Below are positions 1 through 64,000 of a DNA stretch of 64,000 nucleotides, in pieces. Numbering within the stretch: the first letter of the stretch is position 1; each line of letters starts with the position of its first letter. The DNA lies in the NCBI GenBank assembly GCA_000092065.1, contig CP000584.1, one strand, 5' to 3'. This DNA is from Ostreococcus lucimarinus. Taxonomy: Eukaryota. The notes beneath the pieces are model-generated. The model did not search any database. It was not told where the DNA came from and saw only the letters and a list, made by a program, of their open reading frames with translations. The translations under genes were made by a program, and so were the position numbers.

Positions 1-545
1 CACGCCCAGCACGCACGCGAGCGCGTCCAATCCCCAGCCGCGTCCGCGTCCTCGCGTCCGCGTCTCCCCCAACAACGGCGTGGACGCGTCCGCGCCCGAA
101 AATCCGAGGCGCGCTCGAGATCCGAGACCCGCGCCCGAATACCGACCCATCTCTCACGTCCTCGCGTTCCCGCGCGCTTTCGTCCTCGCTCGCGTCGTTC
201 GCACGCGTCGAAAGTTCGCACGCGTCGTTCGCGGAACGTTCTCACGCCGCGCGCGGATCGCGTCGCCGGTTTCGCGCGTCGCCGGTCGCGCGCGTCTTTC
301 ACCGTCGCGTCGTCGCGTCGAACGAGGTCGATCGCGCGCGCGAGTGGCGACGCGCGCGCGCGTCGCGGCAATCGAGCGTAACACCAAACGCGCGGTCGGT
401 CGCCGAAATCGTAAAGCACGTCGCACTGCGTGCGCATACCGACGGATCACGACTCAACGGTCCGGGGACTCGACGCCGACGCGAAAACGACCGTTGGCGT
501 CGCGGCGACGCGCGCGGCGACGCGACACACGACGACGCGCGCGCG

Positions 546-3500
546 ATGCGCGCGAATCGCACGCCGACGACGATGCGAAAACGCGCGTTCGGCGCCGAGG
601 TGACGAACTCTCCCGACGCGCGCGACGCGCGCGATGGAGGTCGAACGACGACGCCGAACGACGCGAAGACGCGCGCGATGTCGACGCCGAGAGGGACGGG
701 CGCGGTGACGCCGCGAGCGACGCTGACGCCGCGAGCGAGCGCGCTGCTGCGAGATCAGCGACAGTTGGCGTCGCCGCTTCGAGCGGCGATATCGCCGACG
801 CGACCGAGCTCGATGGTGAAGTCGAGCGTGAAGTCGAGCGAGAGCGCGACGAAGCGGGACGCGGCGCGGTTGCGCGAGCTGAATTCGATGCTGTTGAAAC
901 AGTTGTCGACGGCGCGGTCGGCGGCGGCGGAGGCGGAGAGCGCGAGGGAGACACTCGGGGAGGCGATGGCGCGGGAGGTGGCGAAGTCGAAGACGCTGGC
1001 GAAGGATGTGGAGGATAAGGCGGAGGCGCTGCGCGCGGCGGCGAAGCGAGCGAAGAAGGAAAGTAAGGATTCGGCGGAGGACGTCAAGGCGGAGGCGGAG
1101 CGATTGCGAACGTTGAACGCGAGGCTTATGAAGGAGGTTTCCATCGCGAGAGCGGTGGTGAAGGCTCGAGAGCACGAGGAGGCGACTTTGAAGGCAATCG
1201 CGGGGAAATCGGACGAGCGCGCCAACGCGCTCGAGGCTGAGATTGACGCCAAGCAACGGACGCTCGAAAGAGTTCAACTCGCGCTAGTTTCGGCGACAGA
1301 GCGAGCTGCGGATAGCTTGCGAGCAAATATGAAGGTGGAGAAGCTCGCCGAGACGAACGCGGTGTTGATGGGCGAGTTGGCTGCGTTGCGCGAATCCGCG
1401 GCGAGCGATTCCCAGGCGCTGCGCGCGCAAATCGCCGCCAAATCGGATGCCTTGATCGAGGCCAAGGCCGATCTCGCGGCCGCGGAGGACGAGGTCAATG
1501 CGCTGAGCGGCGCGAAATCCGACGTTGATAACCTTCGTTCTCTGAACGCGACGCTGATGCAGCAAATAAAGTCTCTTCGTTTCAAGGCTGACGAGGCGCT
1601 CGACGTCTCTCGCGCGCTCGAGGGCAAGGAACGCGAATTGGCCAAGGTGTGCGATGATCTGAAGGTTGCTGAAGACGCCAAGAGCGCGGCTGAGGACGAC
1701 GTCATGAAGTTGCGACAACTCAACGTGACGTTGCTTCAACAAATCTCCGCGCTTAAGGAGAATTCAGAGGTGGACGGAGCGGCGCTCGAAGCCAAGCAGT
1801 CGGAACTCGAGGCGGCGCAAATGGCGCTCGAACTCGTCGAAGAGGAACAAGAGCGCACGCAGAACGACGTCACGAAGCTTCGCGAATTGAACACCGTCAT
1901 CATGTCTCAAGTCAAAACGCTGAAGAAGTCGTCCTTGGATGATCGAGCAGCGTTCAAGGCGGACATGGATGCCAAGAATGCCGAGTTGTCGCGCGCGCGT
2001 GTCGAACTCGCGCGACTCGAACAGTCCAACGGCACGTCCGAAAGTGCTCTCGAAAAGGCTCGCATGAGACAAGCGGCGTTGGACGGCGAAGTCACGACTT
2101 TGAAAAAGATTGCTGAAGAGAACATGGCGACGAACGCGCATCTCACCGGCCAAATCGAAGCAAAACAGCTCGAACTCGCCGATGTCAAGGAATCTCTCGC
2201 GACGGCCGAGGCCAAGGCTGCGAAACTCGAAGCGGCAGAATATGACGTATCCAAGCTTCGCGAGCTGAACTCTGTCCTCATCGCGCAAGTGAAGACGTTG
2301 CGATCCGTCGAAGCGGAGAATGCGTCTCTCACCGCGGCCTTGCGCTCGCGCTCAGCTGAGCTCGAAAAAGCGCAGCTTCAACTCGCTGCCGCCGAGCGTG
2401 CCAAGGCTACAGGTGAAAAGGTTTCGGAAAGTGAAATCGCCAACTTGCGCGAGCTCAACACGCGCATCATCCAGCGCATGGGCGAGGTAAAGGAGGAGCA
2501 GGAAAAGAAGTTCCAACAACTCATCGACACGAAGACGCTTGAGCTTGCGAGTGTCAAGGCGGAGCTGGCAGAGGCGACGAAGGAGCTCGCCATCGGTCGC
2601 AAAGATGCGATGGCGCTCGAAAAATCGCTCGAAAAGTTGAGAACGATGAATGCAGAGTTGAACGGGTCGATCAAGGCGTTGGAAGCGGAGATTGAGGGCG
2701 AGAAGAAAGCGACGCTTGAGATGCGCCAGGCGATTCTCGACGCGCAGGCAGAGTGCGCTAGTCTCAAAGGGCGTTTGTCGGCGAAAGACGACGAACTCGA
2801 ATCTGCATGGTCTGCGCTTATGTGTGTGAACGCCGATTTGAAACACGCTTTGCACGACGCCACGGGTATGCGTGCTCTGGCGGAGAAGCGCCACGGAGAG
2901 CTCGAAGAGGCGAACGTCAACGTCGATCGCTTGCGTGAGCTGAATCACATGATGATTGAACGTCTGCACAACGCCAAGAAGGCTGCGCTCGAAGCGGAGG
3001 CATTGAACGCTGAATTTGCCGCCGCGCGTACTCAAGCCGAAGTTACGGTTCGTTCAGAAGAGGCGAAGGTTGCCGCGCTTGAACAAAAGCTCAAGGAGAA
3101 GGACGAGGAGTACGCGACGACGACGCTCGCGCTGCGCGCCGAGATGGAATCCGGAAACTCAGCCTCCGCGCAACGTTTGGCCAATCTCCAAGCGCAAATG
3201 CATTCCCAGACCCACTCGCTTGAGCGCCAACTCGAGTACGCCAACTTGGACCTGCAAAAGGTTCAACGATCGGAGGCGGCGCACATTGAAGACCAACGGC
3301 GAAGCGCCGAAGAAATCGAATCTCTCGTCGCGCAACTCGAGCTCACGGAGAGCGACGCGAAGAAGGACGCCAACGCGATGAACAAACATATCTTCGCCCT
3401 CCAATCCAAGGTAGCCGCGCACGAAGCATCCAATAAAGCCTTGACGAAGAAGTTGAACTCGTCCAAAGCTGAGATCAAAGCGCTCGAGCAAAAGCTCGCC

Positions 3501-4400
3501 GACGCGCAAAGCACGTCGAGCAAGAGATGGACTGATTTGGCTGCGGCATCGCGAGATTTACAAGAAGCGTTTACAGCCAACAAAGTTAAAGATACCATCA
3601 TTGCAACCATGCGCACAGAACTCAAGGAGCTCACGAACACGGCTGAGTACTTCACCCGACTCGCGCGAGAGCACGGCGAAGAGGCGAAAGACTTCAGCGT
3701 CAAGTTATCGCAAGCGGAGGGTCAAGTCGTCTCGCAAGAGAAACGAATCGGACACCTCTGCGCGTCGTTGGAAGAAACCGAGATCGCGCGAAACGAGTTG
3801 TCCCAGAAGGTTGTCGCGCTCGAGCGCAAGGGTGGCGTCGCAGAGATGACCATTCGCGCCGCTGCTGAGCACCTGTATAAAGCGAACGAACGCGCGCGGT
3901 CTTTGGAGCACCAACTCAAATCGGAACGCGCTGATTTTGAGCGAACGCAAGCGGCGTTGACTGAAACGCTGAACGCTGCCGAACGTTCTATGGAAGCCAA
4001 CATGCAAATCATTTGCGACCTCGAAGCCAAGTACCAAGAAACTTTGCAGCTCTTACTCGTCGAGCGCGAGCACAGTGCCGAAGTGCGCGACGAGATGCGC
4101 AAGGAACTTCAATTCGTCAACGAAGAGCTCGACGCCACGTCTGCGGATCTCGAAATCATGATTGAACGGAATAACTCTGGCATCTTGCTCAAAGTCGCGG
4201 ACAACGCGATGTGCAAGCTTGTGTTCTCCGCCGCGCCAAAGATTTCTGCGCGCGGCGTCAAAGCCGTCATTCGTCTCGGCATGCTCGGCGGTATCGCCGC
4301 GTTGATTGGTCAAACCGTGCGTCAACTCAAGACTAAGGTGGTCGACAAAGCCACCTCGCAAACGCCGCGCGCGTCTTTCCGCTTCGCCTTCCGAGGTTGA
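546..4400 (+). CDS. Long coiled-coil protein (1284 aa) with nine periodic [KR]LRELN heptad-type repeats and a single C-terminal transmembrane helix (tail-anchored architecture)
   Basis: One uninterrupted ORF. It has a repeated ~70-90 aa module, each copy containing K/R-L-R-E-L-N-x-x-[LIM] (KLRELNSML, RLRTLNARL, NLRSLNATL, KLRQLNVTL, KLRELNTVI, KLRELNSVL, NLRELNTRI, KLRTMNAEL, RLRELNHMM). Composition is Ala/Glu/Lys/Leu-rich. The C-terminal hydrophobic segment GVKAVIRLGMLGGIAALIGQTV is followed by a short basic tail. The start could be Met at 546 or Met at 573. Confidence 0.6.
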   Translation: MRANRTPTTMRKRAFGAEVTNSPDARDARDGGRTTTPNDAKTRAMSTPRGTGAVTPRATLTPRASALLRDQRQLASPLRAAISPTRPSSMVKSSVKSSESATKRDAARLRELNSMLLKQLSTARSAAAEAESARETLGEAMAREVAKSKTLAKDVEDKAEALRAAAKRAKKESKDSAEDVKAEAERLRTLNARLMKEVSIARAVVKAREHEEATLKAIAGKSDERANALEAEIDAKQRTLERVQLALVSATERAADSLRANMKVEKLAETNAVLMGELAALRESAASDSQALRAQIAAKSDALIEAKADLAAAEDEVNALSGAKSDVDNLRSLNATLMQQIKSLRFKADEALDVSRALEGKERELAKVCDDLKVAEDAKSAAEDDVMKLRQLNVTLLQQISALKENSEVDGAALEAKQSELEAAQMALELVEEEQERTQNDVTKLRELNTVIMSQVKTLKKSSLDDRAAFKADMDAKNAELSRARVELARLEQSNGTSESALEKARMRQAALDGEVTTLKKIAEENMATNAHLTGQIEAKQLELADVKESLATAEAKAAKLEAAEYDVSKLRELNSVLIAQVKTLRSVEAENASLTAALRSRSAELEKAQLQLAAAERAKATGEKVSESEIANLRELNTRIIQRMGEVKEEQEKKFQQLIDTKTLELASVKAELAEATKELAIGRKDAMALEKSLEKLRTMNAELNGSIKALEAEIEGEKKATLEMRQAILDAQAECASLKGRLSAKDDELESAWSALMCVNADLKHALHDATGMRALAEKRHGELEEANVNVDRLRELNHMMIERLHNAKKAALEAEALNAEFAAARTQAEVTVRSEEAKVAALEQKLKEKDEEYATTTLALRAEMESGNSASAQRLANLQAQMHSQTHSLERQLEYANLDLQKVQRSEAAHIEDQRRSAEEIESLVAQLELTESDAKKDANAMNKHIFALQSKVAAHEASNKALTKKLNSSKAEIKALEQKLADAQSTSSKRWTDLAAASRDLQEAFTANKVKDTIIATMRTELKELTNTAEYFTRLAREHGEEAKDFSVKLSQAEGQVVSQEKRIGHLCASLEETEIARNELSQKVVALERKGGVAEMTIRAAAEHLYKANERARSLEHQLKSERADFERTQAALTETLNAAERSMEANMQIICDLEAKYQETLQLLLVEREHSAEVRDEMRKELQFVNEELDATSADLEIMIERNNSGILLKVADNAMCKLVFSAAPKISARGVKAVIRLGMLGGIAALIGQTVRQLKTKVVDKATSQTPRASFRFAFRG

Positions 4401-4513
4401 TTGTTTATTTCGTCGTGTCGGCGTCGCGTTTCATTAATATTAACACGCAGCGCCTCACAAAGCCACGCTGAACGACACCGCCTCGCGCCTTCGAGTTCGC
4501 CTTCGTAGACCAA

Positions 4514-5446
4514 ATGCGCCTGGTGTCGTCACCGACCGCGTGCGCTCCGCACCGCGCGCACGCGCGCCGTCGTCGCGGCGTTTCCGTCGCCTCGACGAGC
4601 GCCTCGTGTCCCGAGCTGTCGCGCGTTTTAGACGTCATCACCACGCGCGGTACGCCGTTCGCGCTCGCGCGCGACGACATCGCCGAAAATTGCGTACACA
4701 TCACAGACATACGCGCGACGCGCGGGCGCGACGACGTCGCGGCGATGCACGAGCGGTACGTTGAGAGAGCCGGGACGGATTTGAGAGAAGTATCTCACGC
4801 GACGGTGTCGTTGCGGGCGGTGGCGCAGAACGAGTACGTGGTGCAGTGGTCGACAACCTTCGTGCCAGAAAAGATGAAGTTTTTGTACGATTTAGCGCTG
4901 AATTGGCCGCTCGGGGCGTTGGAGATCGAGAAGAAAGACATCCTCGATCGACAAGGCGAGATTAGCAAGTTTACGTATCGCGCGTTATTCGCTCTGCTCA
5001 AACGCGCCGCTCTGGAGGGAAAGATGCGGATCCCGATAGCAAAAATTGAGGGTGCGAGTCGCCTAGTATTTGACGGCGGAAAACTCGAGCGGCACGAGGA
5101 ATCGCTGACGCTCGTGTCCGCGATTAACGCGGGTCGCGTTCGCAACAAGCGCGTCGCGCGAGACCTACTCGAGTACCTCGATTGCCGCAAACCTCCCGGG
5201 ACGTCGTTAGAAGCGTGGGACGACGCGGTGCTAGAAAAGTGCGATTATTACTCCGTGCCTGGAATGCGTCAGCTCGACGTGGACGGCATGGATGCGACGT
5301 CTTCCAACGTCGAAGACGCCACCGCCGTGCTCGGCTTCTTCACGCTCGTCACCATCGCATTCGGTTTCGGTTTCGGCGCGTGGTACATGCACGGCGTGCA
5401 ACAAGAAGCCGTGTTCCGACAAATGCTCGCCGAAGGCGCGTATTGA
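4514..5446 (+). CDS. Hypothetical protein with C-terminal transmembrane anchor (310 aa)
   Basis: ORF with coding-like codon bias. The C-terminal hydrophobic helix AVLGFFTLVTIAFGFGFGAWYM is followed by a short tail. I recognise no family. The true start may be an internal Met. Confidence 0.35.
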   Translation: MRLVSSPTACAPHRAHARRRRGVSVASTSASCPELSRVLDVITTRGTPFALARDDIAENCVHITDIRATRGRDDVAAMHERYVERAGTDLREVSHATVSLRAVAQNEYVVQWSTTFVPEKMKFLYDLALNWPLGALEIEKKDILDRQGEISKFTYRALFALLKRAALEGKMRIPIAKIEGASRLVFDGGKLERHEESLTLVSAINAGRVRNKRVARDLLEYLDCRKPPGTSLEAWDDAVLEKCDYYSVPGMRQLDVDGMDATSSNVEDATAVLGFFTLVTIAFGFGFGAWYMHGVQQEAVFRQMLAEGAY

Positions 5447-5525
5447 CGTCGTTTTTCTGTATCGATTATTACACAAAGAAGACGCGTCTCCTCCGCCCCG
5501 CGCGCGCGTCTCGTCGTACCCCCCC

Positions 5526-5963
5526 TCATCGTCCCGGCGGTCGCATTCCCGGCGGCGGTCCTCCTCCCGGCATCATCATCCCCACCGGCGGTCCTCCCAC
5601 TCGCGGCGCCCCCATCGCGGTCGCCGGCGGCATCCCTCGTCCCGCCCCGCTCGCCGTCCCCGTCCCCGCGCTCGCGATTCTCGCCTTTTTCCCGCTCCCC
5701 ACCGGCGGTCCCTCCACCGTCAGCGACACCACTTCCTCGCCCCGGACCAGCACGAATCCCAGCACCCGTCGCACGTGTCGCTCGTCCTCGTCGACGCCCT
5801 TCTTCGGCGGCAGCTTCCGATGCTCCTCGCAATCGCTCAGCACGACGTTGACGTGCCGATCGAACGCGGTGAACGTGCCGACGAGCGCGCGTCCGTCGAC
5901 GAGGGTGACGCGCACGCGGTGGTTGATGAAGGCGAGCATCTTGCTCGTGCGCGAGACGCCCAT
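5526..5963 (-). CDS. SNRPB: Small nuclear ribonucleoprotein-associated protein B (SmB/B', LSm fold)
   Basis: The N-terminus SKMLAFINHRVRVTLVDGRALVGTFTAFDRHVNVVLSDCEEHR matches the Sm1/Sm2 motifs of SmB. The C-terminus has the SmB-specific Pro-rich PPGMRPP-type repeats (GGPPPGMRPPGR). Confidence 0.85.
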   Translation of the reverse strand: MGVSRTSKMLAFINHRVRVTLVDGRALVGTFTAFDRHVNVVLSDCEEHRKLPPKKGVDEDERHVRRVLGFVLVRGEEVVSLTVEGPPVGSGKKARIASAGTGTASGAGRGMPPATAMGAPRVGGPPVGMMMPGGGPPPGMRPPGR

Positions 5964-6100
5964 GGCGAGCGTCGCTCGGCGCGCGCGCGTGTGCCGCGCG
6001 CGGCGCCGCGCGGCGGCGCGGGGTCGCGGGATGGGTTTGTCGGGTGTATGTATTTAGGGTTTACGTTGATAGTCGTATGCGCGCGTAGAGTATACGTGTC

Positions 6101-8143
6101 GTGCGCGTGTATTCGACGGGTGGTGACTCAACGCGAGGGGGGTCGGGCGCGCGCGACGCCCGGGTGTTTCCGACACTCGCCGACGCGCGCGCGATGCTCG
6201 ACCTCGTCGCGGGCGTCGCGCTGTGGGCGAGCCCGCCGGCGATCAAGTTCCCGGGACTCGTCGTCCTCGGCGTCGCGCGACGCGCGAGGGCGCGAAAGCG
6301 CGACGATGGGACGCACCGACGCGATGACGACGACGCGGGCGCGCGCGACCGCGCGGTCGATCTGCGCTGGCGCGACGTCGCGCTGACGATTCGCGACAAG
6401 AAAACGACGCGCGCGAGGCGCGTGCTCGAGGCGTGCGACGGCGAGGCCAGGGCGGGGCGATTGCTGGCGATCATGGGACCGAGCGGGGCGGGGAAGTCGT
6501 CGCTGCTGAACGCGCTCGCGGGACAGACGCCGCGGAGCGCGAGGGCGACGCTGCGAGGCGCGCTCGAGGCGAACGGACGGCGCGCGAACGGTGGGGGTGG
6601 GTTTAAAAAGGCGTACGTGCAGCAGGAGGATGCGTTTTACTCGATGCTGACGTGTCGGGAGACGCTGGAGACGGCGGCGCGGTTGGGAGGCGCGAGCGAC
6701 GTGCGAGCGACGACGGAGCGGTTGTTGAACGATCTTGGGTTGGTGGCGTGCGCGGATACGCGCGTGGGAGACGGGAAAACGCGCGGGATCAGCGGAGGAG
6801 AGAAGAAGCGGTTGGCGCTTGGGGTGCAGTTGGTTGGCGCGCCGAGCGTGATTTTCGCCGACGAACCGACGAGCGGGTTGGATTCTTTCCAAGCCGAGCG
6901 CGTGATGAAGACGCTGTCCAAATTGGCGCGCGAGGGTGGTAAAACCATCGTTTGTTCGATTCATCAGCCGCGATCGAGCATCGTGGATTTGTTCGATGAC
7001 TTGTACTTGCTCGCCGGCGGGCGATGCGCGTACTTTGGACCGATGAAGTCGGCGCGCGAGTGGTTCGGATCCACCGCCGGTCACGCGATACCGTCCGACG
7101 TGAACGTGGCGGAGTATCTCATCGATCTCGTGAGTATCGATGCGACGTCGGCGGAGACGATAACGGCGACGGAAAAGCGCGTCGCGAGCATCGTCGCCGC
7201 GATGAAGTCGTCGCCGCCGAGGCTCGCCGACGCGAGCGCGGACGCCGGGAAGCGAGACTCTAGCGACGCTTTACCCGTCGTCGACGGCAAGCGCGTCGGA
7301 TTTTGGGGACAGTTTCCGTTACTTTTAACGCGTTCCTGGCGACAAGTCACTCGGGACAAGGCGACGAACCGGGTGCGTTTCATGACGTCGCTCAACAGCG
7401 CCATGGTTTTCGGATCCATCTTTTGGAAAATGTCGCTGAAACAAACCGCAATTCAGGACCGAATGGGCCTGCTGCAAGTCTCCGCGATCAACGCCGCGAT
7501 GAGCGCGTTGATGAAAACCCTCACCGCGTTCACGAAGGAGAAGGTCATCGTGAACAGAGAGCGCGCGAGCGCGGCGTACGGCGTCTTGCCGTATTTCACG
7601 TCAAAGCTCGTCGCCGAGCTGCCAATCGGCGCCTTCTTTCCACTCGCCTTCGGCGCGTGCGTGTACCCGATGGCTGGCTTGCATCCGACGCTCGGGCACT
7701 TTGCACGATTTTGCGGCATCTTGACTCTCGAATCGTTCTCCTCCGCGGCGATGGGATTGGCCATCAGCTCCGTGGCGCCGAGCACCGACGCCGCCGTCGC
7801 CATGGGACCCGCGGTCATGGTTCTCTTCATCGTCTTCGGTGGTTACTACGTCAACCCCGACAACGTCCCGATCTATTTCAAGTGGCTCAACAAGTGTTCG
7901 CTCATTAAGTGGGCGTTCCAAGGCTTGTGCGTCAACGAGTTCACCGGGCTGGAGTTTGAAGCCAAGCGCCCCTTCGACCAAAAAACCGGCGAAGACGTTC
8001 TCGCGCGTCTCTCTTTCCAAGACGCCACCGCGATGTCGAGCCTCAAGGCGCAGGGAAACATTCTTTCGTTCCTGTACTTGTTGACGCTATATTTGCTCGA
8101 CACCACTGGACCCAAGTTTTGCGTCATGGAGCCTCCGGAATAA
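6101..8143 (+). CDS. ABCG (white/brown-complex type) half-transporter, NBD-TMD order
   Basis: It has the Walker A motif LLAIMGPSGAGKSSLLNALAG and the ABC signature ISGGEKKRLALGVQL, followed by Walker B IFADEPTSGLD. About six hydrophobic segments follow the NBD. The start may instead be the Met at 6194. Confidence 0.85.
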   Translation: MRVYSTGGDSTRGGSGARDARVFPTLADARAMLDLVAGVALWASPPAIKFPGLVVLGVARRARARKRDDGTHRRDDDDAGARDRAVDLRWRDVALTIRDKKTTRARRVLEACDGEARAGRLLAIMGPSGAGKSSLLNALAGQTPRSARATLRGALEANGRRANGGGGFKKAYVQQEDAFYSMLTCRETLETAARLGGASDVRATTERLLNDLGLVACADTRVGDGKTRGISGGEKKRLALGVQLVGAPSVIFADEPTSGLDSFQAERVMKTLSKLAREGGKTIVCSIHQPRSSIVDLFDDLYLLAGGRCAYFGPMKSAREWFGSTAGHAIPSDVNVAEYLIDLVSIDATSAETITATEKRVASIVAAMKSSPPRLADASADAGKRDSSDALPVVDGKRVGFWGQFPLLLTRSWRQVTRDKATNRVRFMTSLNSAMVFGSIFWKMSLKQTAIQDRMGLLQVSAINAAMSALMKTLTAFTKEKVIVNRERASAAYGVLPYFTSKLVAELPIGAFFPLAFGACVYPMAGLHPTLGHFARFCGILTLESFSSAAMGLAISSVAPSTDAAVAMGPAVMVLFIVFGGYYVNPDNVPIYFKWLNKCSLIKWAFQGLCVNEFTGLEFEAKRPFDQKTGEDVLARLSFQDATAMSSLKAQGNILSFLYLLTLYLLDTTGPKFCVMEPPE

Positions 8144-8258
8144 CCCTTCAACTTAATAACGACTTTGATCAACCAAAAAAAACGCTTCGATGTAAAAACG
8201 CCCGCGCGGGCGCGACACAACGCGACGCATTCGCGCGCGCCCACGCGCCGCGCGCGCG

Positions 8259-9138
8259 ATGAAACGCCGCGACTCGCTCGACGATAGCGCGATGTCCCGA
8301 ACGTCGTCCTCGTCGTCCCCTCGCGCGCCGCGCACGCGCGTCGAGCTGAAAGAAATCGGCAACGAAGCGTTTCGCTCGCAAAAGTTTCAACAGGTGCGCG
8401 AGGCGCCGCGCGGACCGTCAGCGCGAACGCTCGACTGACGCGCGCGCGCCGCAGGCCATCGACGCGTACACGTATGCGCTCGAGAAGTACGGCGAAGACG
8501 TGGCCACGCTCACCAATCTCAGCGCGACGTACTTGGAATTGGGCGAGTACGAGCTCGCGGCGGCCACGGCGAACCGCGCGCTCGAGGAAAACGCGGCGTG
8601 GAGAAAAGGGTACCACCGCATGGGAGTGGCGTATGAGAAAATGGGTAAGAAGCGCGAGGCGATGGAGGTGTACAGGCGTGGAATCGCGCGGTGTGGGGTC
8701 AACGCGCAGATGCAGGGTCGATTGGACGCGCTCGCGGCGGCTACGGCGCGCGAGGAGGCGTCGCCCGAGGAATTAAAGGCACGAGGGAATGCATTTCTTC
8801 GAGAAGGCGACACCGTGCGCGCGGAGGAGACGTACACGTTAGCGATTGACAAGGGCGACGCGACGGGAGCGACACTCGTGGCGCTATACAACAACAGAGC
8901 CGAAGCGCGACGGCGAGCTGGCGCGTACGACGCCGTCGTCGAAGACTGCACTAAAGTCTTGGAGCTTGATCCTCGAAACTTAAAGGCCACCCTTCGTCGC
9001 GGCGGGACGTACGAAATCCTCGAGAAGTACTCGCGGGCGTGCGAGGATTACGAATTCGCGCTCGAGATCGATCCCATGGATCCTTGTCGCGTGCGTACTC
9101 GGTTGGCGAGATGTCGAAGCCTCGCGCGCGGCGCGTAA
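8259..9138 (+). CDS. TPR-repeat protein (co-chaperone-type TPR), two exons
   Basis: The gene model is join(8259..8393, 8455..9138). The 61-nt intron starts GTGCGCG and ends CGCAG, and it preserves the reading frame. Across the junction the protein reads ...EIGNEAFRSQKFQQ|AIDAYTYALEKYG..., a canonical TPR helix pair. Further TPR motifs follow (LKARGNAFLREGD..., LYNNRAEARRRAGAYDAVVEDCTKVLELDPRNLKA). Confidence 0.6.
8394..8454 (+). other. Intron (61 nt, GT..AG) of the TPR gene
   Basis: The upstream ORF runs into an in-frame stop unless this segment is spliced out. The segment is flanked by GTGCGCG...CGCAG, and removing it yields a continuous TPR motif. Confidence 0.55.
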
Positions 9139-9182
9139 GAGCGTTGTTACAGGGTCTAAACTCGCTAATTCGTGCTATGCTT

Positions 9183-10079
9183 TCACTGTATCGCGCGATA
9201 CAAAGTGATTTCTTGTTGTTTGAAGTACCGCCTGTCCCACTCGTCCACGAGAACGAGGTTGAGATAATACTTGACGCTGAACCGATTGTTTACGTTTTTG
9301 TACGTCGGTGTCAAATCGTACGGCGACAAAAACAGCCGCACCGGAATCGACTCTCCTCGCACGGGCGCCCCGTCCATGACTTCGTACTTTGCAATCGTCT
9401 CGCTTTCGTTGTGCGCGCTCGCTCCGCCCTCCGTGCTCTCCCGTCGCCGAATCTCAAGCTCCATGTGTTTGATTTTTATCTTCACCAACAAAAAGTAAAT
9501 CTTCCCAACGACGACGTCTTTCAACGAATACTTCGCCCTGGCGTACTCAAACTCGATGTGCAAACAATCCTCGATCCCAACCTCCATTCGAATCGAATTA
9601 TTCATCTCTGGCACCGCGGGCACGGGATTTTGCACCCAGAACTTGAACTCTTGCGCGACGCCGCTCGCGTACGACCGACTCACGACGACGCGCAGAAAAT
9701 ATCTCAACCGCACGTTTATCCCGTGGTAACTCTCGTGCTGCATCTCGACGTGTTTAAACTCAAATCCCAAGCTCTTCGGCGCGCTCAGTTCTCCCGGCGG
9801 TTCGAGGTCTCGCGTCGACGCCAAAAAATCGACGACGGATCTATCGCCGTACCGTTCAATCTGTCCGATCAACTCCACGCGCACGCCGCGGTGTTCAAAC
9901 TTTTTGCCGGGTATCGGCGCGACGTGCACCTTGCCCACGATCGTCTGTCCCGTGGAGAACAGCGGGAGGTGCTCGTGCGCGGTGCCTTGCTCGTTTTTCA
10001 CGCTCACCATCGGTTGGGCGTCCCCGGCGTCGTGCGTGAGGTCGACGGTGCACACCTTGCCGAAACCGAGGAACGACAT
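9183..10079 (-). CDS. VPS26: Vacuolar protein sorting-associated protein 26 (retromer subunit)
   Basis: It is 298 aa with full-length similarity to VPS26 (MSFLGFGK...; the HVAPIPGKKFEHRGVRVELIGQIE region; the arrestin-like fold signature IEFEYARAKYSLKDVVVGKIYFLLVKIKIKHMELEIRRRE). Confidence 0.9.
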   Translation of the reverse strand: MSFLGFGKVCTVDLTHDAGDAQPMVSVKNEQGTAHEHLPLFSTGQTIVGKVHVAPIPGKKFEHRGVRVELIGQIERYGDRSVVDFLASTRDLEPPGELSAPKSLGFEFKHVEMQHESYHGINVRLRYFLRVVVSRSYASGVAQEFKFWVQNPVPAVPEMNNSIRMEVGIEDCLHIEFEYARAKYSLKDVVVGKIYFLLVKIKIKHMELEIRRRESTEGGASAHNESETIAKYEVMDGAPVRGESIPVRLFLSPYDLTPTYKNVNNRFSVKYYLNLVLVDEWDRRYFKQQEITLYRAIQ

Positions 10080-10274
10080 GGCGCCGCGCGCGCGCGAGTC
10101 GCTCGGTTCGCTTCGAGCGCGGGCGCGAGCGACGCCGGGCGTGGACGCGCGTCGCGGTGTGCGGGACGCGCGCGCGCGAGCGGCGAGCGGGACGACGAGA
10201 CGGCGTCGAATCGGCGAAACAAAACGTTTAATCGGGCTATGCTACACAACGACACGCGACACAATATTTCTCAC

Positions 10275-11453
10275 TCACTTGCGCCCGTTTGAATCGCGGG
10301 ATTTCTTCTTGGCGGCTTTGGCGGCTTCTTTTTCCATGGCGCGGCGTTGCGCGCGCGGCAGCTTGGCGTACTCGGCTTCGGCGGCTTTGCGCTTGTTGTC
10401 GGCTTCGAGCTCCTCGGGCGTCGGCACGGGAGGCGTCGAGGACGCGATCCAAAGCTGAGAAACCCACTTTTCGTGACCTTCTTTCGCGGGCGTGGCGGTG
10501 TGCAGGGTTCGGGCGTCCGGCATGCACGCGGCGGAGCTCGGGAAGAAGACCAACGCCTTGCCCTTCTTCGGCGCGACTTCGATGCCCAGGTGCTCGAAAC
10601 GCGTCTCACCACCCTCGTCGACGTCGTTCAGGTACACCAAAATAGTCGCGCGTCGTTGATACCCCTTATCCGCGGCGACAGCGATCGGAAAGCCGTCTTC
10701 GTGCGCCTTGAAATACTCGCCGCCAGAGTAGTGCGCCACCTGCGGCAACTCAAACGACCACTTGCCTTCGCCCGCCTCGGGCGCTCGGAACGCATCCGCA
10801 TCCTTACTCAACCCCTCCACCGCGGGCAACAAGTACTCCGCGCGGCTCAAAATCGCCTTCTTCGTCGCGTGATTCTCCAACCCGTGCGAATTCAGCGCCA
10901 CCGTCCTCGACGTTCGAATGTTTTCGTTCGCCGCGCCGCCGATGGCGCTCACCTTCAACCCTCCGCTCGCCTCCGCGCTCGCCGTCAACATATCGCACTC
11001 GTTCGCGCTCAAAAAGTCATCCACCGTGAAAACGGGCGGGTCGATGTTTAACACGCGCAGCCCTGGCATGTCGTTCGTGCGCACGCCCATGAATTCAAAC
11101 GACAGAAATCCCGTAAACGACGTTCGCCACTCCTCCGGGGCGTCCCTGAGCAGCACGCCGCCCTCGAGCAATTGTTCGGGAAGAATCTTCGACAGCGTCG
11201 TGCGCTCGTGCGCCGGCACGAACCGAGGCTTTTCTTCGCTCGGTTCCGCCGCGCCGTCGGCGTCGGCGCGGCGCAGAACGCGCGCGCGACGGGGGGTTCC
11301 GACGCGAAGTTGACCTAGACCCTGAATGGCGTTCGAGCGATGCGCGCGCGACGCGGCGGTGACGCGCGCGACGGCGTGACGCGGCGAGTGCGTCGCGCTC
11401 GTCGTGCGCATCGCGCCGCGGGTGAACGGCGAGGCTCGGGCGATGGACGCCAT
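10275..11453 (-). CDS. 2-oxoglutarate/Fe(II)-dependent oxygenase, prolyl 4-hydroxylase-like
   Basis: P4H catalytic core motifs are present: YFKAHEDGF (HxD-like), VYLNDVDEGGETRFEH, KGKALVFFP and a C-terminal ...HTATPAKEGHEKWVSQLWI. There is an N-terminal Ser/Arg/Ala-rich presequence and a Lys-rich tail. Confidence 0.7.
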   Translation of the reverse strand: MASIARASPFTRGAMRTTSATHSPRHAVARVTAASRAHRSNAIQGLGQLRVGTPRRARVLRRADADGAAEPSEEKPRFVPAHERTTLSKILPEQLLEGGVLLRDAPEEWRTSFTGFLSFEFMGVRTNDMPGLRVLNIDPPVFTVDDFLSANECDMLTASAEASGGLKVSAIGGAANENIRTSRTVALNSHGLENHATKKAILSRAEYLLPAVEGLSKDADAFRAPEAGEGKWSFELPQVAHYSGGEYFKAHEDGFPIAVAADKGYQRRATILVYLNDVDEGGETRFEHLGIEVAPKKGKALVFFPSSAACMPDARTLHTATPAKEGHEKWVSQLWIASSTPPVPTPEELEADNKRKAAEAEYAKLPRAQRRAMEKEAAKAAKKKSRDSNGRK

Positions 11454-11550
11454 GTCGGATTGTGAGGTGGGAGGGGAGGGGGCGCGGACGGCGGCGGCGA
11501 GCGGGACGGACGGCGACGCGTAATGTCGAGCGGTGACGTTCGTGCGTGGG

Positions 11551-12861
11551 CTACATGCGAGCTAAGACAGTTTTGCCGAACGCGATTCCGAGGAAGGTGG
11601 CGACGGTGTACCCGAGAACGCCTACGAGCATGGCGGGGACGACGAGGGATTTCCAATTTTTCGCCGAAGCCATCGCGGCGGCTGTGGTGGGACCGCCGAC
11701 GCACGCGTTGGAGGCTAGTAAAGCGTTCGCTTTGTCGAATCTGAGCGCTTTGCCGACGGCGAGGAGGAATGCTAAGTGAATGGCGACCTGTAGGCAGGAG
11801 AAGACGAATAAGGACGGCGCAGTGGTGAGCATGTGGGTGATGGATCCCGACGCGCCGACGGCGACGAAGAAGGCTTGCATGACGAGCGTCGCGAGCGCCT
11901 CGCCCGAGCCCGCGAGCGCTCCGAGACGTCTAGGTATCGCCGTCGCGAGAACGACCGTTATCAACGTGATGATCGGGATGTCCATGCCACGCAGATTGAG
12001 CGCGGCGGAGATGAGCTTCGCCGCGTATCCGACGGAGGCCGCCACGGCGAGCGCGTACGACGCGCGCAACGCGCTGAAAGGCTCACCCGCGCCCTCGCCC
12101 TCAACGAGCGCGACCGTGTCGAGCGCGACGTCGCCATCGCCCTGGCTCTCGCGCGCGTCGACGTCTCCGCCGTCGCGCGTTTTCGGCATCACGCCCTTCG
12201 CCAGCGCGAACAATCCCATAAAGTACAACGCGTTCATCAAATTATCCGCCGCCAAACCCGCCGCCATGATATTCGGTGTCATCTCCAACGCGTTCGCCAC
12301 GGCGACGAAATTCACCGCCCCCCCGATGTGTCGCGCCATCAACGCGCTCGCCATCTTCCACCCCTCCGCTCCTAGCGCCGTCATCGGCACCGCCGCGAAC
12401 GCCCCCAGCGTCCCGAGCGTCGTCCCGAGCGCGCCGACGACGAAACACGGCAACAAGCGCGCCGATCCGCGCAGCACTCGTCGCACGTCCGCCGTGAACA
12501 GCAACATGGGCACCGCGAGCGGTAACAAGAACCCATTAATCATCCCGTACGTCGGCGCGTCCGTCGGCATGATTCCCGCGTTCGCGAGCGCGAGCGCCGC
12601 GAGCGTGCTCACCAGCGGCGCGCCGCCCGCGTTCGCTCCCCACGGGCGCTTCTCCGCCCAAAGCCCGAACGCACCGCACGCGAGCACCGCGGTCCAAACA
12701 CCGAGCGCGTCGGTCGGCGCGATGAGCGCGCGCGTCGCGGCGTCGCGCGTTCGGCGCGTTCGGGACGCACCGCCGTCCCGAACGCGCGACTTCGCGCGGC
12801 GTTCGCGCGCCGGCGCGGGCGCGCGCGCGCGCGCGACCGACGCGAGCGCGTCGCGCGACAT
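11551..12861 (-). CDS. Multi-pass membrane protein, DUF819-like
   Basis: It has about 10 predicted TM helices. It has the motif NFVAVANALEMTPNIMAAGLAADNLMNALYFMGLFALA, which I recall as characteristic of the plant/algal/bacterial DUF819 family. The N-terminus is an Arg/Ala-rich presequence. Confidence 0.5.
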   Translation of the reverse strand: MSRDALASVARARAPAPARERRAKSRVRDGGASRTRRTRDAATRALIAPTDALGVWTAVLACGAFGLWAEKRPWGANAGGAPLVSTLAALALANAGIMPTDAPTYGMINGFLLPLAVPMLLFTADVRRVLRGSARLLPCFVVGALGTTLGTLGAFAAVPMTALGAEGWKMASALMARHIGGAVNFVAVANALEMTPNIMAAGLAADNLMNALYFMGLFALAKGVMPKTRDGGDVDARESQGDGDVALDTVALVEGEGAGEPFSALRASYALAVAASVGYAAKLISAALNLRGMDIPIITLITVVLATAIPRRLGALAGSGEALATLVMQAFFVAVGASGSITHMLTTAPSLFVFSCLQVAIHLAFLLAVGKALRFDKANALLASNACVGGPTTAAAMASAKNWKSLVVPAMLVGVLGYTVATFLGIAFGKTVLARM

Positions 12862-12990
12862 GCGCGCGATCGACGCGCGCGCGTTCGGGCGCCGGCGCGC
12901 GCGTCGCGCGCGAGGAGAGCCGCGAGAGCGTCACTTTAACGCGCGCGGTGCGGTGCCGCCGCGACGCGAAGCGAACCGACGCCGCGCTCG

Positions 12991-13188
12991 ATGTCGTCGC
13001 TCGCGCAGCCGGCGGCGTCGCAGGCGAAGGTGCTCGTCGGCGTGCTGGCGGGGTGCGCGATCGCGGCGGTACCGTTCGCGTTCAAGACGGTTCGACAGAG
13101 GGAACAGGTGGTGGCGGAGGCGCGGGACGGGGCGTACGACGCGCGGGACGACGCTCGCAACGCGCGACTGAGCGCGAAAAAGCGTTAG
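12991..13188 (+). CDS. Possible small single-pass membrane protein (65 aa)
   Basis: A short ORF sits in the 420-bp gap between two minus-strand genes. It has a hydrophobic core LVGVLAGCAIAAVPFAF and an AT-rich stretch immediately downstream. There is no homology support. Confidence 0.2.
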   Translation: MSSLAQPAASQAKVLVGVLAGCAIAAVPFAFKTVRQREQVVAEARDGAYDARDDARNARLSAKKR

Positions 13189-13282
13189 ATTATCGTTGTA
13201 GTGATATGTGATCTGTGTGTGTGTTCGTTCACGCGCGCGTGGGCTGGCTAGTGTGTGGGTGGTACTACAGAACGGGGCTGCG

Positions 13283-15379
13283 CTACGCGACGGGCTCGTC
13301 GGCTACGCGCGGCGGCGCGGCGGCGGCTCGCGCGCTCGGCACGAGTCTCGGTAACGCGTCCTTGATGTGCTGCAAACTGCGCACGAGAAGCTCTTCAGAT
13401 TCTGGCACGGAGTCGAGGCTGTGCACGGTGCGGCGATCGTTCACAGGGTCGGTGTGGACGACCAATTGAAACGTCGGCGACAGGAGAATTTCGCGCTCGT
13501 CGTAAAAGTTGACTTGAATCGTTTTGTTGGATAAACGCCACATGACGCCCTTGGAGGTGCGGAGCCAGCTCTTTACGTATGGTGGCATCGTTTGTGGATC
13601 CCGCGCGCGCGACTCGCCGTCGTGCGAAAGACCGCCGATGGACTGGTACACCGAGCCGCGATGTTTGGTGTCGGAGAGATACTCGCGGAAATGCCCGGCG
13701 AGCAAAACCTTCTTCGCCACGTCACGACCATACTTTCGCGCCTCTGCGGGATAGACAAGCATGCGACCGAAATCGCTCCCTAGTGCTCGCGCCTTCTCAG
13801 GATCGATCACGGTGTCTTCGATCGGGGGATCGGGGTTTTGCGAGTGCGGCGACGCCATGTACACGATGGGCGAGTCGGCGGTCCCCTCCATAAACATCAT
13901 TCTTGTATCGTCGTTGAACGCCACGCCAATCGTGCCATCGCTCAGTTTATACCCCATGCCGTACTTCGATGTGAAATCGACCCACGAATCGACCCATAGA
14001 TGCGGGAAGTAGCTCGCCATCGCGCGAGATTCGTCTTCAGAATCCGTGCGCAATTGCAAACTGTCGAGCTTGTCGCCCAGAAGCGACGTGGGGTGGCCGG
14101 TCTCGATATCACCGTCGGTCGAAGCGCTCGCGTACTCCGGTTCGCGACACCGATTCGTCGCGAGCAGTCCATTGGAGGCGCTTTCCACCGCTACGACGTC
14201 TCTCTCCATCGCCCTCGCGTGCGCGCCCGCCGTGAGCCTATTCTGATCTAAACTTTGCAGCGGCGAACGCAATTGCTGCGTCGCCGCGGACGGATTCGTC
14301 GCCTTCGATGGCGCTTCGGCACAGATTGTGTCACCGTCTCGAGCGTCGAGTCTGCGCGATTTCGTCACCGGCTTTTTCGGTGACGATACCGTCGTCGTCT
14401 TTGATCGTCGTTCGACGTACGGTGCCGGCTTTTCGTCAGCTAATTTCCAGTCCTCCGCACCGAGCTTCATGAACGGGTGCGCCGCTATCTGTTGCAATGT
14501 CGGTCGCTTCTCGGGCTCGGCGCTCAGAGCGGCGCGAATCAAATCCTTGGTAGAGTCCGCGATCGGAGGGTCATCTGGTATGTCGTACTCGTTGGCTCGA
14601 ATGCGTTTGTACGTCAACTTGACATCCTTGGTTTGAAACGGCGGCGAGCCGAAGAGCAACGTGTACAGAATTACCCCCAACGACCACGTATCGACTTCGT
14701 AGGAGTGACCGGGACCTTCTTTACCCTTGAGAACTTCTGGTGCGATGTAATTCGGTGTCCCGCAAATCGTCCTTCGCCGCTCGTCGTCGTGATCCATCGC
14801 GCACGCCAAACCGAAATCTCCAATCTTCACTCGCTTCGCCGCGCCGAGCTTATTCAACTCGGCGTCCGTTCCAGGTCCGCCGCCCTCCGCTTTGATCTCC
14901 TCCAACCCTTCTTTGGTCAAAAACAGATTTCCGAGCTTCAAGTCTCTGTGAATCACTCGCATCGCGTGCAGGTGCGCCGTCGCCGACACCGCCTCTCGCA
15001 TGTAACACGCCGCCGCCATCTCTCTCATGGCACCGCGAGACTTTACGATATCCGCCAACGTCCTGTTCGAACACATCTCCATCAAGATGTACACGTGATT
15101 ATCGTCCTCGAAACAACGCTCAAACCGCACCACTTGATCGCACGAGACGCTCTTGTGAATCCGAATCTCCGTCACCATCTTCTTCCTCGCCCGCGGTTTC
15201 TCCAGCGTCGACTTCGCCACCACCTTACACGCGAACGACCTCCCCGTCGCCGCTTCCTGCACCGCAAACACCACCGCGAACCCTCCTTTCCCTAACGCGC
15301 GTCCTCGAATGTACCGCCGCGCCCGCTTCGCGCCGTCGCCGCCGTCGTAATACTCCGTGATGACGCGCGGACACCTCAC
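13283..15379 (-). CDS. PLK: Polo-like kinase (Ser/Thr kinase domain plus C-terminal polo-box domain)
   Basis: Kinase subdomains are present (GKGGFAVVF, HRDLKLGNLFL, DFGLA, GTPNYIAPE). The C-terminus carries two polo-box signatures (WVDFTSKYGMGYKLSDGTIGVAFNDDTRMMF; SWLRTSKGVMWRLSNKTIQVNFYDEREILLS). Confidence 0.9.
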   Translation of the reverse strand: MRCPRVITEYYDGGDGAKRARRYIRGRALGKGGFAVVFAVQEAATGRSFACKVVAKSTLEKPRARKKMVTEIRIHKSVSCDQVVRFERCFEDDNHVYILMEMCSNRTLADIVKSRGAMREMAAACYMREAVSATAHLHAMRVIHRDLKLGNLFLTKEGLEEIKAEGGGPGTDAELNKLGAAKRVKIGDFGLACAMDHDDERRRTICGTPNYIAPEVLKGKEGPGHSYEVDTWSLGVILYTLLFGSPPFQTKDVKLTYKRIRANEYDIPDDPPIADSTKDLIRAALSAEPEKRPTLQQIAAHPFMKLGAEDWKLADEKPAPYVERRSKTTTVSSPKKPVTKSRRLDARDGDTICAEAPSKATNPSAATQQLRSPLQSLDQNRLTAGAHARAMERDVVAVESASNGLLATNRCREPEYASASTDGDIETGHPTSLLGDKLDSLQLRTDSEDESRAMASYFPHLWVDSWVDFTSKYGMGYKLSDGTIGVAFNDDTRMMFMEGTADSPIVYMASPHSQNPDPPIEDTVIDPEKARALGSDFGRMLVYPAEARKYGRDVAKKVLLAGHFREYLSDTKHRGSVYQSIGGLSHDGESRARDPQTMPPYVKSWLRTSKGVMWRLSNKTIQVNFYDEREILLSPTFQLVVHTDPVNDRRTVHSLDSVPESEELLVRSLQHIKDALPRLVPSARAAAAPPRVADEPVA

Positions 15380-15932
15380 CTCCTTCGCTCGATCTTGCCT
15401 GCGTCGCCGTCGCCGCGTCTCCGACCGTCAGTCGGCGTTCGCGCTTACCACCGCGTTTCTCGATCCTCACCGCGCGCCCTCGTCGCCCGCGCCGCCGTCG
15501 ATTCGCCCGCGCGCGTCGTCATCGCGAATTTCAAATTTCAAATCGCGTCCCGTCGCACCTCGGCGTTTTCTTCATCGGCGCGTCCTCGCGCGCGAGCGCC
15601 GCGGACGGCGTCGCGTCGTTCGCGCGGCGATTTCTCGGCGCGATGTTTTCATCGTTCAGCAGCGACATCGCGCGCGCGCGCGTCTCGCGCGTCGCGTTAA
15701 GACGTACATCCGGGGACGCGCCGACGGTCGCCGGCGTCGGTCCGCGCTCGACGCGCGTTGACTTTTGTTTTCGCGCGACGCGACGGCTCGGACGTCGCGG
15801 GCGCGACGACGACGCGGGAAAAAAGTGACGGTCGCGACGGTGGCGCGCGGTCGCGCGGTGCGCTCGCGATCCGACGCGCGCGACGCGCGACGGCGCGTCG
15901 TCGCTCGCGGTTTCTTCGCGCGGAACGCGAAC

Positions 15933-15990
15933 CGACGAATATCGGAGACGACGACGACGACGAATATCGGAGACGACGACGACGACGGCG
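15933..15990. repeat. Direct repeat (two copies of a ~27-nt unit CGACGAATATCGGAGACGACGACGACGA) in divergent promoter region
   Basis: Seen directly in the 636-bp spacer between the PLK start (15379, minus strand) and the MDR start (16015, plus strand). Confidence 0.5.
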
Positions 15991-16014
15991 ACGGCGCGCA
16001 CACCGCGGCGCGCC

Positions 16015-17181
16015 ATGCGTCGATTCCGAAGGGCCGTGTTCGCGAAGCGCGCGCCCGCGGGCGTCGTCGTCGCGACCGTCGCGCCGTCGCGAAGGTTTCG
16101 GACGTCGGACGCGCCGCGCGCGCGGTCGCTCGCGCGCGAGATTGGACGCTTCGCGCGGCGCGCGTGGACGCGCTTTTGGGCGAACGTTTGGGGCGACGGC
16201 GAGGTCGATCCGCCTCGGCCGCGCGTGCTGGTGAAGGTGCGCGCGTGCTCGTTGAATCCGGTGGACGCCAAGTATCTGTACGGCGATAAGTGTCCGAGGA
16301 TGTTTCGGCCGTTCGTGCGCGGCGTCGTGGACGGCCGAGGCGTGGGATTTGACTTTAGCGGCGTCGTCGTCGAGGCGGACGCGAACGCGGAATTTAGACG
16401 AGGTCAAGCCGTGTTCGGGGTCGCACCGCCGCTTGAGGGCGCGTGCGCTGAGTACGTGGAGTGCTACGCCGATATGATCGCGGAGAAGAGCGTCAACATG
16501 ACGCACGCCGAAGCCGCGGCGATCGGCCTGTGCGGCGCGACGATTTGCCAAGCGCTCGACGCGTTTTGCAAAGTCGTTCCGTCACCCGTGCTCGTCATCG
16601 GCGCCTCTGGTGGATTGGGTCATTTAGCGGTGCAAATCTGCAAATGCGAGGGCGCAGAAGTCGTCGGCGTTTCGTCGGCGCGAAATTTGGAGTTTGTGCG
16701 TTCGCTCGGCGTCGACGCCGCGGCGCCGTACGACGATCCGGACTCGACGTTGGAAGAACACCTCGCCGAATGGGGGCACGGTCACAAGAAGTTCAAGCTC
16801 ATACTAGACACGGTCACGTCCAACGCCGCGGTGGACGCGCAGTACGATTACTGCTCGCGCCTGCGCGAAATCGTCGACGATGACTGTCGCTACGTAAAGT
16901 TCGGAGGAACGCCCACGCAATGGGCGTTCGCCCACATTCGTCGCATCGGGTTGACAGTGCCGTTCTCCGACTTTCACAAGCGCGCGCCACCGTTCTGGAT
17001 CTACTTCCGCGGCCTCGAGCGCCAATTGCGCTACTTGCGAGACATGTACGACGCCGGCGACTTGAAACCGCGCGTCGGTAATCGCTTCCCGTTCACGAAC
17101 GACGGCGTTCGCGACGCGTTCGCTCTCTTGCGCTCGCGCCGCGCCGTCGGTAAAGTCATCATCGACATCGATGAAAATTGA
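16015..17181 (+). CDS. Medium-chain dehydrogenase/reductase (zinc-binding ADH / quinone oxidoreductase-like)
   Basis: It has the MDR fold signatures: the catalytic-domain stretch VKVRACSLNPVDAKYLYG and the Rossmann motif VLVIGASGGLGHLAVQICK. The C-terminus reads RAVGKVIIDID. The N-terminus looks like a targeting presequence. Confidence 0.75.
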   Translation: MRRFRRAVFAKRAPAGVVVATVAPSRRFRTSDAPRARSLAREIGRFARRAWTRFWANVWGDGEVDPPRPRVLVKVRACSLNPVDAKYLYGDKCPRMFRPFVRGVVDGRGVGFDFSGVVVEADANAEFRRGQAVFGVAPPLEGACAEYVECYADMIAEKSVNMTHAEAAAIGLCGATICQALDAFCKVVPSPVLVIGASGGLGHLAVQICKCEGAEVVGVSSARNLEFVRSLGVDAAAPYDDPDSTLEEHLAEWGHGHKKFKLILDTVTSNAAVDAQYDYCSRLREIVDDDCRYVKFGGTPTQWAFAHIRRIGLTVPFSDFHKRAPPFWIYFRGLERQLRYLRDMYDAGDLKPRVGNRFPFTNDGVRDAFALLRSRRAVGKVIIDIDEN

Positions 17182-20100
17182 ATACACGAACACCGTCCCG
17201 CGCGGCGGCGCGCCGTTTTCAAATCGCGACAGCTGCGCCGCGCCTCACACATCGTCGCGCGTCGCGCGCGTCTTCCGCGGCCCCACCGAACGCGGCGCGG
17301 TGGCGAAGCATGTCGCGCGACGAAGATTGCGACCTGAGTCCGCGCGAGATCGCGTCGCCGCGCGACGCCGACGACGAGGGCGATGATGTTCGCGTCGTGT
17401 GCATCGACGAAGGCGACGACGCGACGCCGCGCGCGCGCGCGTCCGCGGACGCGCCGGACGCGACGACGTCGACGCGAGCATTCCCAGGCGCGTCCACGGC
17501 GCCGGACGCGCGCGCGGCGCGGTTCAAACCGGAACTGAGCGTCAAGTCGTACTTTAAGAAGATTGAACCAAACGACGCGACGCGCGACGGCGACGCGACG
17601 ACGCCGGAGGACGCCTCGCCGAAGCGTCGGCGAGGGTTGGTGAAGATTGAATTCGAAAAGGACAGGCGCGAATTCACGACGAAGGCGATCGGGGGATGTA
17701 AGGTGAAGTTTCCGGAGGGACTGAATCCACATCCGGCGCAGACGATGACGATGTCGAGCATCATTCGAGCGTTGACGAAACGCGAGCACGCGATGATTGA
17801 GTCGCCCACGGGGACGGGGAAAACGTTAGCGCTGTTGTGCGGGGCGTTGGCGTGGCAGGAACGAGAGGTGGCGCTTTCGATGGAGAAGAACAAGGGCTAT
17901 TGGTCGGAAAAGATGAAGTATCAAACGGCGCGGAACGCGTACAAAGACGCGGTGGAGAACGGGAAGACGCCGACGGTGGAGCGCGGCGTCGGTTGGGCCT
18001 CGAATGATCCGTATTTTCCGAATCCGCACGGTTCGACGCTCCGACCGAAGATTTTCATCTGTTCGCGAACGCATTCGCAGATTAATCAAATTTTGCGTGA
18101 ACTCAAGCGAACGGGGTATTCGCCGCGGTACAGCGTGCTGTCCTCGAGACAACGGATGTGCCCGATGGAAAAGAACGACGCGCAGTGCAAAGAATTACTC
18201 GGCACTGGAGTGGCTCAACAGAGCGGTCGCACGGCGTGCGGGTTTTTCAATCGACACAAGCACGTGTCGTCGAACATGGAGCGATACCCGAAGGCGGGCG
18301 AAGAAGGCATGTTTCCGAGCGCGTGGGACATGGAAGACTTTGAGCGCGTCGTGAATGAAATCGAAGGTTGTTCGTTTTACGCGCTTCGCGAGATGGTGAA
18401 GACCGCGGATTTGATCTTTTGCCCGTACAATTATCTGTTTGACGTGAACATTCGACGAAAGATGAAGATAGATCTGAAGGACGCCGCCGTCATCATCGAT
18501 GAAGGGCACAATCTTGAAGACGTGTGCAGAGAAGGTTCGTCGATTGAGTTTTCGCTCGACACCATCGGAAAAGGTATGGATGAGTTGTCGAAGACTTGGG
18601 GGAAAATCAACAACGAAACGAGTTTGATCGCCAGATTCTTTCGAGCGATTTCCGCGTTCATGGAGGGTCTTTTCTGCACCAACACCGCGCCGACGACGGT
18701 GATTCAATCGAACCAGCTCGAGTACTTCGTAAACGACATGCTGAAAACATTCAACGCGGTGGGTGAGTACACGCAGGACATCATAGACGTCGTAGAAAAG
18801 TTACTCACTGAGGACAGCAATTTGATGTCGCCTATCATCGCGCCGCACATTACGTTCGCCGGAGATCTAGCCGAAGTTTTGCAAAACGCCGTCAAGCACG
18901 CGGCTGCGTACAACATTTTCATCGGCTCGCGGGTTGAAATCGACGGCGATGAATGTCCAGGTATGGTGATTCAGTGCATGAAGCCGTCAGTCGCGTTTCA
19001 CGCCGTTGCGGAGAAAGCGCGCTCGGTAATCATCACCTCTGGTACGTTGTCGCCGATGAATACGTTCGAGGCGGAGCTCGCCGAGAAGTTTCCGACGAAA
19101 ATCGAAGCGCCCCACGTGGTGCCAAACGATCACGTGTACGTCGAAGTGACGAGCGCGATTGGCGAGGTGACGTACAAGGCGACAGATGGACACGTCCAAG
19201 GACCGAAGTTCGCGAAAAAGTTGGGCGAATACTTGTTGAAATACGCTCAAGTCATCCCGGGAGGGATGCTCGTGTTTCTTCCAAAGTATAGTCTCATCGA
19301 CCGCGTCTTGCGCGAATGGCACGTGACTGGTTTGTTTGGGAAGATGAACGATTACAAACGCGTCGTCGTGGAAACGCGGGGCGCGCGAGGTTTCCAGGAC
19401 ACCCTGAACGAATTCAATCTCGGAAACACGAACGGTAAAGGATCGTTGATGCTTGCCGTGTACCGCGGTAAAGTGTCCGAAGGTATCGATTTCAAAGACG
19501 ACAGCGCGCGGGCTGTGTTTTGCGTCGGCATTCCGTTTCCGAGCGTCTACGACATCAAGGTGAAGGCGAAGAAAGAATTTAACGATTTACCCGTTTCTCG
19601 AGCGCAAGGCATGCTATCGGGCGGCGAGTGGTACCGCGCGCAGGCGTACCGCGCGTACAACCAAGCGCTCGGTCGTTGCATTCGCCATCCGAAGGATTAC
19701 GCCGCGTTGTTCCTCGTCGACTCGCGTTTTCGCGAAAGTCGTTGGATGCTGAACAACATCTCTAAATGGATTCGCAACAACGCGCAGGCGTCCGACGACG
19801 TCAATCAAAGCGTGCGAGTGGTGGATGGATTCTTTAAGCGCCTTCGCGGCGCATCCGACGGAAACGCGCCGGCGGGGTCGACGGCAAAGCACGAGGAAAC
19901 TCAACAAAAAGAAAATCTCCTCTGCGGCCTGGGGTGCGAGAAAAACGCCGCGCTCTGCGCCGCGCTCGAGAGACTCCACGAAGCGAGTATGCTTTCGCCC
20001 GAGGAGCCGATGAAAGTGAACGCGTATGCGAAAGCGTTGACGTCCATTCGCGCGTTGAAGTACGAAGTCACGAGTGGCGCGAAGATGAGTAAAGCGGGTC

Positions 20101-20225
20101 CCGACAAAGTGCAGCACGTCGGACCGTCCATGGGCGCGCAAATCGATTTCTTTCTCAAGCACGGCGTCTTCGAACGAATGGAGTATTACGAGCGCAAAGA
20201 GCTTCCCCCGTCGTCGGCGAAGTAG
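17178..20225 (+). CDS. Rad3/XPD-family Fe-S DNA helicase (FANCJ/BRIP1/RTEL-like) with C-terminal Pol-beta-like HhH (8-kDa lyase-type) domain
   Basis: Helicase motifs are present: FPEGLNPHPAQ (Q/0), SPTGTGKTLALLCGALAW (I), IFICSRTHSQINQI (Ia), IIDEGHNLED (II, DEAH), ITSGTLSP and GKVSEGIDF...VGIPFPS (VI region). Between motifs Ia and II there are four Cys (CPMEKNDAQCKELL...RTACGFF), consistent with a 4Fe-4S cluster. The last ~100 aa align with the pol-beta N-terminal domain (KVNAYAKALTSIRALKYEVTSGAKMSKA...VGPSMGAQIDFFLKHG versus [28 protein letters not shown]...[16 protein letters not shown]). The ORF starts with an ATGA overlap on the previous gene's stop. The true start is probably the Met at 17310. 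Confidence 0.85.
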   Translation: MNTRTPSRAAARRFQIATAAPRLTHRRASRASSAAPPNAARWRSMSRDEDCDLSPREIASPRDADDEGDDVRVVCIDEGDDATPRARASADAPDATTSTRAFPGASTAPDARAARFKPELSVKSYFKKIEPNDATRDGDATTPEDASPKRRRGLVKIEFEKDRREFTTKAIGGCKVKFPEGLNPHPAQTMTMSSIIRALTKREHAMIESPTGTGKTLALLCGALAWQEREVALSMEKNKGYWSEKMKYQTARNAYKDAVENGKTPTVERGVGWASNDPYFPNPHGSTLRPKIFICSRTHSQINQILRELKRTGYSPRYSVLSSRQRMCPMEKNDAQCKELLGTGVAQQSGRTACGFFNRHKHVSSNMERYPKAGEEGMFPSAWDMEDFERVVNEIEGCSFYALREMVKTADLIFCPYNYLFDVNIRRKMKIDLKDAAVIIDEGHNLEDVCREGSSIEFSLDTIGKGMDELSKTWGKINNETSLIARFFRAISAFMEGLFCTNTAPTTVIQSNQLEYFVNDMLKTFNAVGEYTQDIIDVVEKLLTEDSNLMSPIIAPHITFAGDLAEVLQNAVKHAAAYNIFIGSRVEIDGDECPGMVIQCMKPSVAFHAVAEKARSVIITSGTLSPMNTFEAELAEKFPTKIEAPHVVPNDHVYVEVTSAIGEVTYKATDGHVQGPKFAKKLGEYLLKYAQVIPGGMLVFLPKYSLIDRVLREWHVTGLFGKMNDYKRVVVETRGARGFQDTLNEFNLGNTNGKGSLMLAVYRGKVSEGIDFKDDSARAVFCVGIPFPSVYDIKVKAKKEFNDLPVSRAQGMLSGGEWYRAQAYRAYNQALGRCIRHPKDYAALFLVDSRFRESRWMLNNISKWIRNNAQASDDVNQSVRVVDGFFKRLRGASDGNAPAGSTAKHEETQQKENLLCGLGCEKNAALCAALERLHEASMLSPEEPMKVNAYAKALTSIRALKYEVTSGAKMSKAGPDKVQHVGPSMGAQIDFFLKHGVFERMEYYERKELPPSSAK

Positions 20226-20233
20226 AACTGAAA

Positions 20234-20250
20234 TGTAAATGTACAATAAA
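20234..20250 (+). promoter_or_regulatory. Putative poly(A) signal cluster (TGTAA ... AATAAA) in 60-bp convergent 3' spacer
   Basis: TGTAA sits at 20234-20238 and AATAAA at 20245-20250, 9-25 nt after the helicase stop. TGTAA is the usual green-algal polyadenylation signal. Similar TGTAA motifs lie just 3' of other stops (8191, 34184, 36874, 50891). Confidence 0.4.
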
Positions 20251-20286
20251 TAGCTTTGGTAATACGAATACAAACGCGCGCATCGT

Positions 20287-20988
20287 TTAGAACCGCCGAC
20301 GCGCCTCCGCGCTCGCCTCTCGCGCCTCGAAAAATCGCGACAACGCGATCACCGCCGCGTGCGTGACGCTCAACGACTCGATCAAGCGTCCCATCGGTAT
20401 GCTGCACAGCGCGTCGCACAGCGCCAGCTCTCGCTCCGACAACCCATCCGCCTCGTTCCCGAACACCAACGCCAATTTCCCTCCGTCTTCGCCTCCTCCC
20501 GGATACGCCGCCGTCAGCGCCGCCAAATCGTCGAATCGCGCGCGCGACGCCTCCGCCTCCGCGTCGTCGAGCCTCCACGGATGAAATCCGACCACCGTTC
20601 CCACCGTCCCGCGCAGCGCGTCCTCCAGGCTCGCGTGCGCGTCCGCCGCGCGCGGCACCAACCACTGCGCCCCCTTCGCCGCGTTCACGCACGCGCGGCA
20701 CTCGACGTCGCACAGCGGCGTCGCCACGCGAAAATCGCAGCACTCGAACGCCGCGCACGCCCTCGCCATCGCCCCGACGTTCGACGCCGTCTTGGGCGAG
20801 CAGAATATCACGCACACGTCGCGAAGCGTCCCCGGCGGGTCCTCGAGCGCGCCTCGCGGGCCTCGGCGAAGCGACGCCGCCCAGCGGTCGCGATGTCGGT
20901 TATCGCCGCGCCGCGCGCCGCGCGCGCGCTTCGCCGCGCCCTCGCGCGCCGGTTCGCCCGCGAGACGCGCGCGCGCCGCCGCGAACAT
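20287..20988 (-). CDS. SpoU/TrmH-family RNA 2'-O-methyltransferase (TrmJ-like)
   Basis: SPOUT motifs are present: VIFCSPKTASNVGAMARACAAFE, LVFGNEADGLSE and CSIPMGRLIESLSVTHAAVIAL. Confidence 0.75.
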   Translation of the reverse strand: MFAAARARLAGEPAREGAAKRARGARRGDNRHRDRWAASLRRGPRGALEDPPGTLRDVCVIFCSPKTASNVGAMARACAAFECCDFRVATPLCDVECRACVNAAKGAQWLVPRAADAHASLEDALRGTVGTVVGFHPWRLDDAEAEASRARFDDLAALTAAYPGGGEDGGKLALVFGNEADGLSERELALCDALCSIPMGRLIESLSVTHAAVIALSRFFEAREASAEARRRF

Positions 20989-21008
20989 GACGCTTTTCGC
21001 GGCGACGA

Positions 21009-23060
21009 ATGGCGCGTCACATCGCCGCGCGCTCGACCGCGCGCGCGCCGGCGCGCATGCGCTTCGAGCTCGACCCCGACGACGTCTTCTACCGCGCCGC
21101 GGACGCGCGCGCGTCGCGCGACGACGACGACGACGCGAATCGCGTGCGCGTCGAGGTGCACTTTTCGGGACATCGCTCGACGCTCGACGCGAATTGCGAC
21201 GCGGTGCGCGCGACGATCGCGCGCGTCGCGCGCGGACACGTGTGGGCGCGCGATGCGCCGCGCGTGGCGCCGATCGCGGGGTCGAACGCGTGCGAGTGGT
21301 CGGTGTGGGTCGGAGACGACGTCGACGACGCGTGGTTGGCGGCGGCGTGCGCGCTCGAGACGTCGAGCGAGCGCGCGGACGTCGCGCGCGCGGTGCGAGT
21401 CTGGGACGACGACGGGGAGTTCACGCTGATCGAAACCGCGGAGGCGCTGCCGGCGTGGGTGACGCCGGAGCGCGCGACGGGGACGACGTTTTTGGTGAAG
21501 GGCGAGCTGGTGGTGCGGGACGGCGGGGCGACGGAACGCGCGGGGGGCGGGGCGAACGCGCGAGCGCGGACGAACGCGGCGTTGGAGACGCTCGACGACG
21601 CGGAGAGGATGCCGGAGGAAGCGCAGAAGATTTTGAGGGCGAGAACGGACGCGGCGACGCGCAAGGCGAAGGAAAATCGTCACGACGCGTTTGCGATTAC
21701 GCCGAGGCGCGTCGCGCGCGTGCTGCGACGAGAACCGCAACTCGTGGCGGCGGCGATCGAGAGTTTGCGAGCGCGCGATCCCGCGGGCGTGCGCGCGGCG
21801 GCGAAGATGACGCACTTCGAGCCGGTGGATTTTCACCCGACGCTGGTGCGAATGTCGCGATGGTTGTTCTCGGAAATCAGTCGCGAGCGTTTCGAAGCGC
21901 CGGAGCGATATCCGATGCCGCCAAAGAGCGCGGATGATTTCATCGCGCGCGAGCTCGGGATGAAGATCGCGTGCGGGTTCGAGATGTTACTCGCCGATCG
22001 CGGACCGGTCGTCGACGCGTCCGCGAGCGACGCCGAACCGGTGGACGATCGGGCGTGGACGACGTTTAAGGCGAGTTTGACGGAGAACGGGTATTTTAGA
22101 AACGAAATGGTTGGAAGCGCGATGTACAGGACGCTCCTGGCGAACGCGGTGCGCGAGTACAACGCGTCGCCACAAGCGTCGACGTCTCGCCGTGCGCAAC
22201 GTTCGGCGCCCGCCGAACGCGTTCGCGAGATTCTCGCCGCGCCCGAGAGCGACGACGACGCGTTGCGCGCGGCTTCGCCGAGCGACGCGAGCGATGAGAC
22301 TTGGCTTCTTGAAGCCGACAAAGCGCTGAACGAGGAGTTAGCCAAGCTAGAAAAAGAGCGCGAGCGCACGGTGTGCGACGCGACGAGGAGCGCGAGATCG
22401 TTCGTCGAGCGCGAATCCGGATTCGAAGGCGTGGAGACGCGATCGCGGCGGGTGAATCACAACGCCGCGCCGGGCGCGTGTCCGGGTGATTTAAACATCC
22501 CCGACGGCGATGCCGGGTTCAGCTTAGACGCTCGAAAGTTCCTCAGCGAACTCGGCAAGGCGCTCGCGATCGAGGACGACGACAAGTTGCGACGGTACCT
22601 GGACGCCGACGGCGCGGACTTTGATTCCGACGACTCCGACGACGACTTCAATTTCCCCGACGACTCCGACTCCGACGCCGCGCGTCGCCGCGCGCGCGAC
22701 TCCGACGACTTACCCGAGGACGATTTCTTCGCGTCGTCTTCCGATTCCCTCGACGCGGACTCCACCGACTTCGTCCACGTCGGCGACGACGCCTCCGACA
22801 GCGACGACGACGACGACGACGACGCCTTCGCCGCCCACTACGACGCCGTCCTCCGCCGACAACTCGCGTCCACCGACCTCGACGTCACGCCATCCGACGC
22901 CACCGACGCCGACGTCTCCGCCGCCCTCGCGCGCGGTTTTCTCCACAGCGCCTCCGCCGACGCCTCGCGCGCCGGTCCCGCCGCGAGTCTCCTCGCCGCC
23001 GCCGGCGTCCCCGCCGACGTCGCCCGCGCGCTCCACCTCCACCGCCCCGACGCCCCGTGA
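21009..23060 (+). CDS. ECD: Ecdysoneless/SGT1-family protein (ECD homolog) with long acidic C-terminal tail
   Basis: The block VWDDDGEFTLIETAEALPAWVTPERATGTTFLVKGELVV aligns with the ECD conserved core ([39 protein letters not shown]). The C-terminus is Asp/Ser-rich (DSDDDDDDDAF). The start may be the Met at 21057. Confidence 0.6.
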   Translation: MARHIAARSTARAPARMRFELDPDDVFYRAADARASRDDDDDANRVRVEVHFSGHRSTLDANCDAVRATIARVARGHVWARDAPRVAPIAGSNACEWSVWVGDDVDDAWLAAACALETSSERADVARAVRVWDDDGEFTLIETAEALPAWVTPERATGTTFLVKGELVVRDGGATERAGGGANARARTNAALETLDDAERMPEEAQKILRARTDAATRKAKENRHDAFAITPRRVARVLRREPQLVAAAIESLRARDPAGVRAAAKMTHFEPVDFHPTLVRMSRWLFSEISRERFEAPERYPMPPKSADDFIARELGMKIACGFEMLLADRGPVVDASASDAEPVDDRAWTTFKASLTENGYFRNEMVGSAMYRTLLANAVREYNASPQASTSRRAQRSAPAERVREILAAPESDDDALRAASPSDASDETWLLEADKALNEELAKLEKERERTVCDATRSARSFVERESGFEGVETRSRRVNHNAAPGACPGDLNIPDGDAGFSLDARKFLSELGKALAIEDDDKLRRYLDADGADFDSDDSDDDFNFPDDSDSDAARRRARDSDDLPEDDFFASSSDSLDADSTDFVHVGDDASDSDDDDDDDAFAAHYDAVLRRQLASTDLDVTPSDATDADVSAALARGFLHSASADASRAGPAASLLAAAGVPADVARALHLHRPDAP

Positions 23061-23212
23061 CGTCGCCCCGACGTCGACGTTCGCTCGCATCGCGCGTTTA
23101 ATCCGATCCGTTCCGGTCGCGCGTCCCGAGCGTCCCGAGCGTCCTTCGCCGTCGTTCGCGCCTTCGCGCTCGTCGCCGTCCCGAGCGTTTATTTAAACCG
23201 GGTGTAATTGAA

Positions 23213-24421
23213 ATGCAAATTGCGATTGAAATCGCGTCGTCTTCCGCGTCCGACGCCGCGCCGCACTCGCCGACGGCCGTCATGCCCCCCGGCGACGCGC
23301 GCGACGGCGCGTCCGCGCTCGACGTCGCCGCGCGCGCGGCGTCGCGCGCGGAAGACGACGCGTGGGACGCGCACCACGACGCCCTGCTCGCGTGGTCCGT
23401 CGCGGACGGCCGCGACGGCGCGTGCAACGCGCCCTGGCGCGCGACGCACGCGGGACTCAACATCGGCGCGTGGCTGCAGAACCAGCGCGCGAAGCTAAGG
23501 GCGAAAAAGATGCCGAGGGAGCGGGCGACGAGGCTGGACGCGCTGACGGCGGCGGGACGATTGTGGATCGACGCGCCGGGACGGAAGGGATGGAACGAAC
23601 AGCTCGAGAAGCTCGCGGCGTGGGCGGAAAAGACGAACGGAGGGGTTGATTATAACGCGCCGGTCGGGACGACGCACGAGGGGGCGAAGATCGGGGCGTG
23701 GTTGGCGACGCAGCGAACGCGGCGAAGAGACGGCGAGAACGCGCGGCGACCGCTCAAGCCGGAGCAAGCGGCGGCGCTGGACGCGCTCGTCCTGAGGGGG
23801 GTGCTGAGGTGCGAGAAAGCGGATCCTTGGCCGAGGAAGTGGGCGCTGGTGCTGAAGTGGGGGGAAGAGCGCGCGAACGGGGAGCACTTTAACGTGCCGT
23901 ACGATTACAAGGATGGCGACGAACGCGTGGGGGTGTGGTTGAACACGCAGCGACAGCGGTTCCGCGGAGGGACGACGAAGAATTTGCCGCTCACGCCTTG
24001 GCAGACAGAGCAAATGCAAGCGATGATCGACGCCGGTAAGCTCTGGGTGCACGCCCCGGACGACGTGTGGGAGAAGAAGTTCGCGCTGCTCTTGCGATGG
24101 GGCAAAGAGAAGACGCGAGGCGTCAACTACAACGTGCCGCAGGGCGAGGAGTACGAGGGCGTCAACCTCGGCTCGTGGTTGAGCACGCAGCGCGCTCGAC
24201 TGTTGCACGAGACTCTCGGGAAAAACAGACCGCTCAGCGATGACGAACGTCGAAAGTTGCAGAAACTCATCGACGACGGCAAGCTGCGACCGTCGACGCC
24301 GCGAGGCAAGAACGCGGCGAAGGGACAGGGCAAGCGCGCGCCGCGAGGCAATCTCGACGACGTCGACGCCGCGCTCAACGTCGACCTGCCGCACACGTCG
24401 AAGAGAGGACGTAAAACGTAA
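23213..24421 (+). CDS. Protein composed of four helicase-associated (HA) domain repeats
   Basis: There are four ~70-aa repeats with the pattern W..(H/N)..L..W......G...N.P.....EG..IG.WL..QR........L...(Q/R)...L..L.... One example is WEKKFALLLRWGKEKTRGVNYNVPQGEEYEGVNLGSWLSTQRARL. The C-terminus is basic. Confidence 0.6.
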   Translation: MQIAIEIASSSASDAAPHSPTAVMPPGDARDGASALDVAARAASRAEDDAWDAHHDALLAWSVADGRDGACNAPWRATHAGLNIGAWLQNQRAKLRAKKMPRERATRLDALTAAGRLWIDAPGRKGWNEQLEKLAAWAEKTNGGVDYNAPVGTTHEGAKIGAWLATQRTRRRDGENARRPLKPEQAAALDALVLRGVLRCEKADPWPRKWALVLKWGEERANGEHFNVPYDYKDGDERVGVWLNTQRQRFRGGTTKNLPLTPWQTEQMQAMIDAGKLWVHAPDDVWEKKFALLLRWGKEKTRGVNYNVPQGEEYEGVNLGSWLSTQRARLLHETLGKNRPLSDDERRKLQKLIDDGKLRPSTPRGKNAAKGQGKRAPRGNLDDVDAALNVDLPHTSKRGRKT

Positions 24422-24518
24422 GAAATGCCTTAGCGCGACGTGTAAAGAAATGTTCCCATACGAAACGCCGCGTCGCGAGCGCGCCCCACACGCGAGCGCG
24501 CTCGCGAGTCGTCGCCGC

Positions 24519-26468
24519 GATGGATCTCTCGGAGGCGCACAAGGAATACGTCAAGCGCATGCTCGACGTCGCGAAGGGCGGCATGAAGGCCCTGGTGTGC
24601 GATCCGGTGACGGTGCGCGCGATCGACGACTCAACGACTTTGCGATTTGACGACGCATTCGACGCGACGGCGACGCGATCGAGGCACTGACGGCGAATTC
24701 GTTCGACGCAGGTGAACATATTGAGTGTGGTGATGTCACAGAGCGAAGTTCTCGCGCGTGAGGTGCGTGTGCGAGGACGTGGGCGCGCGATTTCGGAATG
24801 TTGAAAGTGACAAGTGACGCGTTCGAGCGCGCAAAGCGCGACGTCGCGTTCGAGCGCGCGAAGCGCCGATTCGAGGCGCGAGACTGATGCTCGTATATTT
24901 TGTGCGCGTTCTAGGTGTTTTTGATCGAGCAGTTGCACGAGCGCCCGCACGAGGAGATGCCGCACCTGAAGGCGGTGGTGTTCGTGAGGCCGACGAGGGA
25001 AAACGTGCGAACGCTCGGGAAACAGTTGAAACAGCGGACGTACGGAGAGTATCACGTCTTCTTTTCGAACGTGTGCCCAGAAGGATTGCTGCAGGAGCTC
25101 GCGGCGGAGGATGACGACGAGCTCGTGGTGCAGGTGCAAGAGTATTACGCGGACGCGACGGCGGTGGATCGAAACACGTTTGCGCTAGAGTTGGGAGAGT
25201 CGAATAGCGCGCTCATGAACCCGGGGCAGTGGTCTCGCAGCGTGGGGATGGCGGTAGATAGATGTGTGGAAGGAATCACGAGCGTGTTGCTGTCGCTGAA
25301 GCGTAGACCGTTCATTAGGCACCAGCGCTCGAGTGAGGCGGCGAGACGACTGGCGGCGGACGTCGCGAGAGTGGTGTACGAGCAAGAGGCGGGATTGTTT
25401 GATTTCCCTCGCGCGGATGGCGCGGCGCATTTATTAGTTCTCGATCGTTTCGACGACGCCGTCACGCCGCTGCTGTCGCAGTGGACCTATCAAGCCATGG
25501 TGCACGAGATTTTTGGCATTTCGAGCACGAACAGAGTAGATTTACGGCACGTCAAGGCGCTGAGCAAAGAGCTTCGTGAACTCGTGCTGAGCGCGCGCGA
25601 GGATGCATTTTTCGCAGAGAACATGTACGCCAACTACGGCGATTTGGGGGCGAGCGTCAAGGCTTTGGTGGATGAGTTCCAACAACAGACAAAGATGAGC
25701 AAGAAGATTGAATCCATAGACGACATGGCGCGATTCGTGGAATCGTACCCAGAGTTTAGGGCGAAGAGTGGAAATGTCTCCAAACACGTCGCGCTGATGT
25801 CCGAACTGAGCTCTGTGATATCACAGCGGCGTCTGATGGCGGCGTCGCAGGTTGAACAAGAGGTTGTGTGCGGCACGGATCGCGCCGGCGCGTTTACGCA
25901 AGTCGTCGACGCGCTACGCAATCCACAGCTTCTAGAGGAGGAGCGACTGAAACTCGTGCTGCTGTTCGCGTTGCGCTACGAAAATGAGCAAAGCCAAATC
26001 GCAGACTTGACGGAAATTCTCATGCAACAAGGCGTCAGTCGCTCGCGCATCGGACTCGTGCGCACAATTTTAAAGCACGGCGGGGAAGCCGCGCGCACGG
26101 GCGATTTGTTCGGCAACCGCTCATTCCTCGGCCGTGCGAGCAAGGTCGTCGGCAGTCTCAAAGGCGTCGAAAACGTCTACACGCAGCACCAACCGCTGTT
26201 AAGTTCGACGATTCAATCCGCCGCCAAGGGCTCGCTGAAAAATGAAGATTATCCATTCGTCGGCCCGTCGCCCAACGGCGCCGCCGCCGCCAAGCCCACC
26301 GAACTCATCGTCTTCATCATCGGTGGCATTTGCTACGAAGAGACCAAGGTATGCGAGCAGTTTAATGCCCTCAAAACCGGTGTCACCGTCGTCCTCGGCG
26401 GCTCCACCGTCTTAAACGCGCGAGCCTTCGTCGACGATTTACGAAAGCTTCAAGAAGCAGGCGGATAG
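24519..26468 (+). CDS. VPS45: Vacuolar protein sorting-associated protein 45 (Sec1/Munc18 family), three exons
   Basis: The gene model is join(24519..24611, 24711..24761, 24915..26468). Introns of 99 and 153 nt both start GTGCG and end CAG/TAG, and the frame is preserved. The spliced N-terminus MDLSEAHKEYVKRMLDVAKGGMKALVCDPVT|VNILSVVMSQSEVLARE|VFLIEQLHERPHEEMPHLKAVVFVRPT matches the VPS45 N-terminus. The rest is Sec1-like throughout. Confidence 0.8.
24612..24710 (+). other. Intron 1 of VPS45 (99 nt, GTGCGCG...CGCAG)
   Basis: Without splicing the reading frame ends at 24669. After removal the peptide continues into the conserved Sec1 N-terminal motif. Confidence 0.55.
24762..24914 (+). other. 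Intron 2 of VPS45 (153 nt, GTGCGTG...TTCTAG); contains internal direct repeat CGCGTTCGAGCGCGC(A/G)AAGCGC
   Basis: Exon 3 begins exactly at 24915 in the ORF frame, and there is a 5' GTGCGTG donor. The imperfect direct repeat is at about 24830-24880. Confidence 0.5.
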
Positions 26469-26682
26469 CCGACATCGAGTCGCCGACGCCGAGCCGCCGA
26501 CGGCGTCCCCACCACCCCCGCGAACCTCGCGAACGACACCACCCTCCAAATGAATAAAATATCGCGTCATTATCGCTCCGTTCTCGTCTGGTCCGTCTTC
26601 GCTCTCGCGCGCGACGGGCGTCGGGTCGCCTCGGGTTTGCCGGCTCGCGGTCGCCTCGGCCTCGCCTCACACCTCGTCCGCG

Positions 26683-29391
26683 ATGTCCGACGCCGAGCCC
26701 TCGGCTCGGTCCGGACCGAGCGATGTCCGTCACGCGCGCAACCGCAGCCTCAGCGCGCCCCTGCGCATCGACATAACCGACGCCGCGATCGACCCACCGG
26801 GACAAAGCAACCGACCGGACGCGAGAAACGCCGCCGACGCGCCCGGTTCGCGCTCTCCCCTGCGCCACGCGTCGTCGTCGAGCAAGCCCGAAGCGCCCGC
26901 GATCGCGCTGCCGCGGCAGCGCGACGCCGTGCGACACTTCGCGATGGATCTCGGTGGGTCCCTGGTGAAGCTCGTGTACTTTAGCCCGAGCGGGACGGAC
27001 GCGAGCGGACGCGCGGTGGCGGGAGGACGATTGCACTTTCGAAAGTTTCCCTCGGCGCATTTGAACGATTGCATGGACTTTATAGAGTTCAAAAAATTGC
27101 ACGTGGGAGGGTCGGGCACGACGGAGGGCGACGGCGAGGATGGCGGCGTGACGGTGAAGGCGACGGGGGGCGGCGCGTACAAGTTTTCAAAGACGTTTCA
27201 GGATCGGTTGGGGATCACGCTGCAGAAGGAGGATGAGATGGCGTGCGCGGTGGCGGGGGCGAATTTTTTGTTGGAGACGATTCGCGACGAGGCGTTTACG
27301 TATACTGATGATGAGAAGGCATTTATATCAAAAGACGCGTTGACGCGTGAATCGTTGTTTCCGTACCTGTTGGTGAACATCGGGAGCGGGGTGAGCATCA
27401 TCAAGGTTGATAAGGATGGGCACGAGCGCGTGAGTGGTAGTAATATAGGTGGGGGGACGTTTTGGGGATTGTGCCGGTTGTTGACCGGGCTCAAGGATTA
27501 CGATGAAATGTTAAAGTTGAGCGCGCAGGCGGACAATGCGAAGGTGGACATGCTCGTCGGGGATATTTATGGCGGCCGCGACTACCCCAACATCGGTCTG
27601 TCTAGCGAGACTATCGCGAGTTCTTTCGGGCGAGTCGTCATGGACGAAGGAAGCTTGGAAGATTACTCGAAAGCCGACATAACGCTTTCTCTGTTGCGTA
27701 TGATCTCGTACAACATCGCGCACATTTCAACCATGAACGCCGTCAAATACGGGCTCAAGCGCATCTTTTTTGGAGGTTACTTCATCCGAAACCACGCATA
27801 CACGATGAACACAATTTCGTTCGCCGTCGATTTCTGGTCTAAAGGATCATTGAAAGCGAGTTTCCTGCGTCACGAGGGCTTCCTCGGCGCCCTAGGGGCA
27901 TTTCTGCAAGACGTCGAGGCGCAGAAAAATCTTAGCAATGCCGCGCAGCAAGGGACGTGGATCGAGAAGTTTATCAAGTGTTCGGTGCCGCCTACAGGCA
28001 TGGATCGCAAACGATCGGCCAGAACGTCGCACTCATCAAAAGGTAGTCTGACGACGCCAGCGACGCCGCCCAGGGCACGCCGCGACAGTGAAGAAGAAAC
28101 GATTGGCGAAGCGATGCGAAAAGTAAGCTTCGACGGTGCCTTGAGGACGTACTCAAACGACAACTTGGCCAATGTCCGCGTGCCGCGCGTCGCTGGAGAT
28201 GTCGCGTCATCGGAAGAGCACTCCTCAGGAGAAGAAACGCCGTCGGATCGGAACGATCCCACGCAGTTGCTCAACTCTGCAGGCTTACAAGTTGGTGTTT
28301 TGCACCTCGAGCCGACGTTGGAAACTTTTCCATTGCTTCGCGAAGGGCGCGATTACGACCCAAACATCTTTGACATGCTCACCAATACCACTGAACGAGA
28401 TTACTGGTTGGACACGCTGGAACGCTTGCAATCTGGGCTCGTGGAGCGCGCGCTAGTGAGCGAACCATCGAGCTCTGACGCAAAAGAACGCGCAGAAAAT
28501 TTTGACAACGTGTTTAAATCGCACTTGTCGCGACTTCGCGAAGAGCCGGCGGCGTACGGACGCATCGGTCTCGCGGATTTGTTCGAGATGCGCGAAGAGT
28601 GTTTGAGATTCTTTCGCTTTAACGACGTGTACGAAGACGTAAAAAAGCAAGAGAATGAGTCCGCGCTCTTGGTTCTTCCCGACTTGCTCGCTGAAATTGA
28701 TAGCTTGAACGACGACGAACGGCTGTTAGCCATCGTCGAGGGCGTTTTGGCGGGTAACATTTTCGATTGGGGATCCCAAGGCACGCTCGATTTGTATCGC
28801 AACGGTACGATTTTAGAAATCTATCGCAACGCGAGAAGCACGGTGAACAGGCCGTGGGCCATCGATGACTACGACGCTCTGCGCGATCGATTGAACGCTC
28901 CGAATGCGAAGCAGTACCGCAAAGCGTTGCTCTTTTGCGATAATTCCGGCGCCGACATCATCTTGGGCATGCTTCCGTTCGCTCGCGAGCTTTTGAAGCG
29001 AGGCACGTCCGTCGTTCTCGTCGCCAACTCCCTCCCCGCCATCAACGACATCACCGCGACCGAGCTTACGGGGATATTACAAGCCACCAAGTCTCTCGAC
29101 TCGCAGCTCGAAATCGCCATCGATTCCGGCGCGCTCTCCGTCGTGAGCTCGGGCTCTGGTTCGCCCTGCTTGGACTTCCGCCGTCTCTCCAACGAAGCGT
29201 GCGTCGCCGCTCGAGACGCCGATCTCATCGTCCTCGAAGGCATGGGACGCGCCATTCACACCAACTATCGCGCCCAATTTTCGTGCGACACCATCAAGCT
29301 CGCCATGATTAAAAACCAGCGTCTCGCCGAGAAGCTCTTCGGTCCGCGCGGCGAGATCTGGGACTGCGTCGTTCGCTTCGAAGCCGCGTAG
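26683..29391 (+). CDS. PANK: Pantothenate kinase (eukaryotic type II) fused to C-terminal DUF89 (damage-control phosphatase) domain, plant PANK2-type
   Basis: The PanK core is FAMDLGGSLVKLVYF, GGGAYKF and LLVNIGSGVSIIKVDKDGHERVSGSNIGGGTFWGLCRLLTG. The C-terminal DUF89 region is LLFCDNSGADIILGMLPFARELLKRGTSVVLVANSLPAINDIT ... SSGSGSPCLDFRRLS. There is an N-terminal low-complexity extension of ~87 aa. Confidence 0.85.
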   Translation: MSDAEPSARSGPSDVRHARNRSLSAPLRIDITDAAIDPPGQSNRPDARNAADAPGSRSPLRHASSSSKPEAPAIALPRQRDAVRHFAMDLGGSLVKLVYFSPSGTDASGRAVAGGRLHFRKFPSAHLNDCMDFIEFKKLHVGGSGTTEGDGEDGGVTVKATGGGAYKFSKTFQDRLGITLQKEDEMACAVAGANFLLETIRDEAFTYTDDEKAFISKDALTRESLFPYLLVNIGSGVSIIKVDKDGHERVSGSNIGGGTFWGLCRLLTGLKDYDEMLKLSAQADNAKVDMLVGDIYGGRDYPNIGLSSETIASSFGRVVMDEGSLEDYSKADITLSLLRMISYNIAHISTMNAVKYGLKRIFFGGYFIRNHAYTMNTISFAVDFWSKGSLKASFLRHEGFLGALGAFLQDVEAQKNLSNAAQQGTWIEKFIKCSVPPTGMDRKRSARTSHSSKGSLTTPATPPRARRDSEEETIGEAMRKVSFDGALRTYSNDNLANVRVPRVAGDVASSEEHSSGEETPSDRNDPTQLLNSAGLQVGVLHLEPTLETFPLLREGRDYDPNIFDMLTNTTERDYWLDTLERLQSGLVERALVSEPSSSDAKERAENFDNVFKSHLSRLREEPAAYGRIGLADLFEMREECLRFFRFNDVYEDVKKQENESALLVLPDLLAEIDSLNDDERLLAIVEGVLAGNIFDWGSQGTLDLYRNGTILEIYRNARSTVNRPWAIDDYDALRDRLNAPNAKQYRKALLFCDNSGADIILGMLPFARELLKRGTSVVLVANSLPAINDITATELTGILQATKSLDSQLEIAIDSGALSVVSSGSGSPCLDFRRLSNEACVAARDADLIVLEGMGRAIHTNYRAQFSCDTIKLAMIKNQRLAEKLFGPRGEIWDCVVRFEAA

Positions 29392-29551
29392 CGTTGTCAT
29401 TTATTCGCGCATTCGTCGCGTTCATGCCGGCGACCGACCACCCGTCCGTGTTTATCCTCGATACTCGTCAACACCCGCAGCGCGCGACGCGCCGGTCGCC
29501 GCACACGACCGCGCGTCGCGCGCGCCTCGAGCGAGGCGCCGCGAACGTCCG

Positions 29552-32500
29552 ATGGCCGCGTCGAGCGAGCGCATCGCGCTCCTCGGCGCGCGCGCGCGCG
29601 AATCGGCGTCGACGAGCGACGATTCAACGCGAGATCGACCGTCAACACTAAAGGTGTCTCGATGGCGAAAAATCGCCCTCGGCGCGCTCGCGTGCGGCGC
29701 GCTCGTCGCGGTCGCGACGCGCGCGCGCGGACGCGGACTCGATGCGCCCGGTCTCGGTCGCGGATGGCTGTCGACGCGCGACGGCGCGATGGACGACGAC
29801 GCGGGAACGACGGGCGGGGCGGGACGCGCGTTCGAAGACGCCGCCGACGGGGGGTTGATCGACTCGCAATACGAGGACGCGGACGTCCCGCGCGATGCGA
29901 GGTACGGTGATATGGGCGTGATCGAGCGCGAGGCCGCGCGGAGGACGCGACGGGGGCGTCGCGGGCGAGGTCGAGGAGGAGAAGCCGAGGGCGCGCTGGG
30001 ACACACGTACATTCGCGTGTACGAAGACGGAAACGACGCGCGCGGGGGAGGCGCGTCGACGCGGAACGGCGGCGCGCAGAGATATAGGACGGTTACGGTA
30101 CCGATACCCACGCGAGTGCGAGTGCCGATGGAACCGGCGAGCGTTGGACCGGCGCCGCGAGCGCAGAGACGAGGACACTCGCCGCTGCCGCCCATCGAAA
30201 CCACGGGTGGTGACTTGTTCGGACTTGGAACCGGCTACTCGTATTACATCGATCCCGCCGATTGGGCGTATCCACCAACGGTAGTCGTAGAGTTGCCCGA
30301 GGGCGTCGAGTTCGCGGACGCCGAGTTGTTCGCGCGCGGCGCGAGCGAGCATCCGCCGAACGAAGCCGGGCTCGTCATGCGAGTGAACGGACAGCGAACG
30401 AGCCCGAATACCTTGGTGAAAAATTTAGATGTGCTCGAAATTGACGCACAAGCTCACAACGTTCTGAACGATGTACGCACGGTGGTATTGCGATACACGT
30501 GGCGCGATCCCGGCGCGGGCGGCGCGCGCAAGCAACGACGGGGTTTGATTAGACTGAACACCAACGGAGATGCGAGGACGGGTGAGACGCAGCCGCATAG
30601 ATGGCCAATCGTCGAGCATCCGGACACTCCATCGGTGCCAGCGCCGAATGTGCCAGCGCCGACGCCAGGGACATATGTGCCAGCGCCGAATGTGCCAGCG
30701 CCGACGCCAGGGACATATGTGCCAGCGCCGGATGTGCCAGCGCCGGATGTGCCAGCGCCGGATGTGCCAGTTCCGGCGCAAGCACCGAATGTACCAGCAC
30801 CGAATGTGCCAGCGCCGACGCCGGCTTATTTTGCTCCGCCTATTGCGTGGCCACCACCACCTGCTCCGGCGATCGTGAGCATTGAGGAGGAAGATATTTT
30901 AGCCGCGAACGAATTGGTTATTCCTGTTCCACCCAATATGTTGATCGGTATACCCACTGATGGACATTTCACGGTGAGTGGCTTGCCGGACTTCGATTCC
31001 GACAACACGCCGCACCGACAAATGATCATGTTTAGCTTCGGTTGGACAGGGAATAACGGCGCCGAGGCTGAGCTCGGGGCTAGCGACAGCCAATTCGTAG
31101 ACCCGCCAGTTATGGACACGTCATCGACGCCGCCGGATTGGATTAGTATTCGAGTGAACGGCCAGTTACATGCGCTGCCGTACGCCGCTCAAAATGGTGA
31201 TCGCATCGTGCTGCGTGTTCGTGCGCCCAGTGAGCCAAACTCGAGTAGAATGGCACAGATGCTCATCGGAGATTTGCATCCGAAAGTTGTTCTCACTACG
31301 TTGGACATTGCCGCGCCGCCATCTCTCGAGGAGACTATGGACGCGATGGAACCGCCGGCGCCACCCATGGTGTCACCACCGCCGCCGCGAGAGTTTACAT
31401 CGCCGCCGCCGCCGCGTGTTCTCACCGCCGCGCCGCCGTCGCCTCCGATGCCACCATCACCGATTAGTGTAGTTGCTGACGACGATGCTTCGTACTACGA
31501 CACGGGCACGCCGAGTTCCACACCGGCACCAGCGGCCGATGACGCGTCATACTACGACACGGGCGCGCCAACGCCGACGGATGACGACGCGTCGTATTAC
31601 GACACTAGTACGCCGAGTGCGACGCCAACGCCAACGCCAACGCCAACGCCGACGGATGACGACGCGTCGTACTACGACACTAGTACGCCGACGACGCCAA
31701 CGCCAACGCCAGCACCGACGGATGACGACGCGTCGTATTACGATACTAGTACGCCGACGACGCCAACGCCAACGCCAGCACCGACGGATGACGACGCGTC
31801 GTATTACGATACTAGTACGCCGACGACGCCAACGCCAACGCCAGCACCGACGGATGACGACGCGTCGACGGACGACACGGCTTCGTCAAGTCCGACACCA
31901 GCGCCGACGGACGACACGGCTTCGCCGAGTCTGACGCCGGCGCCGACGGACGACACGGCTTCGTCAAGTCCGACGCCGGCGCCGACGGACGACACGGCTT
32001 CGCCGAGTCCGACGCCAGCACCGCAGCAGTCGCCGGTCGACGCCTTTGAACCGACGCCGGGTGCGCCGACGGAGAGCCTCGACGACGCCCCGCCAGAAAG
32101 TGACGACTCATACGCTGACTTCGCGCCGGCGTCTGCGTACCCGTCGAGCGTGAACGGTACGTCTGGCTACCCGTCGAGCGTGAACACCACGACGCCGGAC
32201 GCGACATCGAGCGCGAGCGAGCCAGCTCTGCCAACGACCCCCCCGAGTCCGCCGCCGCCGCCGAGTCCGCCGCAGCCGCCGAGCCCGTCGCCGCCGCCGC
32301 TTCCACCGGCGCCTCCTGGAATCGTTAACGTGCACAACGTCACCATGCAAGCAGGTTCGAAAGCGGTGATGTTCCATCCACCAAAAACAGTTGAGACGCT
32401 GCAATCGCCGAATCAACCACTGACGCTGCACTTTATGGAGAATGGCAACGACGCTCAACTCGCGAGTTCTGGATTGCCGTTGTGGACCGAAGTCTACGTC

Positions 32501-34144
32501 AACGGCGACTTGCAAGACGACGCCGACATCACCTTGAGTAACGGTGATCGTTTGCAACTTTTCGTCAAAGCTTCTCCAGCTCCCCTGGTTCGACGCGCCG
32601 CATATCTTTCATACGGTCACAAGCAATTCGTTCTCGACGTCACCACGGCGCAGACGAGCCCGCCACCCCCGCTTCCGCCGGCGGCGCCGCCGCCGCCGAA
32701 CGACGTCATCCTTGCACACGTCGCCGCGAATCACCCGACACAGTGCACGTCGGCACAAGCGTACAAGTGGTCGACGTTGACTCAGAATGATCGATCTACC
32801 GTGCCCATGAACGCGTGGTGCTCGAGAAACACCACGTTTGGCGAGTTTCAGGCTCCGCTGTGCTCGCATCAAACCGGGCGGGACATCATCATCTTAGTCG
32901 ACGCCAGCGAAGCCATCGGTAGTGAGGTGTTCTATGGGAAGATGATCGACATGTTGCATGATTTGTACTGCACGATCGAAGGCACGGGATCGCAAGTCGG
33001 CGTTTTGCTACTCCCAGGAGCTGGCAACCCGTACGTGTGCGACGCCTACACGAGTTACATTCCGTTGCAGCAGCACACGAGCGAGGACTTCCACGCGAGT
33101 TTAGAAAGGATGCGAGCGGACGAGGGCGCGTGTTGCGGCCGAAGCGTGCCGTTGGCGCAAGGTTTGAAAGCTGCGAACGGATTGTTCCGCGATTTCGGCA
33201 TCTTTCCGCCGAATGAGCGAAGCGTCATCTTCGTCACGGCTTCGCACCCATCGACGCCGGTGGAGTTCGAGACTTGTTTGAGCATAAGTGTACCTGAATT
33301 CCGTGACTTGACGCGAGATCACCCCTTCAACGTGCTTCCGAGCGGTGAAGAAATGACAACGTGCGAATACAAGCTTCGATCGGTGCCTGTCGCCGCGGCG
33401 GAACTGAAAACTGCCGGTGTTCGCGTTTCCGTCGTCACCGTTCCGGGCGCCGACGGCGCCGTCCCGTCGAGCGCGTACTACAGCGGCTCTCCGTGGCCGA
33501 GCAAATGCACGGCGGACGGCCAGTGCGAATTTTCTGCCCCGTACGGCGGCGATCGCGGTCACTGGGGCTCGTGGTATACCGACGCCAACGGTGACCTGAC
33601 GCGCGACTACAACCCCGGACCCGAGCTCGCGTGCCAAATGCGCGTCCATCCCGGGACGCCCGTCGTCAGCAGGCCCGTGCTCGCCAACGCCTTGCGCGTC
33701 AACGCGTGGAACCCTCGCGGGTACGCCGACACTCTCGCTGTGGCCATGTGTCCCGCGCCGCAGTGCTTACCCTCGAGCTTGTTCGGCTCCACGTTCGCCG
33801 ACAACTGCGTCGGCGACGACGCGTCGAATTGGGCCCAAACGCTCTCGTGCGTGCGCGGCGAATCGTACTCCATGTGCGACCGTCTCATCCCTCGCACCGA
33901 GCGCTGCCACGCCGAAGTCCGAAGCGACCCCGTGGCCGTGGGCACCGTCAATAACGTCACCGCCGTCAGCGTTCGCATCCACTGCGAGCAACACTGCTCG
34001 GGCGAGCGCACGGACACGCACGCCAAGTCGATTCGCGTCGTCTGCCCGCGCGGCGCCTCGTGCGACGGCGAAGTCATCGGCGACGACGTCATCACCGCCG
34101 TCGAGGCTCAGAGCGCGACGCCGCCGACCTCATCGAACCAGTAA
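29552..34144 (+). CDS. Large cell-surface/cell-wall proline-rich (HRGP-like) glycoprotein with tandem repeats and C-terminal VWA-like domain (1530 aa)
   Basis: It has an N-terminal signal-anchor (IALGALACGALVAVAT) and a PAPNVPAPTPGTYV repeat block. TDDDASYYDTSTPTTPTPTPAP 22-aa repeats and TDDTASSSPTPAP 13-aa repeats follow. Then come SPPPPPSPPQPPSPSPPP stretches and a VWA-like domain (DIIILVDASEAIGSEVFYGKMIDMLHDL...VGVLLLPGAG...SVIFVTASH) with a Cys-rich tail. Three copies of a VNGq...NGDRl.L.V.A module are also present. Confidence 0.7.
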   Translation: MAASSERIALLGARARESASTSDDSTRDRPSTLKVSRWRKIALGALACGALVAVATRARGRGLDAPGLGRGWLSTRDGAMDDDAGTTGGAGRAFEDAADGGLIDSQYEDADVPRDARYGDMGVIEREAARRTRRGRRGRGRGGEAEGALGHTYIRVYEDGNDARGGGASTRNGGAQRYRTVTVPIPTRVRVPMEPASVGPAPRAQRRGHSPLPPIETTGGDLFGLGTGYSYYIDPADWAYPPTVVVELPEGVEFADAELFARGASEHPPNEAGLVMRVNGQRTSPNTLVKNLDVLEIDAQAHNVLNDVRTVVLRYTWRDPGAGGARKQRRGLIRLNTNGDARTGETQPHRWPIVEHPDTPSVPAPNVPAPTPGTYVPAPNVPAPTPGTYVPAPDVPAPDVPAPDVPVPAQAPNVPAPNVPAPTPAYFAPPIAWPPPPAPAIVSIEEEDILAANELVIPVPPNMLIGIPTDGHFTVSGLPDFDSDNTPHRQMIMFSFGWTGNNGAEAELGASDSQFVDPPVMDTSSTPPDWISIRVNGQLHALPYAAQNGDRIVLRVRAPSEPNSSRMAQMLIGDLHPKVVLTTLDIAAPPSLEETMDAMEPPAPPMVSPPPPREFTSPPPPRVLTAAPPSPPMPPSPISVVADDDASYYDTGTPSSTPAPAADDASYYDTGAPTPTDDDASYYDTSTPSATPTPTPTPTPTDDDASYYDTSTPTTPTPTPAPTDDDASYYDTSTPTTPTPTPAPTDDDASYYDTSTPTTPTPTPAPTDDDASTDDTASSSPTPAPTDDTASPSLTPAPTDDTASSSPTPAPTDDTASPSPTPAPQQSPVDAFEPTPGAPTESLDDAPPESDDSYADFAPASAYPSSVNGTSGYPSSVNTTTPDATSSASEPALPTTPPSPPPPPSPPQPPSPSPPPLPPAPPGIVNVHNVTMQAGSKAVMFHPPKTVETLQSPNQPLTLHFMENGNDAQLASSGLPLWTEVYVNGDLQDDADITLSNGDRLQLFVKASPAPLVRRAAYLSYGHKQFVLDVTTAQTSPPPPLPPAAPPPPNDVILAHVAANHPTQCTSAQAYKWSTLTQNDRSTVPMNAWCSRNTTFGEFQAPLCSHQTGRDIIILVDASEAIGSEVFYGKMIDMLHDLYCTIEGTGSQVGVLLLPGAGNPYVCDAYTSYIPLQQHTSEDFHASLERMRADEGACCGRSVPLAQGLKAANGLFRDFGIFPPNERSVIFVTASHPSTPVEFETCLSISVPEFRDLTRDHPFNVLPSGEEMTTCEYKLRSVPVAAAELKTAGVRVSVVTVPGADGAVPSSAYYSGSPWPSKCTADGQCEFSAPYGGDRGHWGSWYTDANGDLTRDYNPGPELACQMRVHPGTPVVSRPVLANALRVNAWNPRGYADTLAVAMCPAPQCLPSSLFGSTFADNCVGDDASNWAQTLSCVRGESYSMCDRLIPRTERCHAEVRSDPVAVGTVNNVTAVSVRIHCEQHCSGERTDTHAKSIRVVCPRGASCDGEVIGDDVITAVEAQSATPPTSSNQ
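30634..30828 (+). repeat. Tandem repeat, 15-nt base unit GTGCCAGCGCCGAAT/GGAT (encodes PAPNV/PAPDV), about 12 copies
   Basis: Near-perfect nucleotide-level repetition is seen directly. A 45-nt higher-order unit is duplicated exactly. Confidence 0.8.
31481..31868 (+). repeat. Tandem repeat, 66-nt unit (encodes TDDDASYYDTSTPTTPTPTPAP), about 6 copies, three identical
   Basis: Copies at about 31690, 31756 and 31822 are identical at nucleotide level, which suggests recent expansion or concerted evolution. Confidence 0.8.
31869..32022 (+). repeat. Tandem repeat, 39-nt unit (encodes TDDTAS(S/P)SPTPAP), 4 copies
   Basis: Seen directly. Copies differ only at 2-3 positions. Confidence 0.8.
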
Positions 34145-34366
34145 CCAAACGACGAAACCACGAAACCACCCGTTTAGAATCCCTGTAATTCAGCTCGACG
34201 TTCGTCGCGCCTTCGCCGCGCCGCCGCGGCGCGTCGCCGCTCGAAATGAAAATCATCATTTCGCGACGCCTTCACCCGCGCGCGTCGCCGTCCCCGATCG
34301 CGCGCGTCGTCGACGCGCGCGAACCCATCGCGCGCCTCGGCGCGCTCGCGCGCGCGCGCGCCCGCG

Positions 34367-36856
34367 ATGAAGCTCGCGAAGCGTTTTCATCGCGCGCGTC
34401 GCGGCGGCGGCGGCGGCGAAAACTCGACCGACGACGACGACGACGACGCGCGCAGCGACGAGGACGCCTTCGAGGACGTCCGAGATAACGACGCGTTCGA
34501 CGACGAGGAGATCGACGAGGACGAGGCGTTCGACGAGGCGGACGAGGAAGCGTTCGGGGAGTTTTTCGGCTCGGGACGCGGCGACGACGGCGACGACGAC
34601 GCGTGGGACGACGAAGACGACGACGACGGCGCGGGAGACGGCGCGAACGACGACTCGTACGACGACGATGGGTTAAATCAGTTGATGGATAGCGATGACG
34701 AGGCGGAGGAGGCGGTGCGGGCGAAGGCGAAGTCGACGTCGAGGACGAGGGCGAAACCGACGCGCGAGGTCGTCGAAGAGGAGGACGTCGAGGCGTTGGT
34801 TTCGAGCGAAGACGACGACGACGAAAAACGCGAGCGCGTGCTGGATGAACTCGTCGGGGCGCGTAAACGAGTGACGCTGGATCCTCGGTATCGACCGGTG
34901 ATCACGGAGGTCGGGAGGGAGAATCCGATGGCGGTGCCGCTTCGTCTTCGCGAGGGCGAGGAGAAGCTGACGCTGAAGGACGTCATGGCGTCGCTCGGCG
35001 AAGACGCGCTCGATCGCGATACGGTGAAGCGGTTGAATAAGATTTCGAAGACTAAGGCGGTGGATGCGCCTTTGGCGCGACCGATTAAAGAGCGTATCGA
35101 TCGCAAGGCGGCGTACGCGGAGACGAGCAAGGACATCGGCAAGTATCAAGCCGTCGTCAAGGAAAATCGCGAAAAGCGAACGCTCAAGTTTGAGCCAGCG
35201 CGCAAGGAGATGCAACGCAAGGACACGCTCGGTGCGCTCGCCGCAGATTTTACGCCGCGATCGGAGGTTGAGTTGGAAATCGCTCGCGTTTTGAAAGAGT
35301 CTGGGCACGCGAGCGCCAAAGACGTCGTGCGCGGCGAGTTGCTCGAGATGAACCACTTGGACGTCGAGGACATACAGGCGCGCCAAGCCAAGCTCGCGAA
35401 GATGCGTGCGGTTTTGTTTTATCACGAGCAAAAGGCGAAAAGACTGAAAAACATCAAGTCTAAGGCGTTCCATAGGCACAATCGCAAGGGAGAACTCAAG
35501 GTGATCGGAGACGAGGATGACAGCGATTACGAAGGCGAGGGCGACACCCCGGAGGAACGCAGAGAGTACCTTCGCGCGCAAGAGCGCATGCTGTTACGTC
35601 ACAAAAACACGTCGAGGTGGGCGAAACGGGCGATTAAAAAGGGTATCGCCCATCTCGCCGGGACGCGAGAAAAGTTGCAGGAGCAGCTGCGCATCGGCCA
35701 ACAATTGAAGGAAAAGATTGAAGGCACTCGAACGACGACGACGGAACTCGACGAAGAGAGCACGGACGCCGAAGACTCTGAAGACGAAGATCCCAACGAC
35801 CCCGAAACCGAACGCAAGCGACGGCTCAGGGCGAAAGCCGCAGCGTTAAAGGCTTTGGAGGACGGCGGCGACGACGATGTCGAGGGAGCGAACGACAGCT
35901 TGTTCAAACTGCCCTTCATGGCGCGTGCGATGGAGAAACGCAAGTCGCAGACGAAAGCAGAGGCGCAAGAACTGCTTGATGAGCTCGATAGAATGGAACA
36001 GAACGGAGAGGAGCTCAGCGATAGCGACGATGATCATGAAGAGTGGGACGCGATGACAACGAATGCGAAGCGCGCCGCCGACGCCCGAACAGCGTCTGCT
36101 TCAAAGAAGGCTCGCACGGGCGACAACGACGTCGACGCGCCCGCGAAAAATTCCAGCGGGAAACAGTCGACGCAGCCGAAAAAGTCAACTGCAAAACCTA
36201 TCACGGAGATATCAGATGCGGCGAGGAAGATGCGTGCGAAAGCTGCCGCACGAGTGGCGCCGGTGAAAGTCAAGTCTGGCGAATCCGACGAAGACGCCGA
36301 CGACGGACCGACGGTGATGCTCGAAGAGGAACGCGACGCGGGGACGACGAACGAAGACTTGATGCGGCGAGCGTTCGCGAACGACGACATCGAAGCAGAA
36401 TTCGAAAAGGAAAAGCTCGCCGATGTCAGCGCAGAACTTCCTGAAACGGACATGCCGAAGAATCTTCCAGGATGGGGCGCGTGGGCGAGCGACAAGCGCG
36501 TTCCGAAATGGATGAAGGACGCGGAGAAAAAGGCGAAAACTGAGCGCGCGAAGGCTTTGAAGAGTCGTCGCGACGCCAAACTCAAGCACGTCGTAATCAG
36601 CGAAAAGTACGATAAAAAGGCTGCGCAATTCAACGTGGAATCGCTTCCGCACGGGTACGCGAGCAAGGCGGCGTACGAGGGCACGATGCGTCAACCTTTG
36701 GGATTGGACGTCAACACGCACGGCATGTTCCAAAAGTTGAACGCGCCGAAAGTATTGAAGCCAACGGGCTCTATAATCAAACCCATGAAGTTGCCGAAAC
36801 ACAAGGCGAAGGAAGCGTCGACGTCCAAGTCTTCGCGCAAAAAGAAGGCGCGCTGA
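34367..36856 (+). CDS. UTP14: U3 small nucleolar RNA-associated protein 14 (SSU processome)
   Basis: It has an acidic N-terminus and central basic/coiled regions. The conserved Utp14 C-terminal block is LPGWGAWASDKRVPKWMKDAEKKAK...HVVISEKYDKKAAQFNVESLPHGYASKAAYEGTMRQPLGLDVNTHGMFQKLNAPKV..GSIIKPMKL. Confidence 0.8.
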   Translation: MKLAKRFHRARRGGGGGENSTDDDDDDARSDEDAFEDVRDNDAFDDEEIDEDEAFDEADEEAFGEFFGSGRGDDGDDDAWDDEDDDDGAGDGANDDSYDDDGLNQLMDSDDEAEEAVRAKAKSTSRTRAKPTREVVEEEDVEALVSSEDDDDEKRERVLDELVGARKRVTLDPRYRPVITEVGRENPMAVPLRLREGEEKLTLKDVMASLGEDALDRDTVKRLNKISKTKAVDAPLARPIKERIDRKAAYAETSKDIGKYQAVVKENREKRTLKFEPARKEMQRKDTLGALAADFTPRSEVELEIARVLKESGHASAKDVVRGELLEMNHLDVEDIQARQAKLAKMRAVLFYHEQKAKRLKNIKSKAFHRHNRKGELKVIGDEDDSDYEGEGDTPEERREYLRAQERMLLRHKNTSRWAKRAIKKGIAHLAGTREKLQEQLRIGQQLKEKIEGTRTTTTELDEESTDAEDSEDEDPNDPETERKRRLRAKAAALKALEDGGDDDVEGANDSLFKLPFMARAMEKRKSQTKAEAQELLDELDRMEQNGEELSDSDDDHEEWDAMTTNAKRAADARTASASKKARTGDNDVDAPAKNSSGKQSTQPKKSTAKPITEISDAARKMRAKAAARVAPVKVKSGESDEDADDGPTVMLEEERDAGTTNEDLMRRAFANDDIEAEFEKEKLADVSAELPETDMPKNLPGWGAWASDKRVPKWMKDAEKKAKTERAKALKSRRDAKLKHVVISEKYDKKAAQFNVESLPHGYASKAAYEGTMRQPLGLDVNTHGMFQKLNAPKVLKPTGSIIKPMKLPKHKAKEASTSKSSRKKKAR

Positions 36857-36918
36857 TCAATCTCCTATTACGTGTAAAACTATCAACAACGATTAAATTC
36901 TCAACTTCTACGAGCTAT

Positions 36919-38499
36919 CTATTCTTCCTCTTCCTCTTCCTCTTCCTCTTCCTCTTCCTCATCCTTCTCCTCTTCATCTAGACGCCGCGACGCTCTGTCC
37001 GCGGCTTCGCGCCAACGAATGGCGAACGGCACGCCCCACGCGCCCGTAAAACAGATCACTAAATTCCACATCAAATGGAGCACGCTGCTCACGATTATGC
37101 CGGTCCAAATCCCGACCAAACCGAGCTTGGGGCGACCGATGGCGAGATACGCGGCGAGGGGTAAGCCGATGACCCAGTACGACACGATCAAAATCGGCGT
37201 GGTTACCCCTTGGTACCCGGCGCCGACTATGATCCCCGCGGTGGCGACTTGTACGGCGTCGATGACTATGAACCACGTGAGCGTGGGCACCAACGCGTCG
37301 AGCCTTTCGACGACGGCTTTGTCATTCGTGTACACGGCGAATACCGCGTCCGCATTCGCGTAAAACACCATCGCGCACACGAGGGCGAACGAAAATGACA
37401 ACGCCGCCGTGCTCGCCGCGAGCGTCGCCGCGTCTCGCGTTTTCCCGGCGCCGACGGCGTTCCCAACGCTCGTGGACGCCCCTCTCGACCACACGCACGC
37501 CCACGAGTAAAAGAAAAAGTACGTGTTGGACAAGAACGCCTGCGCGTCGAGCTCGAGCGTGGGATCGGCGCACAGCCCCGCGAGCGCGGTGTTGAAATCC
37601 CAGCTCCACCATTCGATGCATTGCATCCCCATCCCTGGAATCGCCAAGCGCAAATACCCCCACCAGTCTCGAAACGCGTCTGGAAACACGCGCACGTTCT
37701 TCAGCGTGCCTCGCAGCGTCTCCGACGTCGCGAAACCCACGGCGTACATGCTAAACGTCCCGATGTCGACGAGCGTCAACCCAATCGCCGCGCCCTCGAG
37801 ATTTCTAAACTTCCGAATGCAGAAAAACGGCGCTATAAATTTCAACGGCGTCGTGCACACGCTCAGCGCCGCCACCCGACGACTCCGTTTCATCGCCAGC
37901 ATCGTCTTCAGCATCACGCACGTCGCGCACTGCAAAAACAATCCCGGTACGCGCCACCTCGCGAACCGTTCCACGCGTTCCGCCGTCTCCGCGTCGACGC
38001 CCGCGACGCGCAAAATCGTCCCGCTCTTCCACCACGTCAAACTCCCCGGCGCCCACGCCAGCGTCCACAGCACCGCCATCCCTCGCGCGAACGTCTCTCC
38101 GACGACGTCGATTCGTCCCATCCCGTTCGCCTGCGCGCTGATCGTGTCCACGCCAGATCCGAGTCCCCAGACCGCCGCGTGTCCCGTCACCGACGTCACG
38201 ACGTTGCCCAGTCCGAACGCCGCCGTCGCGCGCGCGCCCGAAACCCTAGACACCAGCGACAGCTGAAACGCCGTCGACAGCGACGTGGAGACGTACTGGA
38301 ATATCAGCGGCGCGCCGAGCGCGGCGACCGTCGCCGTCGCGCGCGCGCGCGTCAATCTTTTCGCTCGGTACGCCTCCGCCTCGTCGTCGTCGTCATCGTC
38401 GCGCTCGTCGCGCGCGTCGTCGTCGAGCGGCGCCGACGTCGACGCGACGTCGTCGAGCAGCGCGTCTCGAAGCCCCGCGTCGCGGCGCGCGCGTCGCAT
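36919..38499 (-). CDS. MATE (multidrug and toxic compound extrusion) family transporter with C-terminal poly-Glu tail
   Basis: It has 12 predicted TM segments. The MATE N-lobe signature is LIFQYVSTSLSTAFQLSLVSRVSGARATAAFGLGNVVTSVTG ... SGVDTISAQANG. The C-terminus is EEKDEEEEEEEEEEEEE, encoded by a (GAG/GAA)n tract. Confidence 0.85.
   Translation of the reverse strand: MRRARRDAGLRDALLDDVASTSAPLDDDARDERDDDDDDEAEAYRAKRLTRARATATVAALGAPLIFQYVSTSLSTAFQLSLVSRVSGARATAAFGLGNVVTSVTGHAAVWGLGSGVDTISAQANGMGRIDVVGETFARGMAVLWTLAWAPGSLTWWKSGTILRVAGVDAETAERVERFARWRVPGLFLQCATCVMLKTMLAMKRSRRVAALSVCTTPLKFIAPFFCIRKFRNLEGAAIGLTLVDIGTFSMYAVGFATSETLRGTLKNVRVFPDAFRDWWGYLRLAIPGMGMQCIEWWSWDFNTALAGLCADPTLELDAQAFLSNTYFFFYSWACVWSRGASTSVGNAVGAGKTRDAATLAASTAALSFSFALVCAMVFYANADAVFAVYTNDKAVVERLDALVPTLTWFIVIDAVQVATAGIIVGAGYQGVTTPILIVSYWVIGLPLAAYLAIGRPKLGLVGIWTGIIVSSVLHLMWNLVICFTGAWGVPFAIRWREAADRASRRLDEEEKDEEEEEEEEEEEEE
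36923..36978. repeat. (TTCCTC)n simple repeat encoding poly-Glu at the MATE C-terminus
   Basis: Seen directly. Confidence 0.8.
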
Positions 38500-38516
38500 C
38501 GCGCGCGCGCGGCGGT

Positions 38517-39509
38517 GTGATGCGATGCGAGTCCCGTCGGGGACACATCGCGACGCGCCGCGCGACGCCGGCGACGCGCGCGGGCATGAGCCTCTTCTAC
38601 GGCGCCGCGGACGTCGAGTCGACGTCGTCGTCGAGCGACGACGACGGCGCGCGCGACGCCGGCGCGCGCGACGACGCGACGACGACGGCGAAAGATGCGC
38701 ATCGCGTCGCGCGGCGACCGACGACGACGACGGCGCTGCCGCGCGCGGCGGACGTGATGACGGCGCTGGACGGCGACGACGACGAGGCGACGCGGGCGAC
38801 GGTGATGCGCGGGACGACGGCGCGCGGGATGGCGCGCGCGGTGGCGGACGCGCTGCGGGAGACGCGGCGCGACGCGTACTACGCGGAGACGGCGAGGGAG
38901 GACGGCGCGAAGGACGCGGCGACGATACGGGTCGACGCGCGCAGGGTGATGATCGTGGAACAACGCGTCGCGGTGCGGTTGATGACGAAGACGTCGAACG
39001 GGGTGCTGGAGGCGGTGGCGGCGACGGGGGCGCGGGCGACGACGACGGAGGCGTCGGCGGAGGAGGATTTTGACGAGCGAGAGAAACGAAGGATCGCGAT
39101 CACGGGACCGCCGGAGAGCGTGCAAAAGTGCGTTGAGTTGATAGAATCGCTCGTGCGCGAGACGGAGAATCGAACGTCGAAGCGGTTCTTTTGTCCAAAG
39201 GCGTATTTGGGAGCGTTCATCGGACGCGGGTACGGGCACGTGCACAAGATTGAGGGCGTTTCAAAATGTAAAATCGTGATATCTGACGAGGACAAGGTGC
39301 ACGAAGGGAACGAACACTCGGTGGTGCGCGCGATTGAGGTCACGGGGACGCCGATGCAGGTGAGTTTGGGGTACAAACTCGCGTTGCAGACGTTGGACGA
39401 GGCTTTGGCGTCCGCGCCGGACGCCGAAGAGCTCAAAGCAGAGTTGAAAGAAACGAGCGGTGGGTTTGATTTAGACGCCGAACGCGCGAAGAAAAAAGCA
39501 AAGAACTAG
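38517..39509 (+). CDS. KH-domain RNA-binding protein (two type-I KH-like modules)
   Basis: It contains RRIAITGPPESVQKCVELIESLV and AYLGAFIGRGYGHVHKIEGVSKCKIVISDED...SVVRAIEVTGTPMQVSLGYKLALQTL, with GxxG-type loops. The N-terminus is low-complexity. The true start is likely the Met at 38583. Confidence 0.5.
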   Translation: MMRCESRRGHIATRRATPATRAGMSLFYGAADVESTSSSSDDDGARDAGARDDATTTAKDAHRVARRPTTTTALPRAADVMTALDGDDDEATRATVMRGTTARGMARAVADALRETRRDAYYAETAREDGAKDAATIRVDARRVMIVEQRVAVRLMTKTSNGVLEAVAATGARATTTEASAEEDFDEREKRRIAITGPPESVQKCVELIESLVRETENRTSKRFFCPKAYLGAFIGRGYGHVHKIEGVSKCKIVISDEDKVHEGNEHSVVRAIEVTGTPMQVSLGYKLALQTLDEALASAPDAEELKAELKETSGGFDLDAERAKKKAKN

Positions 39510-39561
39510 AAGGAACGAAGAGAGAGTAGCTAGAATCTAGGTAGTATTACAGTTTCCGGTG

Positions 39562-42500
39562 TTATCGAAGGTCGCCCGTGTCCCAAATCCCCGTGCGCTC
39601 GTTGCGTAAATTTGCAATGTTTCGATCGAAATCCCATCGCGCGCGTGATTCCCGCGAACCGTCGGCGTCGTTATACTCGATCTCTACGAAATCTTGCGCG
39701 GGAATCGTCGACGTAAGCGGTGTTTGTCGTACGCTCGTCGGCTCGAGCGACCTCGCACTCAGCGTCGGTTCCAAAGATGCAGAGGCGACGGTGAACGCAG
39801 TCTTGCGCCCGACGGTGTCCGAGACGTCGAAGTCGGTGAACTCGCTTAGGTGCGGTGTCGCATTTTCGTCGTGCGATGCGCGCGTTTCACCACCGCTGGA
39901 AACTTCGCTTACCACACTCACTGCTTCTTCGCCGTCGTCGTCTTCGGGAATGTCAGCCGGAGGCCAAAACACACCCATGACGTCGACTTCGCCAAACGCT
40001 TCGTCGATGATGAAATATCCATCCTTGATGGCGTTTTGAAGTTTATTTACGAGTATTTCCAAAGGACCACCTTCATTGCTACCGTCACGTCGTTCTGTGA
40101 TGCGGACGGTGACGGTATCTGCGATGTCATCCGTGCGCGCCACGCGCACTCTGTTGACGTCGACGCCGAGCTCGACGGCGATTTCTTTGCAGAAAAAGAG
40201 TTGCGTCGCGTGAGACTTGAACTTTGCCACGGGCATGTGCGTCATGACCTCGATGTCTACGTGGGTTATGTGCGACTTCGTGCGCGACGTAGGCTGATGC
40301 TTTTTTGTACGGCGTATGCCGAACACGTCGACTTCGGCTGGAGCTAGTACCGCAGGCGGCGGCTCAATGTTCGCCTTTGCCATCGGAACGATAGTCTGTG
40401 CCTTAGGCGCGATCGACATGGCCATTTTCGCCGCCGTGCGCCATGAAACTTTCACTTTTTCTTCTTCACTCTCCTTGAGCGCGAGTAAACCGCCACCAGA
40501 TGCTTCTATCACCTTGTGTCGCGGCGGCGCTTGCGGCAACGCGGCCCAATCCTCGAGCGAGCCCGCGACGAAGTAACGTAAGCACGCCCACGCGCCACCA
40601 GCGGCGCCTTGCATCGCTTTGAGTTGTTCTGCCGTCAAATCGTACGTTTCGGATGATTCCATCTTGTCGCTGCACGAAACTTCGCACTCAAATTGATGCT
40701 CATACTTGATCATGCGCAACAAACTCACGTTTTCTTCGAGGGAGTAGTCGAGAGTCAAGAAGTCGAGACGTTTGCCTCGCCACTGCTGCAAGCCGAGAAT
40801 CTCGTTGAGACCTTTGAGGAATAACGCAATGTCACCAGTCTGCATCACTGTTCTCTTGTCCATGATCACGTCGTCGCCCAAGCGCACACCGCCCGGGAAT
40901 GTTGGCGCGATGACGGCGACGCGCTCTACAGGTTGCAAGCCACTGGCTGTCGATAGTCTCTCCTTAGCCTTCGCGATGAGCTTTCTACAAAGCATCGCAC
41001 TGTTGACGTCGTGCTCGTACAAGATAACGCACGTGTCGTCGAGCGCACATGCTTCCAGGCGTTCGGGAAACTTCATCGCGTCTGAGATAAACACGAGAGA
41101 TTCGTACACGCGTGTGGTGTTCGAACGCTTCATCTTTGGCGGCTGCGGCTCGACGTCTGCGGTCGCGACGATCGGGTTCAACGTCTGTTTTGTCGTCGCG
41201 GGTTTCGAACTCTTGCCATCGTCTGTTGTCGCCGCCAGTTGTATCTTTGCCAGTGCAATCTTCATGAGCTGATGTTCGACGGTGTTTGGCGTGAATTCCT
41301 CTGGCACGTCTGCGTCGTCCAACTCGTCGAGTTCCGCAAGTGCCATACTCAGATTGAACATTTGCGTTTTGGACAAAGCCGAACTGTCTGCGCACGCGCG
41401 TGTGCGCTGATAATATTTCATGCAATCCTCGATTCGACCTTGAGAGAGTCGAGTAAGCGTGAGATTGTACAGCGCCGGATAGTAACTCGGATTAATCGTC
41501 AACGCCAGCCTGAGTTGCTCGTTGCACGCGCTCAATAGTCCCTTGCACCAATCGAGCATGGCCAAGTTCGTCAACGCCTCGACGTTGCCCGGATCAACTT
41601 CCAACGCATTAAGGTAATTCGCCCCGGAGCGCTGGAAGTCGCCTCGCCTGAAGGCCAAGTTCCCGAGCTTAACTTGCGACGGAGCGTGCTTGGCGTCGAG
41701 GTTCAACGTCTGTTCAAAGTGATATTCGGCTTTCTTCCATTGTCCAAGCTTAACGTACAACAGCGCGAGGGCGTACGTCGCGCGTGAATCATTCGGACGG
41801 CAGTCGACGGCGCGTTTCATCCATTCTTTTGCCTCACCCACAGAACCAATGGAGTCGATGACGATTGCGAGATTGTACAAAGCCTTGAAGTAATTCGGTT
41901 CACGATCGAGCGCGGCGAGATAGCTCACGCGCGCGCTCGCCGCATCGCCCGCCAAGAAGTGCGCGTTGCCGATGTTGAAGTGCGCGACCGCGCTCACCGG
42001 ATCGCGACGAATTGCCATCGCGTACACCGTGCTCGCCTTTGCGAGCTTGCCTTGAGCGAGGAAAATATTGCCGAGCGTAATCTGCCGCTGCGCTGTCAGG
42101 GTAAGACTTGCACTCCGTTGCGCAAACGCGTGCGCATACTCGGTATCACCGGCGAATGCGCGACAGATGGCCAAGCCGTGCATGATATCGGCGTTTCCCG
42201 GATTCCTCTCTGCCATTCGCGCGTAAATTTCTTCGGCTTCTTCGATACCACCTCTTCGAAAGCAATCGATAGCATAGCGCAAGTCTTCGTCTTCAAATTC
42301 CTTTATGGTGCCGCGAGACGCCGCCGTGTTTTCCATCAACGGTGTGATAGCGTCCACGAAAGATTCGTTTTCGGCGTACTGAAGTGTGAGCTTTTCCCGA
42401 GCCCATATCCGTCTAGAAATTATCCAAAGAATTATGCCGTACACGGAGAGAGCGATGCCTCCCACGGTCCACGACGTCTTGTCGGCTTCGCGCACTCCGA

Positions 42501-45500
42501 GCGGTGGCGGCGGTAGTGGAGGAAGCTCGTACGTGCCGTCGGGGATGCACCGCACGCCATCAATGGCTTCCTGCACCTCTACGCTCAAAACACCGTCAGC
42601 ACGCATGCGAGGCGTTTCCCCGACCCACGCAGGAGCGCCACTAACGAATCCCGATGGACACGCCACGCACGCGACGGATCCAAACGACCCCGCGAAGAAA
42701 TTATCTTGACATTGCACGCAAGACGTCATGCCGCTCGCGGGTTGAATCGTCCCGCGCGGGCACAGAGCACACTCCAACGCTCCTGTTAGTGGTGCCACTG
42801 TGCCGGGCACACACGTGGGGCAACCCGTCGATCCACGAAAGCCAGTCGCCGTGCCCGCACCGCACGTCAAACACTGCGCAGCGTTCGTCGTCGTGGAATA
42901 CGAGCCCGGATTGCACAAAGAACACTCTCGCACTGCGGCGCTCGCGGATGAACTCACGTATGAGCCCGCTGCGCAATCAACTGACGGTAATGACAAAGGC
43001 ACTGCGCCTACGTTCAGCGTACTCGCCGTCACGGCGTCCGAAATCTTCGTCACCGCTTGCGAGAGGTACGTTTGATTCCAGTCGCCGCCGTAACTCGTTG
43101 GCAACATCGCGAGCGAATTGATCGTAAACACAACGATCACCGAGCCTTGTTTGATTCCCAGGATTTCAACATCGTTTGCGGTTGTTCCGTCACTCAGTGC
43201 GCTCGCTATACCAGTTTTGAACGCGGTCGCGTCGGTCTCCGTCCAACCTTCGACGTTTCCTTGTAATCGCAAAGAAATCTCAGGGACGTTGATCGTCACG
43301 TTGAGCGGCGGCAGCGACGGCGGCGATGGCGGCGGTGGTGATGGTGGAGGAGAGGGTGGTGGGTTCGGTGGCGGTGGGGCAAGTCCACAAGACGTCTGCC
43401 CGACGTCACCGAAAGTTCCAGAACCGCTCGCACACGGCGTCGGCGTGACGGTGCCTGCGTTGGGACAGCTGGTGTCCACCGGGCACAATACGCACGTGCT
43501 CGAATCGCTCGCCGCAGTCGCCGTGCTGTACATTCCGGCAGGACACTTAGTACAGTCCTCGTCCGAGACCGCGGCGGTCGTGAGCCCGAACGTTCCAGCA
43601 GGACACGAGCTGCAAGCACTGACACTGCCCAAGCTGTACGTCCCCTTCGCGCAGTCGTACTGCGCCGTCGCCGAACTCGTGTCGTTGCAATACCGCCCTG
43701 GTGGGCAGAACGAGCAATGTGTCTGACCACCTTCACTGAACGTCCCGGGCGCACAATCGGCATTACCACTACCGTCCGTCGCAGGGCATTGTTTGCCGAC
43801 TTCGCACCTCGTGCACGCGCTCACGGCGCCTCCGTAACTATAAAATCCTAACGCGCAGTTCAGCTGTATGTCCTGCGTTGTATCCGTGCAGTAGCGCCCT
43901 GGATCACACTCAGTACACGCTGCAGCTCTCCCTAAACTGAACGTTCCCGCTTGGCACTGCGTCTGATCACCCGGAAGCGGCGTGGGACACGCCGATCCCG
44001 CGGTACAATTTGAGCACGCCTGCGCGCCTGCGTAAGACTGCGTGCCGATCGGACACAAAGCCGGAGCGGACGCTCCATCGGCGCACGAGTAGCCTTCAGG
44101 ACACGTTACACATCCTGCGCCGGACGCCGCCGCGGTCGGCTGCCGAAGTGGGTCGGTGTCGTTGTAAGGCCTCGCAAACGCAACGGCGACATCCTTGAGA
44201 GCCCAGCCGCTGTAGGTGCCCGCGCCGCACTCCTGGTACGCAGTGAGCCCTTCGGTCGGGCACGACTTACCCACCGGGCACGTTAGACAGCTTCCTGACG
44301 CAGAGCTGGGCTGGTACGTGCCGATATCACACAGTTCGCAAGACGTCGATCCCTCCTCTGCGTACGATCCAGCGGGACACGCCGAAGGCGTAATTCTTTC
44401 CGCAGTCGACTCGCACTTGTAACCAGCCGGACATGGCAAGCACGACGTACTTCCCACAGTAGCCGCATATGTCCCGGCCAAACAAGGCGAGCACGTCGAA
44501 CTTCCCTCGGCTGCCGCCGACCCCGCGGCGCAAATCTCCGGCGTCACCGTGCCCGGCGATTCACACTTGTAGCCCGCCGTACAGCTTGTGCAAGTCGCTG
44601 ACGCCGCCGACGCCGCGAACGTGCCAGCATCACACGTCGAACATTCGAGCGATCCCTGCGCGGACGATGTACCCGCGAGACAGGGCTGCGGCGTGATTGT
44701 CGCCGCGCTCGCACACTTGTAGCCCGCCGGACACGGCGCGCACGATCCTCCCGCGGCGCCGTTGTACTCTCCCGCCGGACACGGCACCGCGATCGACGTC
44801 TTCAACAATTCACACTCCGTACCCGCCGGACACTGCGAGCACGACGACTGCTTTCCCTCGAAAACGCACGTCACAGTCGTTCCCTCGTTGTCCAATCCCG
44901 CACCGTTATTCGTCACCTCCCCGCACCCCGACACGAATCCGTCCGCTTGCCCAGCCGTCTCGCACACCATCCCGATCGTGCCCGTCGGGCTCACTGACGG
45001 CGCGCACGTCAACGTCATCGTCCCCGAATCCGGCAGCGGGATCACGCACGTCGCCGCTTGCTCTTTAAAAAAGCTCAACCCGCCCTCCGCGTACGCGCAC
45101 GTCGCCGCGATTTTCGACCCGTCCAGCCCGTGACTCGCCTGATACGCCTCCTGCAGCGCCGTCACCCAATTCGCCTCATCTATCGCGTTCCCCGCGCAAT
45201 CCGTGGCGACGTCCCACTGGCACACCGCGTTCGCGCCCGTGGCGTAATTTCCGACGCCGCAGTCGGCGCACGACGTCGCCGTCCCGTCGCCGCTCGTCCC
45301 CGCCGCGCAGTCCGCGCACGCGCCGTCATCGATGAACTGTCCCGCCGCGCACGTCTGCGCGGACGCGGGCGTTATCAACGCCGTCGCCGACAGCGCGAGG
45401 AGCGTCGCGAGCGTCAGCGCGCGCCGCACGCGCGCGAAACGAGGCCGCGGCTCTTTCGGCATTTCGCAACGCGTCGACGGTTTCGTCTCTACGCGTCGCC

Positions 45501-45549
45501 GACGATCGACGACATGCGCCCGTCGCGCGTGTGCGCGCCCGCGACGCAC
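39562..45549 (-). CDS. Receptor-like type-I membrane protein: signal peptide, ~20 Cys-rich ephrin-receptor-like/TNFR-type repeats, Pro-rich stalk, TM, cytoplasmic TPR array and uncharacterised C-terminal domain (1995 aa)
   Basis: The signal peptide is LTLATLLALSATALITPASA. Repeated C.xC.AG.Y....C..C..G... units follow (for example CSPCLAGTYAATVGSTSCLPCPAGYKCES). Then come PPPPNPPPSPPPSPPPPSPPSLPP, a TM helix WTVGGIALSVYGIILWIISRRIW, about 10 TPR motifs (AHFNIGNAHFLAGDAASARVSYLAALDREPNYFKALYNLA...) and a ~600-aa C-terminal region with no family I recognise. Confidence 0.7.
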   Translation of the reverse strand: MRRGRAHARRAHVVDRRRRVETKPSTRCEMPKEPRPRFARVRRALTLATLLALSATALITPASAQTCAAGQFIDDGACADCAAGTSGDGTATSCADCGVGNYATGANAVCQWDVATDCAGNAIDEANWVTALQEAYQASHGLDGSKIAATCAYAEGGLSFFKEQAATCVIPLPDSGTMTLTCAPSVSPTGTIGMVCETAGQADGFVSGCGEVTNNGAGLDNEGTTVTCVFEGKQSSCSQCPAGTECELLKTSIAVPCPAGEYNGAAGGSCAPCPAGYKCASAATITPQPCLAGTSSAQGSLECSTCDAGTFAASAASATCTSCTAGYKCESPGTVTPEICAAGSAAAEGSSTCSPCLAGTYAATVGSTSCLPCPAGYKCESTAERITPSACPAGSYAEEGSTSCELCDIGTYQPSSASGSCLTCPVGKSCPTEGLTAYQECGAGTYSGWALKDVAVAFARPYNDTDPLRQPTAAASGAGCVTCPEGYSCADGASAPALCPIGTQSYAGAQACSNCTAGSACPTPLPGDQTQCQAGTFSLGRAAACTECDPGRYCTDTTQDIQLNCALGFYSYGGAVSACTRCEVGKQCPATDGSGNADCAPGTFSEGGQTHCSFCPPGRYCNDTSSATAQYDCAKGTYSLGSVSACSSCPAGTFGLTTAAVSDEDCTKCPAGMYSTATAASDSSTCVLCPVDTSCPNAGTVTPTPCASGSGTFGDVGQTSCGLAPPPPNPPPSPPPSPPPPSPPSLPPLNVTINVPEISLRLQGNVEGWTETDATAFKTGIASALSDGTTANDVEILGIKQGSVIVVFTINSLAMLPTSYGGDWNQTYLSQAVTKISDAVTASTLNVGAVPLSLPSVDCAAGSYVSSSASAAVRECSLCNPGSYSTTTNAAQCLTCGAGTATGFRGSTGCPTCVPGTVAPLTGALECALCPRGTIQPASGMTSCVQCQDNFFAGSFGSVACVACPSGFVSGAPAWVGETPRMRADGVLSVEVQEAIDGVRCIPDGTYELPPLPPPPLGVREADKTSWTVGGIALSVYGIILWIISRRIWAREKLTLQYAENESFVDAITPLMENTAASRGTIKEFEDEDLRYAIDCFRRGGIEEAEEIYARMAERNPGNADIMHGLAICRAFAGDTEYAHAFAQRSASLTLTAQRQITLGNIFLAQGKLAKASTVYAMAIRRDPVSAVAHFNIGNAHFLAGDAASARVSYLAALDREPNYFKALYNLAIVIDSIGSVGEAKEWMKRAVDCRPNDSRATYALALLYVKLGQWKKAEYHFEQTLNLDAKHAPSQVKLGNLAFRRGDFQRSGANYLNALEVDPGNVEALTNLAMLDWCKGLLSACNEQLRLALTINPSYYPALYNLTLTRLSQGRIEDCMKYYQRTRACADSSALSKTQMFNLSMALAELDELDDADVPEEFTPNTVEHQLMKIALAKIQLAATTDDGKSSKPATTKQTLNPIVATADVEPQPPKMKRSNTTRVYESLVFISDAMKFPERLEACALDDTCVILYEHDVNSAMLCRKLIAKAKERLSTASGLQPVERVAVIAPTFPGGVRLGDDVIMDKRTVMQTGDIALFLKGLNEILGLQQWRGKRLDFLTLDYSLEENVSLLRMIKYEHQFECEVSCSDKMESSETYDLTAEQLKAMQGAAGGAWACLRYFVAGSLEDWAALPQAPPRHKVIEASGGGLLALKESEEEKVKVSWRTAAKMAMSIAPKAQTIVPMAKANIEPPPAVLAPAEVDVFGIRRTKKHQPTSRTKSHITHVDIEVMTHMPVAKFKSHATQLFFCKEIAVELGVDVNRVRVARTDDIADTVTVRITERRDGSNEGGPLEILVNKLQNAIKDGYFIIDEAFGEVDVMGVFWPPADIPEDDDGEEAVSVVSEVSSGGETRASHDENATPHLSEFTDFDVSDTVGRKTAFTVASASLEPTLSARSLEPTSVRQTPLTSTIPAQDFVEIEYNDADGSRESRARWDFDRNIANLRNERTGIWDTGDLR

Positions 45550-45785
45550 GTTTCTCTCGCGGGCGTCGCGGACGCGCGCGTGGGGGCGGTGCGCGCGATG
45601 TAAACTGACGCGATGGGGCCGCGGGCATCGTCCCCCTCAACCGTCCGGGCGGCGCGACGGCGGCTCGATTCGACGGATGGATTCGATTCGCGGCGTCGCG
45701 CGTCGACGGACTCGTCTCTACGGATTTTTTGGATGGATTCGTTCGTTAAATAATGCACGCGGGCCGAAGATGCGCGCGCGCCGGG

Positions 45786-46991
45786 CTAACGCTCGAGCCA
45801 GGCGTCTTCTTCCACGGCGACGCCGGTGTGACGAGCGACGCGATCGCAGACGACGAGGACCTCGTCGCCGGGGACGAGCTCGGCGACGGAGACGTGCGCG
45901 CCGCCGGGACGGACGAGACGACACGTCTCGGCGTTTTGAAGTAAAACGGCGAGCGTGCCGACGTCGGGCCCGCTCGGGTGGTCGGCTTCGATCATAAGCA
46001 TCGAACGACGCTCCATTTTGACGCGAGCGACGTTGGCCACGCGCGTTCGGCCGTCGGCGGCGCAGACGAGGATTTCGCTTCCACATCGCAGCTCGCTCAG
46101 GTAGGACGTTTTACCGTTCGGGGCGCGCACGTATGACGCCGTCGGGCCCGCATTGACCCTAAATGGACGCGTGTTGACGTAGCCGCACTCGATGTTTTCC
46201 GCGTGAATCAAGAACAAACCGCTCGCGAACGATCCCACCAGCATGCCCTCGCCGAGCTCAAAGTTCGTCGCCGCGTCCACGGCGCATCGATCACCAGCCC
46301 CCACGCGTTTCACCGCAGTCACTCGCGCGGGCACCAACTCTAATTTTTCACTCGATTCCCCACCGAACGAGCGCATCGCATCGGCTAACGCGCGTACCTC
46401 CGCCGGGTCGTTCGTCCGCAAGCACACGCCGTCGACGCCGGTCTCCAACGCCTCGAGCATCACTCGAGCCTCCGCGGCGTCGTGCACGCACGCGAACAGC
46501 GCCCTGTCTATCGGCGTTCCCGCAAACGCCGCGACTAAATTTTCTGCGGGAATGATGGACCAACCATCGACGCAGTCCATGACCAACACGTCGCCGTCCC
46601 GTCTCGAAGCCGCCGCCGCCGCCGCGCGAGCGCACTCCTCTGGCGATCTTATCACCGCGAACGCGCCTCTGCGCGCGCCTTGGACGCGATCGACGATCGA
46701 ACCATCGTCTTCGGCGACGAGTAATTCGCAATTCACCGACTTTGCGAACGTCTCGGCGTCGCGCGCCGCGCAAACCACCGTGGTGGTTAGAGCTAATTCA
46801 GCAGCCGTCTGCACGCACTGCACGTTTGACGTCTGTAACCAGCACTGACGGGCGCGATCGCGATCGCGTTTGCTCGCGCGACACACGATGGTGTCGCTTC
46901 GACGCGCGCGCGCGGTCGGCGGCGCGTGACTCGCGAGCGAGCGCGCGGTTGAAGCCATGCGAGGCGAACAGTGTGGGACCGTGTGGGACAC
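45786..46991 (-). CDS. 3-dehydroquinate synthase type II homolog (archaeal-type DHQS-II fold)
   Basis: The C-terminal two-thirds align closely with archaeal [72 protein letters not shown]...[16 protein letters not shown]...[11 protein letters not shown]...[14 protein letters not shown] matches [65 protein letters not shown]...GRVKIERRPLVLIEAE...ILQNAETIRLV...ISVVDLKPGDKVLI. Confidence 0.75.
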   Translation of the reverse strand: [401 protein letters not shown]

Positions 46992-47075
46992 ACATTGGAC
47001 CGTGTGTCGGCATAATTCGACGTACAGACGCGCGTCAGCGCGAGCTTTCGACCGAACGACGATCGAGATTGAACG

Positions 47076-47772
47076 ATGAAAATTTTCACGGCGACGCTAT
47101 GCGCGCTTCTTGTCCTCGCGTCCGGCGCGCTCGCGGCTGAGGCGGACGATGACGATACGAAAGAGGACATGCTGCGGGATTTTTGGAAGGACGAAATGGC
47201 GAACTTTGAGTACACGATGACGAACGCGACCACGGGCGAACCGATAGAGGGCGCGGGAGCTATCGTCGCGCCGACGTTCTCGCGCGATAAAGTTCTCGGT
47301 GCGTTTGAGAACGATTGTGTTTAATATTGATTTTCGCGCGCGACTGACGCCGCCGACGCGGGCGTGTTTCGTCGCAGTGGGCGTCTTCATACCCGCATCG
47401 AGCGGTTTCATAAATTCGCAAAAAACGGTGAACGTCACGGTGTGTGAATTCATGTACCCAGAAAACTGCCTGATGGAGACGCCGTATCCCGGAGCACCGA
47501 GCGAGTATGCGTGCGGCTTGTCCGACGAGGAGCGACCAGAAACTGGATTCGAGTGCGATTCGCGAGAAGTCGAAGTTGAGCCCGACGGCGATCTGTCCGT
47601 TGACGTGGAAATCGAAGAAGAAAATGAAGCGTTGTACGACGATTACGCCGAGTCGCCAGCGCCGGCGCCGGCGCGAAAGTTACTCGCGTCAGCTCGAATC
47701 GGGCGCGCGAATCCGCGAAGATCGCGCACGCTGCGAACGGCGGGGGCGCGCGGATACGGACGAGGTCGTTAA
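47076..47772 (+). CDS. Small secreted acidic protein (211 aa), two exons
   Basis: The gene model is join(47076..47316, 47378..47772). It has a signal peptide MKIFTATLCALLVLASGALA. The 61-nt intron (GTGTTT...TCGCAG, phase 1) joins two ORFs that otherwise end or start abruptly. The mature protein is Asp/Glu-rich with a few Cys. Confidence 0.4.
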
Positions 47773-47841
47773 CAGAGCGCCCCAGGGTACGGTTCAAGCT
47801 ACGATGATCCTAACGATACGAATACAAAATTTTCTCTTCTT

Positions 47842-49809
47842 TCACACCACCGTGCCGCGCGACATACAATCGCGAAGTTGATACAATAACTGTCCCCCGC
47901 TCGCTTTGCTGGCCAACACCGAGATCGATTTCCCTTTTTTACCGCGGCCGAGCCACGCGGCGACGGCCAGAGCCTTGGCCTCGGTTTCTGTGTCGTCGTC
48001 TCTTGCTTTAGGGACTAAAATAACGCACCCATCGGACACCTTTTTTAGATGTTCGATGGATTTCGCATTCGTGATTTCCTCGGGGACGTCGTCCGAGCTC
48101 GATCGCGACGACGAATTCGCGCCCACGTTTTCGTCTTGCTGCCGCGCGAGAATGATTTCCAGCTCGCTCGCACGAACGCGGACGATTTGCTTCTTTAAGC
48201 ATGGCAGTGCGGTGTCGAGGCCTTCTTGCGTGATTCTATAAGCGCACTCGACGCCGTCGACGATTTGACGTTCAAACGCACGAACGCCGCACGCAACGAC
48301 CTGCAAACCAGCGTTCTTGCCATCCTTTCCCCGCGCCGTCAACACTTTTCGTGCGCCGTCGGACAAGTAATATAGACGCTTTGGAGTGACACCCGGAAGG
48401 TCGGAGTGCTGACGCGTCATCAACGCGTCGTCCAGATCGAGCGCGTCTTGCACGCCGTAATGTTTATTGATGCTCTTCACGATGGATCTGTCTTCAACCT
48501 TCATCACCGGCGCCACACGTTTCTTTTCGTTCCACTGCTCATTCGCACGCTCCATTCTATAAGTCTTGTTTGCGTCCATTTGCGGCGTTTGCTCCATCTC
48601 CGGAGGCAACTCGGCCGTCTTCTTCAACGCGGTGATGAAAAATCCACCCGTATCGTCGAGATGGGGAAATACTCGAACGCATCTCTCGAGCGGCATCGCG
48701 TCATACTCTCGGTTCCAAAACATCGTCTTCGCCACGGTTTTCATGCGTTTCTTCCCAGTCTCTTCGAAAGAGTCGTGCCATCCGTATATATCACCGACTT
48801 TCCATCTCTTCATCCCCGGTCGTCGCTTAAGCTCGGGCAAGCTCTTCGAGACGTCGACGAGCTCCACAGAGCCTTTCGCGCGCTTCAACAGCGCCGCGAC
48901 GACGGACTCATTCTCCAATGGGTTCAAACTGCACGTCGAGTAGACTAAACGCCCACCCACTTCGAGCAAGCGCAAGGCGTGGGTGGCGATCTCAAGCTGA
49001 AGCGTGTGTAAATCCACCCCGCTCGAGGCGTTCCACTTCTTCCAAAGGTCGGGCGATTTCCGCAGCGTCCCATCACCGCTGCACGGGACGTCGGCTAAAA
49101 TTCTATCGAACCTAATTTTCTTTCCCTTGGCGTCGTGTAAAATTGGAAACAACTGCGCCTGATGATTCGTCACGACGAGTGCCGGGGAGTTGCTTCGCTT
49201 GCACTGATGCGTGAGCAAATTCGCTCGCTGTAAAGACGCGTCGTTCGCTACCACCACCCCTCGAGGCGTCTCCCCAGCGTTCGTCGCGCCGTGCAACATC
49301 TCCAATAACTGTGACGTCTTACTTCCCGGCGCGGCGCACATATCGATCACGCGATGCTTCGGTTTCACCTCTAAAAACAACGGCGGAATCATCGAAACCA
49401 ACTCTTGCCTCGTCAGCGCCCCCGTCTCCCCGGCGCTCTTCAAAAACGCGTGCAACCCGAGCACGCCGCGCGATTCACTCTGTTTCAACGACGCGCTCTG
49501 CGATATATCTATCTGCCAGCTCAAACGATCCGGATACCACGCGACGCACTTCGGCGGCTTCATCGACGCCTCGCGCTTCAGCGCCGGCAACACGTCGCCC
49601 TCCAGCTTCCTCCGCACCGCCTCCACGAGCGCCGTCGACGCGTTCAGTCGAAACGTCAGCGGCAGCGGTCTTCGAAACGCCTCCATCATCGCTCGAAAGT
49701 CGCCCGCGTCTTCGCACACGCCCTGCGCGGCGTAATACGCCTCGAACCTTTCGTTCGCGAGCGCCGGCGGCTCGAGCTTCGCGCGCTTCTCGCGATGCCC
49801 GTCGTCCAT
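47842..49809 (-). CDS. NSUN2: tRNA (cytosine-5)-methyltransferase NSUN2/Trm4 (NOL1/NOP2/Sun family)
   Basis: NOL1/NOP2/Sun family motifs are present: MCAAPGSKTSQLLEML, FDRILADVPCSGDGTLRK and RLVYSTCSLNPLENE. The N-terminus KRAKLEPP..ERFEAYYAAQGV matches the NSUN2 N-terminal region. The ORF continues upstream to 50265, but that extension is Arg-rich shadow sequence overlapping a plus-strand gene. The start is placed at the Met at 49809. Confidence 0.8.
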   Translation of the reverse strand: MDDGHREKRAKLEPPALANERFEAYYAAQGVCEDAGDFRAMMEAFRRPLPLTFRLNASTALVEAVRRKLEGDVLPALKREASMKPPKCVAWYPDRLSWQIDISQSASLKQSESRGVLGLHAFLKSAGETGALTRQELVSMIPPLFLEVKPKHRVIDMCAAPGSKTSQLLEMLHGATNAGETPRGVVVANDASLQRANLLTHQCKRSNSPALVVTNHQAQLFPILHDAKGKKIRFDRILADVPCSGDGTLRKSPDLWKKWNASSGVDLHTLQLEIATHALRLLEVGGRLVYSTCSLNPLENESVVAALLKRAKGSVELVDVSKSLPELKRRPGMKRWKVGDIYGWHDSFEETGKKRMKTVAKTMFWNREYDAMPLERCVRVFPHLDDTGGFFITALKKTAELPPEMEQTPQMDANKTYRMERANEQWNEKKRVAPVMKVEDRSIVKSINKHYGVQDALDLDDALMTRQHSDLPGVTPKRLYYLSDGARKVLTARGKDGKNAGLQVVACGVRAFERQIVDGVECAYRITQEGLDTALPCLKKQIVRVRASELEIILARQQDENVGANSSSRSSSDDVPEEITNAKSIEHLKKVSDGCVILVPKARDDDTETEAKALAVAAWLGRGKKGKSISVLASKASGGQLLYQLRDCMSRGTVV

Positions 49810-49980
49810 CGCGCGCGCGCTCGACGCGCCGGCGCGTCGCGCGCGTTCGCAAGCGATCCGCGCGCGCGCTCGTTCGTCGCTCGACGACGCGCGTCGTCCA
49901 CTGGCGTCGTCCCGACGACGACGTGGGACGCGCTCGCGACGACGCCGCACTGCGCGCCGCGTCGACTCGACGACGACGCC

Positions 49981-50823
49981 ATGACGACGAGCGCGAACAA
50001 ACGCGCGATGTTCGACACCCCCGCCGCGGTCGCGTCGGACGCGAAGCGCGCGCGACGCGCGCCGGGAACGCCGAAAACGCCGAACGATGGCGCGCGCGTC
50101 GAGCTCGCGCCGCGAACGCCGTGCGATGGCGATCGATTCGGCTCGCCCGCGACGCCGAAAACGGCGCGAGGGAAGGAAAACGATTGTTTGAAACGGCTCG
50201 GCGGCGCGGACGACGCGCGCGCGGCGGGCGCGCGGCGGAGGGGCGGCGGTATGCTTTCCCGCCAAAATGTGTTTCGATTGTTTTCAAATTTGCTGTCGAG
50301 CGGCGCGGCGAAGGGACCGACGGCGGAGGAGGAGATTCGGGCGCTGAAGGAGGCGTTGCGGGAAGCGCACGATCGTGTGGAGACGTTGAGCGAAGATAAA
50401 CGATTGGCGGAGAAGAATGCGCGGCAGATGGACTCGGAACGCGCGGCGCTGGCGAGCGAGCAAGTGGCGGTGCAGAAGACCGTGAGCGAGCTCGGTCGTG
50501 AACTTTTGGAAACGGCGAAGGAATCGTGGAGTATCCGTTCGGAATTGGCGATAAAGGATGCGGAGATCGAGCGTTTGCGTAAGAACAAAGGTGAGGCCAA
50601 GTCGTCGAAAGTTGACGCGAAGCCATCAAACGTTGAAGACGCGAGAGAGTTTATTTTCAACTACTTTGCAACCAAGCGATGCGACTCCGTCGGCATGGAC
50701 GAGCTCATGCGCGTGAAGCCTTCGGCTCTAAGCGACATGGATTTGTTTGCGGCCCTCGCGGAGCGCATCACGGACACCGCGTATCAAACCGCGTCGCACA
50801 TGGTCGTCGTCCATCAAATCTGA
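49981..50823 (+). CDS. Coiled-coil protein with KEN box and TP/SP sites (possible cell-cycle-regulated protein)
   Basis: It is 280 aa. The N-terminal half has TPKTP, SPATPKT and GKEND (KEN). The central part is coiled coil (EEIRALKEALREAHDRVETLSEDKRLAEKNARQMDSERAALASEQVAVQKTVSELGRELLETAKESWSIRSELAIKDAEIERLRKNKGE). The C-terminal block is EFIFNYFATKRCDSVGMDELM. The gene sits divergently from NSUN2. Confidence 0.5.
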   Translation: MTTSANKRAMFDTPAAVASDAKRARRAPGTPKTPNDGARVELAPRTPCDGDRFGSPATPKTARGKENDCLKRLGGADDARAAGARRRGGGMLSRQNVFRLFSNLLSSGAAKGPTAEEEIRALKEALREAHDRVETLSEDKRLAEKNARQMDSERAALASEQVAVQKTVSELGRELLETAKESWSIRSELAIKDAEIERLRKNKGEAKSSKVDAKPSNVEDAREFIFNYFATKRCDSVGMDELMRVKPSALSDMDLFAALAERITDTAYQTASHMVVVHQI

Positions 50824-50890
50824 CGGTCGCGCTCGTCCGTTTTTTGTTTGTTTGTTTTGCGTGTACCGCTCTCGCACTTCTTTGCTTGTG

Positions 50891-50895
50891 TGTAA
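50891..50895 (+). promoter_or_regulatory. Putative poly(A) signal TGTAA in convergent 3' spacer
   Basis: TGTAA lies 68 nt after the stop of the 49981..50823 gene. The reverse-strand TGTAA at 50937-50941 would serve AP4B. Confidence 0.35.
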
Positions 50896-50949
50896 TAATA
50901 TTATACTTTCTGTTTTATGCGCGGTTGGTGTGACAGTTACAGTTTGCGA

Positions 50950-53307
50950 CTAAGGAATCGATGACAACGCTTCGGCGAAGAGACGTTGAAACGCGACGAA
51001 ATTCGTCCCGCGGCCGTCGCACTTTGCCGTAAACGTCGCCGCACGCGCCGTGGCGTCGATGAGCGCTTCCACTAGAAAGATTTCGCGGTTTCCATTATCG
51101 ATGGCGTAGAAATAAAACTTCATCGCATTCGACGGTCCACCGCTCGCCATGGTGGCGACGCCTCGAGGTGCGAGATGTTGCGTAACTTGCGCCGCGCTCG
51201 CGAGCGCGTTCGATCGCAGCGTCGCTTGCAATCCCGTCGCCACCACTGCGGCGGACGTCCACTTCATTTGAAAGCTCGTCGAATCGAGCGCTGGTAGTGG
51301 ATCGAGCGCGAATACTGCCGGCGGCGCATCGACAGATTGGGGCGCCGCCGGTACGTCTACGTCGAGGAGCGAGAGCAAATCCACCGCCGAACCGCCGCTG
51401 GCGGACGCCTTTTCCTCGTCGGTGTCCCCCAGGTCAATCATATCCATCGAGTGGTCGATCAATGAGCCACCACCGCCCGCGGCGATGTCGTCCATTTCGT
51501 CGGCATCCACGCGCGCGCGACGAGTGAACGCGTCCGGGTCCACAAATTTCACTTCTGGACGTTCGTACAGCACGGACAATGTGTTGAATTCGTTGAACAC
51601 CTTGTCGAACGTCTCATCCTCTATCACGGTTTCTTTGAAGGTGTAAATCGGCGATGACTTATCACGCGAGTTCACTACTTTCTCCGCCGCGCGCACATCG
51701 CGCTCTAACAGGCGATAGTACAAACTGGCCAAGTCGCGCACTTCCTGGTTTGTGTCGCACGAGCCCGCAAGCAAGGCGGCGCCGAGCATCGCTTGCATCT
51801 CCGGTGCGCGCTTAAAGAAGAGCTTCATCGCGCTCGACAGCAGTTGTGATCGCACATTGGCGCTCGGCTCATCGCCAAAGTTTGTGAGTACAGGCTCGAT
51901 AAAGTACGGCGCGAGCGGAATATCTTCGCCGTACTCGCCATACATCCACACCAAGGCGCCGCGCGCGCGAGACGGGACGACGTCAATCAGATCGATGTTC
52001 TTGATCGCCTGAACGCACTGTACCGCGTACTTTGGACGCTTGCGCAAGACATTTACCACCGAAATGATCGTTTCCGCTGTCACGTGCTCGATGTCTAAAT
52101 CAAAGTATTGCAACAAGCGGTCGACGATGCCTTCCAAATCATCCGCCGCCGAGAGTGCGATTTCCCCCACCGCGCGCACGGCGGCGCGCGCAATACCGAT
52201 ATCCGCGTCGGTGACGTATTCAGTGAGTTCGGTGACGATGTCGTATGTGTTTTGCGCATCCGCGACGGCTACGAGCATCGAAAGCTTCAAACTCTTCACC
52301 GCCCCTGAATCGCTCCCGCGGAAATAAAAGTTCTTGTAATCAGTCGAGAACAAGATGGGGGCGCGTTTCACCAACAACCGCACGTGAGCCCACACCGCGT
52401 AGCTCGTTTCCACTGTTCCGCCGTTCGCTAGCGTGAACAACGGCGCCTTGATGCGCTCCAGCACCTGTTGATGCACGTCTGGCATCTCGAGCGTAATGTT
52501 CAAAAAAACCTTCACCGTGCCCAAAACGATGGCGGAATTCGGCGCGCTCAGCCTCGACTCGAGCGCGTTCATGATGTCAAAAGTCTCATCTTTGTTCTGA
52601 ATCTCATACGCCCCCACTAACTCCAAAATCAACGCCTGGTTCCACTCGCTAAACGATTTAATTCTATTAATCAAAGCGTACACGATGGGCTTCGTCGCCA
52701 ACGACTCGATCCCGTCAATCTCCCTCAACACGATCAAACAATTCCCCACCACTCCCGCGTCGGTATCGTTCACCAGCATTTCTCGCAGCGCATCCAGTAT
52801 CCCAGTCTCCCGCACCGCGCTTGGATTCAAATCGTACACCTTGAGCGCCCCCATCGCCGCCACCGCTCGCGGATACCCTCCGGCGTCTCTCAACCCCGCC
52901 ATCACGCACGCCGTCGCGTACTCGATCAAATCATCCACCCCTAATCCCGCGATGCTTCGTATCGCCAATCCCCGTATCGTTTCATTCGCGCTCGCGCAAT
53001 CTTTTTGCAGCGCGTTCACCGCCAGCGTCGCCAGTTCCCGTTCGCGCCGCGCGTGGTGGCAAATGTACGCGTAAATCAACTTCTTACACGCCACGTCCAC
53101 GGTGTGCGCGTTCAGCACGACGTCTGGGAACAGTTTAGACACGTCGACCGCGATCGTGAGCAGGTTCAGGACGCGTCGGAGGACGTGTCTGCGCTGCGCG
53201 TTCGCGCGGTCGTCGTCCGATTGTTTGGAGCTCAACAGTTTCAACGCTTTCGACAGCTCCGCGACGTCATCCGCGCGTTTCGACGGCGATTTCGCGGTCG
53301 ACGGCAT
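50950..53307 (-). CDS. AP4B: AP-4 adaptor complex subunit beta
   Basis: It is 785 aa, a size typical of AP-4 beta. The adaptin N-terminal trunk aligns along its length with AP4B1 (KLIYAYICHHARRE..LATLAVNALQKDC...IRGLAIRSIAGL; SEWNQALILELV; DIPLAPYFIEPVLTNFGDE; YYRLL). It has a single C-terminal ear. Confidence 0.85.
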   Translation of the reverse strand: MPSTAKSPSKRADDVAELSKALKLLSSKQSDDDRANAQRRHVLRRVLNLLTIAVDVSKLFPDVVLNAHTVDVACKKLIYAYICHHARRERELATLAVNALQKDCASANETIRGLAIRSIAGLGVDDLIEYATACVMAGLRDAGGYPRAVAAMGALKVYDLNPSAVRETGILDALREMLVNDTDAGVVGNCLIVLREIDGIESLATKPIVYALINRIKSFSEWNQALILELVGAYEIQNKDETFDIMNALESRLSAPNSAIVLGTVKVFLNITLEMPDVHQQVLERIKAPLFTLANGGTVETSYAVWAHVRLLVKRAPILFSTDYKNFYFRGSDSGAVKSLKLSMLVAVADAQNTYDIVTELTEYVTDADIGIARAAVRAVGEIALSAADDLEGIVDRLLQYFDLDIEHVTAETIISVVNVLRKRPKYAVQCVQAIKNIDLIDVVPSRARGALVWMYGEYGEDIPLAPYFIEPVLTNFGDEPSANVRSQLLSSAMKLFFKRAPEMQAMLGAALLAGSCDTNQEVRDLASLYYRLLERDVRAAEKVVNSRDKSSPIYTFKETVIEDETFDKVFNEFNTLSVLYERPEVKFVDPDAFTRRARVDADEMDDIAAGGGGSLIDHSMDMIDLGDTDEEKASASGGSAVDLLSLLDVDVPAAPQSVDAPPAVFALDPLPALDSTSFQMKWTSAAVVATGLQATLRSNALASAAQVTQHLAPRGVATMASGGPSNAMKFYFYAIDNGNREIFLVEALIDATARAATFTAKCDGRGTNFVAFQRLFAEALSSIP

Positions 53308-53479
53308 CGCGCGCGCGCGATTCTACCGCTCCGAAGCGATCGGGAGCGCGCGCGACGCGTCGCGTCGGTGACGCGCGACGATTTGTGCCGATGCGATTAC
53401 TCGCGACGCGCGACCAATCGCCGCAGAGCGAAGCGCGTCGACGTCGCGACGCGTCGCGCGCGCGCGGCGGCGTCGCGTC

Positions 53480-55123
53480 ATGTCGTTCGCGTCGATCGCG
53501 CGACGCGCGGGCGCGAGAGTCGCGCGCGCGACGAGAATCTCGAGCGTCGTCGAGGCTGGGACGAGTTGGCGATTCAACGCGCTGTCGACGGCGCGCGACG
53601 ACGACGACGCGCGCGGGCCGACGCCGACGTCGCCGCATCGACACCAAAAACTCGTGAACGTGCACGACGACGGCGGCGTCGGGCTGGGGGTGGATCTGGA
53701 CTACGACGACCGCGGCGCGGCGGGCGCGGGGAGCGCGGCGGGCCGGAGCGCGCAGTACGAGGAATACGTCTCGAGCCTCACCCCGCGACAAGCGAACGTG
53801 GTGATCGCGGCCGGAGACTTAGAGAAGGCGTCGGGAAAATATCGAGTAGAGGTGACGACGGGGCGAAATCGAGGCGCGGGGACGAGCGGGCGGGTGGAAT
53901 TGACGTTCGTCGGCGGCGACGGGTTGACGTATCCGGTGGCGCTGGAGTACGAAAGCGGGATAAATCCGACGTTTTCGAGGGCGTCGAGCCTGCCGTTTCG
54001 AATCGCGAGCAGCGCGAGATTGGGAGATTTGAAACGGACGCGCGTGCGATTGGTGCCTGAGCTCACGTCGGTTGGGCGGGGGTGGTTTTTGGAGGACATC
54101 AAGGTGACGTGCGAGAGCACGGGAGACGAATGGTTCTTTCCGTGTCATAGATGGTTCGGGCAGAGCGATGCGGGGGATGGGAAATCGGGGCCGTTTACGC
54201 AAGATCTCGAGGCGAAGTCACCGGATGAGATTCGCACGCCGTTGTGGATGGAAGGGGACATTCGTAAAGAACGCGGGGAATTTGAGTGCGTGGCGAGCGG
54301 CGCGGCGGTACCGCATCCGGAAAAGATGAAGCGCGAGGGCATGCGAGCGCTCGTGCGACGAACGCACGGACACGGAGGAGAGGACGCGTATTTCACCGCG
54401 CGTGGACCAGATAACACTATGGGCATGGGGATCGCCGACGGTGTGTACTTGTGGCGTTGGCAAGGTATCGACGCGGGCGAGTACAGTCGATTACTCATGA
54501 ACCACGCCGCCGAGGCGTTGCGGTCGGGGAAAGAGAATCGACCGACCGCCATGCTCACGCACGCGTACGAGCAAGTGACCGCGGCGGGCATGAAGGGAAG
54601 TACCACGGCGTGCGTGGTCGTCATCGATAGCGAACACGGTTTGCTATACGGCTCGAACGTCGGTGATAGCGGATTCATGCTCATTCGCGGCGAACGGGGG
54701 GCGCGATTTTGCGCGCATCGCAGCCCGCCGCAAGAGCACGATTTCGGCTGTCCATTTCAGCTCGGACATCACGAAGCGAGCGATAAGGCGAGCGATGCGA
54801 TGCGCACAAAGTTATATCTCGAACATGGCGACATCGTCGTCCTCGGTTCGGACGGGTTGTGGGATAACCTGAGCGAAGTCGAAGTGCTGGAGAGCGTCGA
54901 AGCGTCCGTCGCCGAGGGCGCGTCCATCGACGAGAGACTCATGGACGTCGCGGCGAGGAATTTGCTCTCGAAAGCGTACGAGGTGAGCATGGATAAATCG
55001 CGAACGACACCGTATTCTCTCGCCGCGACGGAGCATTTCGACATGGTGTATAGCGGCGGAAAGAAGGACGACATCAGCGTCGTCGTCTGCCACGCTCGAA
55101 TCGGGAACGGTGCCGATCGCTAG
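53480..55123 (+). CDS. PLAT/LH2-domain plus PP2C-family (PPTC7/SpoIIE-like) protein phosphatase fusion
   Basis: The PLAT domain is KYRVEVTTGRNRGAGTSGRVELTFVGGDG...RVRLVPELTSVGRGWFLEDIKV. The PP2C domain is GEDAYFTARGPDNTMGMGIADGVYLWRWQG..., ACVVVIDSEHGLLYGSNVGDSGFMLIRG and GDIVVLGSDGLWDNL. There is an N-terminal Arg/Ala presequence. Confidence 0.75.
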   Translation: MSFASIARRAGARVARATRISSVVEAGTSWRFNALSTARDDDDARGPTPTSPHRHQKLVNVHDDGGVGLGVDLDYDDRGAAGAGSAAGRSAQYEEYVSSLTPRQANVVIAAGDLEKASGKYRVEVTTGRNRGAGTSGRVELTFVGGDGLTYPVALEYESGINPTFSRASSLPFRIASSARLGDLKRTRVRLVPELTSVGRGWFLEDIKVTCESTGDEWFFPCHRWFGQSDAGDGKSGPFTQDLEAKSPDEIRTPLWMEGDIRKERGEFECVASGAAVPHPEKMKREGMRALVRRTHGHGGEDAYFTARGPDNTMGMGIADGVYLWRWQGIDAGEYSRLLMNHAAEALRSGKENRPTAMLTHAYEQVTAAGMKGSTTACVVVIDSEHGLLYGSNVGDSGFMLIRGERGARFCAHRSPPQEHDFGCPFQLGHHEASDKASDAMRTKLYLEHGDIVVLGSDGLWDNLSEVEVLESVEASVAEGASIDERLMDVAARNLLSKAYEVSMDKSRTTPYSLAATEHFDMVYSGGKKDDISVVVCHARIGNGADR

Positions 55124-55165
55124 CCTAGAGGAATTTGTGATAGAATCGCTTGCTCGCGTATTACA

Positions 55166-56212
55166 TTATACATCGTTCGAGACGACGTCAATCACGGTTA
55201 GATTCGTTTCCGCGCGCCAAACCTTACCCGGGGCCACGACGACCGGTCTCGAAACCGCCGCGCTCTCGACGCAACAAAAGTTTTTATAACACTCCTTCAT
55301 GTTCGTGTGCGGATTCCAAATCACCGTATCCGTCCACCCCGCGGTGTTTTCCACGCTCACCGCCGCCCCACTCCCGACGTGCAACAACGTCTCCGGCTCA
55401 GTATCAAGATACACGCGATCAACGAGATCTAACCCGAAGAACACGTCTCTCGAATCTTGCACTTTTTTCGGCGGATCGTTCGCGTCGACGTTCTTGTCCA
55501 GATACGTCTTTCCCGACAAACCGCGCGCGAACACCCCCGCGTTGGCACAATCCGTCACCTCGATGTACGTGTGAATAGCCGCGGTGAAATCAATCGCTTT
55601 TCCACTCGTTTCTTCGTTCGTATTCTTCACGCACAGCTCCATCTTCAGCTTCTCCCGTCTTAAAGTCACCTCGTACGTCGCCTCAAACGCTTCGTCCCAC
55701 ATCGCTCGCGTGTACTCGTTCGGCTTCAATCGCATCATCACCGCAGGTTCCGGATCATCCGGATTCACGTCCGCAGACGTTCCGATGACCTCCCAATCCA
55801 CGTTTCGCGCGAATCCGTGCTGTTGCATCGCGCCCGGGCCGAATTGCGGAAAGCACAACGGCGCGCCGCCGCCGATGGGCTTCGTCTTGTCGAACGCCGC
55901 GTCCGGGCGCACGTACAACACCTCATCCCCGCTCGGCTGCGTCCACGACGTCACCGTGGCGCCGAATAGGTACACGCGCGACGTGGATCCGTTTTTATGC
56001 GTCAGCAGCGCCGTCGGAAGGTCACCGCGACCGTTTTCGAACGTCACCGACCCCGGGATGGCAAACTTTTCATTCAACGCATCGATCGTTGACTTCGCGC
56101 TCGGCCCGATGGCGGACGCGCGGATCGCGCGAATCGACGGTGCGCGGTGCTTTTTATGCCTCGGATGCGTCGGCGCGGCGCGCGGCGACGCGCGAGCGCC
56201 GTTGGCGCGCAT
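55166..56212 (-). CDS. Glucose-6-phosphate 1-epimerase (aldose 1-epimerase-like, YeaD family)
   Basis: It contains VYLFGATVTSWTQPSGDEVLYVRPDAAFDKTKPIGGGAPLCFPQFGPGAMQQHGFARNVDWEV. The downstream conserved blocks are colinear with this family. There is an N-terminal presequence. Confidence 0.8.
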   Translation of the reverse strand: MRANGARASPRAAPTHPRHKKHRAPSIRAIRASAIGPSAKSTIDALNEKFAIPGSVTFENGRGDLPTALLTHKNGSTSRVYLFGATVTSWTQPSGDEVLYVRPDAAFDKTKPIGGGAPLCFPQFGPGAMQQHGFARNVDWEVIGTSADVNPDDPEPAVMMRLKPNEYTRAMWDEAFEATYEVTLRREKLKMELCVKNTNEETSGKAIDFTAAIHTYIEVTDCANAGVFARGLSGKTYLDKNVDANDPPKKVQDSRDVFFGLDLVDRVYLDTEPETLLHVGSGAAVSVENTAGWTDTVIWNPHTNMKECYKNFCCVESAAVSRPVVVAPGKVWRAETNLTVIDVVSNDV

Positions 56213-56332
56213 GAGGACGACGAAGACGCGCTTCGGAGTGACGTTTCGGCGTCAAACGGCGACGCATCTCCGCTCCGTCGCGCGCTTTTGACGACCGAGA
56301 TCGCGCGTCGTCGGTGGTGCGCGCGGTGAACG

Positions 56333-59300
56333 ATGTCGGTGACGCGATTGGCGCGCGTGGTGACGCCCGAACGCGACGAGAAGCAGTACAGAAGATGCCG
56401 CCTGAGCAATGGTTTGGAAGTGTTGCTGATTTCAGACGCGACGCTGTGCGGCGCGGACGACGACGGCGCCGGCGCGGGCGCGAGCGAGGACGATGGTTCG
56501 GCCAGCGAGGATGCGTCGGGGATGGATCACGACGAAGACACGGATGGGGAGGAGGAGGAGGGTGATGACGATTCCGACGACGGCGGCGGCTCGAGCGGCG
56601 GCGGAATGAAACTGGCGGCGTGTTCGATCGCGTTCGACGTCGGCTACTTCGCGGATACGGACGAGTGCGATGGGTTGTCGCACTTTCTCGAACACATGGT
56701 GTTTATGGGAAGCGAAAAGTACCCGGGGGAGAATTTCTTCGGCGAGTGGTTGAACGAGCACTGGGGCTCGGACAACGCGTCGACGGATAGCGAGAATACG
56801 ATTTTTTATTTCGAATGCAATCCGAAGAATCTACGAGAGGCGCTGGAGATATTCAGTGGGTTCTTTGTCAATCCGTTGGTGAAGCTGGACAGCGTCGATC
56901 GCGAGGTGACGGCGGTGGAGAGCGAGTTCGAGCGCGTGGTGAATAACGATACGGTGCGCGCCGAGTTGTTGTTATCGTCGCTGGCGGCGAAAGGGCACCC
57001 ATACACGAAATTTGGATGGGGTAACCGCGCGTCGTTGACACAAAGCCCGCCGTATAAGGAAGGTCGCATGCGTGACGTGTTGTTGGAGCACTGGAGAAGG
57101 CATTATCACGCCAAGCGCATGTCAATTGCGCTCGTCGGGGCGGAGGATTTGGACGAACTTGAGAGTTGGATCGTAGAGATTTTCGGTGACATGCGCGACG
57201 ACGGGGACGAAGTGATTGATTTAAACATCGCGCATTCTTCACCGTATGCGAACGCGGTACCCATCCGCGTGTTAACGGCGCAAGTGAAGGATGGTCAACA
57301 CGTTTCTATCACGCACGAACTCCCGGCTTGGACGCAAAAGAATTACAAGCACAAGTCGGCGACTTACATGGAGACCTTGATCGGACACGAAGGACACGGT
57401 TCTTTGTTTGCTGAGCTGAAGCGTCGAGGATGGGCGAGCGATTTGCGTTCGGGTGTGGGCGCAGGTGGGATTGATTCGTCTACCGCCGGCGCGCTCTTTG
57501 GCACTACGATCAAGCTCACGGATGATGGTTTGACTCACGTCGACGATGTCATCGGGCTGTTTTTCGCGTACGTCAATATGCTTCGCGCCAAAGGCCCGCA
57601 GGAGTGGTTTTGGAATGAAATCAAGCAATTGGCTGATATTGACTTTAGATTTCGCGAACCCGAAGACGCGAGCGAGTACTCTGAACGTTTGGTGGCAGAT
57701 ATTCGAAAGTACGCCCCCGAAGACATCTTGCGCGGAGCGGATTTATTTGAAACGTACAAGCCCGAAGAAATTCGAGAAATTATTGATTTGATGACGCCTC
57801 AAAAGGCCATCATCGTCGTGCAAAATCATGCGTGGAACGGCGAAGGCGAGAACGTTGAGCACGAGCGATGGATTAACTTTCCATACAAAAAGGAGGCTTT
57901 AGATTCGGCGCTGTTGGAGACTTGGGCAAACGCAGACGCGGGCGAGCGCTTACATTATCCATCACCGAACCCATACATTGCGAGTGATTTCAGGTTACGA
58001 TCACCGGCGAGCGAACACAAAGACGCGTTGTTTTCACCCACGATCGTGCACGATTGCAAAGTCAGTCGCATCTGGCATCGTCTTGATGACCGATTCAACC
58101 AGCCACGGTCGTGCATGTACTTTCAAGTATCGCTGCCGCACGTACCTGAGGGTGCATTCGGTATGATGTTGATCCAGCTTTTCGTCGCCATGGTGGAAGA
58201 TTGCGTGAACGAGTCCGTGTATTACCCTGCGCATCTTGCTGGAATGGAAGTCGACATCGGCGCGTCGGCTTCTTATTCTGGTTTCGTGCTCTCACTCGAA
58301 GGTTTGAGCGACAAGCTCGGCGAGGTCGCGTTGTCGTATTTCAAAACGATGACTTCGTTAAAGATCGACGCTGATCGATTCGAAAAGCGCAAAGAAGAAA
58401 GATTGCGAGACGTCCATAATCTGTGCTTGAATCCCGCTAGGCACGCAAAGCGCGCGCTCGAGGTATTGCTCAAGCAAAAGGACGCGACGCAAGAGGACAA
58501 AGCAAATGCACTCCAGGAGATGACCGCAGCGGATTTGCAAGCGTTTGCGGATGGAATTTGGCAGCATGCGCACGTCGAAAGTCTGATGATTGGCAACTTG
58601 ACAAAGGATGAAGCCTGCGACGTCGGCGAACGCATTCGCGCATGCCTTCCAGGCGCGCCGATTCCTGATAACAGCTGGCCGGAAACTCGCATCGCGCGCG
58701 TACCTCAGGGTGCGCACTTGTTTAGCATCAAGGCAATCAACGCTGACGAGACGAATAACGTGGTGCTGTACTATTTTCAGCTCGGTGAGAGCACGTGGCG
58801 AGGTCGGGCGTTCATCATTTTGATGCAATCGCTCATGCACGAAAAACTCTTCGACCAGCTCAGAACGAAGGAGACTCTCGGCTATAGCGTGAGCTGCTCG
58901 TTTGACTCGACGCATGAAATCTTGGGTTATCGAGTTTCCGTCGAGTCCGCGTTCCACCCGCCGCATTTCGTTTCGAGTCGCATGGCAGCCTTCTTGCGAT
59001 CATTTCCCGAGATCCTTGACAACATGGATGACGCTTCTTATGAAAAGACTCGCCAAAGCGTCGTCGATGATATATTGGCAGACGATGTCAACTTACGCGA
59101 AGAAGCCATACGACACTGGGCGCATCTCGTGAATCAAAAGTACCAGTTTCATCGCGGTCGTCATGTGGCGCAAATAATCTCCGAAATCTCAAAGCGAGAG
59201 GCGGCAGATTGGTGCCGAGAGTTCATTCAGCCATTCGCACCTGGAAGTAGACACGTGAGCGTGCACATTCACGCAAAGAATCATCCAGTACCGGCAAACG

Positions 59301-59632
59301 GATCCGAGCACGCCTTGGGCATGGGAGACGCGCATTTTGACATCTCCGCGGAATTGAAAAACGTGTGGGGACTGCTCCCTCAACAAGGATGCGCCACGGC
59401 CGTCGAAGAGCTCATCATGCCGGACTCATCAAGCGGCACGATACATCGCGCAGTTGCGCGAACTGGTCAGAATTTGGACGCGGATACGGAATCGACGCAA
59501 GATAAATCTTTAAGTTTACGTTCGCAGTGGGCGGCGGATCTTGCCGAGATGCGCTCTGAATGCGGAGCTTCGTGTGCGTGCAGAAGAGCCAAGACCGGGC
59601 CGGTGTTCGTGTTACCCACGCCGAAAAAGTAA
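56333..59632 (+). CDS. Peptidase M16A family, nardilysin/insulysin-like, with acidic insertion
   Basis: It has the inverted zinc motif HFLEHMVFMGSEKYPGENFF and, downstream, ...DNASTDSENTIFYFE and DREVTAVESEFE. A ~60-aa Asp/Glu/Gly-rich insertion lies between the N-terminal beta-strand (LEVLLISD) and the catalytic segment, as in nardilysin. The protein is 1099 aa with four M16 half-domains. Confidence 0.85.
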   Translation: MSVTRLARVVTPERDEKQYRRCRLSNGLEVLLISDATLCGADDDGAGAGASEDDGSASEDASGMDHDEDTDGEEEEGDDDSDDGGGSSGGGMKLAACSIAFDVGYFADTDECDGLSHFLEHMVFMGSEKYPGENFFGEWLNEHWGSDNASTDSENTIFYFECNPKNLREALEIFSGFFVNPLVKLDSVDREVTAVESEFERVVNNDTVRAELLLSSLAAKGHPYTKFGWGNRASLTQSPPYKEGRMRDVLLEHWRRHYHAKRMSIALVGAEDLDELESWIVEIFGDMRDDGDEVIDLNIAHSSPYANAVPIRVLTAQVKDGQHVSITHELPAWTQKNYKHKSATYMETLIGHEGHGSLFAELKRRGWASDLRSGVGAGGIDSSTAGALFGTTIKLTDDGLTHVDDVIGLFFAYVNMLRAKGPQEWFWNEIKQLADIDFRFREPEDASEYSERLVADIRKYAPEDILRGADLFETYKPEEIREIIDLMTPQKAIIVVQNHAWNGEGENVEHERWINFPYKKEALDSALLETWANADAGERLHYPSPNPYIASDFRLRSPASEHKDALFSPTIVHDCKVSRIWHRLDDRFNQPRSCMYFQVSLPHVPEGAFGMMLIQLFVAMVEDCVNESVYYPAHLAGMEVDIGASASYSGFVLSLEGLSDKLGEVALSYFKTMTSLKIDADRFEKRKEERLRDVHNLCLNPARHAKRALEVLLKQKDATQEDKANALQEMTAADLQAFADGIWQHAHVESLMIGNLTKDEACDVGERIRACLPGAPIPDNSWPETRIARVPQGAHLFSIKAINADETNNVVLYYFQLGESTWRGRAFIILMQSLMHEKLFDQLRTKETLGYSVSCSFDSTHEILGYRVSVESAFHPPHFVSSRMAAFLRSFPEILDNMDDASYEKTRQSVVDDILADDVNLREEAIRHWAHLVNQKYQFHRGRHVAQIISEISKREAADWCREFIQPFAPGSRHVSVHIHAKNHPVPANGSEHALGMGDAHFDISAELKNVWGLLPQQGCATAVEELIMPDSSSGTIHRAVARTGQNLDADTESTQDKSLSLRSQWAADLAEMRSECGASCACRRAKTGPVFVLPTPKK

Positions 59633-59705
59633 AGGCACAAGTTAGATGGATTTAGGTTGAGAATTTTTAAAATGAATTGATTGTGAATCGCTAATGTACA
59701 TTCGA

Positions 59706-62465
59706 TTAATTCCAGCGCCCTGCGTTCTTCTTTGCTTTCGCCGCGCCGCTTCCTGACGAGAAGTTCTTCGCCTTTTCCTTCTTCAATCGTGCCTTTTCTG
59801 CCTTGCTCATCTTCGATTTCGAAACAATTTGATCTTGCTGGACTTTTTTCTTCTTAGACTCGAGCGCGGCGTCCCGAGCACCCGCCGTGTCGTTCTTTTC
59901 TAAGAAGTATGCGTAATCGCCGGCGTAATCGGTAATCGCACCTTCGTCAAAAGCCAATACGCGCGTGGCAATTTGCCGCAAAAAGTAACGATCGTGCGAA
60001 ATGGCGATGACGGTGCCGTCGAACCGGCGAATCGCGTTTTCAAGCATTTCCTTACTCGGAATATCCAAGTGATTCGTTGGCTCGTCGAGCAAAAGCACAT
60101 TTGCTGGCGTCACCATAAACTTGGCGAGCGCCAGGCGCGCCTTTTCTCCTCCAGACAGAAATTTGACGGGCTTCTCGTGAAACGGCGTGCTGAACGCCAT
60201 TTGACCGAGCAATGCTTTCAAGTCGTTCAACTGCGCGTCCGGTGCCGCTTCGACGAGGGTTTGTAGTACACCCTTGTTCCTGTCTAAGCCTTCGGCTTGG
60301 TTTTGGTAAAAGTAGTTGACCTTGCATAAATCAGAGTCGCCAATTTGGGCGACACCCGAAATCGGTGTCTCGCGTCCTTGAATCAATCGCATGAGAGTTG
60401 ATTTTCCGCACCCGTTATCACCGATCATGGCCACACGCTCGCCGCGCGTGATTTCAAGAGATGTGTTTTTGAAGAGCGTCTTTTCATCGTACCCGTGAGT
60501 AACGTTTTCGACGCGCGCGACAATTTGCGAGCTTCTCTGACAGTCGGGGAAGAAGAATCGACGTCTCTTTGCTATCCACGGCTTTTCAACTGCTTCTTCT
60601 TGAAGCTTATCGAGAGCTTTCTGTGCCGCAGTCGCTCGACCGGATTGCCCGCCGCCCGCCAAACGCGAAATCATATCGCGTTGGCGCTGCACTTCCTTTT
60701 GCCATTTTTCGTACGCCACCATCTGTTGCGCGCCTCTGCTTTCTTTCTCGGCGCAGTACTGCGAATAGTTACCTTTGTAAGTCGTCGCTTTGCCGCGCTC
60801 AATTTCAACAGTCTTTGTGCACAGTTGATCCAAGAATTCGCGATCGTGCGAGACGATGACCATCGGGACGTCGAGCGACTTCAAGTAAGTTTCGAGCCAT
60901 TGAATGGTGTCCAGATCGAGATGATTTGTCGGTTCGTCGAAAAGTAAAAGCCCGGGCTCTTGGAGTAAAATTTTACCGAGCGAAATACGCATCTGCCAGC
61001 CACCGCTGAAAGAGGCAACGAGGCGATCGTTGTCTTCGGGCACGAAGCCAAGCTCTGGCATGATTTTATCAATCGCACGCTCCATCTTGAACAAGTCCAG
61101 ACGATCGGCCTGGCGTTGTAAATCAGAAAGCTTGTCCACTAAGAGTTGAACGAGCTCCATTCCTGGATTGTTTTCGAGTTCTTTGTTGATGCGTTCGATG
61201 TCAGCCATGATTTTAGTTTCGTCGCCGTAACTCGCCATGAATTCTTCGCGAACCGTGTTGGATTCTTTGACCTCAAACTCTTGCGTCAGGTAACCAATCT
61301 TCACACCATCCGCGAGCATGATTTCACCTTCGTCTGCTTCCATCTCACCAGTGATGATGCGCAATTGCGTCGTCTTACCCGCACCGTTCCAGCCGACTAA
61401 TCCGACGCGCTCGCCCTTTTTACAATCCCAGTTCACGCCGTCCAAGATTGGCATATTCTTGAACGTCTTACGAACGTTTTCCAATCGTACGCCCGTAGTG
61501 ACGGACCCAGAGCTACGTCTCACCGATGGTTTGGCGTCTTTCGCGAAGATGTCGCGCAGGTACGCAGGAATCGGGTTCCCGTCGTCCTCGGGCGTTTCCT
61601 CGGGTTCGCTCCAATCGATGGCTGGTCCGATGTACTCGCCATCTTCATCAAACATCGGCTTCACCTCCTCCGTCTCGTCGGCGGTCGCTTCGACCGGCGC
61701 GGTCGCCGCCGCCGGCACGGGCGCGGGCTCGGGCGCGGGCGCCTTCTTCGCGACGACGGGTTCGGGTTCGGGTTCGGGCTCCGGCTCGAGCTCCGGCTCC
61801 GGCTCCGGCTCCGGCTCGGGCTCCGGCTCGGGCTCCGGCTCCGGCTCCGGCGCCTTCTTCGCCACCACCGGTTCCGGCACCGGCGCCGGCGCCTCCTCCG
61901 CCACCGCTTCCTTCGCCTCCGGTTCCTCCTCCTTCGGCACCGGCGGCGGCACGAACGCCGGTTTCGTCCGTCCCTTCTTTTTATTCTTCTTCGGCTTGAC
62001 GAATTCTTCGTTTTCCCAGTCGTTCACCGCCGCGCCCGCGTCGTCCGCCGCCGCCGCCGCGCCTCCCGCGCCCGCCGCGCTCGCGTTCCCCCCCTCGCGC
62101 TTCGCCGCCGCCGCCGACGCCCTCGGCGTCGCCGCCGACGCCGACGCCGCCTGCGTCTGCTTCTTGGGCACCTTTTTATTCTTCTTCGCCTTCCCCGCGG
62201 GCACGAAATCGTCGTTCATCCAATCCAAACTCTCCCCGCCCGCGCCGGTCGCGTTCGCGCGCGAGGGTCGCCTCGCCGTCGTCCCGCGCGTCGTCCGTCC
62301 CGCGCGCGCGCGAGCGCGACCGGTGATCGCGCGACGCGCGATCGCGCGCGACGCCATGGCGGTCGCGTCGCCGCGCGTCGCGCGCGTCCGTCGTCGCGCG
62401 TCGCGCTGTGCGCCGCCGGGACGCCGGGACGCGACCCGAATGGTTTTCATATATATATAGCGCAA
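59706..62465 (-). CDS. ABCF: ABC-F family ATPase (two tandem ABC domains, no TMD) with long low-complexity N-terminal extension
   Basis: NBD1 has GLVGWNGAGKTT and LSGGWQMRISLGKILLQEPGLLLFDEPTNHLD. NBD2 has IGDNGCGKST and LSGGEKARLALAKFMVTPANVLLLDEPTNHLD. The N-terminal ~280 aa are a presequence-like Arg-rich start followed by Ala/Lys-rich and (PE)n tracts. The start is possibly the Met at 62357. Confidence 0.85.
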   Translation of the reverse strand: MRYIYMKTIRVASRRPGGAQRDARRRTRATRGDATAMASRAIARRAITGRARARAGRTTRGTTARRPSRANATGAGGESLDWMNDDFVPAGKAKKNKKVPKKQTQAASASAATPRASAAAAKREGGNASAAGAGGAAAAADDAGAAVNDWENEEFVKPKKNKKKGRTKPAFVPPPVPKEEEPEAKEAVAEEAPAPVPEPVVAKKAPEPEPEPEPEPEPEPEPEPELEPEPEPEPEPVVAKKAPAPEPAPVPAAATAPVEATADETEEVKPMFDEDGEYIGPAIDWSEPEETPEDDGNPIPAYLRDIFAKDAKPSVRRSSGSVTTGVRLENVRKTFKNMPILDGVNWDCKKGERVGLVGWNGAGKTTQLRIITGEMEADEGEIMLADGVKIGYLTQEFEVKESNTVREEFMASYGDETKIMADIERINKELENNPGMELVQLLVDKLSDLQRQADRLDLFKMERAIDKIMPELGFVPEDNDRLVASFSGGWQMRISLGKILLQEPGLLLFDEPTNHLDLDTIQWLETYLKSLDVPMVIVSHDREFLDQLCTKTVEIERGKATTYKGNYSQYCAEKESRGAQQMVAYEKWQKEVQRQRDMISRLAGGGQSGRATAAQKALDKLQEEAVEKPWIAKRRRFFFPDCQRSSQIVARVENVTHGYDEKTLFKNTSLEITRGERVAMIGDNGCGKSTLMRLIQGRETPISGVAQIGDSDLCKVNYFYQNQAEGLDRNKGVLQTLVEAAPDAQLNDLKALLGQMAFSTPFHEKPVKFLSGGEKARLALAKFMVTPANVLLLDEPTNHLDIPSKEMLENAIRRFDGTVIAISHDRYFLRQIATRVLAFDEGAITDYAGDYAYFLEKNDTAGARDAALESKKKKVQQDQIVSKSKMSKAEKARLKKEKAKNFSSGSGAAKAKKNAGRWN
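61758..61850. repeat. (GGCTCC/GGCTCG/GGTTCG)n hexanucleotide repeat encoding (PE)n / (EP)n on the minus strand
   Basis: Seen directly. It lies within the ABCF N-terminal extension. Confidence 0.8.
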
Positions 62466-62685
62466 TTGGAGGTACTATACGTTATCAGTGTGTATATAAA
62501 GACGGTACGTCTACCCATGGACCGTATCCGAACGCACATCGCGACGCGCGCGGCGCGCGGTGGGCGGCGTGGGTGGTGCAATTCGCGCGCTTAAATAGGT
62601 TACAACACGTTTGTACTGTACAACAACAACGAGAACAACGACAAGAACGACAACGCGGGTCGGCGTCGTCGTCGTCGAGGAACGC

Positions 62686-63987
62686 TCATCGCGGCTTCGT
62701 CGTCTCGTCTTTCGAAACCTTCGCGTCGACGTCGACGAAGTCGACGTCCACGCTCGGTAAATCGTCATAGTAAACCGCGCACTCGAATGGCGTGACGTAG
62801 AGTGGAGACTCGTCGTCCTTGAAATAACGCCAACCGAGCGTGGCGGCTCGACCGAACATCAAAGTCGCCATCCCCAGCCACACCGACGTGAGCGAAGCGC
62901 CTTCCATTTGCCCAGCCGCCGTCAGCGCTAAGATGCCCCCTCCCGCGGAAATAGCCATGGCTTTGGCGAGGAAGTCGAAATCCGCGCTTCCTTGAAACAC
63001 GCCGTCGCCGACGAAAACCGCGGAGTTGAGCGGCTGCAAGAGGGATAAGATGCGTATCGGCGTCGCCGCTTGCGCGGCGATTTCGGCGTCGTTGGTGAAT
63101 ATATACGGCAACTGATCGGCGGACAAGAACACGACGACGCCGACGAGAACGCCCGCGCCGACGCCCCAGCTCAGCGCTCGATCGGCAGCGATGCGCGCGC
63201 CGGGAACGTCATTTTTCCCGAGACTCGCAGCAACCAACGCCTGCGCGCTCACGGCGACAGAGTCCAAGCCAAACAGCGTGACCCACCACGCCTGCAAACA
63301 CACTTGATGCGCGCCCGCGGCGCCGAGCATCGCCGCCGTCGACGTGGCGCGAACGAGTACGGTTTGTAAAAGCACCGTTCGCGCGAGCTGCGACGTCGAT
63401 CCGCTGACGAGCGTACCCAAGTCGTCGTTGGACTCGTCTGGCAGACGAAAGACGGATTGAAAATCTAAAATCTCCTCATCCATCATGAGCTTCCAAAACC
63501 AAATCGCGCCGACCCATTCCGCTACCGTCGTCGCCGTCGCCGCGCCGGCGACGTCGAACGCCGGGAACGGGCCGATGCCGTAAATGAGAAACGGATCCAA
63601 GCCGAGGTGGAAAATTTCCGTGACGACGGCGACGTAGAGCGGCGTCCGCGTGTCCAACAACCCGCGAAACGCGCCGACGCCCACCATGACGATCAAGCAC
63701 GCGGGCAAAGACGCGGCGCGAATTCGCAAGTAATCCTCCCCGTACTCCAACATCCCCTTTATCGTCGGCACGTCGGCGTCGGGAAGCAAATCTTCGCTCG
63801 GGTTGAGCAACGCCTCGTGACTCGCCCCGCAAAACGCCAATAAATCATCCGTGAAAACCTCCATGATCCCCATCGTCGCGAACCCGAGCGCGAGCGCGAG
63901 CGCCATCGCGCTCCCGACCGTCTTCTTCGCCGCCCGCCGCCCCTCCGCCGAATCCCGCCCCCCGCTCGCCGATATTTTCGCCGCCAC
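62686..63987 (-). CDS. MATE family transporter (second copy), 5' end likely beyond window edge
   Basis: It has the MATE C-lobe and N-lobe motifs (LRIRAASLPACLIVMVGVGAFRGLLDTRTPLYV; PIRILSLLQPLNSAVFVGDGVFQG). Hydrophobic segments run throughout. The ORF runs to within 13 nt of the window end, so the N-terminus may be truncated. Confidence 0.7.
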   Translation of the reverse strand: MAAKISASGGRDSAEGRRAAKKTVGSAMALALALGFATMGIMEVFTDDLLAFCGASHEALLNPSEDLLPDADVPTIKGMLEYGEDYLRIRAASLPACLIVMVGVGAFRGLLDTRTPLYVAVVTEIFHLGLDPFLIYGIGPFPAFDVAGAATATTVAEWVGAIWFWKLMMDEEILDFQSVFRLPDESNDDLGTLVSGSTSQLARTVLLQTVLVRATSTAAMLGAAGAHQVCLQAWWVTLFGLDSVAVSAQALVAASLGKNDVPGARIAADRALSWGVGAGVLVGVVVFLSADQLPYIFTNDAEIAAQAATPIRILSLLQPLNSAVFVGDGVFQGSADFDFLAKAMAISAGGGILALTAAGQMEGASLTSVWLGMATLMFGRAATLGWRYFKDDESPLYVTPFECAVYYDDLPSVDVDFVDVDAKVSKDETTKPR

Positions 63988-64000
63988 GAGCGGTCCCGTG

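Follow-up and report, generated by a model that had tools for sequence, protein, structure and literature searches.

The window, meaning the whole 64,000-nucleotide stretch of DNA analysed here, carries on its minus strand an open reading frame (ORF) that occupies exactly positions 13283..15379 and encodes 698 uninterrupted amino acids. This ORF opens on GTG, and starting at its first in-frame ATG would cost the product the Gly-loop and the catalytic Lys of a protein kinase. As the ORF offers no usable ATG, the coding sequence must run upstream, through a 160-nt intron, into a short exon 1. The resulting gene, which encodes a polo-like kinase (PLK), is laid out as follows:

15559..15668, minus strand: exon 1, with the annotated start ATG at 15575 (17-nt exon 1, 710 aa) and a further in-frame ATG at 15668 (741 aa)
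15399..15558, minus strand: intron of 160 nt, GTGCGA...CGCAG, with GT..AG ends
13283..15398, minus strand: exon 2, encoding '..QDRAKEVRCPRV' to the C-terminus, with the stop codon TAG at 13283..13285

The ORF from which an earlier note on this DNA had started, 13283..15379, falls within exon 2, and the 19 nt upstream of its GTG encode 'DRAKEV', a stretch that is conserved in the alignment of the clade. Within the intron, a CTGAC resembling a branch site lies about 30 nt ahead of the acceptor, and there is an in-frame TGA at 15428..15430. When this intron is spliced out and translation starts at ATG 15575, the product of 710 aa is exactly that deposited as XP_001417429.1, ABO95722.1 and UniProt A4RVJ0, which is labelled 'predicted protein' and 'Serine/threonine-protein kinase', with no mention of PLK in the NCBI name. 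In the O. tauri model OUS49269.1 an intron is found at the homologous codon ('..RRP R|VDRAREV'). The part of exon 1 upstream of 15575 aligns with exon 1 of O. tauri and carries 'NDENIAP', which in the alignment, judged by eye, resembles the N-terminal 'QENVAP/RENVAP/KEN' of relatives. The true start is probably ATG 15668 (741 aa), which we consider more likely than ATG 15575, and this suggests that the public gene model begins 31 codons too late. The database searched contains the 710-aa model together with a 631-aa ORF call from an internal ATG, the 733-aa and 741-aa splice models being absent from it. A search of metagenome contigs for the spliced junction of exons 1 and 2 returned no match for a 26-mer and six for a 20-mer, all of them to unrelated sequences over 20-21 nt only; a separate metagenome contig (L001) contains the identical ORF, but it follows the genomic sequence without a break, stops within the intron and is uninformative on splicing. 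No TGTAA was present within about 290 nt downstream of the stop codon.

The product consists of an N-terminal Ser/Thr kinase domain and, at the C-terminus, a polo-box domain (PBD), whose features are located as follows (residue numbers are those of the 698-aa ORF):

14468..15310, minus strand: Ser/Thr protein kinase domain, residues 24-304
15275..15292, minus strand: Gly-loop of the kinase domain
within 15218..15232, minus strand: catalytic Lys52
14927..14950, minus strand: HRDLKLGN of the kinase domain
14828..14917, minus strand: clade-specific segment of 30 residues, TKEGLEEIKAEGGGPGTDAELNKLGAAKRV, between 'GNLFL' and 'KIGDFG'
14810..14818, minus strand: DFG of the kinase domain
14735..14779, minus strand: activation loop RRRTICGTPNYIAPE, aligning with KKTLCGTPNYIAPE of human PLK1
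14240..14269, minus strand: linker motif RSPLQSLDQN, a possible D-box-like degron
13340..14044, minus strand: folded unit of the polo-box domain, residues ~446-680
13982..13999, minus strand: 'LWVDSW' with W462, the equivalent of Trp414, just upstream of the core of polo box 1
13886..13969, minus strand: core of polo box 1, residues 471-498
13400..13558, minus strand: polo box 2, residues 608-660
13484..13501, minus strand: site of the phosphate-binding pair, 'DEREIL' here and 'DHTKLI' in human PLK1, from the HMMER alignment to PLK1 PBD chains

The kinase domain was recognised by the Pfam Pkinase model with an E-value of 9.1e-64 (215.8 bits). In alignments of 16 and of 65 sequences, K52, E71, H144-R145-D146, D188-F189-G190, T204 and A213-P214-E215 were invariant, and Thr204 occupies the position of human PLK1 Thr210, making it the candidate activating phosphosite. 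Among sequences of the PDB this domain matched PLK1 best (4e-73), followed by PLK3 (9.5e-67), PLK2 (3.5e-64) and PLK4 (2e-45); kinases outside the family, such as CaMK1D, Aurora A and MARK, ranked after the PLKs, at about 1e-42 to 1e-38. The segment between 'GNLFL' and 'KIGDFG' measures 27-65 residues in 29 of the 29 sequences of a green-algal-type clade, as opposed to 5-6 residues in 36 other PLKs; within this clade the insert keeps the motifs 'GL.E' and 'GPG.D..L', and AlphaFold models it at a pLDDT of about 87-90.

In the full-length AlphaFold model both the kinase and the polo-box domains are confident and are joined by a disordered linker of about 120 residues (pLDDT <50). The linker motif is kept as 'RSPLQ(S/T/A)(L/I)D' in Ostreococcus-type sequences and their nearest relatives, and it may resemble the PLK1 D-box, the match to the degron consensus being one made by eye. 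The Pfam POLO_box model (PF00659) hit two stretches with a joint E-value of 3.5e-23 and a combined score of 81.8 bits, the cut-off being 23; in separate scans the scores were 39.2 bits for polo box 1 and 48.1 bits for polo box 2, each above this cut-off. The predicted layout comprises a polo-cap helix, polo box 1, linker helices, polo box 2 and a C-terminal helix. An AlphaFold2 model of the PBD reached a mean pLDDT of 84.6 and a pTM of 0.81; used on its own as a Foldseek query, this predicted structure gave matches of which the best 50 were all PBDs of PLK1 (E-value 7e-14, probability 1.00, TM 0.61-0.67 over about 230 columns). A phmmer search against the PDB likewise returned the PBD of PLK1 (1e-21) and then PLK2 and Cdc5. 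Polo box 1 carries an insertion of about 25 residues modelled with low confidence (pLDDT <50 at 519-533). The segment 'HLWVDSWVDF' aligns with 'IFWVSKWVDY' of human PLK1, and 62 of the 65 PLKs in the alignment have this Trp.

The earlier note had described a canonical PLK at 13283-15379, with a kinase domain and two polo-box signatures, and had suggested a Pfam check of residues ~430-690, where both boxes were indeed found. The architecture thus bears out its description, whereas the word 'canonical' proved too strong, since the phosphate-binding His/Lys pair is replaced by Glu/Glu: in the alignment of NFYDEREILLSP with human NFFQDHTKLILCP, His538 corresponds to Glu628 and Lys540 to Glu630. 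All 28 closest relatives also show (Gly/Glu)-x-Glu at these positions, so that the feature extends to 29 of 29 clade members, and no basic residue is consistently kept at the site (DERE, DGRE, DGSE, DESE, DGAE). Most of the other aligned protist PLKs retain either His or Lys at the first of these positions, and many ciliate-type PLKs have Glu at that of Lys540 (DHTE/DKTE); because of these protist sequences we do not count the His/Lys pair as a defining character of the PLK family. The roles of His538, Lys540 and Trp414 have been described for human PLK1, where Trp414 selects Ser at position -1 and mutating His538 together with Lys540 nearly abolishes phosphopeptide binding (PMC12183085). With Glu/Glu in place of this pair, docking probably does not proceed by the classical Ser-pThr pincer, and we do not class the PBD of O. 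lucimarinus as a proven reader of Ser-pThr. Given the loss of the pair and the 30-residue kinase insert, the protein may dock and be regulated differently from PLK1.

The genomic context of the PLK gene includes these neighbours:

9186..10079: Vps26
10278..11453: 2OG-Fe(II) oxygenase
11554..12861: membrane protein, whose syntenic counterparts carry PF05684/DUF819
26683..29388: PanK/DUF89
50953..53307: AP-4 beta-like adaptin

These correspond to the VPS26, P4H-like, DUF819, PanK-DUF89 and AP4B genes named in the earlier note, which had guessed at a green-lineage genome and left open a contig of non-green origin. The guess was right, as three flanking proteins are identical to O. lucimarinus CCE9901 XP_001417147.1, XP_001417435.1 and XP_001417436.1, and the spliced gene is itself XP_001417429.1. 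A gene of foreign origin, carried by a contaminant contig or acquired recently from some other eukaryote by horizontal transfer, would agree with the oomycete PLKs being the closest named full-length homologues beyond the marine clade (34-36% identity), and with the lack of the gene in land plants (PMC5371999). However, the genes on either side match O. lucimarinus exactly and lie on a contig of chromosome size (about 931 kb), and the order ABC2 - TPR - Vps26 - 2OG-Fe(II) - DUF819 - small ORF - PLK - ADH/ER - DEAD_2 helicase recurs in contigs with the O. tauri-type PLK as well as in a relative with a PLK of just 46% identity, synteny around the PLK spanning more than 10 genes in these two relatives. 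In addition, the intron position is common with O. tauri, the GC content of the gene matches that of the window, and Chlamydomonas has a PLK as well (PMC4409525). By flanks, synteny, intron position and GC content, contamination and recent transfer are refuted, and a non-green origin of either kind is very improbable. The synteny and the intron position common with O. tauri support vertical inheritance of the PLK within Mamiellophyceae. For ancestral retention across Chlorophyta the support comes from published work instead of a phylogeny built here, the available sequence set having no opisthokont or core-chlorophyte representatives and not including Chlamydomonas, Micromonas, Bathycoccus or streptophyte-algal proteins. 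For the relatives P0002-P0029, taxonomy was assigned from similarity, synteny and GC content only, except for P0004, whose 90% cluster contains O. tauri proteins.

A kinase of the PLK4/SAK type, acting in centriole duplication instead of mitosis, would fit the match to PLK4 kinase domains at 2e-45; yet this is about 28 orders of magnitude worse than the match to PLK1, and PLK3 and PLK2 also score far better. Moreover, the C-terminus is predicted to be a two-box PBD with the PLK1 fold over its whole length rather than a cryptic polo box plus a single box, and the absence of a flagellum, to which we return below, also speaks against this assignment, which is hardly credible. Equally slight is the chance that the gene is a non-functional or decaying remnant, heading for a loss like that of land plants. 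The missing in-frame ATG before the kinase domain and the disappearance of the pincer residues might be read in that way, but the conserved upstream exon accounts for the start, the 2.1 kb ORF is uninterrupted with all catalytic residues invariant, and environmental data contain 147 sequences at least 90% identical to the ORF. Of a different kind is the possibility that the same PLK architecture operates with an altered polo-box reading mode, in which docking would be phospho-independent or would use other residues, perhaps with help from the kinase insert of this clade; it would modify the PLK1-type assignment and not replace it by another identity. The Glu/Glu pair and its counterpart in 28 of 28 clade relatives, set against the His or Lys first residue of most other protist PLKs, point in this direction, as do the effect of the double mutation in human PLK1 and the lack of a consistent basic substitute. 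Against it, the Trp414 equivalent and the surrounding strands are conserved, the Glu of ciliate-type PLKs implies that the Lys540 position is not universally required, and in the folded domain the site could lie within reach of other basic residues. We therefore hold an altered reading mode to be a serious possibility, although the less probable outcome.

Taking these considerations together, we propose, with a probability of roughly nine in ten, that the locus is the one polo-like kinase gene, of PLK1 type, in O. lucimarinus CCE9901, orthologous to O. tauri Ot04g00800 and vertically inherited in Mamiellophyceae. What was found here is a two-exon gene for an N-terminal Ser/Thr kinase with all catalytic residues and the activation-loop Thr, followed by a C-terminal domain of two polo boxes with the predicted fold of the PLK1 PBD. 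The activity, timing, partners and localisation proposed for it all derive from homology. By analogy with PLK1, Cdc5 and Polo, the kinase would become active in G2/M once its activation-loop Thr is phosphorylated, with the single Aurora kinase as the probable activator; the PBD would restrain the kinase domain and dock the enzyme on mitotic substrates or structures; and removal at mitotic exit would involve degron-like motifs, namely the N-terminal '(K/D/Q)EN..P' and the 'RSPLQSLD' of the linker. Ostreococcus is not known to have a flagellum, so the enzyme would presumably serve mitotic entry, spindle function and chromosome segregation, and cytokinesis, rather than basal-body functions. More speculatively, and with somewhat less confidence than for the altered reading mode as such, the whole green-algal-type clade (Mamiellophyceae and longer marine relatives, n=29) might have replaced the pincer by Gly/Glu-x-Glu, acquired the conserved 'GL.E...GPG.D..L' insert next to the active-site cleft of the kinase, and come to find its targets without classical phospho-priming. 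If this doubtful idea were true, a core mitotic kinase would be wired differently in a lineage whose relatives among the land plants have lost that kinase entirely.

As a discovery, the presence of a PLK carries little weight. Public annotation has included the gene ever since the genome was released, and it is in that sense already known; since green-algal PLKs are also published, the find is an ordinary one. The expectations that land plants lack PLK (PMC5371999, PMC4409525) and that a prasinophyte-grade alga keeps it both hold, yet the pattern of retention in chlorophytes and loss in land plants is on record for O. tauri (PMC4143559) and Chlamydomonas (PMC4409525). Our literature searches found no experimental work on a green-algal PLK, on its polo boxes or on the function of Cre03.g190050. 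The practical value of the analysis lies in confirming the window as O. lucimarinus, in flagging the start of a public gene model as likely 31 codons late, and in pointing to an algal PBD that lacks the residue pair by which phospho-dependent docking is defined in the PLKs of animals and yeast. This altered pair is relevant to Ostreococcus as a minimal cell-cycle model and to the question of how plants dispensed with PLK.

Among the closest known systems is the PLK of O. tauri (Ot04g00800; XP_022838693.1 / OUS49269.1), the only one in the kinome of that alga (Hindle et al. 2014, PMC4143559). Its representative P0004, whose 90% cluster contains both of these proteins, shares 53% identity with the ORF across 97% of its length. 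The kinase insert is present there too, an intron interrupts the same codon, the pincer residues have likewise been lost (DGSE/DGTE), and the contigs with P0004 have the same flanking genes, whereas its linker and its insertion in polo box 1 diverge in sequence. As a separate observation, the RefSeq model of O. tauri (766 aa) appears to keep the intron that is removed in OUS49269.1. In Chlamydomonas reinhardtii, compared here by literature listing and not by sequence, PLK1 (Cre03.g190050) is the single polo-domain kinase and Arabidopsis has no homologue (Cross and Umen 2015, PMC4409525), the same phylogenetic pattern of presence in a chlorophyte and absence from Arabidopsis; the lack of PLK1 in land plants was also noted by Yamada and Goshima (2017, PMC5371999). 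With human PLK1 (kinase 2YAC, 2OU7; PBD 1UMW, 1Q4K) the O. lucimarinus protein shares the domain order, the catalytic residues, the equivalents of Thr210, Trp414 and Leu490 and, in the predicted structure, the PBD fold (TM about 0.6-0.67). It differs in having Glu/Glu for His538/Lys540, Ala/Gly for Leu491/Lys492, a 30-residue insert before the DFG strand, an insertion of about 25 residues in polo box 1 and a distinct N-terminus.

The stretch 13283..15379 on the minus strand is a single uninterrupted ORF of 698 codons, with exactly the ends that an earlier note on this DNA had given it, and it encodes a PLK1-type kinase of Ostreococcus lucimarinus that is real and intact. The kinase domain and the two polo-box signatures read by that note from the sequence alone were both recovered with Pfam, where the two POLO_box stretches sum to 81.8 bits (gathering score 23) and each passes the cut-off by itself. 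In ORF numbering the domains are:

Residues 24-304, (-), protein kinase domain, E 9.1e-64
Residues 471-498, (-), polo box 1, 39.2 bits as a separate fragment
Residues 608-660, (-), polo box 2, 48.1 bits as a separate fragment

Among solved structures, the best match of the kinase domain was human PLK1 (E 4e-73), followed by PLK3, PLK2 and PLK4, with CaMK1D, Aurora A and MARK ranking far below; the last 254 residues matched best the PLK1 polo-box domain (~1e-21), then PLK2 and yeast Cdc5. AlphaFold2, supplied with a 65-sequence alignment, modelled both domains confidently, separated by a disordered linker of ~120 residues. When the C-terminus was predicted alone (pLDDT 84.6, pTM 0.81), all of the top 50 Foldseek matches in the PDB were PLK1 polo-box domains (E 7e-14, TM 0.61-0.67, ~230 columns). 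The PLK architecture is confirmed, chance being far too small to account for the match.

The working parts of the kinase are conserved: in ORF numbering, K52, E71, HRD 144-146, DFG 188-190, APE 213-215 and the activation-loop Thr204 (human Thr210) were invariant across the alignments, and the polo-box fold is intact, retaining the equivalents of human Trp414 (Trp462) and Leu490. By analogy with PLK1, Polo and Cdc5 (PMC12183085), phosphorylation of the T-loop would switch the enzyme on, the polo-box domain would both auto-inhibit and target it, and the protein would be degraded at mitotic exit. Only one Aurora orthologue is present in O. tauri (PMC4143559).

The earlier note had left room for a non-green origin of the contig. 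Three neighbouring ORFs are, however, exact O. lucimarinus CCE9901 proteins (XP_001417147.1, XP_001417435.1 and XP_001417436.1) on a contig of ~931 kb. The neighbours it had named are present, namely Vps26, an AP-4 beta-like adaptin, PanK/DUF89, a 2OG-Fe(II) oxygenase and a membrane protein at 11554..12861, whose syntenic counterparts have PF05684/DUF819. The order ABC2 transporter, TPR, Vps26, 2OG-Fe(II), DUF819, small ORF, PLK, enoyl reductase/ADH, DEAD_2 helicase, SpoU and SGT1 is conserved in contigs with an O. tauri-type PLK and also in those of a relative with a PLK of only 46% identity. These exact neighbours and the conserved gene order rule out a contaminant contig or a recent horizontal transfer; the PLK is a long-standing resident of this chromosome region in Mamiellophyceae. 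The TGTAA poly(A) signal of the earlier note does not apply to the PLK gene: the ~290 nt 3' of its stop codon (12990..13282 (-)) contain no such motif.

The small ORF (12991..13188 (+), 65 aa, one hydrophobic stretch) lies between the PLK and the DUF819-type gene, convergent with the former. Clearly similar counterparts ('QPAASQ.RV..GV..G.AIAA.PF.FK...DDARNARL') occupy the same place at L004 9219-9404, on an O. tauri-type contig, and at L006 8024-8224, on that of a more distant relative; Pfam gave no match for the ORF, which probably represents a genuine conserved micro-protein gene. Other observations in the window were:

45789..46991 (-), 401 aa, Pfam PF01959 3-dehydroquinate synthase II (E 4.7e-95), an enzyme of archaeal type, which would be unusual for a eukaryotic alga
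23213..24418 (+), 402 aa, built of four helicase-associated (HA, PF03457) repeats; only Logan and ENA assemblies contain this exact sequence, which has no NCBI protein record
53480..55120 (+), fusion of a PLAT/LH2 domain and a PP2C/SpoIIE-type phosphatase domain
39565..45549 (-), 1995-aa ORF, ephrin-receptor-like cysteine-rich repeats and a long TPR array
546..4397 (+), 1284 aa, and 29552..34141 (+), 1530 aa, very long ORFs with no Pfam match at E <= 1e-5

The retention of a PLK in a green alga, set against its loss in land plants, was rightly noticed but is not novel. Hindle et al. 2014 listed Ot04g00800 as 'PLK1, Polo-like kinase 1', the one PLK of the O. tauri kinome (PMC4143559); Cross and Umen 2015 gave Chlamydomonas PLK1 as Cre03.g190050, with 'n.a.' for Arabidopsis (PMC4409525); and Yamada and Goshima 2017, who stated that Plk1 is lacking in plants, showed it missing in Physcomitrella and Arabidopsis (PMC5371999). 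Because of these reports both retention and loss are already published, and the O. lucimarinus protein itself had been annotated, with the family on record for its sister species. What remains is a probably mis-called start codon and a clade-wide loss of the phosphate pincer.

Since the ORF opens with GTG, and its first in-frame ATG would remove the Gly-loop and the catalytic lysine, it is not the entire CDS. An in-frame TGA lies upstream (15428..15430), and the 19 nt 5' of the GTG still code for 'QDRAKE', giving with the GTG codon 'DRAKEV' (compare the conserved 'DRAREV' of relatives). Enumeration of GT/AG combinations yielded this splice model:

Exon 1, (-), 3' end at 15559
Intron, 15558..15399 (-), 160 nt, GTGCGA...CTGAC...CGCAG
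Exon 2, (-), beginning at 15398

From the ATG at 15575 the spliced CDS encodes 710 aa, letter-for-letter ABO95722.1 / XP_001417429.1 / UniProt A4RVJ0 (O. lucimarinus CCE9901), and the O. tauri model OUS49269.1 likewise splices out an intron at the corresponding codon ('...RRP R|VDRAREV'). A search of metagenome contigs for the exon 1-exon 2 junction found no spliced transcript. A further in-frame ATG at 15668, 93 nt upstream, would give 741 aa. The public model XP_001417429.1 probably starts too far downstream, because the additional 31 residues (15559..15668 (-) region) can be aligned to exon 1 of O. tauri and contain 'NDENIAP', resembling the N-terminal 'QENVAP/RENVAP/KEN' of more distant relatives. 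We take this EN..P motif and the conserved linker motif 'RSPLQSLDQN' (14240..14269), by resemblance, to be candidate degrons.

The label 'canonical' in the earlier note does not fit two features. Between 'GNLFL' and 'KIGDFG', all 29 members of the green-algal-type clade (the O. lucimarinus PLK and its 28 closest relatives) carry an insert of 27-65 residues with conserved 'GL.E' and 'GPG.D..L' motifs, whereas the 36 other aligned PLKs have 5-6 residues there. Moreover, His538 and Lys540 of human PLK1, which form ion pairs with the phosphothreonine, align with Glu628 and Glu630 ('NFYDEREILLSP' vs 'NFFQDHTKLILCP'). The 28 nearest relatives all have (Gly/Glu)-x-Glu at these positions, and the alignment revealed no conserved basic replacement within the 29-sequence clade. 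As aligned, the insert and the pincer replacement define this clade and suggest changed docking or regulation. A further set of PLKs, longer at 771-1037 aa (P0011-P0029, P0340, and contig L002, GCA_977009805.1, CDRMZB010000417.1, 2001-4526), has the insert and a DGSE pincer replacement in common with the Ostreococcus-type PLKs; its members come from marine contigs of high GC content and from one MMETSP transcript.

Mutation of His538/Lys540 nearly abolishes phosphopeptide binding by human PLK1 (PMC12183085), and the clade might dock without classical phospho-priming. We consider this rather doubtful: Trp414 is kept in the clade, and the Lys540 position also varies among other protist PLKs. At the pincer site the PLK of Physarum has DHTK, unlike the Glu-x-Glu of O. 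lucimarinus, the oomycete PLKs have DKSK, and those of ciliate type D(H/K)TE.

What the first reader, a model, noticed from the sequence alone, without database searches (positions are those of the whole stretch)
39562..45549. Giant receptor-like protein combining extracellular ephrin-receptor-like Cys repeats with a cytoplasmic TPR array
The 1995-aa protein has a signal peptide and about 20 C.xC.AG.Y....C.xC repeats, the pattern of ephrin-receptor-like / TNFR-type cysteine-rich domains. These are followed by a PPPSPPP stalk, a single TM helix, about 10 TPR motifs and a ~600-aa C-terminal region with no family I recognise. An extracellular cysteine-rich sensor joined to an intracellular TPR scaffold with no kinase is not a standard architecture. 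It may be a lineage-specific surface receptor or adhesion protein.
Basis: partly seen in the sequence, partly recalled or inferred. Interest (0 to 1): 0.55.

Follow-up and report, generated by a model that had tools for sequence, protein, structure and literature searches.

The report
Giant cleavable-type surface receptor of green picoalgae
This is one real, intron-less gene for a 1966-residue single-pass surface protein found only in tiny marine green algae; it joins a cysteine-rich outer rod, through a domain that probably cuts itself as in animal mucins, to an inner scaffold with no working enzyme, and nobody has studied it.

Summary
The ORF is real. It runs from ATG 45462 to stop 39562 (minus strand, 1966 aa). 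It is conserved end to end in Ostreococcus and Micromonas relatives, and a relative has complete transcripts, so it is not a gene fusion.

The layout was incomplete. Three elements lie between the stalk and the TM:
- a SEA-fold domain with an invariant G773-S774-V-I-V motif at its beta2-beta3 turn, the known SEA self-cleavage motif;
- six more Cys hairpins;
- an almost invariant juxtamembrane block.

The "unknown" C-terminus resolves into four parts:
- a DUF4347 domain, whose fold resembles the TcdB-type cysteine protease domain. Both positions I map to the catalytic pair are replaced (His to Pro1520, Cys to Leu1571), so it is probably a dead protease;
- a ferredoxin-like domain;
- a disordered tail;
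- a conserved C-terminal peptide.

Best reading: a non-enzymatic adhesion or mechanosensing receptor built like a mucin or dystroglycan. Function, location and cleavage are inferred, not shown. No literature was found. It is a new variant of a known kind, of moderate interest.

The parts
39562..45462 (-). Whole coding sequence: ATG 45462 to TAA 39562-39564, 1966 aa, no intron
   Evidence: It is 100% identical to P0001. Full-length orthologs are co-linear.
45358..45462 (-). Signal peptide, aa 1-35 (hydrophobic core 15-33, ASA|QTC)
   Evidence: Hydropathy scan. A signal-like N-terminus followed by AQTC is conserved in orthologs.
44773..45357 (-). N-terminal Cys-rich region, aa 36-230: two GCC-like hairpins, then a ~130-aa Cys-containing insert with no assigned family
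   Evidence: 17 Cys. No significant Pfam hit. No PDB profile hit. Cys columns are invariant.
43384..44772 (-). First array of ephrin-receptor-like (GCC2/GCC3) CxxC hairpins, aa 231-693
   Evidence: Pfam PF07699 at 2.2e-25. CxxC positions. Weak phmmer match to the Chlamydomonas mastigoneme protein Mst1, 8tx1.
43303..43383 (-). Proline-rich (SPPP-type) stalk, aa 694-720
   Evidence: Read directly from the sequence. Pro columns are invariant in orthologs. Low pLDDT and no secondary structure in the model.
42973..43302 (-). SEA-fold domain, aa 721-830 (beta-alpha-beta-beta-alpha-beta)
43141..43146 (-). G773-S774, candidate SEA self-cleavage site (IKQG|SVIVVF)
   Evidence: It lies in the turn between model strands 72-78 and 82-88. 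GS[VIL]3 occurs once in the protein against 0.065 expected. G and S are invariant in 11 family sequences. The motif and its loop position are described in PMC6954182.
42628..42972 (-). Second array of six CxxC hairpins, aa 831-945
42532..42627 (-). Near-invariant extracellular juxtamembrane block, aa 946-977 (WVGETPRMRADGVLSVEVQEAIDGVRCIPDGT); three short helices in the model
   Evidence: E, T, M, R, A, D, G and L are invariant from Ostreococcus to Micromonas. A degenerate copy is present in the distant relatives P0231 and P0235. Model helices at 250-274.
42412..42474 (-). Single transmembrane helix, about aa 997-1017, followed by RRIWAREK
   Evidence: It is the only internal hydrophobic window. 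Model helix. Flanking charges.
41308..42294 (-). Cytoplasmic TPR array, aa 1057-1385: 9 TPRs in 34-residue register plus a capping helix
   Evidence: Pfam TPR families. PDB matches to the OGT TPR region (9e-30) and to consensus TPR proteins. Register scan.
40537..41109 (-). DUF4347 (PF14252)-type alpha/beta domain, aa 1452-1642. Both positions I map to the catalytic pair are replaced (Pro1520 for His at 40903-40905; Leu1571 for Cys at 40750-40752)
39955..40263 (-). Cytoplasmic ferredoxin-like (SEA/MAD-like fold) domain, aa 1734-1836
39580..39639 (-). Conserved C-terminal peptide motif, aa 1942-1961 (RWDFDRNIANLRNERTGIWD)
   Evidence: W, D, L, E, T and G are invariant in 8 orthologs. It recurs in distant relatives (ENTGIW, ESTGLG, EETGLW). 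Short helix in the model.

Best explanation
This is one gene for a 1966-aa type I membrane glycoprotein specific to Mamiellophyceae-type green picoalgae. The window is an Ostreococcus-like genome.

Outside the membrane:
- a signal peptide;
- a long, rigid, disulfide-stapled rod of about 24 GCC2/GCC3 hairpins;
- a proline (SPPP) stalk;
- a SEA-fold domain carrying the canonical G|S-V-I-V hairpin motif;
- six more hairpins;
- a near-invariant juxtamembrane block.

Inside the membrane:
- nine TPRs, which form a peptide-binding scaffold;
- a DUF4347 domain, a relative of the TcdB/MARTX-type cysteine protease fold, that lacks both positions I map to the catalytic pair (Pro1520, Leu1571);
- a ferredoxin-like domain;
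- a disordered acidic/Ser tail;
- a conserved C-terminal peptide.

Most likely mechanism (inferred). Like MUC1, dystroglycan or SEA-bearing adhesion receptors, the protein cleaves itself at G773|S774 during folding. It then sits at the surface as two non-covalently held subunits. The outer rod binds a ligand, another cell or a particle. Load on the rod can separate or deform the SEA module. The membrane-bound subunit reports this only through protein-protein contacts of its TPR, dead-protease and tail scaffold, because it has no enzyme of its own.

Shown: the ORF, its conservation, the domain identities and folds, the motif, and the replacement of the two dyad positions.
Inferred: topology, cleavage, surface location, and signalling or adhesion.
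For: One gene:
- Continuous 1966-codon ORF.
- Co-linear full-length orthologs at 53-59% identity (Ostreococcus, including the O. tauri cluster) and 34-35% (Micromonas, including the M. pusilla CCMP1545 cluster).
- Two MMETSP transcripts typed 'complete', 1976 aa, in the P0005 cluster.
- Conserved convergent KH-gene neighbour.

Topology:
- Only two hydrophobic segments.
- 82 Cys outside and 14 inside.
- Basic residues after the TM.

Ectodomain:
- PF07699 at 2e-25.

SEA domain:
- Model pLDDT 82-92 with beta-alpha-beta-beta-alpha-beta order.
- GS[VIL]3 is unique in the protein, against 0.065 expected.
- The motif sits in the beta2-beta3 turn.
- G and S are 2 of only 4 invariant columns in 11 sequences.
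- The meaning of the motif is given in PMC6954182, and of SEA autoproteolysis in PMC10327162.

Cytoplasmic scaffold:
- TPRs.
- DUF4347 assignment.
- The cysteine-protease interpretation of DUF4347 comes from PMC13323088.
- His to Pro and Cys to Leu.
Against: - No experiment of any kind bears on this protein, and no paper was found.
- Pfam's SEA model does not hit the domain, even at E up to 10. A PDB profile search finds no SEA sequence either. The SEA assignment therefore rests on an AF2 model built from only 8 sequences plus a 5-residue motif.
- The SEA domain is about 170 residues from the membrane, not adjacent to it as in mucins.
- Many SEA domains do not cleave.
- The window's DUF4347 domain does not reach Pfam's cut-off by itself, and Foldseek gave no significant PDB match.
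- I could not map the dyad onto Tce1 residue by residue, because there is no sequence hit. The mapping rests on canonical PF14252 motifs and on the matching 54-residue His-Cys spacing.
- Location at the plasma membrane rather than an internal membrane is unknown.
Confidence: 0.55

Rival explanations
1. A passive structural surface protein, either a coat or an adhesin. The Cys-rich rod and proline stalk simply project from the naked cell. The TPR-containing tail anchors the protein to cortical cytoplasmic structures. Nothing is sensed or transmitted, and the GSV motif is not cleaved, or cleavage has no consequence.
For: - GCC2/GCC3 rods form structural filaments in the Chlamydomonas mastigoneme protein Mst1, which is among the best structural matches.
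- There is no catalytic domain anywhere in the protein.
- The proline stalk resembles green-algal wall glycoproteins (my own knowledge).
Against: - The cytoplasmic 950 residues, including short motifs at the very C-terminus, are as conserved as the ectodomain from Ostreococcus to distant relatives. That is more than a simple anchor would need.
- The G-S pair and the juxtamembrane block are invariant.
Confidence: 0.22
2. An endomembrane cargo or sorting receptor, comparable to ELAPOR1 or sortilin-type receptors. The Cys-rich part faces the lumen of the Golgi or endosomes. The conserved tail motifs are trafficking signals read by adaptor proteins.
For: - SorCS2 appears among the matches to the ferredoxin-like domains.
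- Short conserved C-terminal motifs are typical sorting signals (my own knowledge).
Against: - The ELAPOR1 match is to the generic GCC2/GCC3 hairpins only.
- A 950-residue folded cytoplasmic scaffold is unlike the short tails of sorting receptors.
- No mannose-6-phosphate-receptor-type or VPS10 domain was found.
Confidence: 0.12
3. An artefactual fusion of two adjacent genes, a secreted Cys-rich protein and a TPR protein; or, alternatively, a gene that mainly makes a short product from the internal Met at MRADG (window 42606).
For: - Many metagenome gene calls of 1006-1039 aa start exactly at that Met.
- GC content falls from 0.67 to 0.55 along the gene.
Against: - There is no stop codon for 1966 codons.
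- The same frame continuity holds in at least 8 species clusters.
- Complete 1976-aa MMETSP transcripts exist in a relative.
- The internal Met lies inside an invariant extracellular block, upstream of the only TM. A product starting there would have no signal peptide.
- The short calls come from metagenome pipelines. I take these to use prokaryote-type gene callers, which is my inference.
- The GC shift follows amino-acid composition.
Confidence: 0.03
4. A flagellum- or cilium-related protein, suggested by two links: the ectodomain resembles the mastigoneme protein Mst1, and DUF4347 occurs in the ciliary transition-zone protein ECT2L.
Against: Ostreococcus has no flagellum (my own knowledge), yet it keeps the full gene under strong conservation. 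Both links are to widely shared domains.
Confidence: 0.03

Closest known systems
SEA-module transmembrane mucins and relatives (MUC1, MUC16, dystroglycan, IA-2, SEA-bearing adhesion GPCRs)
   Same: - Type I layout with a large ectodomain.
- A SEA-fold domain with a G|S-V-x-V motif in the beta2-beta3 hairpin.
- A non-enzymatic cytoplasmic part that works by binding partners.
   Different: - No Ser/Thr/Pro-rich mucin repeats; the rod is made of GCC2/GCC3 hairpins.
- The SEA domain is separated from the membrane by six hairpins and a conserved block.
- The tail is a 950-residue folded scaffold (TPR, DUF4347, ferredoxin-like).
- Pfam's SEA model does not detect the domain.
Ephrin_rec_like / GCC2_GCC3 proteins (ELAPOR1, Chlamydomonas mastigoneme Mst1, Eph receptor cysteine-rich domain)
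   Same: PF07699 repeats above the cut-off and matching hairpin structure.
   Different: - No Eph ligand-binding domain, fibronectin domains or kinase.
- Not a filament subunit, as far as known.
- None of the listed PF07699 proteins outside this family carries TPRs.
DUF4347 (PF14252): P. aeruginosa T6SS effector Tce1 (PDB 9qpe), N-termini of giant bacterial cadherin/Ig proteins, animal ECT2L (PDB 11xu)
   Same: - Same sequence family at the profile level.
- Like ECT2L, it lacks the His and Cys.
   Different: - Canonical bacterial members keep the HG...C motifs, which are proposed to form a cysteine-protease dyad (PMC13323088). Here they are Pro1520 and Leu1571.
- The domain sits in the cytoplasmic tail of a membrane receptor, after TPRs.
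Green-algal TM + DUF4347 + EF-hand proteins (Volvox africanus GLI62112.1; metagenomic P0246)
   Same: - Single-pass membrane proteins with a cytoplasmic DUF4347 domain.
- P0246 also has a SEA-like GSLVV piece outside.
   Different: - They have EF-hands instead of TPRs.
- Their ectodomains are short.
- They keep the Cys.
Bacterial RsgI SEAL-domain anti-sigma factors; Notch
   Same: The concept: a self-cleaved or force-exposed juxtamembrane alpha/beta module that holds an ectodomain until load releases it (PMC10327162).
   Different: - No evidence here for a second, intramembrane cleavage or for a released transcription regulator.
- No LNR or GAIN domains.
O-GlcNAc transferase / SPINDLY TPR arrays
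   Same: These are the best natural sequence matches for the TPR region (9e-30 and 1.6e-11).
   Different: No glycosyltransferase domain follows the TPRs.

Membership tests
Ephrin_rec_like / GCC2_GCC3 (PF07699) | Pfam model score above the gathering cut-off | tested here: met
   88.6 bits against 23.1, in 7 stretches
Ephrin_rec_like / GCC2_GCC3 (PF07699) | Conserved Cys pattern and disulfide-hairpin fold | tested here: met
   [not shown]
Eph receptor tyrosine kinases | Ephrin ligand-binding domain, fibronectin III domains and a cytoplasmic kinase | tested here: not met
   None of these was found by Pfam at E up to 0.1
TPR repeat proteins | Tandem 34-residue helix-turn-helix motifs | tested here: met
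   Ten Pfam TPR families above their cut-offs; 9 motifs in exact 34-aa register; matches to OGT and consensus TPR proteins
SEA domain (PF01390 and divergent SEA-like domains) | Sequence match to the Pfam SEA model | tested here: not met
   No Pfam family at E up to 10 for aa 715-835; no SEA hit in a PDB profile search
SEA domain (PF01390 and divergent SEA-like domains) | Extracellular beta-alpha-beta-beta-alpha-beta sandwich fold | tested here: met
   [not shown]
SEA domain (PF01390 and divergent SEA-like domains) | G|S-[VI]-V-V type motif in the beta2-beta3 hairpin | tested here: met
   G773-S774-V-I-V in the turn between strands; invariant G and S; motif defined in PMC6954182
SEA domain (PF01390 and divergent SEA-like domains) | Actual autoproteolysis, with the fragments staying associated | not testable with these tools
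   Needs protein biochemistry
DUF4347 (PF14252) | Pfam model score above the gathering cut-off for this sequence | tested here: not met
   No PF14252 hit for window aa 1440-1660, even at E up to 10. Relatives P0224 (28.4 bits) and P0227 (25.9 bits) pass the 24.6 cut-off.
DUF4347 (PF14252) | Profile-level homology over the whole domain | tested here: met
   hhalign of the family-only profile against a canonical member gives 98.7%, E 3.5e-16, over 168 columns. Against ECT2L it gives 96.7%. Nine of 10 weak HMM hits scanned carry PF14252 at E <= 0.001 in the matched region; 8 of them pass its 24.6-bit cut-off and P0254 falls just short at 24.1.
DUF4347 (PF14252) | Same three-dimensional fold as a solved member | tested here: met
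   [not shown]
Clan CD / C80-type cysteine protease domain (TcdB CPD-like) | Catalytic His-Cys dyad | tested here: not met
   The canonical HG and LLxC positions are Pro1520 and Leu1571. Pro is invariant in the family. Dyad assignment follows PMC13323088. Direct mapping onto Tce1 was not possible.
Transmembrane mucins | Long Pro/Thr/Ser tandem-repeat O-glycosylated domain | tested here: not met
   Only a 27-residue proline stalk; the rest of the ectodomain is Cys hairpins
Notch / adhesion GPCR | LNR repeats plus HD, or a GAIN domain plus 7TM | tested here: not met
   No such Pfam hits; a single TM

The most novel reading that the evidence does not exclude
A unicellular green alga carries a mucin/Notch-style force-gated receptor. 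The SEA domain self-cleaves at G773|S774. Pulling on the Cys-rich rod (by a neighbouring cell, a particle or a virus) sheds the outer subunit. The exposed invariant juxtamembrane block then triggers a second cleavage or a conformational change. That step frees or re-wires the scaffold of TPRs, dead protease and tail, possibly through the TPRs gripping the protein's own conserved C-terminal peptide. This would be a SEA-based mechanosensor outside animals and bacteria.
Probability: 0.15. Interest if true: 0.75.

Novelty: new variant of a known kind. Interest (0 to 1): 0.5.

Why it matters
Ostreococcus and Micromonas are among the smallest and most abundant marine eukaryotes. Ostreococcus has no wall, scales or flagellum, so how it senses contact, partners or viruses at its surface is poorly known.

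A 1966-residue surface protein kept intact from Ostreococcus to Micromonas and more distant relatives is a leading candidate for such a role. O. tauri can be transformed (my own knowledge, not checked here), so the predictions are directly testable.

The analysis also gives three wider points:
- a likely self-cleaving SEA module in a green alga;
- a recurrent pairing, in green algae, of single-pass membrane proteins with a cytoplasmic DUF4347 domain;
- evidence that eukaryotic DUF4347 domains, including the one in animal ECT2L, lack the residues proposed to be catalytic in bacterial members.

Tried and rejected
1. Fusion artefact: rejected.
2. Cys repeats as low complexity: rejected.
3. Homology between the ecto SEA-fold domain and the cytoplasmic ferredoxin-like domain: hhalign probability 2.4%, no support.
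4. Pfam on six sub-regions at E up to 10: nothing for the SEA region, the juxtamembrane block or the tail.
5. Word-indexed homolog searches with the C-terminal profile and the SEA profile: only close fragments were found.
6. PDB profile searches with the SEA profile and the N-terminal profile: no meaningful hits.
7. Residue-level mapping of the dyad onto Tce1 by sequence: Tce1 was not hit.
8. Foldseek against the PDB: no match at E <= 0.001. The AFDB library was not available.
9. Exact look-up of the 1014-aa internal-Met product: not on record.
10. Literature searches for this protein or this architecture in Ostreococcus or Mamiellales: none found.
11. I did not identify the species of the window. 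It is not O. tauri (59% identity).

Full report
**1. Observation**

The window holds an uninterrupted ORF of 1995 codons at 39562..45549 on the minus strand. ORFs in the other frames across it are at most about 200 aa. The upstream extension from GTG 45549 contains no Met. The first ATG is at 45462, which gives 1966 aa ending in TAA at 39562-39564. This product is identical to database protein P0001.

The genome is gene-dense, about 60% GC, and carries eukaryotic housekeeping genes such as adaptin, Utp14, NSUN2 and pantothenate kinase. The nearest named relatives of this protein are from Ostreococcus tauri (59% identity) and Micromonas pusilla CCMP1545. The window is therefore an Ostreococcus-like green picoalga, but not O. 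tauri.

**2. One gene, not a fusion**

- Seven further species-level clusters encode co-linear full-length proteins. Identity is 53-59% for Ostreococcus-type and 34-35% for Micromonas-type sequences. All have the same order of parts and the same frame continuity.
- One cluster contains two MMETSP transcripts typed "complete", 1976 aa.
- A convergent KH-domain gene lies just downstream, both in the window and in a Micromonas-type contig.
- Many metagenome gene calls of 1006-1039 aa start at an internal Met (MRADG, window 42606). That Met lies in an invariant extracellular block upstream of the only TM helix. I read these calls as artefacts of the gene callers, which I take to be prokaryote-type. 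An internal start has not been excluded.

**3. Topology**

- Only two hydrophobic segments exist: residues 15-33 (signal peptide, ASA|QTC) and about 997-1017, followed by RRIWAREK.
- The N-terminal 960 residues are 8.5% Cys (82 Cys). The C-terminal 947 residues are 1.5% Cys.
- This fits a type I membrane protein with its C-terminus in the cytoplasm. The topology is inferred, not shown.

**4. Ectodomain**

- Pfam Ephrin_rec_like (GCC2/GCC3) scores 88.6 bits against a cut-off of 23.1. There are 24 CxxC hairpins, and their Cys columns are invariant.
- The first about 195 residues contain a Cys-bearing insert with no assignable family.
- After the first array comes a 27-residue SPPP-type proline stalk.
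Three further elements actually come first.
  - (c) Then comes the most conserved block of the protein, WVGETPRMRADGxLSVEVQEAIDGVRC. It is predicted as three short helices next to the membrane. It is still recognisable in distant relatives.

**5. The SEA motif**

- The turn between strands 2 and 3 of the SEA-fold domain reads IKQ-G773-S774-VIVVF.
- GS[VIL]3 occurs once in the protein, against 0.065 expected from composition.
- The motif is present in every relative whose sequence covers this region.
- G and S are two of only four invariant columns in an 11-sequence alignment that includes distant members.
- GSVVV or GSIVA in the beta2-beta3 loop is the motif that leads to SEA autoproteolysis (PMC6954182). 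After cleavage the fragments stay together through the shared sheet, and the module has been implicated in mechanotransduction (PMC10327162).
- Against this, Pfam's SEA model does not detect the domain. A PDB profile search does not either.
- I therefore call it a divergent SEA-fold domain with a cleavage-type motif. Cleavage itself is untested.

**6. Cytoplasmic part**

- Nine TPRs lie in exact 34-residue register at 1057-1361, plus a cap. Their best natural matches are the TPR arrays of OGT and SPINDLY. No glycosyltransferase domain follows.
- For the last 520 residues, an AlphaFold2 model from 7 sequences shows two folded domains separated by disorder.
- Domain 1 (aa 1452-1642, pLDDT about 88) is a DUF4347 domain. 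The evidence is as follows.
  - An exhaustive HMM search with the family's C-terminal profile reached canonical PF14252 proteins through this region.
  - The distant relatives P0224 and P0227 pass the Pfam cut-off.
  - A profile made only of this family's first-copy domains aligns to a canonical bacterial DUF4347 at 98.7%, E 3.5e-16, over 168 columns. It aligns to animal ECT2L at 96.7%.
  - ECT2L residues 289-458 are PF14252 at 65 bits.
  - The window sequence alone does not hit PF14252, and Foldseek was inconclusive.
- Tce1's DUF4347 domain resembles the TcdB cysteine protease domain and has a proposed His186/Cys240 dyad (PMC13323088).
  - Canonical members show HG and LLxC motifs about 54 residues apart, the same spacing.
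  - In this family those positions are Pro1520, which is invariant, and Leu1571.
  - The domain is therefore very probably a dead protease used as a binding module.
- Micromonas-type and distant relatives carry a second copy. Most of these keep the His, and all but P0227's lack the Cys.
- Domain 2 (aa 1734-1836, pLDDT about 83) is ferredoxin-like. Its matches are SEA/MAD-type and NUP54 domains. It has no detectable sequence relation to the ecto SEA domain.
- The tail is disordered but holds conserved short motifs. It ends in RWDxDxNxxNLRxxExTG(IW), which is conserved even in distant relatives.

**7. Distribution**

- The C-terminal profile found only 53 proteins at E <= 0.001 among 1.84 billion representatives.
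- The hits with the full architecture (PF07699, TPR and, in P0224 and P0227, DUF4347) are all environmental or algal sequences.
- Among the 120 listed hits to the whole protein, only its orthologs combine TPRs with PF07699.
- Green algae also have single-pass proteins with a cytoplasmic DUF4347 plus EF-hands: Volvox africanus GLI62112.1, and P0246, which also has a GSLVV SEA-like piece.

**8. Mechanism**

- Shown: gene integrity, conservation, domain identities, the motif, and the replacement of the two dyad positions.
- Inferred: the protein is a surface receptor or adhesion molecule that self-cleaves in the SEA module. It would act like MUC1, dystroglycan or SEA-bearing adhesion receptors. 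It would transmit binding or load on its rigid rod to a purely protein-binding cytoplasmic scaffold.
- A speculative extra is that the TPRs bind the protein's own C-terminal peptide.
- Rivals: a passive coat or adhesin (0.22), an endomembrane sorting receptor (0.12), a fusion or short isoform (0.03), and a flagellar role (0.03).

**9. Novelty and score**

- No literature on this protein or this architecture was found. Sources label it "hypothetical" or "TPR repeat protein".
- Every part belongs to a known kind. The combination is new, as is the presence of a cleavage-type SEA module in a green alga.
- I rate it a new variant of a known kind, interest 0.5.
- Caveats: both structural models rest on shallow alignments; the SEA assignment is structural, not sequence-based; and nothing about function has been tested.

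Noticed in passing
window 42606 (internal Met, aa 953) and relatives P0215, P0217, P0218, P0121: Many metagenome gene calls of 1006-1039 aa begin at the Met of the invariant MRADG block, just outside the TM helix. This is probably a gene-caller artefact. An internal start giving a short isoform without a signal peptide is not excluded.
   Followed up: partly
O. tauri protein OUS49281.1 (cluster of P0003): The NCBI model for the O. tauri ortholog is 2435 aa and is named 'MYND-type domain-containing protein'. That is about 500 aa longer than the 1937-aa ORF, so it is probably fused with a neighbouring gene.
   Followed up: no
window 38517-39509 (+); L002 11290-12411 (-): A KH-domain gene lies convergent and immediately downstream, both in the window (about 50 bp gap) and in a Micromonas pusilla-type contig. 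This is conserved micro-synteny.
   Followed up: partly
P0006, P0007, P0008, P0224, P0227 (C-terminal regions): Micromonas-type and distant relatives carry a second DUF4347 copy. The Micromonas and P0224 copies keep the His (THHKPG/THWKPG). All but P0227's lack the Cys. Ostreococcus versions, including the window, have only one copy.
   Followed up: partly
P0259 (Volvox africanus GLI62112.1), P0246, P0247: Green algae have other single-pass membrane proteins with a cytoplasmic DUF4347 domain followed by EF-hands. P0246 also has an extracellular SEA-like GSLVV segment. These copies keep the Cys but not the His.
   Followed up: partly
PDB 11xu chain A1 (ECT2L residues 289-458): Animal ECT2L contains a clear PF14252 domain (65 bits) that lacks the His and Cys. 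A 2026 preprint places an ECT2L dimer on the B-tubule of the ciliary transition zone.
   Followed up: partly
window 546-4400 (+) and 29552-34144 (+): Two other very long ORFs (1284 and 1530 aa) have no Pfam family at E <= 1e-5.
   Followed up: no
window 39562-45462: GC content falls from about 0.67 in the 5' (ectodomain) half to about 0.55 in the 3' half of the same gene. This follows the Ala/Gly/Pro/Cys-rich composition of the ectodomain.
   Followed up: partly
aa 721 (NVT) and 796 (NQT), window about 43300-43302 and 43075-43077: Two of the five ectodomain N-glycosylation sequons flank or lie inside the SEA-fold domain. Most Ostreococcus orthologs conserve them (LNxT in four of five, WNQTYL in all five).
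   Followed up: partly
P0220 (345 aa, PF09844): A short metagenome contig encodes a DUF2071-family protein whose end is 100% identical to 12% of the C-terminal query. It is likely a chimeric contig or gene call.
   Followed up: no

Follow-up and report, generated by a model that had tools for sequence, protein, structure and literature searches.

An intact archaeal-type 3-dehydroquinate synthase II family gene in a marine green picoalga, and its place in a single green-lineage clade

The window analysed here, a stretch of DNA of 64,000 nucleotides (64 kb), carries on its minus strand an intact and intronless gene for a full-length member of the 3-dehydroquinate synthase II family (DHQS-II, PF01959). 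The source is a marine green picoalga of the Mamiellophyceae type, in whose nuclear genome the gene is an ordinary one, a correctly identified member of an already annotated family. We consider it probable that the encoded protein is a vertically inherited green-lineage DHQS-II, that it is likely to be located in the plastid and that it would carry out chemistry of the DHQS-II type.

The open reading frame (ORF) encodes 401 amino acids and occupies 45786..46991 (minus strand), with a GTG start that was set mechanically, bacterial start codons having been used in the ORF listing. The likeliest coding sequence is a single exon at 45786..46958 (minus strand), which encodes a DHQS-II (PF01959) family protein of 390 amino acids plus the stop and begins at the first in-frame ATG, read directly from the sequence at 46958. 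Judged by the ORF-listing rule and by the relatives of 390 amino acids, the 11 codons that extend the frame back to the GTG (46959..46991, minus strand) are probably an untranslated leader in a eukaryote. Members of the 390-amino-acid cluster start at MASTAR, and gene calls for the identical 390-amino-acid product occur in 838 public assembly blocks, many of them from marine or TARA metagenomes. Two further ATGs upstream of the start, at 47013 and 46995, are out of frame.

The setting of the gene is eukaryotic and nuclear. The window has a GC content of 52-68% and is dense with long, intron-poor ORFs, and the GC content of the DHQS-II gene is like that of its surroundings. Neighbours identified by Pfam include beta-adaptin, an NSUN2-type methyltransferase, Utp14, Sec1, SGT1/ecdysoneless, a Fumble+ARMT1 (PanK2-type) fusion, a Polo kinase, an ABCG transporter, an XPD/RTEL-type helicase, an M16 peptidase, an ABCF protein, two MatE transporters, a PLAT+PP2C protein and an aldose 1-epimerase. 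The nearest homologues form a 99% cluster from metagenomes, followed by proteins of 65-69% identity whose loci have the gene order adaptin-NSUN2-DHQS-large protein-KH in common, and by a group of 55-60% identity that includes Q01BF4 of Ostreococcus tauri, annotated as '3-dehydroquinate synthase'. Identity falls to 37-45% with chlorophyte and land-plant homologues and is 40-50%, over the conserved part, with those of archaea and bacteria. A tblastn search of the 64-kb window with a paralogue from the second Mamiellales clade described below found no other DHQS-II copy, leaving this as the sole locus. No gene for the synthase of amino-deoxy-heptulosonate (ADH) was found within the same 64 kb, either by tblastn with an archaeal ADH synthase or in the Pfam inventory. 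Adjacency of such a gene is not expected in a eukaryote.

Assignment to the family is unambiguous in Pfam, where PF01959 matches with E=4.7e-95 and 318.8 bits (gathering cut-off 22.2) over ORF residues 49-396, corresponding to model positions 2-340 of 344, well above anything that chance would produce. It is the sole Pfam family in the protein at the reporting limit of E<=0.01, at which there is no match to the AroB family (PF01761). Taken with the eukaryotic neighbours, this bears out the central claim of an earlier note on this DNA, that an archaeal-type DHQS-II family protein is encoded in a eukaryotic nuclear genome; the sequence blocks quoted there are all found in the ORF translation, and the PF01959 search that it proposed as a check returned a full-domain match, not a low-complexity one, with no other family. 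The same note had underestimated the extent of the homology, given as about 200 amino acids, which is actually about 350 and takes in the whole PF01959 domain. It had correspondingly described an unrelated presequence of about 110 amino acids, whereas the unrelated N-terminus amounts to only about 37 residues from the first ATG (about 48 from the GTG), because the Pfam match begins at ORF residue 49 and the confidently predicted fold at residue 38 of the 390-amino-acid form. ORF residues 49-130 are a more divergent N-terminal portion of the DHQS-II domain itself.

Among NCBIfam models the top matches are all to DHQS-II, with scores that lie below the equivalog cut-offs of NF002623-NF002628 (the best being NF002627, 283.5 vs 392 bits). 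P0113 likewise lies under the cut-off, as does every green-lineage sequence tested (283-331 vs 392 bits). The cut-offs, calibrated on prokaryotes, are stringent, and since a control protein from a complete archaeal shikimate operon also falls narrowly short (388.1 vs 392), the sub-cut-off scores carry little weight as evidence. The model for the GriH/BagC/FevH 3,4-AHBA synthases (NF041224) gives 152.9 bits, its cut-off being set at 750. In the aminoshikimate pathway the aminoDHQ synthase is of the AroB type and not a PF01959 protein. The suggestion, made in the earlier note, of an aminoshikimate-type route refers to that other family and is unsupported, and the nearest amino-aromatic branch within PF01959 is the GriH/BagC one that the protein scores so poorly against.

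The AlphaFold2 model, built from a 72-sequence alignment, has a mean pLDDT of 87.7 and a pTM of 0.80. Residues 1-37 are disordered (pLDDT 45-51), and the confident fold that starts at residue 38 is divided into a beta/alpha domain (residues 38-197; 46368..46847, minus strand), which bears the invariant motifs W..IIPAEN and EALE.G..G, and an all-beta domain (residues 209-390; 45789..46334, minus strand), which bears most of the family-invariant motifs, including HxE and RH.G. The first of these domains is modelled as a partial TIM-barrel-like fold, and the catalytic domain may have a beta fold of the Hint/intein type. A Foldseek comparison against the PDB gave weak TIM-barrel similarities only, Hint-like fold matches were weak as well, the protein has no sequence match in the PDB to a solved structure of the DHQS-II family, so that a template for the active site was lacking, and the AlphaFold2 model contains no classical Rossmann fold to account for NAD binding.

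The presequence (residues 1-37; 46848..46958, minus strand) is delimited by its position outside the Pfam match, its low pLDDT and its composition. It contains nine Arg, eight Ala, five Ser and three Thr residues, has a net charge of +7, is free of acidic residues in its first 21 positions and ends ...TIVCRA/SK directly before the domain start. The N-terminal extension proposed earlier is real, although shorter than supposed, and prokaryotic homologues are without it: a median of 47.5 residues precedes the first conserved Trp in green-lineage homologues, as against 5 in prokaryotes. By its composition the 37-residue segment is a probable organellar transit peptide. The shikimate pathway of green plants runs in the plastid, and for this reason the plastid is the most likely target.

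The mature protein is under strong constraint. An 18-sequence alignment of Mamiellales, chlorophytes, land plants and archaea has 52 invariant columns, and the 72-sequence alignment has 37; the window protein matches at 52/52 and 37/37, respectively. Set against 83 prokaryotic sequences at each alignment column, it lacks none of the absolutely conserved residues, among them those of QNAET and RH.G. The strictest-conserved block of the family, RPFRVNAG (residues 264-271 of the 390-amino-acid protein; 46146..46169, minus strand), is invariant in 83/83 prokaryotic sequences and in nearly all of the 54 green-lineage ones. Changes do occur at sites that are at least 90% conserved in prokaryotes without being invariant, some of them common to the green clade (VD-T to L/A/C, RH-F-G to T, and one Glu to Leu or Cys). 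Others are particular to the group of Mamiellales, termed clade A below, to which the window gene belongs (GDRxC to A, a G to A before RVK, ERR-P to S, and NAGPV-H to A). The loss of the His in the last of these was considered as a sign of lost catalysis and rejected, since Methanobrevibacter has Gln at this site and other archaea have Gln, Tyr or Cys, so that the His is not essential.

Neighbour-joining trees, a distance method, were constructed from 322-324 well-occupied columns of 137-145 non-redundant sequences. Every green-lineage sequence, be it from Mamiellales or from land plants, falls into one clade set among prokaryotic sequences and without any prokaryote inside it, with a bootstrap value of 96.5% (98-99% with two distance measures). 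Within it the Mamiellales are split into two groups with 100% support each: clade A, which comprises the window gene and O. tauri, and clade B (P0185/P0020), whose members are about 46% identical to the window protein and lie in another genomic neighbourhood. A single genome appears to carry both, because an NCBI contig of 1,612,505 nt is listed for a clade-A orthologue and for a clade-B protein alike. To a third, low-GC 'Bathycoccus-like' group the trees give no firm position. Domain fusions were considered as a functional hint among the longer eukaryotic gene models and set aside as uninformative, the Alfin fusion of Chlorella sorokiniana and the forms of 486-512 amino acids being probably gene-model artefacts.

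The nearest outgroup of the green clade, with 68-74% neighbour-joining support, consists of proteins of 340-343 amino acids that their source names as products of Thermoplasmata or 'Methanobacteriota' MAGs. Their genes lie in complete archaeal-type shikimate operons, with ADH synthase, DHQS-II, DHQase-SDH, a GHMP-type shikimate kinase, EPSPS, chorismate synthase and CM-PDH. Assignment of the donor to Thermoplasmata-type archaea is moderately supported by these trees. A cyanobacterial, and hence endosymbiotic, origin was rejected as a candidate: no cyanobacterial sequence was found among the best 80 loci of at least 596 confirmed relatives (one genome per GTDB species), which falls short of proof of absence. 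The natural reading of the tree would be an ancient transfer from prokaryote to eukaryote that is common to all green plants. The horizontal acquisition suggested in the earlier note therefore stands in so far as the green clade is nested among prokaryotes, but not as an event peculiar to this alga: because there is a single green-lineage clade, any transfer would be older than the radiation of green plants and is uninformative about the organism at hand in particular.

The GTDB scan, with one genome per species, returned at least 596 confirmed DHQS-II relatives, the best 80 loci of which were examined. Represented among these 80 are archaea (methanogens, Hadarchaeota, Altiarchaeota, Asgard archaea and Bathyarchaeia) and bacteria (Planctomycetota, Desulfobacterota, Aquificota, Leptospirales, Nitrospirota, Omnitrophota and Armatimonadota). 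In 60/80 of them the gene directly upstream on the same strand, at a median gap of 15 nt, encodes a DeoC/LacD-family aldolase of about 266 amino acids, one example of which scores above the cut-off of the ADH-synthase equivalog TIGR01949 (314.5 vs 299.45 bits). According to a haloarchaeal study, MJ0400 and MJ1249 of Methanocaldococcus jannaschii, with NAD, form 3-dehydroquinate from aspartate semialdehyde and 6-deoxy-5-ketofructose-1-phosphate (White 2004, in PMC4162585). The same study reports that the homologue MMP0006 of Methanococcus maripaludis is dispensable for the synthesis of aromatic amino acids (PMC4162585), so that the presence of the gene in an archaeon is no proof of an aromatic role.

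From this material the following history and function can be proposed. Green plants would have gained a DHQS-II gene once, from a prokaryote that was possibly a Thermoplasmata-like archaeon, before they diversified, and would have inherited it vertically thereafter, the Mamiellales with two paralogous clades. The short basic presequence of about 37 residues would most likely route the protein to the plastid, and the mature enzyme would consist of the TIM-like alpha/beta domain followed by the C-terminal beta domain. The retention of all family-invariant residues argues for catalytic activity and for DHQS-II-type chemistry, in which amino-deoxy-heptulosonate (ADH or a close analogue) would be oxidatively deaminated with NAD(P)+ and then cyclised to 3-dehydroquinate (DHQ) or a close analogue.

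The alternative that survives best, while in our judgement unlikely, is that fold and family are the same and the job is another: the green subfamily would have been re-purposed for a substrate other than ADH and would supply no DHQ to the shikimate pathway. Examples of what it might do are the cyclisation of a different amino- or keto-sugar acid, the clearance of a damage product arising from methylglyoxal or DKFP, and a GriH-like synthesis of an amino-hydroxybenzoate. Green plants possess a canonical DAHP synthase and an AroB-type DHQ synthase, and because these entry enzymes exist a second DHQ synthase looks redundant, which suggests another substrate. The lack of an ADH synthase near the gene in the 64-kb window, the scores of all tested green sequences under the equivalog cut-offs and the clade-wide substitutions at sites conserved in at least 90% of prokaryotes point the same way, and the divergence of the two Mamiellales paralogues suggests sub- or neo-functionalisation; the dispensability of MMP0006, as reported in PMC4162585, also fits. 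Against re-purposing, the universally invariant residues are all kept, the GriH/BagC model scores far below the DHQS-II models (152.9 vs 283.5 bits) and neither a domain fusion nor a neighbour hints at a different substrate.

That the gene is a decaying relic of an ancient transfer, whether as a pseudogene or as a non-catalytic scaffold, is highly improbable. It looks redundant beside the canonical pathway, and clade A has lost four residues (one each of Cys, Pro, Gly and His) that hardly vary elsewhere. The full-length frame, however, contains no interruption, the gene has been conserved in lineages as far apart as prasinophytes and angiosperms, the 37-52 family-invariant residues are all present, the model folds with confidence (pLDDT 87.7) and the lost His is Gln in Methanobrevibacter, hence not essential. 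That the gene reached this particular alga by recent horizontal transfer, or is prokaryotic contamination of the assembly, might be suspected from the mainly archaeal and bacterial distribution of the family and from identities of up to 40-50% to archaeal proteins, but is effectively refuted by the eukaryotic genes on both flanks in one contiguous window, the same arrangement in independent metagenome contigs and a sister species (69% identity), nearest relatives that are Mamiellales and then chlorophytes and land plants in a 96-99% clade without prokaryotes, and a GC content that fits its surroundings.

A more far-reaching reading may be put forward tentatively, as a possibility that we would not yet favour. 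Here the green DHQS-II, kept from prasinophytes to angiosperms, would be archaeal (Thermoplasmata-like) and non-cyanobacterial in origin, with two paralogous clades in Mamiellales, and would be a plastid enzyme with an undescribed role and a catalytic domain of Hint/intein-like fold. One option would be an additional entry to the shikimate pathway, of the ADH type and by way of an aldolase not yet recognised as such; another would be a novel reaction with a related amino- or keto-sugar acid.

The recognition of DHQS-II at this locus adds nothing new in itself, orthologues being labelled already in Ostreococcus, chlorophytes, land plants and metagenomes. The JGI annotation names the cluster that holds the window protein as DHQS, and homologues from Olea europaea and Sesamum carry the label '3-dehydroquinate synthase II'. 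Arabidopsis At3g28760 is, we presume, another green-lineage DHQS-II-like member. In the searchable literature no biochemical or genetic study of a eukaryotic DHQS-II member was found, only mentions at the level of annotation: a gene at the S-locus of Corylus, EVM0021283, is discussed as being of the DHQS-II type (PMC8921776), and the KEGG entry K11646 is used for DHQS-II (PMC10385671). The additions made here are minor, namely that the Mamiellales have two paralogous clades and that the green clade groups with Thermoplasmata-type and not with cyanobacterial sequences. The puzzle is one of the whole family, as green plants with a canonical DAHP synthase and AroB keep an archaeal-type homologue with an extension resembling a transit peptide. 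If DHQ or another aromatic precursor were indeed made by these proteins in plastids, the textbook account of entry to the plant shikimate pathway, a target of herbicides through which much of the fixed carbon passes, would be revised.

Among known systems, one of the closest is the archaeal DHQS-II (AroB', MJ1249 of M. jannaschii, EC 1.4.1.24, PF01959), with which the window protein shares full-length family membership at 40-50% identity, the invariant motifs and, as far as the prediction goes, probably the two-domain architecture. It differs in that its gene is nuclear, eukaryotic and monocistronic, that it has a presequence of about 37 amino acids, that it belongs to a separate green clade and scores below the NCBIfam equivalog cut-offs, and that its activity is presumed from sequence. 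It differs also in the absence of an adjacent ADH synthase, the gene for which is the neighbour in 60/80 of the best prokaryotic loci (of at least 596). The other green-lineage DHQS-II-like proteins share with it the same clade (96-99%), architecture and N-terminal extension, O. tauri Q01BF4 being 55-58% identical; what sets the window gene apart from them is its place in clade A, with changes of its own at near-invariant sites, and its coexistence with clade B. GriH, BagC and FevH of actinomycete secondary metabolism also belong to PF01959 and likewise pair with a DhnA-type aldolase in bacteria, but theirs is a branch from which the window protein is excluded by its NF041224 score (152.9 vs 750 bits). 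Finally, AroB (PF01761, the type I DHQ synthase) nominally has the same product, DHQ, and both it and the AroB-like aminoDHQ synthase of the aminoshikimate pathway are unrelated to the window protein in fold and family.

The 3-dehydroquinate synthase II (DHQS-II) proteins of the Mamiellales fall into two clades, each with 100% bootstrap support. The first, clade A, contains the window gene (45786-46958, minus strand) and its Ostreococcus tauri counterpart, and the second, clade B, includes the proteins P0185 and P0020, which share approximately 46% identity with the window protein. The clade B loci (L091-L100) have a neighbourhood that differs from that of the window gene, with genes for an APE1-like nuclease, an RCC1 protein, a UbiE methyltransferase and a kinase, and a single NCBI contig of 1,612,505 nt is listed for both a clade A orthologue and a clade B protein. 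Several residues conserved in at least 90% of the other sequences are replaced in clade A, including in the window gene, where the substituted sites are amino acids 226, 229, 273-274, 311 and 319 of the 390-aa form. These changes comprise an A in the GDRxC block, an A in VD-T, TA in NAGP-VH, an A in place of the G before RVK and an S in ERR-P.

The green clade spans the green lineage from Mamiellales to land plants. Its closest relatives among prokaryotes are encoded in compact archaeal shikimate operons (L088:5208-12795 and L089:5060-13023), and the source naming of these relatives is that of Thermoplasmata-type MAG proteins. The operons encode ADH synthase, the usual prokaryotic partner of DHQS-II, together with DHQS-II itself, a DHQase-SDH fusion, a GHMP-type shikimate kinase, EPSPS, chorismate synthase and CM-PDH.

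On the 5' side of the window gene, two out-of-frame ATGs at 47013 and 46995 (46993-47013, minus strand) precede the main ATG at 46958, lying within the 118-nt gap that separates it from a divergent neighbouring ORF, and if transcribed they would open an overlapping upstream ORF. Between the DHQS-II and NSUN2 genes are two small plus-strand ORFs (47076-47324 and approximately 47410-47772), for neither of which a Pfam search gave a match. Several metagenome contigs carry them as gene calls, with products of 82 aa and 120 aa. The first of the two has a signal-peptide-like N-terminus, MKIFTATLCALLVLASGALA, and both may be exons of a single small acidic secreted protein.

The immediate neighbour of the DHQS-II gene (39562-45549, minus strand) has a product of 1,966-1,995 aa whose architecture is unusual. 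A signal-like N-terminus is followed by at least five cysteine-rich repeats of the Ephrin_rec_like type and a proline-rich stretch (PPSPPP), after which come a probable membrane span and a long TPR region. Elsewhere in the window, the plus strand carries a fusion of plant-type pantothenate kinase to an ARMT1/DUF89 damage-control phosphatase (26683-29391), a protein of four HA (helicase-associated) repeats (23213-24421), and two ORFs of 1,530 aa (29552-34144) and 1,284 aa (546-4400) with no Pfam match at E<=0.001.

Approximately 8 kb separate the DHQS-II gene from a gene for aldose 1-epimerase (55166-56212, minus strand). An aldose 1-epimerase and a '3-dehydroquinate synthase II' are likewise found together among the 38 genes of the predicted Corylus S-locus (PMC8921776), a resemblance that is probably coincidental.
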